Below are positions 1 through 64,000 of a stretch of 64,000 bases of DNA, piece by piece (within the stretch, counting starts at the first letter, position 1; the number at the start of each line of letters is the position of its first letter). The DNA lies in assembly GCF_006345805.1 (NCBI RefSeq), contig NC_043002.1:9672001-9736000 (forward strand), given 5' to 3'. The notes under the pieces were generated by a model. The model did no database searches, was not told the origin of the DNA, and worked only from the letters and a program-made list of their open reading frames with translations. The position numbers were made by a program, and so were the translations under genes. The stretch comes from Octopus sinensis (taxonomy: Eukaryota).

Positions 1-96
1 GAGTTCAAATTCCACTGAGGTCGACTTTGCCTTTTATCCTTTTGGGGTCAATAAATTAAGTTCCAGTTACGCACTGGGGGTGATATAATCAACTTA

Positions 97-508
97 TAGG
101 CGCAGGAGTGGCTGTGTGGTAAGTAGCTTGCTTACCAACCACATGGTTCCGGGTTCAATCCCACTGCGTGGCATCTTGGGCAAGTGTCTTCTGCTATAGC
201 CCCGGGCCGACCAATGCCTTGTGAGTGGATTTGGTAGACGGAAACTGAAAGAAGCCTGTCGTATATATGTATATATATATGTATGTGTGTGTATATGTTT
301 GTGTGTCTGTGTTTGTCCCCCTAGCATTGCTTGACAACCGATGCTGGTGTGTTTACATCCCTGTCAATTAGCGGTTCGGCAAAAGAGACCGATAGAATAA
401 GTACTGGGCTTACAAAAGAATAAGTCCCGGGGTCGAGTTGCTCGACTAAAGGCGGTGCTCCAGCATGGCCGCAGTCAAATGACTGAAACAAGTAAAAAAA
501 AAAAAAAA
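97..508 (+). mobile_element. tRNA-derived SINE family 1 (other copies: 17465-17835 -, 17927-18250 +, 20390-20710 +, 20735-21135 -, 26047-27230 + interrupted, 60586-60995 +)
   Basis: Box A TGGCTGTGTGG, box B GGTTCAATCCC, central (TA/TG)n, tail ggcggtgctccagcatggccgcagtc; this copy is inserted in a family 3 SINE. Confidence 0.9.
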
Positions 509-1981
509 GACTTAATCCGTTTGTCTGTCCTTGTTTGTCCTCTCTGTGTTTAGCCCCTTGTGGGTAGTAAAGAAATGGGTAATAGTATGTTTTGAAAGCT
601 ACAGTTCAATAGCTTCATCATTTTCTTCTTTGGAAATATTATGCAGTGTTTAATTGATTTTTTGTTTATCCTTTCCATTTATTACCTTGTATTAAAACCT
701 ATTTTTTAAATCTAATTTTATTAGCTTCTTTGTGTTCAGAAAATCTCCTCTTTAACTCACTCTCAGCATCTTATGTTCTTCATGGCTTACACTCTACTTT
801 GGATATTTTTGGATTATGAATAAGTTTGCTTAGCTTCTCTGAATGTAATTAGAAGCACATTTAGAAAAAGGCTAGTCTAAAGTCAAACGCATTTGTAAGT
901 CGTAGTTGAATGAGTTGTTTGCAAAGTGAATGTATTTATAGCATTTAGGAATAAAAATGTCCATTCTCAAAATATCACTTGAGAAAATATCTTTCAGCTG
1001 CCAAGCTAGGGAAGAAACTTAAGTAGGTAAATATATAATAGCCGAATTTTCCTCAATAGGAAAACAAAACTTACTGCCTTTAAAATAGGGACCTTATGTT
1101 GAAGTCTTGAAAGCCTTAATTTTAATATAGCTTACATTAAAAACAAAATGGCTCAGAATACTTTAGCGAGCAGTTTATGTGAATCTTGAGTTTCATTCAA
1201 ACAGGACATGACTAGAACACCAAGTATTCTGAACAACTTAATGGTTTATCACCGTGACCGACCAGGCTATCAGATGTTGCTACACATCGCTGGTCACAAT
1301 GCACTTCGCATTGTTTTTTTAGCCTTCAAATGACGCTGCCCTGCTTGCCAAGAGGCCAGCAGAAGAAAGAGTGACAGAAAGTTATGGCAAAAGAGTACAG
1401 CAGAGATTGCCACCACCCCCTGCCGGAGCCTCATGGAGCTTTTAGGTGCTTTTGCTCAATAAACACTCACATCGCCTGGTCTGGGAATCGAAACCGCAAT
1501 CCTATGACCTCGAATCCGCTGTCCTAGCCACTGGGCCATTGCACCTCTGCTTAATGGTTTATATTTGCTATTTTTTCTTGTGTGGTATGTTTTGTTTTTG
1601 CTGTAATTACACATGAATTTTTTTTTGTCTTTCATTATCTATTAATTAACCTTTATTAATTTAATCTTACATTTATGAATGCATTTCATTTCAGCTTTTT
1701 TTTTTTGTTTTTTTTCTGTTTCTAAATCGTACTAGTTTAACACTCTGGCATAAATGGAATACTGGAAGAAGAAAAGCAGACAAACGTTTTTATCCACTGA
1801 TGAAAGTGATTAATTAATTATGATTAGATTATAATGAGTAATGTTATATGAATTCCTTGATAAATAAAAACATGTCTACATGTATTAATGCTAGTTTTAT
1901 CTACAATTGAATGAGTGAATTGAATATGTCAATCAATTTAATTATGTGAATTAATTAAAAAAATATCATTAAATTCTACAG

Positions 1982-2175
1982 GAGTCAGATGGAGAAACAT
2001 TCCAGGGTTTCATCAAAGTAACTTTGAATTTGATTCGACCAATCACAATGTCTCTTGGTGCACGACCACCTTCCATTTACGAAGTACTCACTCGAGAGCA
2101 CATTGTGGAGCAAAATACCCAATCTATTTCATTCTACATGCCTCGAGATACTGTTAAATCTATCCATGTAGACAG
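1982..2175 (+). CDS. RASSF1: RASSF1/RASSF5-like Ras-association domain protein, internal exon (RA domain start); upstream exons not found in window
   Basis: ctacag|...GACAG|gtaagc; ESDGETFQGFIKVTLNLIRPITMSLGARPPSIY...SFYMPRDTVKSIHVD resembles RASSF1 GFIKVQLKLVRPV...SFYLPKD. Confidence 0.9.
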
Positions 2176-2982
2176 GTAAGCTTTTCTAACCTTTTTTCTC
2201 TTTCATTTCACAAAAAGAAAAACATAGTCATTTTGTGTCTAAAGCTAAAATTAGTTTGTGTTGTGTCTAGGTAGGGTCATTATGCCAATATTATTCAAAC
2301 ACACACACTGGTTCAATTCCACTTCTTTATTATTTGTCTATTAGTTAAATATTCAACGACCTAATCAATTGGTTGTTTAACTTAGTTAAACATTAAGTTT
2401 TTTTTTGTGTGTTTGTCAAAACTCTTTCATTGCTATTTGAAACCTTTTCAATGACTTTTCTCTTAGTGATTATAGAGGCTGCATTTGTCTGTCTGAGATC
2501 TTGTTGCATACATGTGTGCTTCACAAGTCCTGAAATTTTGTATGGGAGGGGGCCAGGCGATTAGATTCCAGTACGCAACTGGTATTTAATTTATTGACCC
2601 CCTCCTCCCCCAAAAGGATGAAAGGCATAGTCAACCTTGGCAGAATTTGAACTCAGAACGTAAAAACAGACGAAATATCGCTAAGCTTTTCACCCAGCGT
2701 GATTCTGCCAACTCACTGCTTTTAACTTTCACAGTATAGAAACATTTCTCATGGCAACAGCACACAATTTACAGATGCTTACATTTTTTAATGTTTTCCA
2801 TTAATTTTTCACAGGTCCAGAGAGTAAGTTAATGAATACATTAATTTCAAACTATTCTCAGAAAGTAGAATAGTTTGAAGTTAATGTAACTTGTGAAGTG
2901 GAAAGAAAATATATATGTGCCTTGTGAAGCAAATACCATTACATTACACTAATAGTACTTCTCTCTTTCTCTGTTATTTCAG

Positions 2983-3092
2983 TGAGACAACAACCAAAGA
3001 AGTGATTGCAGCTTTGTTGAAGAAATTCAAGATTCTTGATAATCCGCGGAAGTTTGCTATGTATGAACAGGAATTCAAAAACAAAAAACTTG
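2983..3092 (+). CDS. RASSF1: RASSF1/5-like exon (RA domain)
   Basis: tttcag|...CTTG|gttaga; phase-compatible with neighbours; (S)ETTTKEVIAALLKKFKILDNPRKFAMYEQEFKNKKL. Confidence 0.9.
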
Positions 3093-3265
3093 GTTAGAAT
3101 TTTATAAAACTTTCTTTATTTCTTGCTTAAAAGGAAAATGTGAAAATATTTAGTACTTGACACATTTAGTGAAGTTTGGACTCATTCACTGAAGTCTGAA
3201 ATTAATTGTAGTGATAATTACTGAATAGAAGGATCAGTGATTTGTATTGTATCACTGCACTGTAT

Positions 3266-3600
3266 TCATCATCATCGTTTAACGTCAGTTTTCCATGCTA
3301 GCATAGGAAGCCAGGAGACTGCACCAGGCTCAAGTCTGATCTGGCAGTGTTTCTACAGCTGGATGCCCTTCCTAATGCCAACCACTCCGTGAGTGTAGTG
3401 AGTGTTTTTTACGTGCCACCAGCACAGGTGCCAAGGGAGGCTGGCAACGGCCACGATTGGTTGGTACTTTTTATGTGTCACCGGCACGGAAGGTAGTCAA
3501 GGTGGCGCTGGCATCGGCCACATATGGATGGTGCTTTTTACTTGCCATTGGCACATGTGCCAGGGGAGGCTGGCAACGGCCACGATCGGTTGGTTCTTTT
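3266..3600 (-). mobile_element. RTE-type LINE 3'-end fragment (further - copies at 5807-6225, 8399-8632, 12153-12237, 14056-14585, 24894-25047)
   Basis: (CAT)n gtttaacgtc...ccatgctagcat...ggatgcccttcctaa motif. Confidence 0.85.
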
Positions 3601-4762
3601 TGGAATAATTCACTTAACTGCTATTCACTACTCAGAGTAGCTGCAGATTTTAAAATTGAGGAGTGTTTCATTACCTGACAGCAGTGAGTTCAGCTCTTAC
3701 AGTCATAGCTTGAAGTGGGATAGACTTCATCAATAGATATCATGCAGTAGAAATCTTTAATGTTATCTGTAAAACCTAATGAGTCGCTGACTGACAGGTA
3801 ACGGTCGTTTAGAGAATGCACTGGCTAAGACTACGTGCCTTCACTAGTCAGTTAAGGGGAGACAGTGTCATGTGACAACTTGCTGAGGCTGCCTGCTGGA
3901 GCCTAGCGGCAGGTATTTAAAGGGGAAAATTTGACAAGTCACTCAGTCACCGGCTGACACTCGCTGACAATACATCGAAGAGGCCAGGGAACAGAAGAAA
4001 GAAGACATGCACCCAACACCAGAGCTGAAGACACCTCCAAAAGGATGGGGGGCCGCCATGTCAAAACGGTAGAGGAATAGGGGCCAAAACCGGACGTGGT
4101 TCCGCCTGATGATGTCTTGAGCTAACTGGATCCTATAAAGGAGCTGTTGTGGTAGCAGACCACGAAACACAGTTGTAATTCCTTCTTGTTCTCACTATTG
4201 TTCATCAGACAATAAAAGAATTTGATCCACTAATTATTGAACTTGATGAAAAATTCAAGAAAATTTGAAAGGATAACATAGAAAGAATAGAAGATTCTTA
4301 GGAACTATTATTAAGTGTTACCTGAAATACTAGATGAGATATTATGATATCTGCCAGAATAGAAAATGTTTGTTAAAAATCGTAGCCATGGTAATCAAAA
4401 GAATTTACATAGTTTATATTTTAAAATTGACAGTTTTAGTTAAAAAATACTGGCAAATTCTGACATTGCAATACATAATCACCATCATTGTGGTAGCATT
4501 TTCTATGGCTGGATGCTCTTTGTGTCATCAACCTCCACTTGTGTCCAAGTAGGATAATAATCTCCCAGTCTATCAAACAACAAGCAGCTTGGACATGTCC
4601 CGACATGTCAAGAAGTCTGGACATGCTTTCATTGTGGACTACAAGCAAGTTACACTGTCAGCAAAGTCATTGTTGACAACAATCAAATGAACACACATGA
4701 AGATGAGGGGAAGACAAACTCACTCATGCAATACATGTTATCATCATCATCATCATCATATA

Positions 4763-5075
4763 TCTATATATATAAAACTGAGAATGTGTGTCTGTCTGTG
4801 TGTTTCCCTAAAACTTGAGAACTACACAACTAATTTCATTCAAATTTTACACATGCCTTACTTAGGGTCCATGTAGTTTCATGGGCAAAAAAAATGTTCA
4901 ACTTCTTGCCTAGGGCGAGCCCATAGCAATATCATATCTTTTCCACTATTTCAGTATTACGTGTTAAAAGTGAAACAAAAACATTTCTCTATTTTATGTC
5001 AGATACTTTCACTTTAGCAATAAAAATTAGAGATAACTAGCATTATGACCCAGCAACGCCAGGTCATAGTGCTAG
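4763..5075 (+). mobile_element. Non-autonomous Helitron
   Basis: A|TC start, subterminal hairpin (ccagcaacgccagg), CTAG|T end. Confidence 0.75.
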
Positions 5076-5568
5076 TATGTATATAAAACTGCAGTTGTCA
5101 CTCATAAGCAAGTATGGTTTGCTGGGATGTACCATGCTTTTGCTAATTATTTTAAGTACTTACGCAGTTGTAAGCCATCCCACCCTTGATCCAGCTGAAC
5201 ATCTAGGATGTGGCAGCTAGAAGGCAAGAGTTGAATACACAATTCAATAAGCAACAAGGGAACAGAATTACCTGATCAACTTCATTATTTTATAGCTGTT
5301 TCTGCTATAAGATTTTATTAAAACCTTCCAAATTTTTTGTTATTTCAAATTGATTGAAACACAGGAAATATAGTTATGAAAATGTTCTAGAATATTGAGT
5401 GTGAATATGAATTCCACTTATAGATTTGATTCTCAGTTGGAAATTTCTAAATTGAATGATGTACTTCCATCCTTGGTTTTTAAATCAATGCTTTCATCAT
5501 TTCATGCTGAATCTGTTTTCACTTTACTTTGATGGATGAACCAATTCTTATAATTCTTATAATTTCAG

Positions 5569-5690
5569 TAAAACTGCGGCGAGTTATGCCAGAAGAATTT
5601 CCTCTTCAGGTTTGTCTAGGCTGGGAAACAAATAAACTGGAATGTTATCGCTTAGTTCTTCAAGAGAATGAAGCTTCAGGGGATATTGAA
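5569..5690 (+). CDS. RASSF1: RASSF1/5-like exon (end of RA domain)
   Basis: tttcag|...GAA|gtaagt; (V)KLRRVMPEEFPLQVCLGWETNKLECYRLVLQENEASGDIE. Confidence 0.9.
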
Positions 5691-6914
5691 GTAAGTTTTT
5701 CATTTTTAGATATTGTTTATGTCACTAATTTTGTTACTATGCAAAGAAAGGGCATTAGAAACTTCTTTGTCATCAATATTAACTTAAGCCAAATAACCAA
5801 AGTTAATATCATCATCATCATCATCGTTTAACGTCCGTTCTCCATGCTAGCATGGGTTGGATGGTTCGACTGGGGTCTGGGAAGCCAGAAGGCTGCCCCA
5901 AGCTCCAGTCTTATCTGGCAATGTTTCTACAGCTGGATGCCCTTCCTAACACCAACCACTCCGTGAGTGTAGTGGGTGCTTTTTACATGCCACCTGCACA
6001 GGTGCCAGGTGAGGCTGGCAACGGCCACGGTCGGATTGGTGCATTTTACGTGCCACCGGCACGGAAGCCAGTCGAGGCGGCGCTGGCATCGGCCACGAGT
6101 CGGATAGTGCTTTTTACGTACCACCAGTCCAGGGGTCCTGGCTGGTTCAATTCGATTTCGATTTCGCTTGCCCCAACATGTCTTTGCAAGCAAAGGGGGT
6201 TGGCATGGGTGCCTGTCATCGGATGAGGTTCTATATCGACTTCGCTTGCCTCAACCACAGATATCTTCACAGAATCAGAATTGGATTTTTTGTGGTTGGG
6301 GGAATTAATCAAACTAGAAGCTGATACATGTATGGGTTCTGTGTCTTGTATAGAGACTGCAATTTCACTAGTTTCTGTATTAGTAGTAATTTCAGCCAAC
6401 CCATATTTTATCCATTGATTTATTGTAGAGTACAATTTCTTGAATTCTTCATTCTTTTCATTGGGGAAAAGTGTATTAAAATATGTTTTAAAATGTTTAC
6501 CTGAGTTATATAACAATATACACTGCAATACATCAAAGAAACCAATTCTGTTAGAATTCCTCTTGATTTTTTCCTCTCTTTGATCATTGCCATTTTGCTA
6601 ATACTTACGTCTCCTTGTTATCTCTTCCTCTTATTCTTCACTGTTAATTTTCCTTTCACTGTTCCTAATCTATTTAACACCACTAGTAAATAATTCTTCT
6701 TTCTTTGATGAAAGATTTTATCCAAAGCTTTAGACTTCTTTCAACAAAATCTTGAGTTGACCAAAATGTTCATTCAGTTTTTGACACTTCAAACACTCTT
6801 ATAAATAGCTAACTTCACTTGCACATTTGTTTGATACACGGCACTTCAAAGTAGTTCAACTGGAACTTGTGATGAGACAGGTTATATTTTCTGTGTTTGA
6901 GATCAATCTGAAAA

Positions 6915-7555
6915 TGGAGAATCAAAATGAACATTATCAGTGACTCATGCCTTTTTTATTTTAAAAAAGGCAAGAAAGTAGTAGAAACCTGCAAGAAGCT
7001 ATGCTCTGTGTATGGAGAGGATGTCGTTATGGAATGTGTATTCCAGGAGTGGTTTTCAAGATTTTGAGTGGAAAATTTTTTGGTATAAGAGGCACCTTGC
7101 TCTTGCTCATCAGCTGAGATTAGCAGCAACACCAATCAAGGTGATCACAGATATTCCCCAAATATCCAACTCAAGTATTGCAAACACATCTGCATCAACT
7201 TGGTTACATCAGCAGGCTCAGTGTTTGGGTCCCATGTCATTTGAATCTGCATCCAACAGATTTCCATTTGTGGTTTGAAACATGAAGGAAATTATCCTTT
7301 TTTGAAGAGAATGGTGACAGGAAATGAGAAACGGATTATCTATCACAATGTGAAGTACAATCAATCATGGGGAAAGTAAGGCAAATGACAAGAAACAACT
7401 TCCAAAGCAGGACTTCACCTGACGAAGGTTATGCTTTCAATTTGGTGGGATTGTAAGGGTGTTGTCTTTGACAAGCTCCTCTCTAGACAGGACCATAAAT
7501 TCAGATATGTACTGTGACCAACTGGACAAATTAAATACAGCAATCTACCAGATAA
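6915..7555 (+). mobile_element. Degenerate mariner transposase relic
   Basis: MENQNEH..., MVTGNEKRIIYHN, KAGLHLTKVMLSIWWDCKGVV, TINSDMYCDQLDKL. Confidence 0.75.
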
Positions 7556-8923
7556 TTGAGTTGGTGTTGAAAACCTCTGATTTCTTATAAGTCACTGTCA
7601 ATGTTTAGACCACTCTTAGTTTGGTGATTCCAACACATTTTCCATAGGTATATGAAAGCAAGTTTTATGCCTAGTGGTTCCAAAAGTATATGCGCTCTCC
7701 TTGTTAGGGATACATTAAAATTGTCAAACAAACATTATTAATGGTGTGTGTGTGGTGGGTATTTTTGTTCATTTTTATCCACTCTCATTGGTAAGGAATA
7801 TTACTTAGTAAGGAGCATTGGGGATGAGGAATTGAGGCAAAAGGCTGATAGACCAAAAAGTTAATGATTCAGGATTTAGAGGCTCCACTTCTATTCATAG
7901 CTAGAATAGAGGTAGAACCATCTTGAATCTGATAGAAGTAGAGGAGATTGCTATAGTTACTGTAGAATTTTAAAATTTGGTTAGTATATTAATGGGAATT
8001 AAAAAGAAAAACCTTTTTTTAGTGGATGTTGTTTCTTGAAACAAAGGTTGTGTGTAGTCCTTGGAGCAGGAGAATCAGAACTTTCCTTCGATTGATGGAT
8101 AGTTCTTTTTTCTCTTTAAGTTGAGGTGAAAATGGGAATTGTTGAAAATGAAACCTCGACATAAGTAAATGGACACTAGATACAATCAGTGCAAAGTGAT
8201 ACTAAGTCACTGTGTTGGAACGCCAGTGCAATATATTGTGATGGTTTCTGGATTCAGTTCCTATTTTGCTTCTAAGTTTATCTGCAAAAGAATAAATTGT
8301 AATATGAGTTCCTGTAAATGGAGTGAAAACTAAATCTTTGTTTTCTATGAGATATTTAATTCGAGAGAGAAAACGTGTTTTATGAAGTTTCACAATCATT
8401 ATCATCATCATCATTTAACATCCGCTTTCCATGCTAGCATGGGTTGGACAATTGACTGAGATTTGGCGAACCAGACTCCAATCTGATCTGGCAGAGTTTC
8501 TACAGCTGGATGCCCTTCTTAATGCCAACCACTTCGAGAGTGCAGTGGGTGCTTTTATGTGCCACCGGCACGAGGGCCAGTTTGATGGTACTGGTAACGG
8601 CCACACCCAGATGTTGCTTTTTATGTGCCACCTCAGATTATAACAATATATATTTGGAAGTACTATACTATACAATGACCATAATATTGTTTCTGAATTG
8701 GGTAAAGGTAAATTTAGTATATGAGTGAGTGGAGATGATATTTCATTTTCCACCTGGTTAGATTATGATATATATTAAATGGTTTTGCAAAATTTTTTGC
8801 AGCAACCCTTCTTCTTTTTTGTACATACATACACCTGAAAATTACAAATCCCTGTGCTAGAGATTTTCTTTTTGCTATTGATTTTCTTTTGGTTTAAATA
8901 TTTTCTATTTTAATCTTTTCCAG

Positions 8924-9094
8924 TGGTCAAATTTCAGTCATCCAGAACTAAATAATTTTGTGAAAGTATTGGACCGGGAAGAATCTGAACATATTCAGCA
9001 ACTCCAGTATAAATATCATATGATGAAGAAAGCAGTCGAGCGACGAATGAAAGAGCTTCGTGCTGCTGAACAAGAAGCCAAACGCAGTAAATAG
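8924..9094 (+). CDS. RASSF1: RASSF1/5-like terminal coding exon (SARAH domain)
   Basis: ttttccag|; WSNFSHPELNNFVKVLDREESEHIQQLQYKYHMMKKAVERRMKELRAAEQEAKRSK*, cf. RASSF1 WDAFSMPELHNFLRILQREE. Confidence 0.9.
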   Translation, partial: WSNFSHPELNNFVKVLDREESEHIQQLQYKYHMMKKAVERRMKELRAAEQEAKRSK

Positions 9095-10775
9095 GTCCAC
9101 ACCTGCGTATAAGACTTAAAAGTAGTTAATAAGTTTCACTATTATCCATAAGATGGTTTGTACAGCATCCTAGCGTTGCTGTTTTCTCATTGGTTGTGTG
9201 TGCTTTGGGCCTAACTACAGGCCATACAGACATTTTAGTCATGGTGTCTTATCTCAATCAGTGAGAGATTCTGCAGCTGCAGAAAAAAAATTGTGGCATG
9301 ATGATGACGAAAATGATAAAAGAAATTTTTTTTTTTTTTTATCAACTTATACATTTACAAATGATAATTTTGATTTATTTTTAATACACCTAACTTAAAG
9401 ATAACATTTGAATGTAATGTATAAGTGGTGCTTCATTTTATTACTTAATTGAAATATAAATTTTGTTCTATTTATTTATTCATTTTTATTAATTTATTTT
9501 TGTTTAGTGTTAAGAAATAGCTGAAAAATACATTTTGTCTTAAATGGGAAGAAAAGTTACATAGCATCTAAAAGAATATTATCATGTTGTCATGTAAGTG
9601 GGGAAAATATTTGTGCTACATAAAATATGCTGATCTGAAAATTACAAATTTTTAAAAAAATCTCTTTAAAATAGAAAGGACAATAGAAGTTAGTTTAATT
9701 GAGAGGCCTCAATTTCTATTCCTTCTATAGAATAATTTTTTTGTTAAATATTTGTTCTTATTTCTGTCTATTTATTGATCTACCTGAACTATTTAAATAT
9801 TTATGCCCCATATGTTTTTACTAGCATGAAAAAGTGAGCATTAAATAATTACGATGATGAATAAGGTCCATTTTTTTTTTTGCCTTTTATATTGGGTTAT
9901 GTTTCATTCATCAAAAGTTTGAAAATATGGGTCAACAAAACAAAATATTTGTTTGATAGAATCGAATCTCGTTTTTTTTTAAAAACAAGTTTTTTTTTTG
10001 TTAGGATTGTAAGGTAAAATACTATTAACAAATATTATTTCCTTAATTCCATATTTAAAGCAAGCATTTCTTTTAACATATTGAAGTAATGTTCAAATTT
10101 TACATGGGTTTTTACCATTTTATGACCAAATTACACACACACGCATTTATATCTCAAATCTCTCTCTTTCTCTCTCTCTCTCTGTACACACATACAGTTA
10201 TCTTTAACATACATCCAAACATATGCAATTATATTCAAGTATATATATTATACCCCACTCCTCCCCAGTATATCCTTTCAGTAGGTTTTGTGTAGCAAAA
10301 TTTCTATTAGCAGGTCACTGGTGTATGTATTTTGGTTGTAAATTTTTTATTCATGTGTTTCAAGTAGTAAGTCATTCATGAAACACAATCTCTTGAATGT
10401 GTAAATATTTCAGGAATCATACGGCAAATCTTCAAATTACTCACAAATTAAAATTAAACACATTTAATATTTTTAGAATAAATGAAAAATTTCCGAAATC
10501 AAAGCCCATGAAATCTTAATTTATCAGGAAAAAAATTCTTTTTCAAGATAGCAAAAAGAATAAATAAATAAATTAATAAATAAAAAATTCCTGAAAACTG
10601 TTTTCGTTTCCAAAATGTATATGATGTTTGCCTCATAGCAAACTTAATAACTTGAAAAACTTTTTTAAAAGTTTTTTTTTTTTTGCCTTGTTGATTTTTT
10701 TTTAATTATTATTATTGCTCGATTTGATGAGTAGTATTTTCAATTTATCTTCTTTTTTATTTTGAAATGAGGGAA

Positions 10776-10778
<3 letters not shown>

Positions 10779-10812
<34 letters not shown>

Positions 10813-10854
10813 GGAGTAAACACATAAATGTGAAACAAGGTGGAAAAAAGAGTA

Positions 10855-10930
<76 letters not shown>
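10779..10930. repeat. (TA)n/(CA)n microsatellites
   Basis: Read directly. Confidence 0.95.
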
Positions 10931-13900
10931 TTATACAAAATAATTGTAGTATATGTATTAAGAAATTGTCTTAAATTTACAAAAAAAAAATATATTGTGA
11001 TAGAATTGTTTCTGAGTTCCTCTATAGTCTTCCATAAATAGTTATTGTTTTCTAAAAATTTTCTTATAAAATGTTTTGAATGATAACCTAGGAATCGTAG
11101 TACAGATGATGTTTGAGAAGATGGGGAGAGATTTTAAAAATATATAAACATAGACCACCCACACACCAATATATATTCGCAAAAGGAATATAAATACATT
11201 CCTCATTCTAAAAATAATTGCTAAAGTTTATTTTTTGTTTCTGTTTTAATGAACAAAAAACTTTCATTATTTTGTGTTTTTATTTTTAGCTGGAAAAATC
11301 TATTTTTGCTGAAAATGCACATGCACAATCTATGAACTCACAAAGTGCATTTAATTTGTTGCTGAATCTGATTAAACATTTTAATACTCTAGAAAAGCGC
11401 ATATTCATAAATTTCCAGGTTTATGTATCTTATAACAATTCTATTCACAGTTAAAATATTATGATGTAAAATATCGGAAAAATTCATACTTTTTGAAACT
11501 GTTCTGAAGCCACAAAACTCTGGCATTAAAATTTTATTTATATCTATCATTGAATAAAAGTAAATGGAGCCCCTGTCGATTTTGACAGCTTTTTGATTGT
11601 CTGAACTACTTACTTGTTAAATTAGAGTGTAAATGGTTGAGTATTCCACAGATGTATGTACATAATTCTCAGGCAGTATCAGCATGACATAATGTGTGTG
11701 ACACAGCTCACCTTTTGAATTACAGGTATTCTTGCAGTTTCTCTCAACCTAATTTCGCTCACAAGGTTTGGATTGACCTGTGACTGTAAGGGGATAACGA
11801 TATGTGAAAATACATCAATATCCAGTAGCCACCTCACCCTTAACTATATCAAATACAGAATTAGATCAAAGAAAACTACATAGAATATATAATTAAAAAT
11901 GGAAAGAAGTCTTTTGAGTGATTCTAGTCTTCTCTATGAATGCAAAACATGGAAGAACAATTTTAAAAGCCCTTTTTTTGTTTTAATATAGGAGTAGTTG
12001 AATCTTGGATTCCATATCAAACATTTCTGTAGTCAGTTAAAAGGGTTGGGGGGAAATACTGACCCTTTGCTTATTGCTTTTGAACTGATTTAGATATCAG
12101 CTTCAACTGCAGTCAATATTCTTTCCCCTTCGTTTGCATATTTTCCTGAATCATATCATTTAACGTCCGCTTTCCATGCTAGCATGGGTTGGACGAATGA
12201 CTGAGGGCTGGCGAACCAGATGGCTGCACCAGGCTTCGTCAATTGAATTTTATGAATCTATAGAAGATCTGAAGAGTCTAGTGTCTAGATAAGATGCTTT
12301 AAGTGCCTCAAAATATATAAAATTGGAGTAGATGATGATTTTTATGTGGGGAGTAGGAATGGAAGTTTAATCATTTGAGGTTTTGGTATCCAAACCTTGG
12401 ATAAGTAAATTAGTTAAAGCAATAAAATGATTTCAGTTACAATTAGAAATATTTCTCTAGATTTATTTCATTGTTTTCTTTTGGTTTTCTCTATATTTCT
12501 CCTTTTGTCTTTTTTTTCCTTTTTTTTAAAAATATTTATCTTTAGATGAGCAACATTTAAAGAAAATTATTCCAAATGATAAACATTACTCAATGGTGCC
12601 ATGGAATGTAGTTTCGGATATTGCCTTTTTAAAAATAATAGAAAGTTTTGTAAATATAAAACGTGTCTGAAATGGAATCAGACTTTTGGATAGTATATCT
12701 AGCAAAATGCTCGGAGGCATTTTTTCTGCCTCTTTACATTCTGAGTTCAAATACCACCAAGGTCAACTTTAATCCTTTCAGGGTTGATAAAATAAAGTAC
12801 TAGTCATGTACTGGGGTCAATGTAATCGACTGGTTCCCCACTGAAAATTACAGGCCTTGTGCCAAAACTTTAAACAATTTTTATTATTTGTAGACAAAAG
12901 TAAAATTGATAAAATGGAAATCAAATTATTGAACACAACTTAGTACTCTACATGAAAGTACTGGATATCTTGTTTACTACGTTTTTATTATACATTTGCA
13001 TGTATAAAACTTTCCTGTATGTATAGCAGAAAAACACACACACCTGACATAATTTGCTGCTCATTATTGTTAATATATTTTTAAAGATAGAGAGAGAGCT
13101 TTAATCCTTTAGCATTCATTTTTAGAATTAATTGTTGCGAGATGCCAGATCTGGCCAATTTGACCATGAAACAGGAAGAATGTTTTGGCCAAATATGGCT
13201 GGTTTCGATGCTAAAGGGTTAACGAAAGTATACAATGTCAAAGAATTCCCAAAAATATTGACGCATTGTAAGTTTTATTGATTCGACAACCAGTAATTGT
13301 ACTTGGGTTCTTTGATATTGTGTACTTCCAATAAAGTTCTCTCTTTGAAAATAATTTGCTGCTTATTATTGTTGATATATTTATGTCATGAAAAGAAAAA
13401 GCCTGCACACTTGCAGTGATTTAATATTGAGCTGCTTCGGAAAAATTTACTGGAAACTTTTTAAAAGGAAATAAGCAATGAGTCTAAATAATCAATTACT
13501 ATTGATAACTTCATTGAATTTTGTGTCTTCAATAATTGAATGCAGGCTCTGCACAATATATAAACATATTATTTTGTAATAAAATTGTAAAAATTTGAAG
13601 AAAAAAAAAAGTCGGGGAGAGTTAAGAGCATAAAAATAATTAATCATATATAACAAAGTTTAGAAAAAAAAACTTTTTTTTTAATTAAAAAATTAATTTT
13701 AATCCTTGAATTCTGTATTTTCAATTATAGAATTACGTGTTAAGTATAAATGGTTCCAAAATATTTGTGAGATATTCAAAACACACCTCCATTTTTAGTC
13801 ATCAGCACTTAATTCTAGAACAAAAGGTTTGAGTGTATCACTCAGCTTGATAAATGACTCAAAATGACAATATCATTTATTACACACAAGCATGATAATC

Positions 13901-16769
13901 TGAACCCATTTCTTGACTTTTCACAAACCGGGCTATCTGTCAATGGGTTACTTGTTTCTATCATTTTTTTTATTAAGTGGAATAGATATCACTTTTATAG
14001 TTTATAAGGGGTACATGAAATCCAGCACTATGATCCTATGAAACATCATAAACATCGTTTAACGTCCGCTTTCCATGCTAGCATGGGTTGAACGATTTTG
14101 ACTGAGGGCTGGCGAACCAGATGGCTGCACCAGGCTCCAATCTTGATCTGGCAGAGTTTCTACAGCCGGATGCCCTTTCTAGCGACAACCACTCTGAGAG
14201 TGTAGTGGGTGCTTTTTACGTGCCACCGGCATGGGGGCCAGTCACGTGGTACTGGCAATGACCTCACTCAAATCTTTTTACACGTGCCACCAGCACAGGT
14301 GCCAGTGAAGCGACGTTGGTAACGATCACGCTCGAATGGTGCCCTTTTACGTGCCATGGATATGGAAGCCAGTTGGCTGCTCTGGCAACGATCACGCTCG
14401 GATGGTGCTCCTGGCACCCTACTAGCACGGGCACAAGTGCCAGTAAGGTGACGCTGGTAACGATCATACTCGAATGGTGCCCTTTTATGTGCCACTGGCA
14501 CGGAAGCTGGTTAGCTGCTCTGTCAACGATCACACTTGTATGGTGCTCTTGGCACCCCGCTAGCACGGATGCCAGTCATCGAATTGATAACATTTATCAT
14601 TTATTGTGCTCCTGTTACATTTACTGGTGAGCTCTACCCATGACTTTTACCTGGGGCTCCAAGACTCATGGGAAGTTATCCTCAGGCTGGAAACCTATCC
14701 TGAATGCTTGCAATAGAATTATCTTTGCTAGAAGCAACCAAAGGCCAGGTAGTGGTGTTAAACCCAGTTCTATCACCTAACAACAAGAATAATAATCCCT
14801 TACCATCAGCTAAATTTTATTCACAAAGTGATAGAAGACACCAGGCAGCTGGATTGAACCCCAAACCATAAAGCTGTTAAATGAACTTCTTAACCATATG
14901 GTTATATCCAACGTGCTATGCAGTCTGATCTAGCATAAAACTACATAGTTGAAGAATGGATTTCTTAACTACAAAGCTACACCTGTACTTGGCCAGTTGG
15001 ACTGTGGCTATTGAGAGCTGTCTTTGAGATAACAATGTTTTGATCTGAATTGCCATTACTTTCACTGGAAGGTTGATTACTCTATTGGCTTAGTTGACTA
15101 TAGCTCTGAAGGTGTCACGGACAGAGAGTAAATTCTGGATCTCTGTTTCTCATCAAGTGCTTATTGAGCGAATTTACTGTGCTTAAACTTCAGTAATTCC
15201 TCTCAGAAAAAAACATGGACAGACTTATCTTCCTCTATGAATTTCTAGCTTATATCTAAAAAAGAAAAGCAACTGAAATATTGATTGGATTGCTCTGTAT
15301 TTGTGTAACATGATATAGAGGAAGTGAGTGAGTTCTTAATTAAACCGAATGAGGGCATGAATACTGTAACTCACCATTTCCTCTCTCTTAAAAAGAAAAA
15401 AAAAATGGCCTAATCAAAACAAGCAAAAAATACTTACAAGAAATGCATTATTTTATCTCCTTTTATTGTGCAACAATTAAGATTTTTCTAATAGACATGA
15501 CATTGTGCTGAAGTTAGCAGCTGGGATGCTATTATATGGAAATGAATTTCTGTCACTGGAATCACTGTTGATACTCTTAGTGAAGGACAAATAAACTCAT
15601 TGAAGCAGAACAGAATATATATGTACAGCTGTGCATCCATAATGTTTGGTTGCCTTAAGGAAATGACCTGAAGAAATAAAATCAATTTTATTACAATAGT
15701 GCGTTGTTTTTTTTTTTTTTCCTTTCACTTTAAAGCATGGATATTAAATGTAAAATAGAAGTGGTCTGAGTCCTAGTGGTGTCTTTGCATACTTTTTCTT
15801 TATAAAAGTGATAACTTGTAAATGCTGAAATACATAGTCACTCAACCATATTAAAGGAAATACTTTTACACATGTCTACACAATCAATGCTGACTTGGGG
15901 CTAAACACCTATAGGTGAGTTTTGGGGATTCTTGCTCCTTTGGCAAGTAAAACTTACATCATTTGCTTCAGGAGCAAATGATATCAGTTTTAGTTGACCA
16001 AAAGAGCAAGAATCTTGAAAAACCCACTTGACCCAGGGACTTTTCTAAACTCCACAAAAAGAAACGTTTTGTCAGTGCCCTCATCAGAGGAAATTGATAT
16101 TAAAAACTTGAAAATCTCCCATTTGTCAACTAGGGGAATGCTGCCTCCTTCAGACATCTTTGGCAGGGAGTCATGAACATAACTGGAACTGATCTAAGGG
16201 ACATAACTCAACCCTGCCCAAGGTTTTGCTAGAAGAGTTTTGTTCCAGAATTTCTTATGCTTGCAAAATTAACTGACCATAATGTTTTCCTTCCAGTTGT
16301 AGAAAAGTTATGCGCCTCTGGCACCTATACAGCTAAGTGCTTTGGAAGTGCAAAACCAATGGTGACTGGCCATAGCAAGTAACCTAAAGGCATGTAGCTA
16401 TAAAAATGAGTATTTGGAGAAAATAGAATGGAATAATTTCCCATTGTTCTTAGATTGCAAAGACAATTGTATTGAAGTTGTTTGGTGTAATTTGAGAGAA
16501 ATCTGTTATAGCAGGACAAACAATATAGGTTTCTTTGTTGGCTTCAATAATATGTGTGTGTGCAGAGTAGGCAACAAGTTTGGAAGAATTATTGAAAAGA
16601 ATTTTATATTCAGAATAACCTTTGAAGTTAGAAATTGAAAAGTTCTACCATTTTCTTGGTTTCTTCAGATTTCATCACCCATTGGTCTGGTATCAGGCTT
16701 TACTGATTCAGACAGAATTTATCTAACAAGAAAAACTATGTAAAATTTGATTCCATTACTCTTTAAGAA

Positions 16770-17143
16770 TCTCTATATATAAACGGCAAAATGTCTGTGT
16801 GTGTGTGTGTGCGCGTGTCCTTTATACAAATCCACAATTTATCAGTTAGCGGGCTCGTACTTTCTATGGTCATTCAAAACCATCCAAGGATGGTCGTGCA
16901 CATCTTTACATTTCCCCAGTCACCCTGCAAAGCCATTAAAAAATCAATAGAAGTGACTTTTTTGTGAATTTTCTATCCAAAACCCAATGAAAATGCCCGA
17001 AACTTGATACACTAATTGAATGCCAGCTAGCTGTATGTGATTGATCGGAGATTTGGACAGTACTCGCATGTATGTGCGCATGGACGCAGCTGTATATGCA
17101 TGCACTAGCACTATGACCTGGCAACGCCAGGTCATAGTGCTAG
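16770..17143 (+). mobile_element. Non-autonomous Helitron (3'-truncated relative on - at ~63601-63914)
   Basis: A|TC...ctatgacctggcaacgccaggtcatag hairpin, CTAG|T. Confidence 0.75.
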
Positions 17144-18571
17144 TATATAATATTTGATCAATTTGCTTTCTCTTAGTGTACCATTAACTTATTGGTATTA
17201 AAAAAAAAATGAGCAGTGTTTCATCAGCTCACAGTAGTGACTACAGTCTTAACAGACATAGCTTGAAGAGACATATCTCTAAAGTGAGTTGTTCTCATTT
17301 GTTCTTCAGACACTAAAAAGATTTGAGCCACAAAGTACTGAACTTGATTCAGAATTCAAGAAAATTTGAAGGGACAACATAGAAAGAATGGAAGAAGATT
17401 CTTGGGAACTATAATTAAGTGCTTCATGAAATACTAGCTGAAAGAGTATGAAATCTGCTAAAATACTCTTTTACTTGTTTCAGTCATTTAACTGTGGCCA
17501 TACTGGAGCACTGCTTTTAGTCAAGCAAATCGACCCCAGGACTTATTCTTTGTAAGCCTAGTACTTATTCTATCAGTCTCTTTTGCTGAACCGCTAAGTC
17601 ACGGGGGTGTAAACACACCAGCACCTGTTGTCAAGCGATGCTAGTGGGACAAACACAGACACACAAACATACATACACACACACATATATACGACGGTCT
17701 TCTTTCAGTTTCCGTCTACCAAATCTACTCACAAGGCTTTGGTCGGCCCGAGGCTATAGTAGAAGACACTTGCCTAAGGTGCCACGCAGTGGGACTGAAC
17801 CCGGAACTATGTGGTTGGTAAGAAAGCTACTTGCCACTCCTATGTTAAAAATCATAGCCATAGTAATCAAAACAATTTAAATAGTTTATATTTTTAAATT
17901 GACAGTTTTAGTTAAAAAATACTGGCAGGTGCAGGAGTGGCTGTGTGGTAAGTAGCTTGCTAACCAACCACATGGTTCTGGGTTCAGTCCCACTGCGTGG
18001 CATCTTGGGCAAGTGTCTTCTGTTATAGCCCCGGGCCGACCAATGCCTTGTGAGTGGATTTGGTAGACGGAAACTGAAAGAAGCCTGTTGTATATATGTA
18101 TATAAATATGTGTGTGTGTGTGTGTGTTTACGTCCCCCGTTACTTAGCGGTTCGGCAAAAGAGACCGATAGAACAAGTCCCGGGGTCGATTTGCTCGACT
18201 AAAGGCGGTGCTCCAGCATGGCCGCAGTCAAATGACAAACAAGTGAAAGAGTAAAGAGTATTGCAATACATAATTAGCATCATTGTTTTAATATTATTCC
18301 ATGCTTGATTGACTTACATAAGACTATGTTGTAGTACCATTTACGGTTGGATGCTCTTCTTGTCACCATATTTCACTTCTGGGCAGGTTTACTCAGAGGA
18401 CTAGACAAAAAGGATATTGCATGAGCTTTCTTGACATGTCCTGACATGTCAAGAAGTCTGGATATGCTTTCATTGTGCACTGCAAGCAAATTACACTGTC
18501 AGCAACGTTATTGACAGCAATCAAATGAAGATGAGTGAAATATAAACTTATTCATACAAACATGCAATATA

Positions 18572-20013
18572 TCATCATCATCATCGTTTAACGTCTGCTT
18601 TCCATGCTAGCATGGGTTGGACAATTTGACTGAGAATTGGTGAACCAGATGGCTGCACCAGGCTCCAATCTGATCTGGCAGAGTTTCTACAGCTGGATGC
18701 CCTTCCTAATGCCAACCACTCCGAGAGTGTAGTGGGTACTTTTATGTGCCACCAGCACAAGGGCCAGTCAGGCGGTACTGGCAACAGCCACGCTCAAATG
18801 GTGTTTTTTATGTGCCACCTGCACAGGAGCCAGTCCAGTGGCACTGGCAACAACCTCACTCGAATGTTTGAGGCAATGCTGGTAACGATCACGTTTGAAT
18901 GGTGCTTTTTACATGCCACTGGCACGGAAGCCATTCAGCTGCTTTGGCTATCAAGCTCAAATGGTGCTCTTAGCACTCCACCTGGCACGGGTGCCAGTCA
19001 TCGAATTTGTGAATTTGATTTGATTTCAATTTCACTTGCCTCAACAGGTCTTCGCAAGCAGAGTTTAGTGTCCAATGAAGGAAAGGTATGCAGAAATGGG
19101 CTGGGTATGCAGAAATGGGCACAGCATATTTCCAAAGGTCTCGGTCACATTGCCTTGGTGAAGCCTAATGTTCAAAGGTTGTGCTTCACCACCTCATCCT
19201 GGGTTTACCTCTTCCACAGGTTCCCTCAACCGCTAAGGTGTGGCATTTTTCACACAGCTATCCTCATCCATTCTTGCCACATGACCATACCAGCGCAGTC
19301 GTCTCTCTTGCACATCACATCTGATGTGGCGGAAGTTGGTCTCTGCGCATTTTCAGTGTTTATTGTTCCTGCCACATACAAAAACTATCTTCCTAGTTAG
19401 CCTTCCCTTGATGTTGCTGCACCTCTTATGTGTCCATAGCTTACACTTGGTGCATCTTATAGAGTTTCTACCTATGCCTTTTCTACAGATTGAGCAGGGC
19501 CATCTACCTGAAGGCGTTTGTGACTTGTCTACTTTCCTACTTATTAGGACTTTGGTTTTAGCTAGGTTGACTCTAAAGCCCTTCAATTCTAATCCTTGCT
19601 TCCACACCTGAAACTTCTCCAGTTCTGATAGTAACTCAGCAATTAGAGCAAGGTCATCAGCGTAGAGGAGCTCCTGGGGGGCATCCTGTCTTGAATGCCT
19701 CCGTTATTGCCTGGAGGACTATGATAAGTAGGAGGGAGCTGAGGACTGAACCTTTGTGGACCCCTACCTCTACCCGGAATTCTTCACTGTACTCGTTGCC
19801 AACCCTCACCTTACTAGCAGTGTCCCTGTACATGGCTTGCACAGCTCTCACTAACCATTCATCTATCCCTAGTTTCCTCATTGACCACCAGATAAGGGAT
19901 CGGAGGACCCTGTCAAAGGCTTTCTCCATGTCAACGAAAGCCAGGTACAGGGGCTTATCTTTGGCTTGGTATTTCTCCTGCAGCTGTCTTACCAGGAATA
20001 TGGCATCAGTGGT
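18572..20013 (-). mobile_element. RTE-type LINE, 5'-truncated (RT with Cys-rich insert, repeat-rich 3' UTR, (GAT)n tail)
   Basis: DMEKAFDRV, VGVHKGSVLS, LKGFRVNLAKTK; its 3' UTR matches the many short copies in the window. Confidence 0.85.
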
Positions 20014-21145
20014 AACAAATGTCCAATATTTTTACAATACAATTTTTTGGAATTCATAAGATACGAGAAAAAATATTGTTAATATAAAAATTAAGGGGAA
20101 GCCTTTTTTTCATTGTAATGATGATTCGTATATGGGTAGTTAATATAATGGTTATTATTAAACACTAGCATATCCGTGTTATCAAAAATACCGACAGTTT
20201 TATTTAATGATACAAAATAGCACATCAACCATTAATGAATGTCAGCAATCTAGTAAATATATGTACATACACTTGAAGAATACGATACAAATGAAGAATC
20301 AGTTGAAAATATCACCCACGTAATGTATGTGTATTTATAGAAACACAAACACACAGAGACACAGACACTTACACACATTTGTACATATATGCAGGAGTGG
20401 CTGTGTGGTAAGTAGCTTGCTAACCAACCACATGGTTCCGGGTTCAGTCCCACTGCATGGCACCTTGGGCAAGTGTCTTCTGCTATAGCCCTGGGCTGAC
20501 CAAAGCCTTGTGAGTGGATTTGGTAGACGGAAACTGAAAGAAGCCTGTCGTATATATGTATATATATATATGTATGTGTGTGTGTATTTGTGTGTCTGTT
20601 TGTCCCCCTAGCATTGCTTGACAACCGATGCTGGTCTGTTTACGTCCCCGTCACTTAGCAGTTTGGCAAAAGAGACCGATAAAATAAGTACTGGGCTTAC
20701 AAAGAATAAGAATATATATATATATATCTTTCTTTCTCTCTTTTACTTGTTTCAGTCAATTGACTGCGGCCATGCTGGAGCACTGCCTTTAGTCAAGCAA
20801 ATCGACCCCGAGACTTATTCTTTGTAAGCCCAGTACTTATTCTATCGGTCTCTTTTGCCAAACTGCTAAGTGACGGGGACGTAAACAGACCAGCATCGGT
20901 TGTCAAGCAATATTAGGGGGACAAACAGACTCACAAATACACACACACATACATATATATATATACATATATACGACAGGCTTCTTTCAGTTTCCGTCTA
21001 CCAAATCCACTCACAAGGCTTTGGTCAGCCCAGGGCTATAGCAGAAGACACTTGCCCAAAGTGCCACGCAGTGGGACTGAACCCAGAACCATGTGGTTGG
21101 TTAGCAAGCTACTTACCACACAGCCACTCCTGCATATATGTACAA

Positions 21146-21188
<43 letters not shown>

Positions 21189-21480
21189 TATATAGAGGGT
21201 TGAAGAAATTGGAGTCTACAAGAAGGATTACAGATGGACAGTTAATTTTTTAATCACTACAATTGTTTCCACCCAATGTGGTTCTCCCAAAATACAGGTA
21301 TTTGGTTATGTAGCTGTTTGTTTGCATAATGAGATCCAGTTGCGCTTCGTCAGGTGATATTAAAGTGTTGTCTGCGTTAGTTTAAAATCTTGAAGGCCAT
21401 CCCATCCACCTGTCTTGGCTTCAGTCTTGTAGCAGTCGGTAGATTCCTGTTGTTTGCTGGCAGAGTGCATTTGCTGGACT

Positions 21481-23949
21481 CACTGTGCAACACTCAAAAA
21501 AGTACAAGAGATCTGTGGTCATTTTTATATGCAAAATGACATGGGAAATCTATTTCTGGCCTTTTTGTTGAATTAGGCATGGTTTCTACAGAATTGTCAC
21601 TGCATACCCTTTTCGTCATTATTAAATAAAATTCTCTACCGCATTGTAAAATGGGTTTCAACCCAGGGCTAGAGACCAATCTTAGTAACACTGACGATGT
21701 GATTCAAAGCTTGTGTTTAATGTTATTTTTTATCTTTGAGATCTTATTTGTTTTCAACAATGAGTGCAAGACAGTGTAAAAATGGTCCAAACAGATTCTG
21801 TTATATCTGTGGGGAATTGACTTTTGCTGAAGAAAAGCGTAGTGTTAAGAAAATATACAAGGTGTACTTCAATTGTTACTTAAGAGACCAGGATAAGTCA
21901 TGGGCTCCTCATGTGTGTTGCCTTACATGTGTGAAGACATAGAGTGCCTGGTATGCAGGAAAAAATGTTCACATGAAGTTTAGTGTGCCAATGATTTGGT
22001 TTGAGCCGAAGGATCACTCTAATTATTGCTATTTCTGTCACCGTGACTTTACAGGCTGTACTACAGCAAAGAAAATGAAACACATTGTTTACCCAAATTT
22101 GCAATCAGCAATGCACCCAGTAGCACTCAGAAAATTTACCTGTACCTAAACCTCCAGATCAAGAAATGCAGAGTTCCAGCAGTGCTGATGAACATTCCAG
22201 TGGTGAATGCGTGGAGCCCAATGATTCAGAAAGCAAGAATAAACCAATACCATTTTCTCAAGAGGCTCTAAATGACTTGTGCAGGGATCTCTATTTAACC
22301 AAAGAGAAAAGTGAGTTTCTGGCATCAAGGCTTCAAGAAGGTAATCTTCTTGAGAAAGGAGGGAAGACAACACTGTACAGAAAATGTACAGAGGATCTGC
22401 TTACATTATTCACCATGAAGGATGACTTATGCTTTTGTAATGGCATCATTGAACTTTTTGAGCAACTGGAAATACCATATGATAAAACCAACTAGCGACT
22501 TTTTATAGATGCTTCCAAGGACAGCATCAAAGCTGTTCTGCTACACAATGGTAACACTCTGCCTTCTGTTCTCATAGCTTATAGGACAACCATGAACGAA
22601 TCGTATGAAAATCTGAAAGCAATTCTAACAAGCGTACAGCATGGTGACCATACCTGGCATATTTGTGCAGATTTTAAGGTTGTGGCCATGCTTACTGGCC
22701 TTCAGCTTGGCTATACTAAATTCTGCTACTTCCTGTGCTTGTGGAATTCCAGACTGGCCGATCCGAGATGAAATTGAGCAGAGGAAACACATGCACAAAC
22801 CACTTGTGAAAAGTGATAGAATTTTTTTGCCACCTTTGCATATTAAACTTGGTTTGTTTAAGCAATTTGTGAAAGCCTTGGACAAGAAATCCTCCATGTT
22901 TGCATATCTTGCAGAAAAGATCCCTTCCCTGAGTCAAACTAGAATTAAAGGTTTCTTCATAGGTCCCCAAAATCGAAAAATTGTACTTGATGAAACCATC
23001 ATCACACATCTCAAGAGAAAAGAGAAGCTTGCCTTTGAGTCATTCAAGAAAGTTTGCAATAACCTCCTGGGCAACCATCATTCAGAAGACTATGTGCTTG
23101 TTGTGAATGATCTGCTGAGTCATTATCATGATATGGGATGTAACATGTCTCTAAAAGTTCATGTGCTTCACTCTCATTTGGATTTTTTTGCAGAAAATCT
23201 TGGTGATGTGAGTTATGAACATGGCAAAAAATTCTATCAGGATATTTCAGTGATGGAGTGATTATTTGAAGGAAATTGGAACCCTGGCATGTTGGCAGAC
23301 TTCTGCTGGGGTATAAAAAACAGAAGGTCACACTCCACACAAGAAGCTTAGAAGGACAAATGTTGTTTAAACTGACAGGTGTGTTTTTAATTCACAACCA
23401 ATAAATGTTTTGTTATACCAACTAAATTTTTGTTTTGTTTTTTTGTAACTTTCATTATTTGCAATGTTGTGTTCAATACGCAATATTATGCAGTATATTA
23501 TAGAACACTAGCAGTATCGCCCGGCGTTGCTCGGGTTTGTAAGGGAAATAACTATATAAGCATTTTTAGAGAGTTACTTCCCTTACATAAACCGAGCAAA
23601 AAATGCATTAAAAAAAATGAAAAAATGATGGTAAAATTTTTTAAAATCGTAGACTCATCGTAGACGCACGCTAATACCCAGAAAGGCTTGATATGAATCA
23701 TGACAATAAGATACCCGCTTTTGGTTAAACTGCACCGCAAAATGTGGGAGTAGTTAGGAATCTAAATCGGAGGAGACAGACTCTCACACAACTTCACTTT
23801 TATATATAAAGATATGGTTCATGGTACAGGAAAACGGTGCCTAATCTGGAGAAATAAAGGTCAGAATCAGAATCAGGACAATTTTTTGACCCAGGAACAA
23901 GTCTTACTTAGCTTGTACATTTTTTGAACCTGAAATTTGTGGCACAGTG
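21481..23949 (+). mobile_element. Chapaev3-type (CMC superfamily) DNA transposon, degenerate transposase ~21760-23330
   Basis: Termini CACTGTGC...GCACAGTG, flanks ACT/GCT; FCYICG, DQDKSWAPHVC, DHSNYCYFC, LPPLHIKLG, MSLKVHVLHSHLDFF, SYEHG; family name from recall of these motifs. Confidence 0.7.
23508..23812 (-). mobile_element. Non-autonomous Helitron inside the Chapaev3 element
   Basis: On -: TCTTTATATA...cccgagcaacgccgggcgatactgCTAG. Confidence 0.78.
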
Positions 23950-24293
23950 GCTGCTATGAGTGGTAGTGGATGGCTGTTTTGGTACTGGCTGATCGATGAC
24001 CTGTTCTTCATGGTTGGCTGCACATGCGAATTTTATTAGCTGACCTTCAAATATTCATTGGTCAGATACACACATACATACACTCTCACACACACATACC
24101 CTCCTACACACAAACAAACCTGTGTATATATACCTGTATACATAGAGAGATACGCTCACATATACACACATACACACACATTCAGATACATATACACATA
24201 CCCTACGACACACAAACAAACCTATGTATATATGCCCATATACACACACAGATACACCCATACACGCACATACACATGCATATATACATACAT

Positions 24294-24515
24294 GGTACTA
24301 CTAGCAAACAGTGGTCCTGGTGTGCGCACATGCGCATCCGCGCTAGCTAGTCGTGACTAGTTGATCCTACAATGACTACCTAGCAAAGTAAATAAAACAC
24401 AAAATAAATAATTTTTAAACCAAGTAAATAACACAAAAACACAAAGTAAGGATCGACTAGTTATGACTAGCTGGCGCAGATGCATGCACCGGGACCACTG
24501 TTCGCTAGTAGGACC
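24294..24515. mobile_element. Small MITE with ~70-bp TIRs
   Basis: tactagcaaacagtggtcc...actagttgatcct vs aggatcgactagt...ggaccactgttcgctagta. Confidence 0.65.
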
Positions 24516-25462
24516 TACATACATATATTTAGGCATTCATATATACATACAAAACAGCTATCCACTACCACTCATAGCAGTCCAGTAAATGCACTCTGCC
24601 CACAAACAACATGAATCTACTAACTGCTACAAGATTCAAACGAGGACGGATTGGATGGCCTTTAAGTCGAAGATTTTAAACTAAGGGAGATAACACTTGA
24701 ATATCACCTGACAAAGCGCAAATGGATCTCATTATGCAAACAAACAGTTGCATAATCAAATACCTGTATTTTTGGAGAACCACGTTGGGCGGAAACAATT
24801 GTAGTGATTAAAAAATAACTATCCAGCTGTACTCCTTGTTGACTCCAATTTCTTCAATTTCATATTCACACACGACGAACACCCAAAACATGAACATCAT
24901 CATCATCATCATCATCGTCATTTAACGTCCGCTTTCCATGCTAGCATGGGTTGGACTAATGACTGAGGACTGGCGAAACAGATGGCTGCACCAGGCTCCA
25001 ATCTGATCTGGCAAAGTTTCTACAGCTGGATGCCCTTCCTAACGCCATGGAAGTGTATAATAATGCTACCACATTTTTTTTGTTTTTTTGACCAGGTTTA
25101 ACGCTTTAGTTTAACCAGTGGATAATTCTGAGGGTGGACGAGCTTTATACTGTTAGACATTATAATATGTCAATTTATTTATTTTAAACTATTATGCGAA
25201 TATATATACACGTGTAAAGATTATGTTTTATATATAAAGCACCAATAATTTCTAGAATTGAGAAGGAAGAACAGTTTCTTACAGCTGTTTCTGTCTGCCA
25301 AGAGGTCTCAGTACCTCTCATGTTATTTCCATCTTTCTAGTGTACCATAGTGATCGTAGATAAAATTAGGGCACTTGGGTATGCCTCTCGGCTTCGTCAG
25401 GGAGTTTAGAAGAGTGTTTAAGAAGTTCAGAGGGCTAAATTATGTATATATAAATACACACA

Positions 25463-25724
25463 CGGCACCTGTGTCGGTGGCACATAAAAAACACCATCCG
25501 AGCGTGGCCGTCTGCCAGCCTCGTCTGGCACCTGTGTCGGTGGCACATAAAATCACCCACTACACTCTCGGAGTAGTTGGCGTTAGGAAGGGCATCCAGC
25601 TGTAGAAACACTGCCAGATCTGACTGGCCTGGTGTAGCCTTCGGGCTTGCCAGACCCCAGTTGAACCGTCCAACCCATGCTAGCATGGAAAGCAGACGTT
25701 AAACGATGATGATGATGATGATGA
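25463..25724 (+). mobile_element. RTE-type LINE 3'-end fragment (another + copy at 61312-61500)
   Basis: ggaagggcatccagc...catgctagcatggaaagc...aaacgatgatgat. Confidence 0.85.
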
Positions 25725-26013
25725 TATATAAAATTGAATAAGGGTAGAAATTGATATTTATCAATTAAAACCAGTGGCCTAGCATATTTTTTTAAAATCC
25801 GAAGATTAAAAATTTTAAACATACAAAATTTAGAGGACTGACCACTAATAGTAGACAGCCTGTATGCTAGAAATAGACGTCAAGATCGCCATTTTCCACG
25901 AAGAATGTGTTCTCAAGAAAAAATTCAACAAAAAACCAAAGTGTAAAAATAAGCAAGACAAATGAAAATATACGAAATAAAAAAACCATTACCTATGTAC
26001 TAATTAGTTTATA

Positions 26014-26046
<33 letters not shown>

Positions 26047-26102
26047 GTGAGTGGATTTGGTAGACGGAAACTGAAAGAAGCCTGTCGTATATATGTATAT
26101 AT

Positions 26103-26516
26103 GGCGAAGTTTCGTATGTCGTAGATCAGATTTCCGTCGATTTCCGTAAAAATTTTTTATTTTTTTACATAAGTAATGAGAGCGAAAGAGACTAAGAGGA
26201 AGCGATTTTATGACGAGAAGGTTTCTCTTTGAAGTCGGCCTGTGTGCGTTTGATGGGGTGTGGGAGACAGACAGTATGTTGTGTAAGTGAAGTGCTTCTG
26301 TTAGTGTGTGCGAAGAGACAGAGAGAGTAATGTGTGAAAGAGAGAGATAACTGATTTTTTACTCGGTGTATGTGTATATGTATGTATGCATGTATGTGTG
26401 TGTGTGTGTGTATGTATCTATGTATGTGTGTGTGTAAGTATGTTACATAAACAGGCGCCGCAAGGTAATCTTTCGTTTTAATTCGAAATAATGTAAACAC
26501 TGAATCGGCCATACAT

Positions 26517-26548
<32 letters not shown>

Positions 26549-26983
26549 GTACTTACACACACACACACACATACATGCAGACATACATATTCACATACAC
26601 CGAGTAAAAAATTACGATGAATCGGCCATACATACATACATACATACATAAACACACACACATACATAGATACATACACACACACACACATACATGCATA
26701 CATACATATACACATACACCGAGTAAAAAAATCAGTTATCTCTCTCTTTCACACATTACTCTCTCTGTCTCTTCGCACACACTAACAGAAGCACTTCACT
26801 TACACAACATACTGTCTGTCTCCCACACCCCATCAAACGCACACGGGCCGACTTCAAAGTGAAACCTTCTCGTCGTAAAATCGCTTCCTCTTAGTCTCTT
26901 TCGCTCTCATTACTTATGTAAAAAAATAAAAGTTTTTTACGGAAATCGACGGAAATCTGTGCTACTACAACCGAAACTATGCC
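26103..26983. mobile_element. Long-TIR foldback element inside a SINE, 8-bp TSD GTATATAT (short relative at ~34400-34662)
   Basis: Arms gatttccgtcgatttccgtaaaa...gagagcgaaagagactaagagg are inverted; TSD 26095-26102 and 26984-26991. Confidence 0.8.
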
Positions 26984-27253
26984 GTATATATATATATATG
27001 TGTGTTTGTGATTGTATGTCTGTGTTTGTCCCCCTAACATTGCTTGACAACCGATGCTGGTGTGTTTACGTCCCCGTCACTTAGCCGTTCGGCAAAAGAG
27101 AACAATAGAATAAGTACTGGGCTTACAAAGAATAAGTCCCGGGGTCGATTTGCTCGACTAAAGGCGGTGCTCCAGCATGGCCGCAGTCAAATGACTGAAA
27201 CAAGTAAAAGAAAAAAAAGAAAAAGAAAAGAATATATATATATATATACATAC

Positions 27254-28475
27254 CAGTGGCGTGTGGTGACTTCCGGGGTTGGGCATGCAATGAATTTCAT
27301 TGTCCCCCCCCCCCGGAATTTTTCAGTAAAAAAATTTTCGTATTCCTACGATTTACATATAGGAGATTCTGCATATGCAATCAGCCCCGTATGACCTAGA
27401 ATAAGCAGGGAATAAAAAATGGCTGTGTAGAGATGAGCCTGAAATAAGTGTATTGTTTGTATTATTCTTTGCTCTTCGAAACATCAGTACTTTCCCATCC
27501 TCATTCTCCCTTAGAAAAGTCTAAAAATCATAAGTGAAATGTAATAAAGATGAAATTGGATTCTGTCAATATTTTTGCATATTCAGAATCTCTGTTAAAG
27601 GTAGGAATCCGAAAAAAATTTTTCACAAAAATTCGTTTTTCAAAGAGGTGCGATTCTGCATTAGCCCCTATACCTTGGTTGCGCCGAATCAATTTGAAAT
27701 GATTTAATTAAAAGAACACATTTAATTACATTATACGGCTATGGTTTTAGATCGTTACGCTCTCGAAGACAAGTCAGGTGCTTTATCATGCTACTTGTCA
27801 ATTCTGGGAAAATTATTGACTGTTCTGAGACTTACTGAACTCTGTACATTAAAAGACTATGTCTCATGCACACACATTAAAAATACACGCATATACATGA
27901 ATACACACACAATGAAAGACAGCGAAAATTCAACATTGTAAAAAGCCCCACCAAAACTGTTGTGGCAGAAGTCAACATCTCTGAGATTGAAACAAGACAC
28001 TTATTTACAGCCGTAAATAGACTCCACCCAGCAGCACAGAAAGGGTATGTAGGTTAGGTTTGACGAAGAAGTCGAAACATTTCTCCTGCAAAACAATACT
28101 GATGTAAGAAGGTCGAACCTCACGTTATAATAAACACCAAGCAAAACCTGTAATATATGCCCTTTAATATATTAATTTTTTTAATGTTCTAAAATGTTAT
28201 TTACCTCATTTATAAATTAATTCAATTCTTCGATCTTTCTGGGCAAATATATCTATCACATTTTCATAGAAATCTTTTCTTTTCATCAATTCTTGTAATA
28301 AATCTTTTTCAATTGACATTAGTGCTAACCCAGACAGTCGCATTTCTCCGGTCGCATTTCTTTGGTATGTTTTAATTCTACTTAATGCAGAAAAGGATCG
28401 CTCTACAGAAGCAGTGGTAGACGGAAGTGAGCTCAATGTGATGTATTCAATGAAAGATTTTAAAAAAACCAAGTG
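27254..28475 (-). mobile_element. hAT transposon remnant (3' end)
   Basis: ORF 28206-28472: LPSTTASVERSFSALSRIKTYQRNATGEMRLSGLALMSIE (hAT dimerisation domain); CAGTGGCGTG terminus at 27254. Confidence 0.75.
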
Positions 28476-28929
28476 TAAGGCATTTAATGAGTTACATTTA
28501 CAGCAGGGATCTAGTGGTTAGAGCAGCGGGCTCGCGGTCGAGGGATCACGGGTTCGAATCTCAGACCGGGCGATGTGTATGTTTATGAGCGGAACACCTA
28601 AGCTCCATGTAGCTCCGGTAGAAGGTAATGGTGAACATCTGCTGACTCTTTCGCCACAATTTTCTCTCACTCTTTCCTCCTGCATCTTGCAGCTCACCTG
28701 TGATGGACTGGCGTCCCATCCAGGTGGGGAACCTATACGCCAAGAAACCGGGAAACCGGCCCTTATGAGCCAGGCATGGCTCGAGAAGGAACAAACAAAC
28801 AAAACGTCCTAACTGACCCGCCAGATATCTTAGACTATTGTAAGGACCATTTTTCTGTTTTGCTAAATCATGAGTCAACAACACCAGTAGACTTCCTGAG
28901 AAAAGTCCTTTTTCATCCATTATAACATT

Positions 28930-30000
28930 GGATGAATGCTCCTCCATCAAGAGTTCCTGAAGGCAATGAAAAGTATGAAAACAAGAAAAGTTGTCTTCTT
29001 GTCTTCTATGATCTGGAAAAGGCTTTTGACAGTGTATCAGGACCAGCCATGTGGGTGGTCTTTGAGCGTTTCGAATGTCCTGATCATTTCCTCTCCCTGA
29101 TCCAAGCCCTGCATGTGCTATGACTGAACGTATCTTTGATCGTGATCGACTCCCAGAAGAATTTCCAGTTACATGCGGATTGAAACAAGGTTGCGTTCTT
29201 GCTCCTACGATTTTCTACCTTTCTGCAGTAATCTATGAACTTCTCCCGGAACAGCCAAGAGTAGATATCAGATATCGTTTTAGTGGAGAACTCTTCAACC
29301 TGGCGAGGTTTCGGTCAATGAATCTCACCGAGTGAATCTCACAACTCCAGTACACCGGTGGTAACGTGGCTCTCATGCTTAGAACTGCAACAGGCTGTCA
29401 ATAATTTCACCAACACGTTTTGGGCTCACTGTAAGTACTAAAAATCTCAAGTCCTCGACCAACCAACCCCGAATTCTGCTCTCCTGAACTTTAACATCAT
29501 TATTTCGGGTACACCACAGGAGCAAGTTAATCACTCTGTAAGTGATTAATCTTATAAAGTTAATCATTTTGCATACCTTTGCATACCTTGGAACACACGT
29601 TCCCCACCAATATACAATTCTGAGCAAGATGTGGAATGAAGAATTGGATCACCTTATTCAGCTTTCGACAAACTGACATAACGTGTATTCGAAAACAAAG
29701 CTCTTACTTTGAAGACGAGCATTATGGTCTACCAAGGTGTTATTATGTTTATGTTCCTATATGGTTGTGAAACTTTGATTTTTTATCGTTGCAACATTAA
29801 AAATCTGAAACTTCGCTGTCTTGAATATTGATTGGTTTGACTCTATCTCACAAAAACTCCATAAGGGAAAGAGCGAGTAACCAGAGTATCGTCTTCGATG
29901 GGTTGGCCATGTCATCAGGATGAACGACGAACGACTTCCTCATCGAATCCTTTTCAGCGAATTGGCAACCAGGAAAAGACAAAGAGGAGCCTTCTTTGAC
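28930..30000 (+). mobile_element. Degenerate RTE/BovB-like RT fragment
   Basis: FYDLEKAFDSVS, GLKQGCVLAPTIF, VDIRYRFSGELFNL, WVGHVIRMNDERLP. Confidence 0.75.
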
Positions 30001-30573
30001 GTTAGAAAGATCAGCTAAAATCAACTCCGAAGCAGACCAGTTTTGACTCGCTGGATTTAAGATGACCGTAACCAACCATCCTGACTATTGACAAAGAATA
30101 GACAATAACGTAATATTGTTTGTAAAAGAAAGAATAAAAAAGAGGACAGGCAACGGCAATGGAAGACCAGACAGCACGACTGATTCCAACATTCAATGCG
30201 ATTGTGTGTTCTATGCGAGGATTGGACTCGTCTGCATCATTCATCACAGGCATTAATGGTCCAAATATCCGTTCAGGAGGAGAAATCAATCTTCAGATTC
30301 GAGGGACAAGCCAACGGCGACAACGATTTTGTAATATCAAGAAGGGTATCCGGGCCCTCAAGTACTACACATGCCTCTACGCAGCATATGTCTAATTCTG
30401 GTGATACGTTTGTTATTTTGACTTTAACAGCACACCGGCCAATGTATGTGGGAAGGAGAAGTAGTACTCCATGTTTGCACTGGGGCATTGAATGTTTGTG
30501 AGACAATTCTTCTGTGAGGAATCTCATTTGTACAGAACCATTTCCTCACTTAGATGTTTAACACATTAAACAC

Positions 30574-30576
<3 letters not shown>

Positions 30577-30632
<56 letters not shown>
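30577..30632. repeat. (AAT)n microsatellite
   Basis: Read directly. Confidence 0.95.
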
Positions 30633-30714
30633 TATGAGTTTCTTTGCCCTAGGAGTCGGGAAGACACTCGGCAAGAAATGGAAGCAAATTTGAAAGAAGA
30701 AGAAAAAAGATAAC

Positions 30715-31105
30715 AATAATAATAATAATAATAAATGTCCTGATGCAGTACCAGGCAGTGGCTCTCATGGCTTCTGATCTTAACTGTTTGGAAGTGTTAT
30801 CATGTACATTGTTTTGTCTTGGTATAAAAGATGGGCTACAGCAAATATTCTGCTCAATACCACAGATTTGCTTGTCAGTTGTTTGACATGTCCCTTAGTA
30901 GCTGATGATATGTGCATCTCTGATCATGAGCAGAAATAGTGGGGGGAGCATCATAGCCTCGTGTTGAGAGGGATTCTTTGGGGTTTGAATAATTCACTTC
31001 TGGAAACAAGGGTGTTTCGTTCAACATCCTTAAACAACCCTTATTCAGGAACCTTTTGAGTGGGATGGGCTACTCGACCTGAAGAAAATTCTAACTGGGC
31101 CCCAG
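30715..31105 (-). repeat. Interspersed repeat, probable LINE 3' end with (ATT)n tail
   Basis: Abuts an (AAT)n tract; recognised from memory as a common element in this kind of genome. Confidence 0.45.
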
Positions 31106-33561
31106 TTAGAATTGATTTCCTTAGGTTCACCGATTGTGTGTTTATTAGTTGCAGTTATTTGTTTGCGACTTTTAGATTTAGCCTGTGTAGTATGAGACAC
31201 TAAATTATTTACTTCCTTAACAACAAAGAAGATGATGACAAATATCTGTCAAATGTAAATAATGTACACAATTCCTCATCTCTCAAATGTAGAACTGTAT
31301 CATCAATTGATGTTTCGTTAGGGAATAGCAGACATCATTAATTTTAAATGGATATGGCCATCATCAATAAAGACCCATGTGTCTTCTCCATCAAATGCGC
31401 CTAATCGTAAGCGGCCCTTATCGGTGGGAGAGATCAAGTCTCAAATGGAAGATTTTAGACAGCGATGAAGCTTTTTTTTTTCTGACTTTCCTTCATCATC
31501 AGATGAGATTGATAGCACAAAAGAAAGTGATGCTCCAACTAGCCATGGGAAAATTGCTCCGATTTTTCTCCAAACGTACATTCATTTGACAACAACAATG
31601 TGGAAATCTAAGATGAGTTTACGCTCAAATGATTTCATTGTTCTTTTGTCTTTATATTTGTAATCTAAAAGAGTTAAAACATCATTTTTATTGCTTTTGC
31701 ACTTATCTAACGTGAAAGGATGAAAGCTAAAGTCGACCTCGGCTGAAATTGAACTAAAAAAAACGTAAACGTGGACGAAATGCCACCAAGCGTTTCGACT
31801 AGTGTCGTAACAATTCTGCCAGCTCACTCCCTTCAAATTTTAAATAAGTGAAGTAGCTATGTCAATGGATCATTCGAGTAAACCATAGAGTTTACGTGCT
31901 AGTAAGTTAGAAGGTATAGTGAAAGGACAAAGCCGACGTTTCGCATTGAAGCAGTTCGACAGTAAGAAAATAGACGGCTGGATTTTACTTTAGCGAAGTA
32001 CGAGTCTCAGTTCGAACCTTTGTAGTTAAGGGTGGAGAAGAAAAATGGAGAGATCGAGAAGAAACCTAGAAGTACAAGCGGAGCGAAAGATACCTCAATA
32101 AAGTAGTGCTTCCCTAAGATATTGCAGGAAACTTAGTTTATGTTGATAAATTATCATTAGTACGTTACGTTTGCTTGCTTAATTTTTTTTACTAGATTCT
32201 TGATTTCCTTAGGTTCACCGATCGTGCGTTTATTAGTTACAGTTATTTGTTTGCGACTTTTAGATTTAGCCTGTGTAATATGAGAAACTAAATTATTTAC
32301 TTCCTTAAGTAAAGGTAACCCGCTTTAATTCCTTCCGATTTTAGTCCTATTTGAAACGGCTGTAAGGCTGCGAAATTAAGAGTAGCTGAATATGAGTGCT
32401 CAATTATACTCCTATTAAATATTCTATGATACCAAATGATGAGGATGGAAATTTCTTTCCAATAACGTGATAAAAATGTTCGGGATAGAATTTTTATGTT
32501 ATTGACGAAGAGTAGATTATACCAGGAAATTTCATTCCTTTTTCCTACCACTAATAGTTGTATGTTTCCAAGAGGTAAAAATCAACACCTTTAGCAGCCG
32601 AGTCATTAGTACGCTTATCGTTACTTCGTATTCTATTTTTTTTTTTTTTGTTAGTGACTTAGTATCTCCAGTATTCAAGAGCCAGCTTAAGCCTAATAGA
32701 AAATAAAACCTGTGTAGCTACAACGTTTAAAGACTATGGTTATATATACCTACATAAGTAAAATACTGTTGGGACAACGGAGACAGTACGATTCAGGGCA
32801 GAGCTGGTAATTGATGGCAGGGTTCGCTCACAGCTTTGAAACCTCTACATGGTGTTTTAACCAGGAATATGGTTCATAACGTTCATGGTCATCATCATCA
32901 TCATCATCAGCAGCAGCAACAACAACAATAGCTGCAACAACAGATGTTAGACTGTCATCAGTGGAAGAGAAGCGCTGCGAACGTCTTGACAGCTTTTATG
33001 GCATTGAAGACTTATGTGACTTTAAGAGCTGCTGGAAATCGTAGGTACTTAACATTCACATAATTAATCGACTGCACACCATAGTGACATCTATTTCATA
33101 CTTGTGTCAACTAGATGTGCATCACTTACATTTATCACTTGCTGGCTATTGTATAAAAAAGCACGTTAAACATATTTGCTCAATATAATAAATATTGTTT
33201 TCTCTTACTTCCAACCGACATTCTTAACCTTTTTTTAATAAATAGGATAACACGCGACCTACTAGGAGTAAAATAAGATATTTTATTTTTTGCTTTATTA
33301 TATAATTCATACATCTTTAATACAAACTGAGTGATTTAGTGCTGAGAATATAACTGAAACCTCGTAATTTATCACCTGAACTCAGTGACATATCCAGGTT
33401 AATTGCATTGACGTCAGTCAATGAGTTTGTGCATCTAAACCGAATATCTGCAACGAAAGTTTCATAAATGTACACTGTTCACCTGGTGTGTACCGAAATG
33501 TACAACTCCTGTACTTCGAATTTTACCTTACCTTGTATTTTCTAGAAAATCTCTTGAAGAT

Positions 33562-33571
33562 ATGGGCGTTT
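33562..33571 (+). CDS. Orphan secreted protein, coding exon 1 (exon 33546-33571; MGV + 1 nt)
   Basis: ttttctag| acceptor, |gtaagt donor; phase 1 matches the next exon. Confidence 0.55.
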
Positions 33572-34090
33572 GTAAGTATCATATTCAATTACATTTGTTT
33601 ATTATACCTATTTCTTTATTACCCACAAGGGGCTAAACACTGAGGGGACAAACAAGGACAGACATAGGTATTAAGTCGATTACATCGACCCCAGTGCGTA
33701 ACTGGTACTTAATTTATCGACCCCGAAAGGATGAAAGGCAAAGTCGATCTCGGCGGAATTTGAACTCACAACGTAACGCAGATGAAATACCGCTAAACAT
33801 TTCGCCCGGCGTGCTAACGTTTCTGCCAGCTCGCCGCCTTTGTTTATCATACCAATGTGTGTGTGCGTGTGTCTGTGTGTGCCTGCGTGTTACCAATTAA
33901 GTATGATATAAATACAGAATTAAACAATAAATTAGTAATATTTAGGATAAGTCACTTGTGAGCAAAAAGCTCATTGTTTCTCAAAAGTACACAACAAATA
34001 AGAACTAAATCACACGTAATCTGTTGATCTTGAAATATTTATCAGATGTTATTCAGACATTAGGATTTCATATTTTACATATTTAAATTG

Positions 34091-34391
34091 GGATCTTTTC
34101 ACCTTGACCGGCAGATTTTTAAAATAATTTTTATGTAACTAAAAAATTTTAAACTTCGTATACTGGTAGAATGTGTTTATAAAACATCTTTTTCTCTTGG
34201 CTTTCTTGAGAAAATTCTGTAGTTTAATTTCTTGCATTTTGTTGTTTAATTTCTTGCATTTTGGCAATTTCAACCAATCAATGACGTCTATTGAGGTGAA
34301 TCCAATTTCTGCCGTAACATTTTATGGCGGCGTCATATGAAAATTACATAGAAATTATTTTTAAAATCTGCCGGTCAAAGCGAAAAGATCC
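34091..34391. mobile_element. Related GGATC-terminal MITE
   Basis: ggatcttttc...gaccggcagatttt / aaaatctgccggtc...gaaaagatcc; shares internal sequence with 35096-35525. Confidence 0.7.
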
Positions 34392-34706
34392 CTATATTGC
34401 AATCTTTCGTCTCTAGTAGACTTTTCCGTCGATTTCCGTAAAAAATTTTTTTTTTTTTACATATGGGCTTGCGGAAACTTTTGAAGTAATGAGAGCGAAA
34501 GAGACTAAGAGAAAGCGATTGTATGACGAGGGAAGTTCTTTTGAAGTTACCGTGCATGGGAGCATTGATGTACATGTGTGTGTGTGTGTGTGTTTGATGG
34601 GGTGTGGGAGACAGACAGTATGTTGTGTAATCGACGGAAAGGTCTACTAGAGACGAAAGATCGCCCCCTATATTGATATTTCTTAGCTATGTGTTTCTTA
34701 TTTTAG

Positions 34707-34870
34707 ATTGTCAATTTATATTAGCCTTATGTTTAGCGATATGGATTGCATTGATTAACGTTTCACCTATACAATCTGTTGTATTATACGATAAACGGGT
34801 TCGTGCCAACTTGTTACTGTGTATCGTACAAGACGCTGGAAAGACTGCAAACGAAACATTGGCTCTTTAT
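34707..34870 (+). CDS. Orphan secreted protein, coding exon 2 (signal peptide + first helix)
   Basis: ttattttag| and |gtgagt; (Y)CQFILALCLAIWIALINVSPIQSVVLYDKRVRANLLLCIVQDAGKTANETLALY; 164 nt, phase 1 to 0. Confidence 0.7.
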
Positions 34871-35095
34871 GTGAGTAATCACTAAATTCTTTATTCCTTC
34901 GGTTTTTAGTTTCTTATTATATAATGAATATCTCTATGATATCAGTATCAGCGACATTAATTAAGTTATGATATTGACGAATGTTTTCAAAAACGGAATT
35001 GTGTAAAATAAAGTACCTCACTTCTTAATCCATATTTCTATGCCATAATATATAAAAACCATCATTTGAAAATCACAAAATCTGTTAGTAATTGT

Positions 35096-35525
35096 GGATA
35101 TTTTCGGTTTGAACGGCAGTTTTTTCTAGCGGTGTCATATGAAATTATCACCCATAATTATGACCCTAGTATCGATCTATTACATTTCAATCTGTTTTAG
35201 GGTTAGGGTTAGTTAGGTTTGGTTAGGGGTGTGGCGAAGGGTATCGTTTTTTTCTTCAGAAATGTAAATAAACCCAATCTGTTTCTTAAATGAGGGACAT
35301 ATTCATACGGCACAGAATGTTTTCACCTCAATAGACGTCATTGATTGGTTGAAATTGCAGAAATTGAAGAAAAACCAACAAATATCTTACAAACTATAGG
35401 ATTTTCTCAATAAAGCCAAGAGAAAAAGATGTTTTATAAACACATTCTACCAGTGTACGAAGTTTAAAAGTGTTTAGTTACGTGGAAATTAATTTAAAAA
35501 ACTGCCGTTCAAACCGAAAAGATCG
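35096..35525. mobile_element. MITE, intact copy of the same family, with a TTAGGG tract
   Basis: Terminal inverted repeats ttttcggtttgaacggcagtttt / aaaactgccgttcaaaccgaaaa. Confidence 0.8.
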
Positions 35526-35924
35526 AAGTCCTGGTATTGACGAATATTTTCAAAAACGGAATTGTGTAAAATAAAGTACCTCTCTTCTTAATATTTCTTA
35601 TGCCATAATATATAAAAATCATCATATGAAAATCACAAAATCTGTTAGTAATTGTTTTGTATGTTTTTACACAGTGTGAAAACTCTCTACTGTTGCCATC
35701 AGTCTACTGCCGTCGCTTTACTAATACAATGTCCAATAAATGGAAGCTAGTATTTCCGAAAATGTACCTTTTCATAGATATGGTGACTCAAACTTTCCAC
35801 GTTAGTACATATAAAATATTTTTTGTCTATAAAAAAATATTACTTTTATTTTTACGTAGAGTTGATGTATTATATGAAATGATCATATATTGTGAAATAT
35901 ATATATGACAAATCTTAATTGCAG

Positions 35925-36155
35925 AAGATTGAGTCATCAATGTATGGCGCATTCAGTATATATTCTTCACTGATCAAGAATTATAAGCAAAGAGAATTTG
36001 AAGTTCTGTGTGCTCATGCTTTCTGTCTTGAAAAATCCTGTCCTTATCCAGAGGCGTGTTCTAATGCAACTCAACCAAAAGATGGTATGCACTATTGCTA
36101 CTTAAGAAAGGTCTATGATTGCTTGACTGAGCTGGTTAATCAATTATCGATACAG
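35925..36155 (+). CDS. Orphan secreted protein, coding exon 3 (six Cys)
   Basis: ttaattgcag| and CAG|gtgagt; 231 nt open, phase 0 to 0; KIESSMYGAF...LCAHAFCLEKSCPYPEAC...HYCYLRKVYDCLTELVNQLSIQ. Confidence 0.72.
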
Positions 36156-36263
36156 GTGAGTATTGTTGTTATTGTAATCAATGAACATACAAAAATATGA
36201 CCAAATGTACTCAACTTTTTTAGGGCTGTCAACGACTATATTGTTTGTGTCCTTCCTTTTTAG

Positions 36264-36308
36264 ATGGTAGATTTAAGTTTGAAGGTTGATTGGTTACTAG
36301 ACTGCTAA
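36264..36308 (+). CDS. Orphan secreted protein, terminal coding exon (MVDLSLKVDWLLDC*)
   Basis: ccttcctttttag| acceptor; an alternative acceptor exists at 36224. Confidence 0.55.
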   Translation: MVDLSLKVDWLLDC

Positions 36309-36467
36309 GCGATAGCAACGAGGAATTAGCGGTAATTATTTTGATCTCATATTTTCATATGTATTCTGTGCTTACCATAGACATAATGTAAATGTTTTAA
36401 GATCATATATGGATATGTATATACGCACACATACATACACGTATATATATATATATATATATATATA

Positions 36468-36853
36468 CTAGCAGTATCGCCCGGCGTTGCTCGGGTTTGT
36501 AAGGGAAATAACTATATAAGCATTTTTAGAGAGTTATAGCCAAAAAATAGCAAAAAAATGCATTAAAAATTGAAAAAAAATTAAGGTAAATTTTTTTTAA
36601 AAATCGTTGACACATCGTAGATATTTTTAGAGAGTTACTTCCCTTATATAAAAGCGAAAAAAATGCATTCAAATGGAAAAATATGATGGTAAATTTTTTT
36701 TAAATCGTAGACTCGCGCTAATACCCAGAAGGGCTCGATATGAATCACGACTATAAGATACCCGCTTTTGGTTAAACTGCACGGCAAAATGTGGGAGTAG
36801 TTACGAATCTAAATCGAAGGGGACAGACACACAACTTCACTCTTATATAAAGA
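36468..36853 (-). mobile_element. Non-autonomous Helitron
   Basis: Same termini and hairpin as 23508-23812. Confidence 0.78.
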
Positions 36854-37773
36854 TGCTTATTTTTTTTCAGTCATAGAGTTAGATTTACGAAGGTCTTCAG
36901 TAGAAAATCCTTCGAATTCTGACTCGCTGCTTGATATAATGAAATTCGTATCCATTTTTTGTCAGAATTACAAATTTTGAAAACACAATAGGAACAAATT
37001 TTGGAAAAAAATCTCCCATAATTCACGGAATTAAAATTACACTTCGATTTTTGTACAAAACTGTATTTGAAGTGTTTACGAAGTATAATACGTGTTTTCA
37101 CGAATGTACTAAAGAGATTTACTCTGATATTCTCATTTAAATATGAATAGGTAAATTCGGGCGGTTTGGTAACGAAAGGGTTTATATAAGTGTCGTCTGT
37201 TTATACATACTTTCAGTTTAGTCTTGCTCAAATCACTCTGTCGCTAATTTACTCTCTTCCAAGAACATTTTCACTCACTGTTACCTGTTAGCTTCCCATA
37301 CATTTTACTCATGTATCTATCAGCGTGATAGACAGAAACAAATATTACATTTACTTTCATTTTATTCGTCGCACACTGTGTGTGTGCGTTTGCGTGTGGT
37401 GTAAACCAGACTAAGAAAAGCATTTGACACACACACCAGAATGTGAGTTTTCTGTAAATTTTGCTTAATTGGAGTTTAAATTTTAAAAACTGGACCTGGC
37501 ATGACGCGATGCATTGTACTCTCAAAAATGCTAGGTAAATTGTAATTGAAGAAATCCTATATTGTAGATTTGTATAACTCCCAAAGGGAGGCAGATAAAA
37601 TCTGCCTTTTATAATAAGAGATATATATACAAATTGAGATAGGGGTTGTAAATGCAACCCTCCATGGGATAACATATATCCAATATACTGCTAGTGAAGT
37701 ACCCAACAAAGTTAATACATAAATGTTAATGATTGCGATGGGCAAAGGTAAAATGATTTACCACGAATTACTA

Positions 37774-38214
37774 ATACAAGATAAGAAAATGGAGAAATAC
37801 ATCTAAATCAAATATCAATTACCAGATAATACTCAATCACATACTTTATTAAACCACCACATAAGAGACTGTAGGGTTAAATATAAAAAGCAGAACAAAT
37901 CAGTGTACATAAAGGAATGTACATAAAAAAGTGTACATAAAAGAGTAACGTTGTATAATAAGTAGAATATATATAAAAGAGAATATAAATATAAGTAAAT
38001 ATAAATATAAGTAAATATAAATATTTTATATATATTCTACTTATTATACAACATTGCTCTTTTATGTACATTCCTTTATGTACACTGATTTGTTCTGCTT
38101 TTTATATTTAACCCTACAGTCTCTTTTGTGGTGGTTTAATAAAGTATGTGATTGAGTATTGTCTGGTAATTGATATTTGATTTAGATGTATTTCTCCATT
38201 TTCTTATCTTGTAT
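37774..38214. repeat. Long near-perfect inverted repeat (~200-bp arms, ~45-bp spacer)
   Basis: atacaagataagaaaatggagaaatac... vs ...gtatttctccattttcttatcttgtat. Confidence 0.85.
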
Positions 38215-39600
38215 ATATATATATATGGGGAGAGTTTACGAAAAAAACAAAACAAACAAAAACAAAAGACGAAGACAGGTGGTGTACAAAACAAACAGAT
38301 GTATTGGTATAATGCTCAGGAATAGAAAAAGTATTTTACGTTTTGAGCCTACGCTCTTCTACAGAAAGGGACATAGAAAAAACAAGGAGAGAAACAAGGA
38401 GAGAAAAAATGTGTGTTGTGGCTAACGATCTATCTAACAATCTATTTGACGATCTAGATAGATAGACAGACAGACAGATAGATAGATAGATAGGGAGAAT
38501 TTACAAAAAAAACAAAAGATGGAGACAGGTGGTGTACAAAACAAACAGATGTATTAGTATAATGCTCAGGAATAGAAAAAGTCTTTTACATTTCGAGCCT
38601 ATGCTCTTCTACAGAAAGGGACACAGAAAAAACAAGGAGAGAAAAACACGTGTGTAGTGGCTAACGCTCTATCATGGCGTATATATATACATGCGATGGA
38701 TTCTCCCGTCGTTAGACGATGTATGATGGTTGGACAATTTCGTACCGAGCAACCACACAGATAATTTGTTAATAGTGATCAAATGTTTGTGTAGACATAA
38801 GCTCACTCCTTCCATCAGATCAGCATTACTGGCACAAGTGCAATGGCTGCCACGTGGTCGCAGAGCAATGTGAAATGAAGTGCTTTGCTCAAGAACACAA
38901 CGCAACGCCCGATCTGGGAATCGAATCCATGATCTCGTAATCGTGAGTACAACGCCCTAACCACTAAGCCATGCACCTTCACACACACACACACACACCT
39001 ATACACGCACATATCTTGTGTCTTGGGAGGGTCATTACACCAACAAGACTAAACACACGCACTGGTTCAATAACACTTTCTAACTTTTAGTCACTCGGCT
39101 AAATATCTAACCGACTATCTAAACGATCGTTTCTTTAATGTGCCAATTGGCTATTTAACAGAATAGATGCACCCACGCGTGTGCTTGCGTGTGTGTATCT
39201 GTGTGTGTGTGTGTGGGGGGGGCATGTGAGTGCAGGCATAGTTATATAGGCACATATATATATTTATTTATTACCCACAAGGGAGCAAACACAGAGGGGA
39301 CAAACAAGGACAGACAAACGGATTACGTCGATTACATCAATCCCAGTGCGTAACTGGTACTTATTTAATCGACCCCGAAAGGATGAAAGGCAAAGTCGAC
39401 CTCGGTGGAATTTAAACCCAGATTGTAACGGCAGACGAAATACGGCTATGCATTTCACCCGGCGTGCTAACGTTTCTGCCAGTTTGCCCCTGTAATATAT
39501 AGGGACATATATAGTGTAGGGTTAGAATGAGAGTAGGATGCATGGAAATCAATATTTATTAAATACCTGTAATTACGAATAATTCAGTACACAACCATAC

Positions 39601-39643
39601 GCTACATTGACAAAGGGCAAATACCCTGAAACGCGTCTGTAGC
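39601..39643 (+). ncRNA. Type I hammerhead, U3-A8 variant (diverged copy)
   Basis: GCTACA-TTGACAA-AGGG CAAATA CCCT-GAAA-CGCGTC^-TGTAGC; compensatory change in helix II. Confidence 0.7.
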
Positions 39644-41370
39644 TGTCTGACTGGCAGTGTGAAGCGGCTGACCTCCCTTGTTCGAAGGTTATAATGGACA
39701 CAGTTTGTGTGTCAAATAGCTAGCTTAAGGCGATGGCCTCATGGAGCTAATCAGCGACAGCTTTAGTCTAATATATCTATAAGACTACCATATTAATATG
39801 GCGATAACAATTAATTTCCAGTAACGCTGCCGTAATCTCTTTTAGAGAGACTTAGTAATTTTAATATTTCTATATATATATATATATATGGTAGGATTAA
39901 AATGACATTTGGATACAAGGGAATCCATACAAATAAATACATGTAATTATGAACAATTCCAATACACAATCATCCATACACATCCACGCAACGCGCAGAC
40001 GCGCAAGCACGGCCACATACACGCCTACACATCCACGTACATGCACGTACAAATATAAATATCTACAGAGAACAGAGTCCAGTAGCTAAGGGGAAATTAG
40101 AGATAAGGAAAGAAACAAGGAGAGAAGTGAGTATAACTAAACAGGAATTATACAAGTAAGGTGGCTCAACAGAGCCTAGGAAATGGGACCTTAACCAAAG
40201 GCCATGATTGGTTGGCTTTGGCCAGTGGCGCGAAATAAAGGCATCCGTTGACAAAACCCAGTGAAAGGAGAGATAAAAACAATCCACAAGTGCCACTCCA
40301 ACCCGACTGTCAAATATTGGTGCGGGATGAAACCACATCGTTCTCACGTCTCTCTGGATAAAATTGTGACACAGTTGGTTCCATGTTCTACATCATGCTT
40401 ACTTTACTTTTGCTGTTTCTCGTGTCTCTCATAAGTATTGGCTTCTCAATCAAACTGCTTTAGCCAGGCTCTCCTCTTTTTCCGTTTGATTTCTTTGATT
40501 CCAGTATCTCTCTCTTCCTTTATTTCTCTATTGGAATATTCATACATCCCGTGTCCGTTTTTGTTTCGCCATTGTATTCACCTATAATCACTTTCATTTT
40601 CAGAGTGATCTTTCTACCCCCAAAACACTTTATATATTTCTTTATTGCCCACAAGGGGCTAAACGAAGAGGGGACAAACAAGGACAGACAAAGGGATGAA
40701 GTGGATTATATCGACCCCAGTGCAAAACTGGTACTTTATTTATCGATCCCGAAAGGATGAAAGGCAAAGTCGACCTCGGCGGAATTTGAACTCAGAACGT
40801 AACGACAGACGAAATACCTATTTCTTTACTACTCACAAGGGGCTAAACACAGAGGGGACAAACAAGGACAGACACACGGATTAAGTCGATTATATCGACT
40901 CCAGTGCGTAACTGGTACTTATTTAATCGACCCCGAAAGGATGAAAGGCAAAGTCGACCTCGGCGGAATTTGAACTCAGAACGTAGCGGCAGACGAAATA
41001 CGGCTACGCATTTCGCCCGGCGTGCTAACGTGTCTGCCAGATCGTCGCCTTCCCCAAACACTTTATAGACAGATACCTTACCCTTTACAGAGGAATGTTA
41101 TCGAACGAAATTGGTCCATCGATAATGTCCTCTCCTACTCAGGTATCAGGAAGATCTCTGCTAAGCAGCATCCTCTCACAGTGGTTCCTTTCCCCCACAC
41201 TCCTCGTTGTAATGGGCTCTTTTACATTATGAAGACGATAGACAAGTGTGCGAAAATTTTGTATGTGATTCTATTATCGCCTGGTACACTTTCGGATCTC
41301 GCCTTTTGCACAAAGAACTTTTATCTATATCACTGGGTACATGTATAAAGTTAAGGTGCTATTTATTTAG

Positions 41371-41750
41371 AGAGGCGCAATGGCCCAGTGGTTAGGGCAG
41401 CGGACTCGCGGTCATACGATCGCGGTTTCGATTCCCAGACCGGGCGTTGTGAGTGTTTATTGAGCGAAAACACCTAAAAGCTCCACGAGGCTCCGGCAGG
41501 GGATGGTGGTGATCCCTGCTGTACTCTTTCACCACAACTTTCTCTCTTACTTCCTGTTTCTGTTGTACCTGTATTTCAAGGGGCCGGCCTTGTCTCACTC
41601 TGTGTCACGCTGAATATCCCCGAGAACTACGTTAAGGGTGCACGTGTCTGTTGAGTGCTCAGCCATTTACACGTTAATTTCACGAGCAGGCTGTTCCGTT
41701 GATTCGGATCAACCGGAACCCTCATCGTCGTAACCGACGGAGTGCTTCCA
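41371..41750 (+). mobile_element. tRNA-derived SINE family 2 (also 45826-46207 + with ~12-bp TSD accgtaaggagg; relatives 1249-1548 -, 28505-28802 +, 38690-38980 -)
   Basis: Box A TGGCCCAGTGG, box B GGTTTCGATTCC; two near-identical copies. Confidence 0.85.
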
Positions 41751-42019
41751 ACAAATATTTATTTAGATGCATGTGAGTATAACGTTGTTAAAACAAATTA
41801 ACTCCACAGTTACAATATTTTTTTCATATTTTTCAGCTTGCCGGCTTAGAAGATCTAAAAAAGACAATATTTGTAGATGAGACACTCTTGATCCCGAGAT
41901 ATACTTCAAAAGTTCATCGCCAGTTGTATATCCTGGCCACAATGCAAGAGCTTGTAAACGATTTACACACTGCTGAATACGCACTTAAGCATTATCTTTC
42001 ATAACCTGAATGTACTTTA

Positions 42020-42322
42020 ACACACACGCACGCATGCACACACACACACACACACGCACGCATGCACACACACTCACGTATGCACACACACACACACATA
42101 CGCACGCAGGCACACACACACACGCACGCATGCACACACACACACATGCATGCACACACACACACACACGCACGCACACATGCACGCATGCACACACACA
42201 CACACATGCACACGCGCACACACACACGCATGCACACACACACACACGCACGCATGCACACACACACATACATGCACACATGCACGCATGCACACACACA
42301 CACACGCACACATGCACATACA
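42020..42322. repeat. (CA)n/CACGCATG compound microsatellite
   Basis: Read directly. Confidence 0.95.
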
Positions 42323-42354
42323 TCATTTAATATACACAGTATTTAAAAGACCTA

Positions 42355-42833
42355 CTGATAGTTTCATGCTTTAGAGATACAATAAATTGGCGGATTTATA
42401 TGACATGGCACCTATCTCCAAGCAATCTTTCAGTCCAAGTGCACATCGTTAGATGTTTTTAAAAATCAGGATGCCGATCTATGAGAAAACATGAACAATG
42501 GAGGGCACCAAACGCTCCGCATTGAGTTGCAATCTCCCACACTTTGGCCTCCTTTCTGATCTGCTAGAAGATTATGGTTTCCAGAGACAAAGAAACCGAA
42601 GTGCTAGGTGTTCCTACTTTTCTTTTCCGTTCTTCTTGTTCCACTTTTTCATCGACCTTTTTCGAGTGATTTTTTTTCTCGTTTCCCCTCCCCCCCCTCT
42701 TATCTCATAGACCAACTTCCTGCTTTTTAGATACATCAGATATGCACTGAGTATGAAAGATTGCTTGGAGGTTCATGGCATGTTGTATAAATCTGCCAAT
42801 TTATTGAATCTCTGAAGTATACAACTATTGGTA
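42355..42833. mobile_element. MITE with ~120-bp imperfect TIRs
   Basis: caataaattggcggatttata...ctccaagcaatctttca vs tgaaagattgcttggag...tataaatctgccaatttattg. Confidence 0.6.
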
Positions 42834-42863
42834 GCTCTTTTATTAAATGTGTTTATTAAATGA

Positions 42864-43246
42864 CTAGCAGTATCGCCCGGCGTTGCTCAGGTTTGTAAGG
42901 GAAATAACAATAAAGCATTTTTAGAGAGTTATAGCCAAAAAATAGCAAAAAAATGGAAAAAAAATGATGGTAAATTTTTTTGAGAGTTAAAAAAGGTGGA
43001 GTTGCGTCCCCTAGACGGTCTGTGGTTTGGGTTTATGATTCTCGACCCCATGTCGAATTTATCGATTTTTTTCAGAACTGGGAGAACTTTTCAAAATTTT
43101 CGCTGCGTTAGTTTTGAATTATGACATTGGGCTATGTGTGTGTCAAGTTTCATCAGAATCGGTTGAAAGCCGTGGTCAGAGTGAGGGTACGAGAAAACAG
43201 ACACACAGAAAACGCACAGACAAACTGCCGTTTATATAGAGAGAGA
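42864..43246 (-). mobile_element. Non-autonomous Helitron (different 5' half)
   Basis: Shared CTAG/hairpin end; TCTCTCTCTATATAAACGGC start. Confidence 0.72.
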
Positions 43247-43779
43247 TATTTATCTTTCACAGGATGGAGTACATTTTACTGATCTTACCGATGTATATAT
43301 GTATGTGTGTTTTTATATATATGTATAATATATGTAAAATATATGTATGTATATATATATATGTATATGTCTGTGTGTGTGTGTGTGTGTAAAAACAAAA
43401 TGGGACAAGAACGCAAAACATCCAGATAGTTAGGTGATACAAAAAAGGGAGAACAAAACATCCTGACAGACGGTACAAAGAAAACAAGGACGGGTCATTC
43501 GGAGTTTTCTATCCTCAGTCGAGTTCCAGAATATCTTTGCAATTTCGACTGGTTATACTCCAGATTACTCCAACCTGGCCAGCCCTAAGGATAAACTAAG
43601 CTAAGAGCATTAGATTCCTTGGAAGAAAGCAGCGAATGTATACAAAAACAAGGACTAAAAAGACGGTGAAATGTTACACAAATACAAATGCAATTAACAG
43701 GACATAACAGGTGTCTATATATATATATATATATTCATTCATGCATACATAATACATCGATACATACATATATATATTA

Positions 43780-44170
43780 CTAGCAGTATCGCCCGGTGTT
43801 GCTCAGGTTTGTAAGGGAAATAACTATATAAGCATTTTTAGAGAGTTATAGCCAAAAAATAGCAAAAAAATGGAAAAAAAATGATGGTAAATTTTTTTTT
43901 AAATCGTTGACTCATCGTAGAAATTTTTAGAGAGTTACTTCCCTTATATAATAGCGAAAAAATGCATCAAAATGGAAAAAAATGATGGTAAATTATTTTT
44001 TAAATTGTAGACTCATCGTAGACGTGCGCTAATACCCAGAAGGGCTCGATATGAATCACGACTATAAGATACCCGGTTTTGGTTACACTGCACCACAAAA
44101 TGTGGGAGTAGTTAGGAATCTAAAACGTAGGAGACAGACACACACACAACTTCACTTTTATATATAAAGA
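43780..44170 (-). mobile_element. Non-autonomous Helitron
   Basis: Same termini as 23508-23812. Confidence 0.78.
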
Positions 44171-44199
44171 TACACATACACACACACGTGTGTGTGTAT

Positions 44200-46850
44200 G
44201 TATGAATTCGAGTAGTATATCCTTGATCAGGAGTGGTTAGAAAGTCACCATTGGTTTCGCGTCTACTTTTGTCCAGAACAAATAGACGAATCATCAGATA
44301 TGCTGGCCGAAAACACGTAGCTTCTTTCCTGAAAGAGGTGAATATACAGTCTGGGTCAGTTTGGTGGTGGCAAAACGGAAACGAAATAAACCCCCTCTTT
44401 CTGAGAGGGAAAGGACAGTTGCCTTCTATTGTATGAGTCCAGCTGTGGCTGAAGTGGGTCAGCTGTGCCTGCGTCCCGTCTTTTCCGCTCTGTTGTTGGA
44501 AAACGGGTAAGACCACATTTCCAAAATGAATTTTCTCTCATGACGACAGTGGCTAAAAATTTCACTTTTTGAATTCAAGATGGTGCCTGGATCCTGCGAA
44601 CTTTTTATGATCATTGCCAATTCGGCTAACAAAATTTTTTCTCTCTTCTTCCGTTTGATATGACCAAGGTGGCTGAAGCAACTTCCAGTTAATTTTATAT
44701 GGCAATCCTTCCTCTTTAATCATCATATACAGCTGGCTAATGTAACTCTTTTAGAGTCATCTCTGGGGCTTATAGTTATTTAGCATGGCTTTAAAAGGGT
44801 CCTTCGTTGCTTCAACTTGTTACTGTGTGTGTTCTTTCGTTGATGTTACTATTACTGCTGTTACCGTTGGGGAGCTTGTGAACGTTCACTAATATCTTTT
44901 GTACAGTAGGCACATAGTTAAACGAGATCCTTAAATTATATCTATTAAATAACCCCCTATAACTATGGAGCAGTGTGAAATGCTTGTCTACTAATCTAAG
45001 AAAGACCCTTTCCACTCAAGTTTTGACGTTGAGTGAGAAGATGTGGAGCAAACCAGGGGACGTTACAGCGGTGTTTTCTTTTGTTGAGGCTAGGTTCCAG
45101 CGTATAGGTGATGCAGTTCTGAAACCCGCTGGCTGCTAGAGCTTCATTGTAATAGGGGCCGCTGCATTAAAAACGTATTTATTTGAAGATGATTTCGAAA
45201 TTCTCTTACTGACATTCTTCACAAGGTTTTGAAACAATATAGACAGATGGCAGGAGGCTGTGTTCATATACAACAATGTGTCATTAGTTTTGCTGTAGGG
45301 CCTGAATAAACTGGTGCCCAAATCGAGCGTTACATCTAAAGAATTAACTATGGTATGGTTAATCTCAATGGTAACCTAAAGACTGAGGAATGTGTGTGAA
45401 TCAAGTCTCTTTTAAGTTTGTACAGGGTGTGGTCTTCGTGCATTTACACATGGTTAGAGTGTCATCTCTCTATAGACCAAAGTGGACAGACTTAATTAAG
45501 GTGTCAAGTATATATAATTCTACTAGGTCGCAGATATCCGCGCCAGCGGATGCTTTCATCGCCACATCGAAGGAACCTTCTGGGTCAGTTTGGTTGGCCC
45601 ATACCAAATCTTTGTCGAACTGCTGGGATTTTCTGGCGTGCATTAGTGTCTCTAAATCCCGCTCACTAACAACAATAAACTCCATAGCAAATTTAAGCGC
45701 CCTTCCTAGTAAGCCTTTCGATATAGATGGATAAAAGTCCACTATATTAAATTGGATGAACCTTGTTCTGCTTAACCCTGGTTTGCCTTAAACCATGAAA
45801 TTACTTCATTGGTATTATACCGTAAGGAGGCGCAATGGCCCAGTGGTTAGGGCAGCGACTCGCGGTTGTAGGATCGCGGTTTCGATTCCCAGACCGGGCA
45901 TTGTGAGTGTTTATTGAGCGAAAACACCTAAAAGCTCCACGAGGCTCCGGCAGGGGATGGTGGTGATCCCTGCTGTACTCTTTCACCACAACTTTCACTC
46001 ACTCTTACTTCCTGTTTCTGTTGTACCTGTATTTCAAGGGGCCGGCCTTGTCACTCTCTGTGTCACGCTGAATATCCCCGAGAATTACGTTAAGGGTACA
46101 CGTGTCTGTGGAGTGCTCAGCCACTTACACGTTAATTTCACGAGCAGGCTGTTCCGTTGATCGGATCAACCGGAACCCTCGTCGTCGTAACCGACGGAGT
46201 GCTTCCCACCGTAAGGAGGGACCTGATTCTTTCTTTATGGCGTCGTTCATCCTCCTCAAAATATTCTGAATCATCAGCCCGATTTCCGATTTAACTGAGT
46301 TAATCAAGCATCAGGTAGCATCAGAGACAAAGTTCGGCTTATGATTCTTGTTCATAATCTTTATATACAAAAGAGAGGTTATGTGCTGTCTGTCTCCTAC
46401 GATTTAGATTCCTAACTACTCCCACATTTTGCGGTGCAGTTTAACCAAAACCGGGTATCTTATAGTCGTGATTCATATCGAGCCCTTCTGGGTATTAGCG
46501 CGCGTCTACGATGAGTCTACGATTTAAAAAAAAATTTACCATCAATTTTTCCCATTTTTAATGCATTTTTGGCATATATAAGGGAAGTAACTCTCTAAAA
46601 ATTTATTATTAAATCTCAGAACGTAAAAAGCTACAGTAACACCCCCCCTTTGTGGTTAGCCATATTGAGATGGCTATTATACTTTACATCTCTAAAAATG
46701 CTTATATAGTTATTTCCCTTACAAACCCGAGCAACGCCGGGCGATACTGCTAGTTAAATATATTCCTCTTAGCTAAGGTTTCCACTCTGTCAGCTATTTC
46801 TAGAGCCTAGCTAACTCTTTAGGCTCGTTGTTTATGCTTTCGCATGTATG
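44200..46850 (-). mobile_element. Degenerate Penelope-like element (RT + GIY-YIG end + terminal repeat), interrupted by a SINE and a Helitron
   Basis: LINSVKSEIG, DFYPSI...HARKS...FDVAM...ADICDLV, RPYSK, LVDKHF...FNRYN, LNSKSEIFSHCRHERKFIL. Confidence 0.75.
46358..46753 (+). mobile_element. Non-autonomous Helitron inside the Penelope-like relic
   Basis: A|TCTTTATATAC...cccgagcaacgccgggcgatactgCTAG|T. Confidence 0.78.
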
Positions 46851-46896
46851 AAGGAAAGCTTACCTATAGTTTTGTATGAAAATATTCCTTCATCAT

Positions 46897-47130
46897 TAAG
46901 GCGTCGGGCTGGCAGAATCATTAGCACGCCAGGCGAAATGCTTAGCGGTATTTCGTCTGCCGTTACGTTCGGAGTTCAAATTCCGCCGAGGTCGACTTTT
47001 CCTTTCATCCTTTCGGGGTCGATTAAATAAGTACCAGTTACACAGTGGGATCGATATAATCGACTTAATCCGTTTGTCTGTCCTTGTTTGTCCCCTCCGT
47101 GTTTATCCCCTTGTGGGTAGAAAAGAAATA
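46897..47130 (+). mobile_element. SINE family 3 (also 1-96/509-578 +, 2545-2722 -, 12715-12870 +, 31700-31835 -, 33600-33840 -, 39260-39490 -, 40635-41050 - dimer)
   Basis: gagttcaaattccgccgaggtcgactttgcctttcatcctttcggggtcga core repeated many times. Confidence 0.85.
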
Positions 47131-47649
47131 GCTATTCCTTCATCATAAGTGTCAGTATCTATTCTATATAGTTTTGTTTTGTTTTCGCTTTATCAGAGAA
47201 AAGTAAAGCCTTATTTAAATGTCTAAGGAGGCAGGTATCTGAAGTAAGCTTCTGTTGAAAAAGGTTAGAGAACTTACAGAATTTCAGTTTGGCGGTGATG
47301 CTTCAAAGGCCTTTCATTCTTTGATTCTGGATGGAAAACTTCTACATTTGATGTTGTAAGTATTGGATAACGAGGGCAGGCTTTCCATTTCGTGCACCTT
47401 GTTAGCTTGGTGATCTTTCTGAGGAGCCTCCTAATGTAGTTTGTTTGACGGTGTGGGTGCATTTTTGGTAACCCAAATCTTATAATTCCATGTCCGCAAA
47501 GAGAATATAGTGGCCTGTTGTCATATACTCTGCGACCAAGAAAAGAAGTAGGCCAGCCTAAATAACCACAGGTCTTCTGTTCGGATTCGTGAGATGATCC
47601 TAAAAGAGTTACAACATTACCAAGCTATATATAGCGATTAAAAAAGAAG

Positions 47650-48090
47650 GGAACATCATATAATTTTAACCAGAAGCTGTTTGAACAATCTCAACCGTAT
47701 CACAACAGAAGCAGACAATGCAAGTTTTCTTAGCTGAGATGGCAGTGATCTCCACAAAATTCGCAAAAGAATACAAAATGTGAAGTTTTTGATAACTACC
47801 CTCATGACAGAAAATTCATTTTGAAAATGTGGTCTTCCCTGTTTGCCGACCAGAGAACGGAAAAAAGCGTATGCAGGTACAGTTGACCCGCTTTGGCCAC
47901 AGCTGGAATCGTACAACGGGAGACAATTATTTTTTCTCTCTCAGGTTCTTCTTCCATTTCGGTTTTTTCCACCACTAAACTGACCAAATTTACCTCCATC
48001 AGTAAACAGGCTATGTACTTCTGATCAGCATATCTGATGAGCCATGGCAATAGTAAACACGAAACCAATGATAACTTTCTGACCAGTTAT
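47650..48090 (+). mobile_element. 3' end of a second, diverged Penelope-like copy, inverted relative to the first
   Basis: Homologous to 44200-44620 in the opposite orientation; carries CTGATGA...GAAAC. Confidence 0.6.
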
Positions 48091-48364
48091 GTGTTATGAC
48101 CAAGTATATACTACTAGCATACATAATAGTATAACTACTCATAATTTCTATTAGAGTGCGGTTTTTTTTTCTGAATTATAGACAACTTTTTCTCTGTGTG
48201 TGTGTGTGCGTGTGCCTCTGTGTGTATGTGCATGTGTGCGTGCGTGTATTTCCTACACGCACACATATATATATATAGAGGGGGAGAATGAGAGATTTAT
48301 ACGGAAATAACTAACTTTTAAACAGTCTCTTGAATAAATGTGATCCATCCTTATTTGCATATTC

Positions 48365-48428
48365 AAATAAATGTTCTCTCCTATACATACATACATACAT
48401 ATTTACATACATGCATACATGCACACAC

Positions 48429-48459
<31 letters not shown>

Positions 48460-48677
48460 CATGCATACATAGATACATATATAAATACATACGTAATACA
48501 TACATATTTACATATATACATACATACATACATACATACATACACACACATACATAAATACATACATACATACATAAATACATACATACATAAATACTAC
48601 ATACATACATACATACATACATACATACATACATACATACATACATACATACATACATACACATATCTATATATATA
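48365..48677. repeat. (TACA)n-rich microsatellite
   Basis: Read directly. Confidence 0.95.
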
Positions 48678-49444
48678 TCAGGTTGAGTAAAAAGTAAGCA
48701 ATGTATTCCAAAAATGCAGAAATTTTATTCATCAGAGTAAGTACCATTACAATCACCACATTTTTACTTACGAGTTATAAGTTTATTTATTCCGGTAACA
48801 TAAAAATCTGGAGTTCTGGAGCTGATGAACTCTTTGAATGCACTTTCAGCATCAGTTTGATTTTTGAGCTCCTTCTCTCTCAGGAAACCACCAAGGTGCT
48901 TGAAAAATTGGTAGTCAGTAAGAGAAAGGTCTGGGGAATAAGCTGGGTGGGGAAGAACTTCGTAGCCAAATTCTCTCAACTTCTGGAGTGTCGTTAATGA
49001 ATATATTTCTGCAGTAATGGTTTTCCCCGGGTTTTAAGAAGTTTTAGTGGATGAGTCCTGCAGTACGCCAAACAGTCACCATAACTTTCGGATCTTTTCG
49101 GTTTGAATGGCAGTTTTTTTCTAGCGGTGTCATATGAAATTGTCACCCATAATTATAACCCTAGTATCGATCTATTGCATTTCAATCTGTTTTAGGGTTA
49201 GGGTTAGGGGTGGGGCGAAGGGTATCTTTTTTTCTTCGGAAATGTAAATAAACCAATCTGTTTCTTAAATGAGGGACATATTTATACGGCACAGAATGTT
49301 TTTTTACCTCAATGGACGTCATTGATTGGTTGAAATTGCAGAAATTGAAGAAAAAACAACAAATATCTTACAAACGCAGTGGGATTACACGCAGTGGGAT
49401 TGAACCGGAACCATGTGGTTGGTTAGCAAGCTACTTACCCACAG

Positions 49445-49450
49445 CCATAC

Positions 49451-49481
<31 letters not shown>

Positions 49482-49523
49482 CATATATTATATATACATA
49501 TATATACATATATATATATATAC

Positions 49524-49584
<61 letters not shown>

Positions 49585-49787
49585 GATACATATATGTATA
49601 CATATATATGTATATATATATTTGTGATATATATATAATATATATGTATATATATGTACATGTACATGTATATATATATTATGTATACATATATATATAT
49701 ATATATGTATACATATATAATATATGTATACATATATATATATACATATATATATATATTATACATATATTATATATATATATATAT

Positions 49788-49823
<36 letters not shown>

Positions 49824-49858
49824 CTATATCTATATATATATACATATATATATATAAT

Positions 49859-49890
<32 letters not shown>

Positions 49891-49927
49891 TATTATAACA
49901 TATAATATATCTTATATATATATATAC

Positions 49928-49962
<35 letters not shown>

Positions 49963-50012
49963 ATATATATTATTATATATATATATCTATATATATATAT
50001 ATATATATATAT
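49445..50012. repeat. Long imperfect (TA)n microsatellite (continues 56405-56525)
   Basis: Read directly. Confidence 0.95.
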
Positions 50013-50237
50013 AATAGAAATATAAAATTACTAAGTCCTCTAAAAGAGAACAACGGCAGCGTTCCCGGAAAATATTAGTTATCGCCATACTAATATGGCA
50101 TTCTTATAAAAATAAGAAAAAAGCTGACCGCTTAATAGCTCCATGAGGCCATCGCCTTAGTTAGCTATTTGATACACAACTGTATCCATATAACCTTGAA
50201 CAAGGGAGGTCAGTCGCTCCACACTACTTGGCCGGCA

Positions 50238-50279
50238 GCTCCAGACGCGTTTCGGGGTATTGCCCCTTTTCAATGCAGC
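50238..50279 (-). ncRNA. Type I hammerhead, U3-A8 variant (inverted copy, one helix I mismatch)
   Basis: Reverse complement GCTGCA-TTGAAAA-GGGGCAATACCCC-GAAACGCGTC-TGGAGC. Confidence 0.65.
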
Positions 50280-50467
50280 GTAGCCAAACCAGTAGGTGTC
50301 GCTTCCGACAATCTCTGTTCAAAGGTTTTATTTACCTAGCTTCGGTGGAATACATCCACTTGTTTTCAATAATAGAAATATTAAAATTACTAAGTCTCTC
50401 TAAAAGACTAGGTAAATAAAAGCTTTGAACAGAGATTGTCGGAAGCGACACCTACTGGTTTGGCTAC

Positions 50468-50509
50468 GCTGCATTGAAAAGGGGCAATACCCCGAAACGC
50501 GTCTGTAGC
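50468..50509 (+). ncRNA. Minimal type I hammerhead ribozyme, U3-A8 variant (intact-looking copy)
   Basis: GCTGCA-TTGAAAA-GGGG CAATA CCCC-GAAA-CGC-GTC^-TGTAGC: helix I, helix II, palindromic helix III (ACGCGT), GUC triplet. Confidence 0.75.
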
Positions 50510-51076
50510 TGCCGGCCAAGTAGTGTGGAGCGACTGACCTCCCTTGTTCAAAGGTTATATGGATACAGTTTGTGTATCAAATAGCTAACTTAAGGCGATG
50601 GCCTCATGGAGCTAATAAGCGGTCAGCTTTTTTCTTATTTTTATAAGAATGCCATATTAGTATGGCGATAACTAATATTTTCCGGGAACGCTGCCGTTGT
50701 TCTCTTTTAGAGAGACTTAGTAATTTTAATATTTCTATTATTGAAAACAAGTGGATGTATTCCACCGAAGCTAGGTAAATAAAACCTTTGAACAGAGATT
50801 GTCGGAAGCGACACCTACTGATTTTTCCTTGGATTACGTCGGATTATTTTACGCTGTAAGCTGTTATGTTAGTTCGTTCTGTTCTGGATTTACACGTACA
50901 ATTTTTGGAGTATTAACTTGTGAAACAAAGTAATTTTCGCCCTTCGGGGTAGAAAATTTCTTTTTATATATGAACTTTAATTCAGTGTGGATTTGATTTT
51001 TATCTTGTCTCTTGTGACAAGTCACTTGCATTTTATTATGGATCTTGACTTAACGTCAAATTCTGATTTTCCCGAG

Positions 51077-52511
51077 ATGGGAGAAGTTATAAAGCAAAAG
51101 GATACAAAGGAGAAACAATTTTTCGGAAGCCGTTGGAGGCAATGTTATAGAACTGGAAGTAACAATGGAGGATCTCTTCAAGTTCAGAAAGTTCATACAA
51201 AGGAATGGAGAAGAAACGAGAATAATACCGCCCCCTGACACCTTACAAGCAATCCGTGAGAAGACGGTAATTTATAAGGTATATAATATTAAGGAAAAAA
51301 GATTGCAGATGTAAGAAATGAATTGGTAGAACGGTGCATGGCACCAATTTGGAACAAGGTTCGCTATGTTGGCCGAGGAGTGAGAAGCGCTACTATTGAA
51401 GCGCATTTCGAGTCGGCTAGCATAGCGAAGGAAATTTCAACTCAAACGTTGAAGAGTGCAGACATCCTGTTGCTGCCCACGTACTTAGGGCGCAGAACAG
51501 CTAAGATAACAATAGAGGATATACCAACAGGTTACGATGTAATGTGGGCAGCAACAGCGGTCGTATTCGACGTAGAAGAGAAATTAAACATTTTAAACAT
51601 GAGGATGAAAGAGGCAAAATTTTGGAAAGGTCAGCAGCTTGAAATGATCGTTCAAGCTGACAATGCAACGCTGGAGAGTTTGCCAGACAGGGTCTTCGTG
51701 GGGGATGGACACACTGCGCGGGTATCGGTGGAGGGACGTAGGCCCAGATGTTTCAAATGTGGGCAGAAGGGTCACGTCCGCTCAGAGTGCAAAAAGAAAA
51801 AACCCGTTAATGCCCCCATTCAAACCGCTGTGGAGAACAAAGCAGACATCACAGCAACAACAAAAGAGAATACCCGGAAAAAGCAAAATGAAAGTCAAAA
51901 GGAGGAAAAGAAAATGAATGGAAAACAAGCGAAAACGAAAACGAGGTGGAAAATATTTTATCAAATGGAAAAGAACTGGAAGTAATGGAATATACGACTG
52001 TAACCAACAAAAGGAAGAAATCCAATACCCCGGACTCCCCACCCAAACAAAAAGAAAAACAAACGCAGAAGAACACACAAAAAAATTATCCAATCCCACC
52101 CCGCTGGCACTACTTTTGTAGGCCAGCATTTCATTAAACCCCAGCCCCCAACTTTAAAAGGATTCAAAAAAACCGATAGGTGCATTGCTTATAACACAAA
52201 AAACGAGAGAGTAGTTTGGTACATAAAGGCGAAACCAACATAAAATGTTTCAGATCATCGGAAAAAACCCGGATTGGAGGTATGCGAAGGTCGGAGAGGA
52301 GGAATGGAAGGAGAGACTCTTCCAACTACACGTGAGGGACAACCTGATTAAAGATGTCACACAAGAGGTGATAGCTGGAAAATTGAATATTAGCCCGGCA
52401 GCCACTCCATCCCAGAGCCCGGTGGCAACGCCGGTTAAATGCCCAGCAACAACGGAGAGTGTGGGGGAGGCAGGCAGACAAAAGCTGCCATGCTCCCTCT
52501 CACAACCGTAA
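51077..52511 (+). pseudogene. Tx1 ORF1 (gag-like, zinc knuckle), frameshifted
   Basis: CFKCGQKGHVRSEC in ORF 51323-51985; ORF pieces in adjacent frames. Confidence 0.75.
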
Positions 52512-52535
52512 GTAACAAACTTTCTTCATTCATCG

Positions 52536-55500
52536 ATGATTAAGTTGGGCTGTATAAATGTGCGTGGAATGGGGTCGAAATGGAAACAGGCTTGCTTGCT
52601 GGACGACCTCAGGACACACAGAATAGATGTAGCCATTGTCACCGAGTCCAAGATGAGAGGAACCCAAGCGTTCTCGCATCTTCTCAATGGTTACGAGAAA
52701 TTTATTTCTCCTAGCCGAGGAGGAAGTGCAGGCGTGGCAGTCCTTATCAGGAAGAACTTGGACTTACAGGTAAGTACTGTCTTTATGGACCCAGAAGGTA
52801 GGCTGGTTGTCCTCGATGTAACTCACGTAAGTAAGCAGTCCTTCAGGTTGGTAGCTGTTTATGCTCCTAATGAGGGTAGGCAGACTGGTTTTTATCGGAA
52901 CTTGGAGCACTTTCTAGTGACGTCTAAAACGGTAGTATTGGTAGGGGATTTCAACACTATCATCGATGCGCGGATAGATAGTGTGGGCTCGTCTGATAGA
53001 AGGGGGAATCCTTGCCTTAAGGGTCTACTGACGAGCTTTAATCTAGTAGATCGGTTTCGAATGGATGAGCCGAGCATTCCACAGTGGACGTGGAGTAACA
53101 ATGACGGCTCACGCAGATCGTATATAGATAGGGTATTTGTTAAAGAACGAGATAGGAATAGCATTAGCTGTCCACAATTTTGTATTGTGCCTTACACGGA
53201 TCACAAATTAGTGACGTGTGAGGTACATGTAGATAAATGCCATAGACAGGGACCCGGATACTGGAAAATGAACAAGTCTATTTTGGCTTGTGAAGCTTTC
53301 CGTAACCGGATTATGGAATTAGTCCAGAGGGCATTATGTGGAACCATCATTAATAATAGATGGTGGATCGCCCTCAAAAGAGCCATCCGTTTGGAGTCCA
53401 TTAGATTTAGCAACCAGCTAAGTTTAGATAGGACTAGAATAGAGGGCGATTTAGTTAAGAACTTAGACGAGCAATGGGATCTGGCTGTGCATCTAGAGTG
53501 TTAGCAGAGAGAACGATCTTGTACCGTCACCTCAATGCCAAGCATGAAGGATGTAGAGTCAGAGCTAAGCTACGTGCAGTGAAACGAGAAGGTATTAATG
53601 TTGCCGGATGGGCACGTCGTGTGGAGAGTCAGAAGGGCAAAAAGTCCTCTATTAAGTCTTTAACTGACGAACAGGGACGCAAAATCTATGGACAGGAGGA
53701 GATACAGAAGGTCTTTCAACAGCATTTCGCTCGGTTGTTTTTGGGAGGGCGATCCACTCGAGCGAGGGGAGGACTTACAGAACTTCCTAGCTGGTGGGCC
53801 TCGGCTCACGCCAAGCAGAGCGGAACGCTGTGAAGGACCGATTACTCCCGCGGAGGTAAGAGGGGTTTGTGCTGAATGCGCCCGGGAAAAGTCGCCGGGA
53901 CTGGATGGTCTGCCCTATGAGTTTTATTGTTGTATGCCGGACTTGTTCGGGGACATACTGGCAAGCGTCTACGCAAACTGGCAACAGAATGGGAGGATTC
54001 CCAGTTCTGTGAGCCGGGGAGTTGTGACGCTGATCCAGAAAGACCCGAGCAAGGGGGATAATATTAGTAATTATAGGCCCATAACTCTACTTAATGTAGA
54101 GTTAAAGATTTTGGCCAAGGTGTTAGCAGAAAGGTTGAAGGTCGTCATGGAAAAACTTGTCGGAAAGGCACAGACATGTGCAATCCCAGGCAGGTCGATC
54201 GAAGATAATCTTCACCTTCTACGCTACACTATAGACAGGGTTGGGCAATTAGCCGGCAAAGGAGGGGCATTGGTCCATTTAGACCAAAGTAAAGCATTTG
54301 ATAGGGTAGATCATCAGTACCTGGCGACGGTTCTCCGAAGCGGCTGGGCTAGGTCCTGACTTTCGCGGTGGATATCAGCTATGTACAGCGGTATCAAGTC
54401 CACAGTCCAGATAAACGGTTACTTAACGGAACCGTTTTCGATTAAGCGTTCAGTTCGTCAAGGATGTCCCTTGTCCCCTCTCCTGTACGTTTTGGCTCTT
54501 GAGCCATTGCTGCGGAAGTTGGAGACGGTGAGATGCAATCCTAATGAAATCGGATGCGGTAAGTCTGTTTCTGCGTATGCGGATGATGTCACCTTCATCG
54601 TGTCCAACGAAGCACAACTAACTCGTGTAGAAGGTGCTCTCCGAAGATACGAAGCGGTGGCTGGGGCAAAAGTTAACAAGGACAAGTCCACTGGTTTGCG
54701 CCTCGGCACCTGGAGGAACAAGCCGATATCGTCCAGTGTTGTTGGACACTGGACAGATGGTCCTGTTAAATTGCTTGGAGTTTGGTTTGGTTCAGACTCC
54801 CAGACGGAGAAAAATTGGAGCGAGGTAGTGACCAAGGTAGAAGCCATAGTTCGGGAGTGGTCCGGAGGCATCTTTCCTTGAAAGGGAGGGCGGAGGTGGT
54901 ACAGGTGTTATAGCATCTGTAATCACCTATCGCCTGACTGTCGTGCCTTGCCCCGATTTGTGGCTAAGCAAGTTGGATCGACTCCTTTTCCGCTTTTTGT
55001 GGAAGGGAGGAAAGCCACTTGTAAGGCGCTCCGTGTGTTGCCAGGAACCACTAAAGGGTGGGCTGGGGATGCCTTGGTTAATGATGCGCAGGCATGCGCT
55101 GAGACTGAGACATCTCTGGTTTCACCTGGAAGGTGATAAGGTGTGGAGTCCGCTGGCAGATAATTTCTTCCCGCAACCGGACTCTATGGAGAGATTTAAA
55201 CCCGGTTTCATTAAAAGACGGAATCTGACTTTATGGCAGAAAGAGTGCCGACAGGCACTCTGGCTGATCCACAAGATAGGCAAAGCCGGCTGCGGGAATA
55301 CCACCTCGACATTTTATAGAAGGATGGTAGAGGCAAAAAATGACGACGTCCTAAGAGGGTCTCTGGGGTTCGATGAGGATCAACTATCCGACCTGTTTAA
55401 GAAGACTTTCAAGCCGGGGTATTTGGACAATTACCAAAAATCCCTGACTTGGCAGTGCTATAGGAATGCTCTACCTGTTCGCGATAAGTTATATAGGCAT

Positions 55501-55908
55501 GGAATGTCAGTGCCACCGACATGTCCAAGATGTGGGTTGGACGATGAAACCGTCCAGCACGCTTTTGTACATTGTCAGGAGCTGTCAGGCTTAATAAGTT
55601 ACGTAGAACACGTGTTGTCGCATCTGGGACGAGTACAGCTATCGGCTGGTTCTATAATAAAGATGATACCGCCAGCTGGACTCTCAAAGGAAGGTGAGGC
55701 TTGTTTTCACTGTACGGTGGCAGTACTGAAAGAGTGTGTGTGGAGAACTAGATTGGAAGGTTTGGTGTCAGGAACCTTTGTCTCTGGATATGGTATGTTA
55801 AAATACTTCAGATACCATCTAAAGAGCAAGATGGATTTAGAGAAGAGGAACCTGACACAGAAAAAGTATGTGAATCGATGGAAGGATGTGATAAAAAGGT
55901 GGGTGTGA
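52536..55908 (+). pseudogene. Tx1 ORF2 (AP endonuclease, reverse transcriptase, Cys/His domain), frameshifted
   Basis: INVRG, VAVYAP, GDFN, TDH; KSPGLDGLP, YRPITLLN, LDQSKAFDRVDH, QGCPLSP, YADD; CPRC...ETVQHAFVHC. Confidence 0.88.
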
Positions 55909-56199
55909 GTAACCCTGCTTGGTCATCATGAAGGGAGAAAATAGTCTCTGGGCTCTTAGGCTGTCGGGTAAGAATCCTGACTGTGATATACCTAGCTGGC
56001 AAAATCATTTTTAATTTAATAAAAAAAAAAAAAGGAGAAAAGTAAAGTCTAGTATCATAATCAATAATCAACATATGTAAATATCAAACGAACAACGTAA
56101 ACTTTTTGTAATTATGTTTTGTATTGTAATGTACTATCTCTGTAAGATTTTTATAATCATAATAAAGATTTAGGAAGCGACACCTACTGGTTTGGCTAC

Positions 56200-56240
56200 G
56201 CTGCATTGAAAAGGGGCAATACCCCGAACGCGTCTGTAGC
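56200..56240 (+). ncRNA. Type I hammerhead, U3-A8 variant with GAAA to GAA deletion
   Basis: GCTGCATTGAAAAGGGGCAATACCCCGAACGCGTCTGTAGC. Confidence 0.55.
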
Positions 56241-56425
56241 TGCCGGCCAAGTAGTGTGGAGCGACTGACCTCCCTTGTTCAAAGGTTATATGGATACAGT
56301 TTGTGTATCAAATAGCTAACTTAAGGCGATGGCCTCATGGAGCTAATAAGCGGTCAGCTTTTTTTTTATTTTTATAAGAATGCCATATTAGTATGGCGAT
56401 AACTAATATATATATATATATATAT

Positions 56426-56461
<36 letters not shown>

Positions 56462-56519
56462 CATATATATACATATATTCATATATATACATATTATATA
56501 TAATATATATATATACATA

Positions 56520-58716
56520 TATGTCTGTATGCAAGCCATATGCTACAAATGTGTCCCAGAGAGAAAGGCCACTGTACACAAGAACAAAATCCCCAGAGAG
56601 AGGAAAATTTTAATGAGACGGCTTACAAAATTTTCAAATCGCCTAAATAAACAGATTGAAAGCAGTGAAAAGTCCCGCCTAAAAATAAAACTGTTGGAAA
56701 TCGAAAAATGTCTGCAACTCTCCCATGAAAAGGAAAGAGCAGACAAAGAAGCCTGGGCTATAGACAACATAAAATCTAACCCCAGAGCTTTCTACAGGTA
56801 TGCCAAAGAAACAGCTACGGTGCACTGTAGAATAGGGCCACTCCTCGAAAAGGATGGCACACTTACAGGAAAACCAATGAGGGTAAGTGAAATACTGAAT
56901 GAGCAATTCAAGAGTGTTTTCACTCCACCCCTTGGGCATCTCCAAATCACCAATCCACTGACTTTTTTACCACTGCAGATATAAAATCAGAGGCGGTGAC
57001 GATAGATTACATCGATATAAAGGAAGACGATGTAATCAAGGCTATAGATGAAATGAAAACAGACTCAGCTACTGGCCCCGATGGATTCCCGGCAATCCTC
57101 CTAAAAGCATGTAAGAGAGTCCTAGCAAGACCACTGCAGATCCTCTTTCAGAGCTTCCTTGCAGCTGGCAAACTTCCAAGAAAACTGAAGGAAGGTAAAA
57201 TATGCCCCATTCATAAAGGAGGTAGCAGAGCGGAAGCCAAGAACTATAGACCTATCTCTCTGACCTCACACATCAGCAAGGTCATGGAACGAATAGTCAG
57301 AAGGAAGCTGATCACCTTCCTTGAAGAGAATGACTTGCTGCCCGACACCCAACATGGTTTCCGACCAGGGAGAAGCTGTTTAACTCAGCTCCTACAACAC
57401 TATGACTGGGTGCTGAAACGGCTGCTGAACCACTCAAATGTGGAAGTGATATATCTCGACTTTGCAAAGGCCTTTGATAAAGTCGATCATGGAATGATAT
57501 GTCACAAACTGCGTGATCTCAACATAGTTGGAAAACTGGGAGAATGGCTTCATGACTTTCTGAAAGATAGAAGTCAGGTGGTAGTGGCCAATGGGGCCAC
57601 TTCCATTAACACGCAAATAGTGAGCGGTGTTCCGCAGGGCACTGTTCTGGACCACTACTGTTCATAATGGCCCTCTCAGACATGCCCTCAGCCACGCAGA
57701 GAGCCACGATCACAAGTTATGCAGATGATACAAAAGTTTCACAGGCAATACAGAACCCTGAGGACACTAAACACCTGCAATGTGAGCTAGACAAAATATA
57801 CAAGTGGGCCGAAAAGAATAGCATGCAGTTCAATGCTGAAAAGTTTCAAGCTCTATACTATCAGCATGCAAAACTAAATGCAATACCCAATGAATACACT
57901 GGACCCGGAGGAATAGCAATCCCAGAGGCACAATCAGTGCGTGACCTAGGTATTTACATGAGTGATGACGCGACCTTTCGTGTACATGTTGCTAAATTGG
58001 CAATGAAATGTAGACGACTGGCCGGATGGATCCTCAGAACCTTTAGAACAAGAGAACAAGAAACCATGATGGTCCTCTGGAGGACACTTGTCCTAAGCCA
58101 CTTTGACTACTGCTCTCAGTTATGGTCACCATCCAGTGTCAAGTTGATCACAGAGCTCGAGGCGATCCAACGTAGCTACACGAAGAAGATAGCCTCTATG
58201 CAGAATGTAAGCTACTGGGAAAGACTCAAGAGATTAAAACTATATTCCCTGGAGCGTAGGCGGGAAAGATATGCCATAATATACATCTGGAAGATCCTGG
58301 AGGGACGTGTCCTGAACTTTAGCATCGAGAGTTACGCAAATGCCAGAACTGGGCGCCACTGCGTGGTGCCTAGGACTCCAAACTTGTCATCAAGATGTAG
58401 GACAAGATTCTGTGATAGCCTGGGCTTCCGAGGCCCACAGCTCTTCAATATCCTCCCGAAGAACCTGAGAGACCTGCATGGGGTGGATGCAGATGTCTTT
58501 AAAATGAAGCTGGATCTCTTCCTGTCAGGTGTCCCAGATGAACCAACTTCACGGCAGGAGGGGCAGATGAGGGCAGCTGCATCGAACTCTCTCATGCACC
58601 AAATGGCAGTTGCCAGAAAGCTTTCGTGAAGTGAAACCAAGTAGCAACACCAAATGGCGGTGCCCCAGCATGGCCACAGCTCATAAGCTGAAACTAGAAT
58701 CAATCAATCAATCAAT
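56520..58716 (+). mobile_element. CR1-like LINE, 5'-truncated (RT + 3' UTR + (CAAT)n tail)
   Basis: ATGPDG, NYRPISLTS, QHGFRPGRSC, LDFAKAFDKVDH, GVPQG, YADD, SYWERLKRLKLYSLERRR; tail at 58698-58716. Confidence 0.88.
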
Positions 58717-59597
58717 CAAACTATAGAATTTTCTCAATATAGCCAAGAGAAAAAGATGTTTTATAAACACATTCTACCAGTATACGAAGTTTAAAATTTT
58801 TTAGTTACCTAGAAATTATGTTAAAAACTGCCGTTCAAACCGAAAAGATCCTAACTTTCTTTTTGAAGAGCTCAGATTTAGGGAAGGTTTTCAGTGCTTC
58901 ATTTCAGTCCAACCACTTCGAAGAAGGTTTTTTTTTATTATTATACAGAATCCACTTTTCATCGCAAATTACAACACGGTTGAGAAATGGATCGGTCTGG
59001 TTACGGAGAAGCGATGAGCAAATTTCTTATCAGCGCATTTTATGATTTTTCATTCAAATCGTGTGGCACCCATTTGCCGAGCTTTTTTGATTTTTCGATC
59101 GTATTCAAATGGTTGCAGGTAGTTTTCTGGCTAACTTGAAGTTCTTTTGCCAGTTCTCGAGTGGTTTTACGTGGATCTTTCTCAACGACGGACTTTAATT
59201 GACCGTCGTCGATGACAGACGGACGTCTACTACGCTCACGATCTTCAAGGCTCAGGTCTCCACTGCGAAATCGTTTAAACCATTTTCGAGCTGACCATTC
59301 ACTGGTCATTTTCTCACCAAATGTTTCATTGATATCGCAAGTAGTTTCAGTCGCTTTGAAGTTAAATAGTAAAATTGATCGAAAATTGCACTTTAAGATA
59401 ATCGTAGCAATTTCAGATGATTGTAACAACGGTGAAAAAATATCAATGTTAATTTACTGATGCGTTTGGGCAAGTCTATGTATTATCAGACAACTGCAAA
59501 AAAATATTTAAAAAAAAAATTAAAAACTCTGCAAAAATCCGGTACAAATTCTTCATGGTTCAAAACGTTGCTTACATTTTACTCAACCTGATATACA

Positions 59598-59629
<32 letters not shown>

Positions 59630-60758
59630 CGTTCAGCAAAATTTAGATTCAAATGAATATGGTACTTAAGTCAGATGCACCAGAATTTTGCACGGTGTTA
59701 TCCATATGAATCCATGGGGTGATTATAATCAAAGTAAGCAACAAGAATATCTTCGGTAATTTGGTACGATCGTTTCACGCTACATCATTTTATTCAACAT
59801 TGTAAGTATTACAACAGTTTTAAAATGTTGAGCAATCATCAGCCATTTATAGAGGTATTGCATGAATGAGTGCTCAACATTTTAACAAATTACGGAAGAT
59901 ATTTTTGTAGCTTATTTTGATTTTATATATATATATATATATATGAATAGCTTCTTTTTGTAAACGTTGCTAATGAATGCTGTTTCAAAAAGAAAAAAAT
60001 GAAACAAAATGAATTGTGAAAGAATTTGAATTGTATTACAAAACCTTATAAGAATAAATCAATTCCCCATAACTAAAAGTGTGTTTAGAAGTTTCGTCTG
60101 AGACATACTTAGAAGTAAGCATGGAACTGAACTAAAATCATTTTCGATTTAGGTACAAGGCCAGCAATTTTGAGGCAATGGATCAGCACTTCACTTCTGC
60201 TTTATTTTATAGGCAGGTCCAGGTCAATTCCGACGTATTTACCAATTTACAGTTGACTACAATTTTTAAAAAATATATAACATTTTATACAGGTTTAAGG
60301 ACGTAATCATGCAACCTGCAAAAAAAGTTTCTCACTTACTTTTTAAAAAAAGCTCGCCACTCTAGCCATTCAAAATGTGACCTCGTGTGTACCGTTGGCG
60401 ATTTTTTTTCCTTTGCCTTCCCTTCTCTGGATCTTTCCTTCTATGTTTCCGACGAAGAGCTCCGCTTGAAACGTTAAACCCTCCTTCTTTCCTGAGCGTC
60501 CAATAATACTATATTTGTTCCACGTCTTCGCATTGTTTTGTTTTTTTGCGCTTTCTTGTTTGGATTAACTTTAACTATATATATATAGGCGTAGGAGTGG
60601 CTGTGTGGTAAGTAGCTTGCTTACGAACCACATGGTTCCGGGTTCATTCCCACTGTGTAGCACCTTGGGCAAGTGTCTTCTACTATAGCCTCGGGCCTAC
60701 CAAAGCCTTGTGAGTGGATTTGGTAGACGGAAACTGAAAGAAGCCCATCGTATATATG

Positions 60759-60789
<31 letters not shown>

Positions 60790-61103
60790 TATGTGTGTAT
60801 ATGTTTGTTTGTCTGTGTTTGTCCCCCCAACATCGCTTGACAACTGATGCTGGTGTGTTTACGTCCCTGTAACTTAGCGGTTCGGCCAAAGAGATCGATA
60901 GAATAAGTACTAGGCTTACAAAAGAATAAGTCCTGGGGTCGATTTGCTCGATCAACTAAAGGCGGTGCTCCAGCATGGCTACAGTAAAAGTGTAAAAAGA
61001 GTATATATGTATGCGCGCGTGCGTGTCCAGTGTAGATCTGGGAAGACCATAATTCAATTAGACCCGTAATACGGATGAACTCTCCATATACGTACACTGC
61101 AGA

Positions 61104-61275
61104 ATGCGTTACGTGGCCGCTTATCTCCTTGCCAACCTTGGGGGTGTGAAACAGCCCACTGAAGCTGATTTGGAGAAGATTTTAGGCAGCGTTGGTATTG
61201 AGGCCGAAGCCAGTAAAATGAAGAAAGTCATCTCACAGCTAAAGGACAAAGACCCAGCCACCCTCATTAAAGAAG
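61104..61275 (+). CDS. RPLP2: 60S acidic ribosomal protein P2, first coding exon; remaining exons not found in window
   Basis: ctgcag|A ATG; MRYVAAYLLANLGGVKQPTEADLEKILGSVGIEAEASKMKKVISQLKDKDPATLIKEG|gtaatt. Confidence 0.93.
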
Positions 61276-61758
61276 GTAATTTTGGCACTGCCACATTTGT
61301 TTGTTGTTGATATTGGCACGTAAAAAGCACCCACTACACTCACGGAGTGGTTGGCGTTAGGAAAGGCATCCAGCCATAGAAACATTGCGAGATCAAACTG
61401 GGCCTGGTGCAGCCTTCTGGCTTCCCAGACCCCAGTTGAACCGTCCAACCCATGCTAGCATGGAAAGCGGACGCTAAACGATGATGATGATGATGATGAT
61501 CACATATTTCATATTTTGTGTGTTTGTTATTTTTATCATCATCGTCGTCGTCGTCGTCGTCGTCGTCGTCATCATCATCATCACCACCACCACCACCACC
61601 ACCACCATCATCATCATCAACATCATTCATATACACACAAAAGAAGAATTCCTAACATCGGGCTACAAGAAACCTTAGATGCCAAGAACCCTCCTAAGTA
61701 TCCTAGCTATCCCTAATAACACTGTTTTCCAGAGCTGTACTAAACTTTTTCCTCTATC

Positions 61759-64000: not shown

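Follow-up and report, generated by a model that had tools for sequence, protein, structure and literature searches.

A five-exon gene of an undescribed octopod family of putative secreted glycoproteins with a predicted helical-cytokine-type fold

Taken as a whole, the features of the locus described here, which lies in a 64,000-nucleotide stretch of Octopus sinensis DNA (contig NC_043002.1; hereafter the window), are, on balance, best explained by a gene with five coding exons that belongs to an octopod family and would encode a secreted signal with a cytokine-type fold.

Gene structure

As judged from its exons, splice sites and homologues, the locus is very probably a genuine gene with five coding exons on the plus strand (Table 1). 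In the window copy, the eight splice sites are without exception canonical and each of the five exons (10/164/126/231/168 nt) is open and in phase, with intron phases 1,0,0,0, and the products are a precursor of 232 aa (long form) or, when the 126-nt cassette is skipped, of 190 aa. Counterparts of every exon, with splice flanks that are almost the same, are found in the RefSeq models of O. bimaculoides and O. sinensis; for coding exons 1 and 2 and the 231-nt exon, amino acid identity to the exons that RefSeq models in octopod homologues is 70-76%.

Table 1. Features of the five-exon gene in the window
Feature	Position	Strand	Description
Proximal promoter	33409-33470	+	palindrome and TATA-like element; putative regulatory role
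Coding exon 1	33562-33571	+	ATGGGCGTTT = Met-Gly-Val + 1 nt; donor gtaagt; intron phase 1
Coding exon 2	34707-34870	+	164 nt; remaining signal peptide and predicted helix A; donor gtgagt, phase 0
Cassette exon	35675-35800	+	126 nt, 42 aa CENSLLLPSVYCRRFTNTMSNKWKLVFPKMYLFIDMVTQTFH; acceptor tttttacacag, donor gttagt, phase 0/0
231-nt coding exon	35925-36155	+	predicted helix B, Cys-rich B-C loop, helix C; donor gtgagt, phase 0
True last coding exon	41837-42004	+	165 nt + TAA, 55 aa; C-D loop and predicted helix D; acceptor tttttcag, phase 0
Likely 3' UTR	42020-42386	+	CA-rich microsatellite of ~300 nt (42020-42322), then AATAAA (42381-42386), a putative polyadenylation signal

The position homologous to coding exon 1 is the annotated start codon of both LOC106871653 of O. 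bimaculoides (L002; 10001) and LOC118763701 of O. sinensis (L003; 8413), where it reads ATGGGCrTTTgtaagt. Coding exon 2, the first 66 nt of which specify the signal peptide and agree with L003 at 65 of 66 positions, also contains, 18 nt further downstream, a second in-frame acceptor (34725); the RefSeq models now available for the O. bimaculoides homologue use this second site. The cassette was recovered by tblastn to the long-form paralogue P0002, L002 and L003; RefSeq isoforms X1 (P0011, P0007 and P0010) contain it, X2 (P0001) skips it, and the distant paralogues P0013 and P0018 include it (one model examined for each). In each of the four genes examined, the penultimate coding exon has a length of exactly 231 nt. 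The last coding exon, which ends the window protein in ...KHYLS, was matched by tblastn to P0002 (E 3.6e-18) and P0001 (6.7e-15), and the equivalent last exons of L002 and L003 share the acceptor context tttcatatttttcag.

Upstream of the gene, the block at 33200-33600 is ~98% identical to L003 and ~90% identical to L002. It contains a perfect palindromic TGACGTCA at 33409-33416, which is the sole copy in the window, and a TATA-like CATAAATG at 33463-33470, ~95 nt upstream of the ATG; both are candidate regulatory sites.

An octopod family of putative secreted glycoproteins

Sequence comparison indicates that the window gene, which had initially been described as an orphan, is a member of an undescribed, fast-evolving multi-gene family of putative secreted glycoproteins, with named members so far in octopods only. 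An exhaustive HMM search over 1.84 billion representatives returned 12 matches and word-indexed searches returned the same set; the named members are all from Octopus spp. or Argonauta and are all annotated as "uncharacterized". The direct homologues, LOC106871653 and LOC106873702 of O. bimaculoides and LOC118763701 of O. sinensis, are 66-70% identical to the window protein overall and resemble the window copy in exon structure, splice flanks and promoter block. The window copy nevertheless forms a distinct lineage, with a dS of ~0.24 to both L002 and L003 compared with 0.13 between these two. Deep paralogues with 25-30% identity keep the five-exon structure (10/~155/~130/231/~165 nt; phases 1,0,0,0).

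Six cysteines and the motif LCAPA...C.YP.AC...YC.L are conserved in the family. The long form encoded in the window shows all of the family features: a C-x10-C pair within the A-B loop, a (V/I)D..LL motif ahead of helix D, the 231-nt penultimate coding exon, and the motif C-x(9-11)-C-x5-C-x12-C, which is encoded by that exon, extends from the close of helix B to the beginning of helix C and is found in every family member. At the N-terminus, the hydropathy of the sequence confirmed the proposed signal peptide (Kyte-Doolittle 11-residue mean of 2.9-3.0 over residues 7-20), and the small-x-Pro-Ile, (A/S)-P-I, junction between signal peptide and mature part, at which we would place the cleavage site, is conserved across the family. 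The two N-glycosylation sequons noted earlier, NET and NAT, both lie within the mature part. A third NxS/T site, NVS, is located at residue 21, at the end of the signal region.

Among 16 members searched against Pfam no credible match was obtained: the first member gave none, and five unrelated single-member matches had E-values of 0.03-0.29. The Pfam cytokine families matched none of the 16 even at E-values up to 10, and sequence and profile searches of the PDB returned no match to the family.

Predicted fold and comparison with vertebrate cytokines

The fold was predicted with AlphaFold2 for P0002, which is ~67% identical overall to the window protein, from a shallow alignment of 17 rows that included the window exons. 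The resulting model (pLDDT 78.1, pTM 0.74) has helices at residues 21-51, 60-74, 91-120, 147-171 and 194-223, and thus comprises four long helices and a mini-helix (60-74) in the A-B loop. The cassette encodes this A-B crossover loop, including the conserved C-x10-C and the mini-helix. The AlphaFold2 model of the short isoform was poor (pLDDT 41.5), and the A-B link of this isoform, with 3 residues, does not fit easily into a cytokine topology.

Among the Foldseek matches listed against the PDB, all those with a TM-score above ~0.3 were long-chain helical cytokines (G-CSF, IL-6, LIF, prolactin, IL-11, CNTF, CLCF1, IL-27 and GH), whereas non-cytokines scored at most 0.26. For G-CSF and IL-6 the target-normalised TM-score was 0.65-0.75 over ~205 aligned columns with a probability of 1.00 (G-CSF 1bge_B, 0.72, probability 1.00; 1bgd, 0.75), and the query-normalised TM-score to G-CSF 1cd9_A was 0.56; the E-values were weak, all being at least 0.077. 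A library of viral structures, which serves as negative control, gave no match with a TM-score above 0.33. These model-based results make it probable that the family adopts a cytokine-type fold, namely a four-helix bundle of the long-chain kind seen in class I helical cytokines, with G-CSF, IL-6 and LIF as the closest structures. From the sequential alignment, the connectivity of the model would be up-up-down-down with long A-B and C-D crossover loops. A four-helix-bundle cytokine had been suggested from the initial annotation, and this is the fold that AlphaFold2 and Foldseek returned for the family, on a paralogue. Within the model, the C-x10-C pair of the A-B loop probably forms a disulfide, and the loop joining helices B and C, which at 26 residues with four conserved cysteines is unlike known cytokines, is probably disulfide-bonded as well.

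The predicted protein is akin to the G-CSF/IL-6/LIF group in being a secreted glycoprotein of ~200 aa once the signal peptide is removed, in having four long helices with long A-B and C-D loops (predicted on the octopod side), and in having a disulfide-capable cysteine pair in the A-B loop. The extra short helix of G-CSF, LIF and GH is situated in the A-B loop (PMC4063663), the same place as the mini-helix of the octopod model.

The octopod exons would map onto this bundle in order, with coding exon 2 giving rise to helix A, the cassette to the long A-B crossover loop and mini-helix, the 231-nt exon to helices B and C, and the last exon to the C-D loop and helix D. Vertebrate cytokine genes with five exons have a tiny first coding exon (GH, 10/161/120/165/198 nt; IL-6, 19/191/114/147/168 nt), and the phases 1,0,0,0 and exon-to-helix mapping of the octopod gene may correspond to those of the GH, IL-6 and G-CSF genes; in this comparison the octopod side was measured (phases 1,0,0,0 in four paralogues) and the vertebrate side is general background. 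The exon structure and phases of the vertebrate genes were reportedly described by Betts et al. in 2001.

The octopod family differs from the G-CSF/IL-6/LIF group in that no sequence similarity is detectable, in its B-C loop without counterpart, and in having named members in octopods only. The hhalign comparison of the family profile with human G-CSF and IL-6 gave probabilities of 0.25% and 0.07%, and the Cys/GL signature of IL-6 and G-CSF, a PROSITE pattern applied here as a regular expression, is absent from every family member.

Rapid evolution and alternative explanations

The window copy shows an overall dN/dS of 1.0-1.15 relative to both homologues; in the 231-nt exon, dN/dS is 1.6-2.8. 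A dN/dS of ~1.0 was also obtained between the annotated homologues L002 and L003, so that a value near 1 is a property of the family and not a sign of decay in the window copy. With a dN/dS of at least 1, the octopod family evolves rapidly, a pattern typical of cytokines (PMC9465101).

An alternative that we consider rather unlikely is that the gene is real and its secreted helical product, instead of acting as a receptor-activating cytokine, serves an exocrine or reproductive purpose specific to the lineage. It might be part of the saliva or venom, or act as a pheromone, in gamete recognition or as a carrier; the cytokine likeness would then be convergent, or an AlphaFold2 artefact arising from the packing of four amphipathic helices. 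Strong conservation of the signal peptide, the promoter and some introns contrasts with divergence of the codons for the mature protein, with a dN/dS of up to 2.8, a combination well known from venom and reproductive proteins. The restriction of the named members to octopods without a sequence link to cytokines, the Cys-rich B-C loop and the weak Foldseek E-values point in the same direction. Against this explanation, the listed matches above a TM-score of ~0.3 are exclusively long-chain cytokines, aligned over ~205 columns, with other helical proteins at most at 0.26; moreover, a crossover topology is consistent with the mini-helix and with the length of the A-B and C-D loops, and the five-exon pattern with its phases and exon-to-helix correspondence may resemble that of the GH, IL-6 and G-CSF genes.

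A further alternative, which we regard as improbable, is that the family is functional but is represented in the window by a paralogue that is decaying or not expressed and has simply kept its exons open. The exact product of the window is absent from a collection of 5.8 billion proteins (best match 70% identical), the observed dN/dS relative to both homologues is also the value expected of a decaying copy, and patches of the noncoding sequence are 98% identical to the O. sinensis paralogue, a pattern that points to gene conversion more than to constraint acting independently. However, the window copy retains its open exons, its canonical splice sites, all conserved cysteines and motifs and an intact promoter block, just 0.12% of copies stayed free of stop codons in a neutral simulation at the observed divergence, and the annotated pair L002/L003 has the same dN/dS.

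The four-exon model and the leptin reading

The initial annotation had proposed four exons, the last at 36264-36308. Its first three exons match homologues and stand, while the fourth does not and the cassette had been missed. The proposed intervals do splice to exactly the 149 aa that were quoted, with GT-AG at every junction, but the real products are those given above: the 149-aa protein is a chimera, because a false fourth exon was joined and the true last exon, which starts 5.7 kb further downstream, and the cassette were left out. The C-terminal cysteine and the count of 8 cysteines after the signal peptide are consequently artefacts of this chimera, the short form having 7 and the long form 9. 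The more general proposal of a hidden spliced gene for a secreted, cysteine-containing, N-glycosylatable helical protein is supported.

We rejected 36264-36308 as a coding exon, since its acceptor AG reads AA in O. bimaculoides and its stop codon TAA reads CAA in both homologues (O. bimaculoides and O. sinensis). Its C-terminal peptide is carried by no homologous protein examined and no annotated isoform uses it. The interval lies inside an intronic block (~36156-36330) that, on comparison of the sequences, is conserved at the level of DNA rather than for coding: the DNA flanking the 231-nt exon on its downstream side is 98% identical to L003, compared with 82% for the exon itself. That the four-exon model is right as written and yields a leptin-like hormone of 149 aa with a C-terminal cysteine, possibly as a minor alternative terminal-exon isoform, is scarcely credible: a good acceptor (ccttcctttttag) and an in-frame stop are present in the window and O. 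sinensis has the 13-aa peptide MVDLSLKVDWLLD unchanged, but the conservation spans the whole intron block, the acceptor and the stop are not preserved as described, annotated isoforms do not use the exon, the product would be devoid of helix D, which is conserved across the family, and the comparison with leptin fails.

This comparison, which had been drawn from short sequence echoes, gave an hhalign probability of 0.9% over 23 columns for the family profile against human leptin; leptin was not among the best 50 structural matches in the PDB (Foldseek), and the leptin family in Pfam had no match for family members. The VSPIQSV echo is accounted for by VSPIQS, the conserved signal-peptide/mature junction of the octopod family. 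A local echo, HVLAFSKSCHLP versus HA(F/L)C(L/F)EK.CPYP, was recovered by hhalign but is not significant; the octopod segment begins where helix B ends and continues into the B-C loop, and Cys96 of leptin is in the C-D region. Leptin has 2 cysteines including a C-terminal one, whereas the octopod C-terminal cysteine came from the rejected exon. Leptin does share the long-chain helical cytokine class with the predicted octopod fold; its extra helix, however, is in the C-D loop (PMC4063663) and the octopod mini-helix in the A-B loop, and a leptin identity is not supported.

A possible ligand in molluscs

Among protostomes, the Drosophila Unpaired proteins (Upd1-3) are known ligands of the Domeless receptor; they are secreted, glycosylated, predicted to be helical, fast-evolving and hard to trace by sequence. 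The octopod protein resembles Upd as a secreted, glycosylatable, predicted helical and fast-evolving protostome protein, and differs in that the Upd proteins are larger; no similarity to Upd appeared among the results of the database searches with the family. Upd ligands are also mentioned in a recent survey (PMC13203501).

Under the preferred cytokine reading, a precursor that starts with a signal peptide and carries N-glycosylation sequons as well as conserved disulfide cysteines would yield a secreted intercellular signal that might bind the cytokine-binding module of a Domeless/gp130-like class I receptor, and receptor binding would lead to JAK/STAT activation. This receptor and JAK/STAT mechanism is put forward tentatively as the likeliest way for the protein to act, and may well not hold.

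[quoted passage not shown] A G-CSF/IL-6-type fold, as predicted here for the octopod family, would be that of the kind of ligand absent from its mollusc findings.

Gene model

The window consists of AT-rich animal DNA laden with repeats, and in a first round of protein searches the gene matched octopod proteins only: P0001 (O. bimaculoides LOC106871653, 70% identity), P0002 (O. bimaculoides LOC106873702), P0004 (O. sinensis LOC118763701) and P0005 (an O. vulgaris hypothetical protein). The initial annotation had proposed a four-exon gene; splicing its intervals yields 450 nt whose translation is exactly the 149-aa protein that it quoted, and all of its donors are GT and all of its acceptors AG. 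Three of its exons were right, one was wrong and one was missing.

Past the third annotated exon, the homologues carry a C-terminal segment of ∼55–60 aa (...DETLLIPR(F/Y)TS..HRQLY..AT.Q.LV.DL...EY.L...), and the proposed continuation MVDLSLKVDWLLDC was found in none of them. Using tblastn, we mapped this segment to window positions 41834–42001 (E 3.6e-18 to P0002), where an acceptor (tttttcag, followed by CTT at 41837) opens a last exon in phase 0, the phase required by the donor at 36155. The same search placed a 42-aa in-frame segment in a cassette exon bounded by the acceptor tttttacacag and the donor gttagt; the RefSeq X1 isoforms (P0011, P0007 and P0010) include the matching exon, and the X2 isoform (P0001) skips it. 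Five coding exons (10/164/126/231/168 nt; intron phases 1,0,0,0) thus make up the corrected gene, and its products are 232 aa long, or 190 aa when the cassette is skipped. The O. bimaculoides homologue is spliced, in its current RefSeq models, at an in-frame alternative acceptor lying 18 nt inside exon 2. We regard the window locus as very probably a real five-exon gene, and its product is, as originally proposed, a secreted, Cys-containing protein with N-glycosylation sites.

The annotated fourth exon was compared with the genomic loci of LOC106871653 (O. bimaculoides) and LOC118763701 (O. sinensis). A minor truncated isoform ending in this exon is very improbable: its peptide is identical in O. 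sinensis over 13/13 residues, but the acceptor AG reads AA in O. bimaculoides, the stop TAA reads CAA in both species, and no annotated isoform uses the exon. Conservation extends at the DNA level over the whole intron block 3' of the 231-nt exon (alignment columns are 89% identical on average), and the segment was therefore rejected as coding and is considered a conserved intronic segment.

Features of the window (window coordinates; structural assignments are predictions)
Feature	Position	Description
206-aa ORF (+)	22641–23261	no Pfam match
cAMP-response-element-like palindrome, TGACGTCA	33409–33416	perfect; sole copy in the window
TATA-like element, CATAAATG	33463–33470	∼50 nt downstream of the palindrome
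Coding exon 1	33562–33571	with exon 2, predicted signal peptide and helix A
SINE-like repeat	33600–33850; 39255–39490; 40635–41052	tandem pair at 40635–41001, inside the long last intron
MITE-like element	34089–34316; 35096–35524	opposite orientations; intron 1 and intron after exon 2
Coding exon 2	34707–34870	with exon 1, predicted signal peptide and helix A
Alternative acceptor of exon 2	34725	in frame
Cassette exon	35675–35800	predicted A–B crossover loop with mini-helix, C-x10-C
231-nt exon	35925–36155	predicted helix B, Cys-rich B–C loop and helix C
Conserved intron block	36156–36330	98% identical to the O. sinensis paralogue, ∼92% to O. bimaculoides
Rejected exon	36264–36308	conserved intronic segment
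Part of last intron (1.5 kb)	39880–41371	97.3% identical to the matching O. sinensis paralogue intron
Last exon	41837–42004	predicted C–D loop and helix D
Stop codon	42002–42004	TAA
(CA)n / CACGCA-type microsatellite	42020–42322	∼300 nt, starting 16 nt past the stop, within the presumed 3' UTR
Two adjoining LINE-like retroelements (+)	51323–58629	frames broken
RVT_1 pair	56996–58629	second LINE-like element

Both the palindrome and the TATA-like element are conserved in the two homologous loci, although their surroundings are conserved too, so that this is not specific evidence. The SINE-like repeat (∼185–240 bp, …ttacccacaaggggctaaaca…) occurs in many copies in the O. sinensis locus at 88–93% identity, and the MITE-like element is found there directly upstream of exon 2. 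The first LINE-like element carries a zinc-knuckle ORF with Exo_endo_phos endonuclease, RVT_1 and zf-RVT matches, followed by the further RVT_1 pair of the second. In its C-terminal part (…LKVHVLHSHLDFFAENLGDVSYEHGKKFYQDISVME), the 206-aa ORF seems to resemble the end of a transposase that has been domesticated or has decayed.

An octopod protein family

With a profile built from the homologues and the window exon translations, HMMER was run exhaustively against 1.84 billion representatives and recovered 12 proteins at E below 1e-3. Named members, according to cluster look-ups, are annotated as 'uncharacterized' or 'hypothetical' and come from O. bimaculoides, O. sinensis, O. vulgaris and Argonauta hians; contigs of a single ENA assembly also carry exon-read-through ORFs of the family. 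The product, initially described as an orphan, thus belongs to an octopod family whose gene structure is conserved, and we did not find an earlier description of this family in the literature.

Distant paralogues share 25–30% identity with the clade of the window copy. They likewise have a small-x-P-I junction closing the signal peptide, the C-x10-C after helix A, the core motif Y..(V/L).KNQ...E(Y/L)..LCAPA......C.YP.ACS..T...D...YC.L and a (V/I)D..LL motif preceding the C-terminal amphipathic helix. Most full-length members have several N-glycosylation sequons (up to 8), while a few, such as P0002 and P0007, have none. Intron phases are 1,0,0,0 in the genes of the distant paralogues P0013 (10/158/135/231/159 nt) and P0018 (4/155/135/231/162 nt) and of the X1 isoform P0011 (10/146/132/231/186 nt), and the penultimate coding exon measures exactly 231 nt in 4/4 genes examined. 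Since the cassette exon is present in the only model examined for the distant paralogues, the long form is ancestral.

A tight tandem array was considered and rejected: the three O. sinensis paralogues that could be located share a chromosome but map to 3.8, 8.9 and 55.5 Mb, and the window holds a single family copy. In the ENA assembly ERZ21867824, contig ctg117151l contains two 231-nt-exon homologues (5498–5707 and 10037–10255) 4.5 kb apart, and the assembly includes at least 8 near-identical ORF variants (P0021–P0028); these ORFs are a locally expanded branch of the family.

At the level of sequence, no relatives outside the octopod family emerged from the searches made. Across 16 alignment rows, Pfam gave no credible match (five unrelated single-member matches, E 0.03–0.29) and none at all for the first member, and sequence and profile searches of the PDB returned noise only, the best matches being a Lon protease fragment (E 1.4) and a restriction-endonuclease-like protein (E 1.7). 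Aligning the family profile by hhalign to human G-CSF, leptin and IL-6, each checked full-length against 1rhg_A, 8k6z_A and 8d82_D, respectively, gave probabilities of 0.25%, 0.9% and 0.07%.

Predicted structure and exon organization

An AF2 prediction of the short isoform P0001 from a 6-row alignment was too poor for use (pLDDT 41.5). We rely on the long-form paralogue P0002, whose identity to the window protein is ∼67% overall and 72% within the 231-nt exon. It was modelled from a shallow 17-row alignment to which distant paralogues and the translations of four window exons contributed (pLDDT 78.1, pTM 0.74). This model contains four long helices (A, 21–51; B, 91–120; C, 147–171; D, 194–223) and a mini-helix (60–74). 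The best Foldseek match in the PDB was G-CSF (1bge_B), with a weak E of 0.077, a probability of 1.00 and a target-normalised TM-score of 0.72; further G-CSF entries gave 0.75 (1bgd, target-normalised) and 0.56 (1cd9_A, query-normalised), followed by IL-6, LIF, prolactin, IL-11, CNTF, CLCF1, IL-27 and GH. The non-cytokine matches listed scored 0.26 or lower, and the viral library returned nothing above a TM-score of 0.33, consistent with low-TM noise.

The earlier suggestion of a cytokine-like fold is thereby supported, within the limits of weak E-values, of a shallow alignment and of a predicted model of a paralogue; among long-chain helical-cytokine folds, the predicted one comes nearest to those of G-CSF and IL-6. 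The accompanying likeness to leptin did not hold: hhalign recovered the HVLAFSKSCHLP echo without significance, and leptin was absent among the best 50 PDB matches. An extra helix lies in the C–D loop in leptin and in the A–B loop in G-CSF, LIF and GH (PMC4063663), the latter being the placement of the mini-helix in the P0002 model.

Mapped onto this model, the coding exons would encode successive parts of the protein (see table). The cysteines of the long form are predicted to pair as C59–C70, with two more disulfides among C129, C139, C145 and C158. Skipping of the cassette leaves ∼3 residues between helices A and B, which on the predicted fold is hard to reconcile with the parallel course of these two helices; the short isoform, if made, should fold or act differently. 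The GH, IL-6 and G-CSF genes have five exons, a first coding exon of 10–40 nt and phases 1,0,0,0 (GH, 10/161/120/165/198 nt; IL-6, 19/191/114/147/168 nt), and they may share the layout of the octopod gene. We treat this likeness as a lead.

Sequence evolution

The window copy gave Nei–Gojobori dN/dS values of 1.15 with O. sinensis and 1.03 with O. bimaculoides, and the two homologues gave 1.01 with each other; in the 231-nt exon, comparisons with the window copy reached 1.6–2.8. Relative to the O. sinensis locus, identity amounts to ∼98% across the promoter and exon 1 and to 65/66 nt in the stretch of exon 2 that encodes the signal peptide. It is 98% in the intron flank that follows the 231-nt exon, versus 82% within this exon. 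The window copy, whose exact product is not in the protein databases searched, might be an unexpressed paralogue, which we consider improbable. In a neutral simulation with 155 random substitutions, only 0.12% of copies were free of stop codons, and the frames are therefore maintained while the mature protein diversifies.

The window copy differs from either homologue by a synonymous divergence (dS) of 0.24, against 0.13 for the divergence of these two from each other. In addition, the O. sinensis gene has a near-identical orthologue, P0005, in O. vulgaris, and on both counts the window copy is best regarded as a separate paralogue.

Identity is unevenly distributed along the locus. The neighbouring coding exon (82–86%) falls below the conserved intron block, which might serve regulation or splicing or else mark a patch of gene conversion. 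The exon adjoining the highly similar part of the last intron is only about 74–76% identical to the O. sinensis paralogue, and this intron/exon mosaic suggests patchy gene conversion between paralogues.

Functional interpretation

Vertebrates and, through Unpaired, insects have well-documented helical cytokines. A 2026 mollusc survey found receptor, JAK and STAT, and no ligand (PMC13203501). We tentatively infer that the product would act outside the cell by binding a Domeless/gp130-like receptor. On the most far-reaching reading, which we think less likely than not, the octopod proteins would be bona fide class I helical cytokines that share ancestry with vertebrate IL-6/G-CSF/GH-type genes and form the endogenous ligands still missing for the molluscan Domeless/gp130-like receptor–JAK/STAT pathway. 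Common ancestry would here be suggested by the five-exon, phase 1,0,0,0 structure and by the similar exon-to-helix mapping. Cassette skipping would, on this reading, remove the A–B crossover loop, and the resulting natural variant would be altered in activity or act as an antagonist.

The product may alternatively be a secreted helical protein of a non-cytokine kind, a reading that we take seriously and yet think rather unlikely. Intact frames combined with a diversifying mature protein are seen in venom and reproductive proteins too. The same pattern is known for cytokines (PMC9465101), and it is cytokines that lead the list of structural matches.

Overall, the octopod proteins constitute a new family of a known structural kind, which would be of real interest if the fold and the receptor link hold. 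With their predicted G-CSF/IL-6-like fold, cytokine-like gene structure and secretion, they offer a concrete and directly testable ligand candidate, and they show how fast evolution of a mature protein, beside a conserved promoter, signal peptide and introns, hides genes from sequence searches. If the cytokine reading is true, long-chain helical cytokines would extend into Lophotrochozoa, which would bear on whether this class predates the protostome–deuterostome split and would give access to immune or endocrine signalling in cephalopods.
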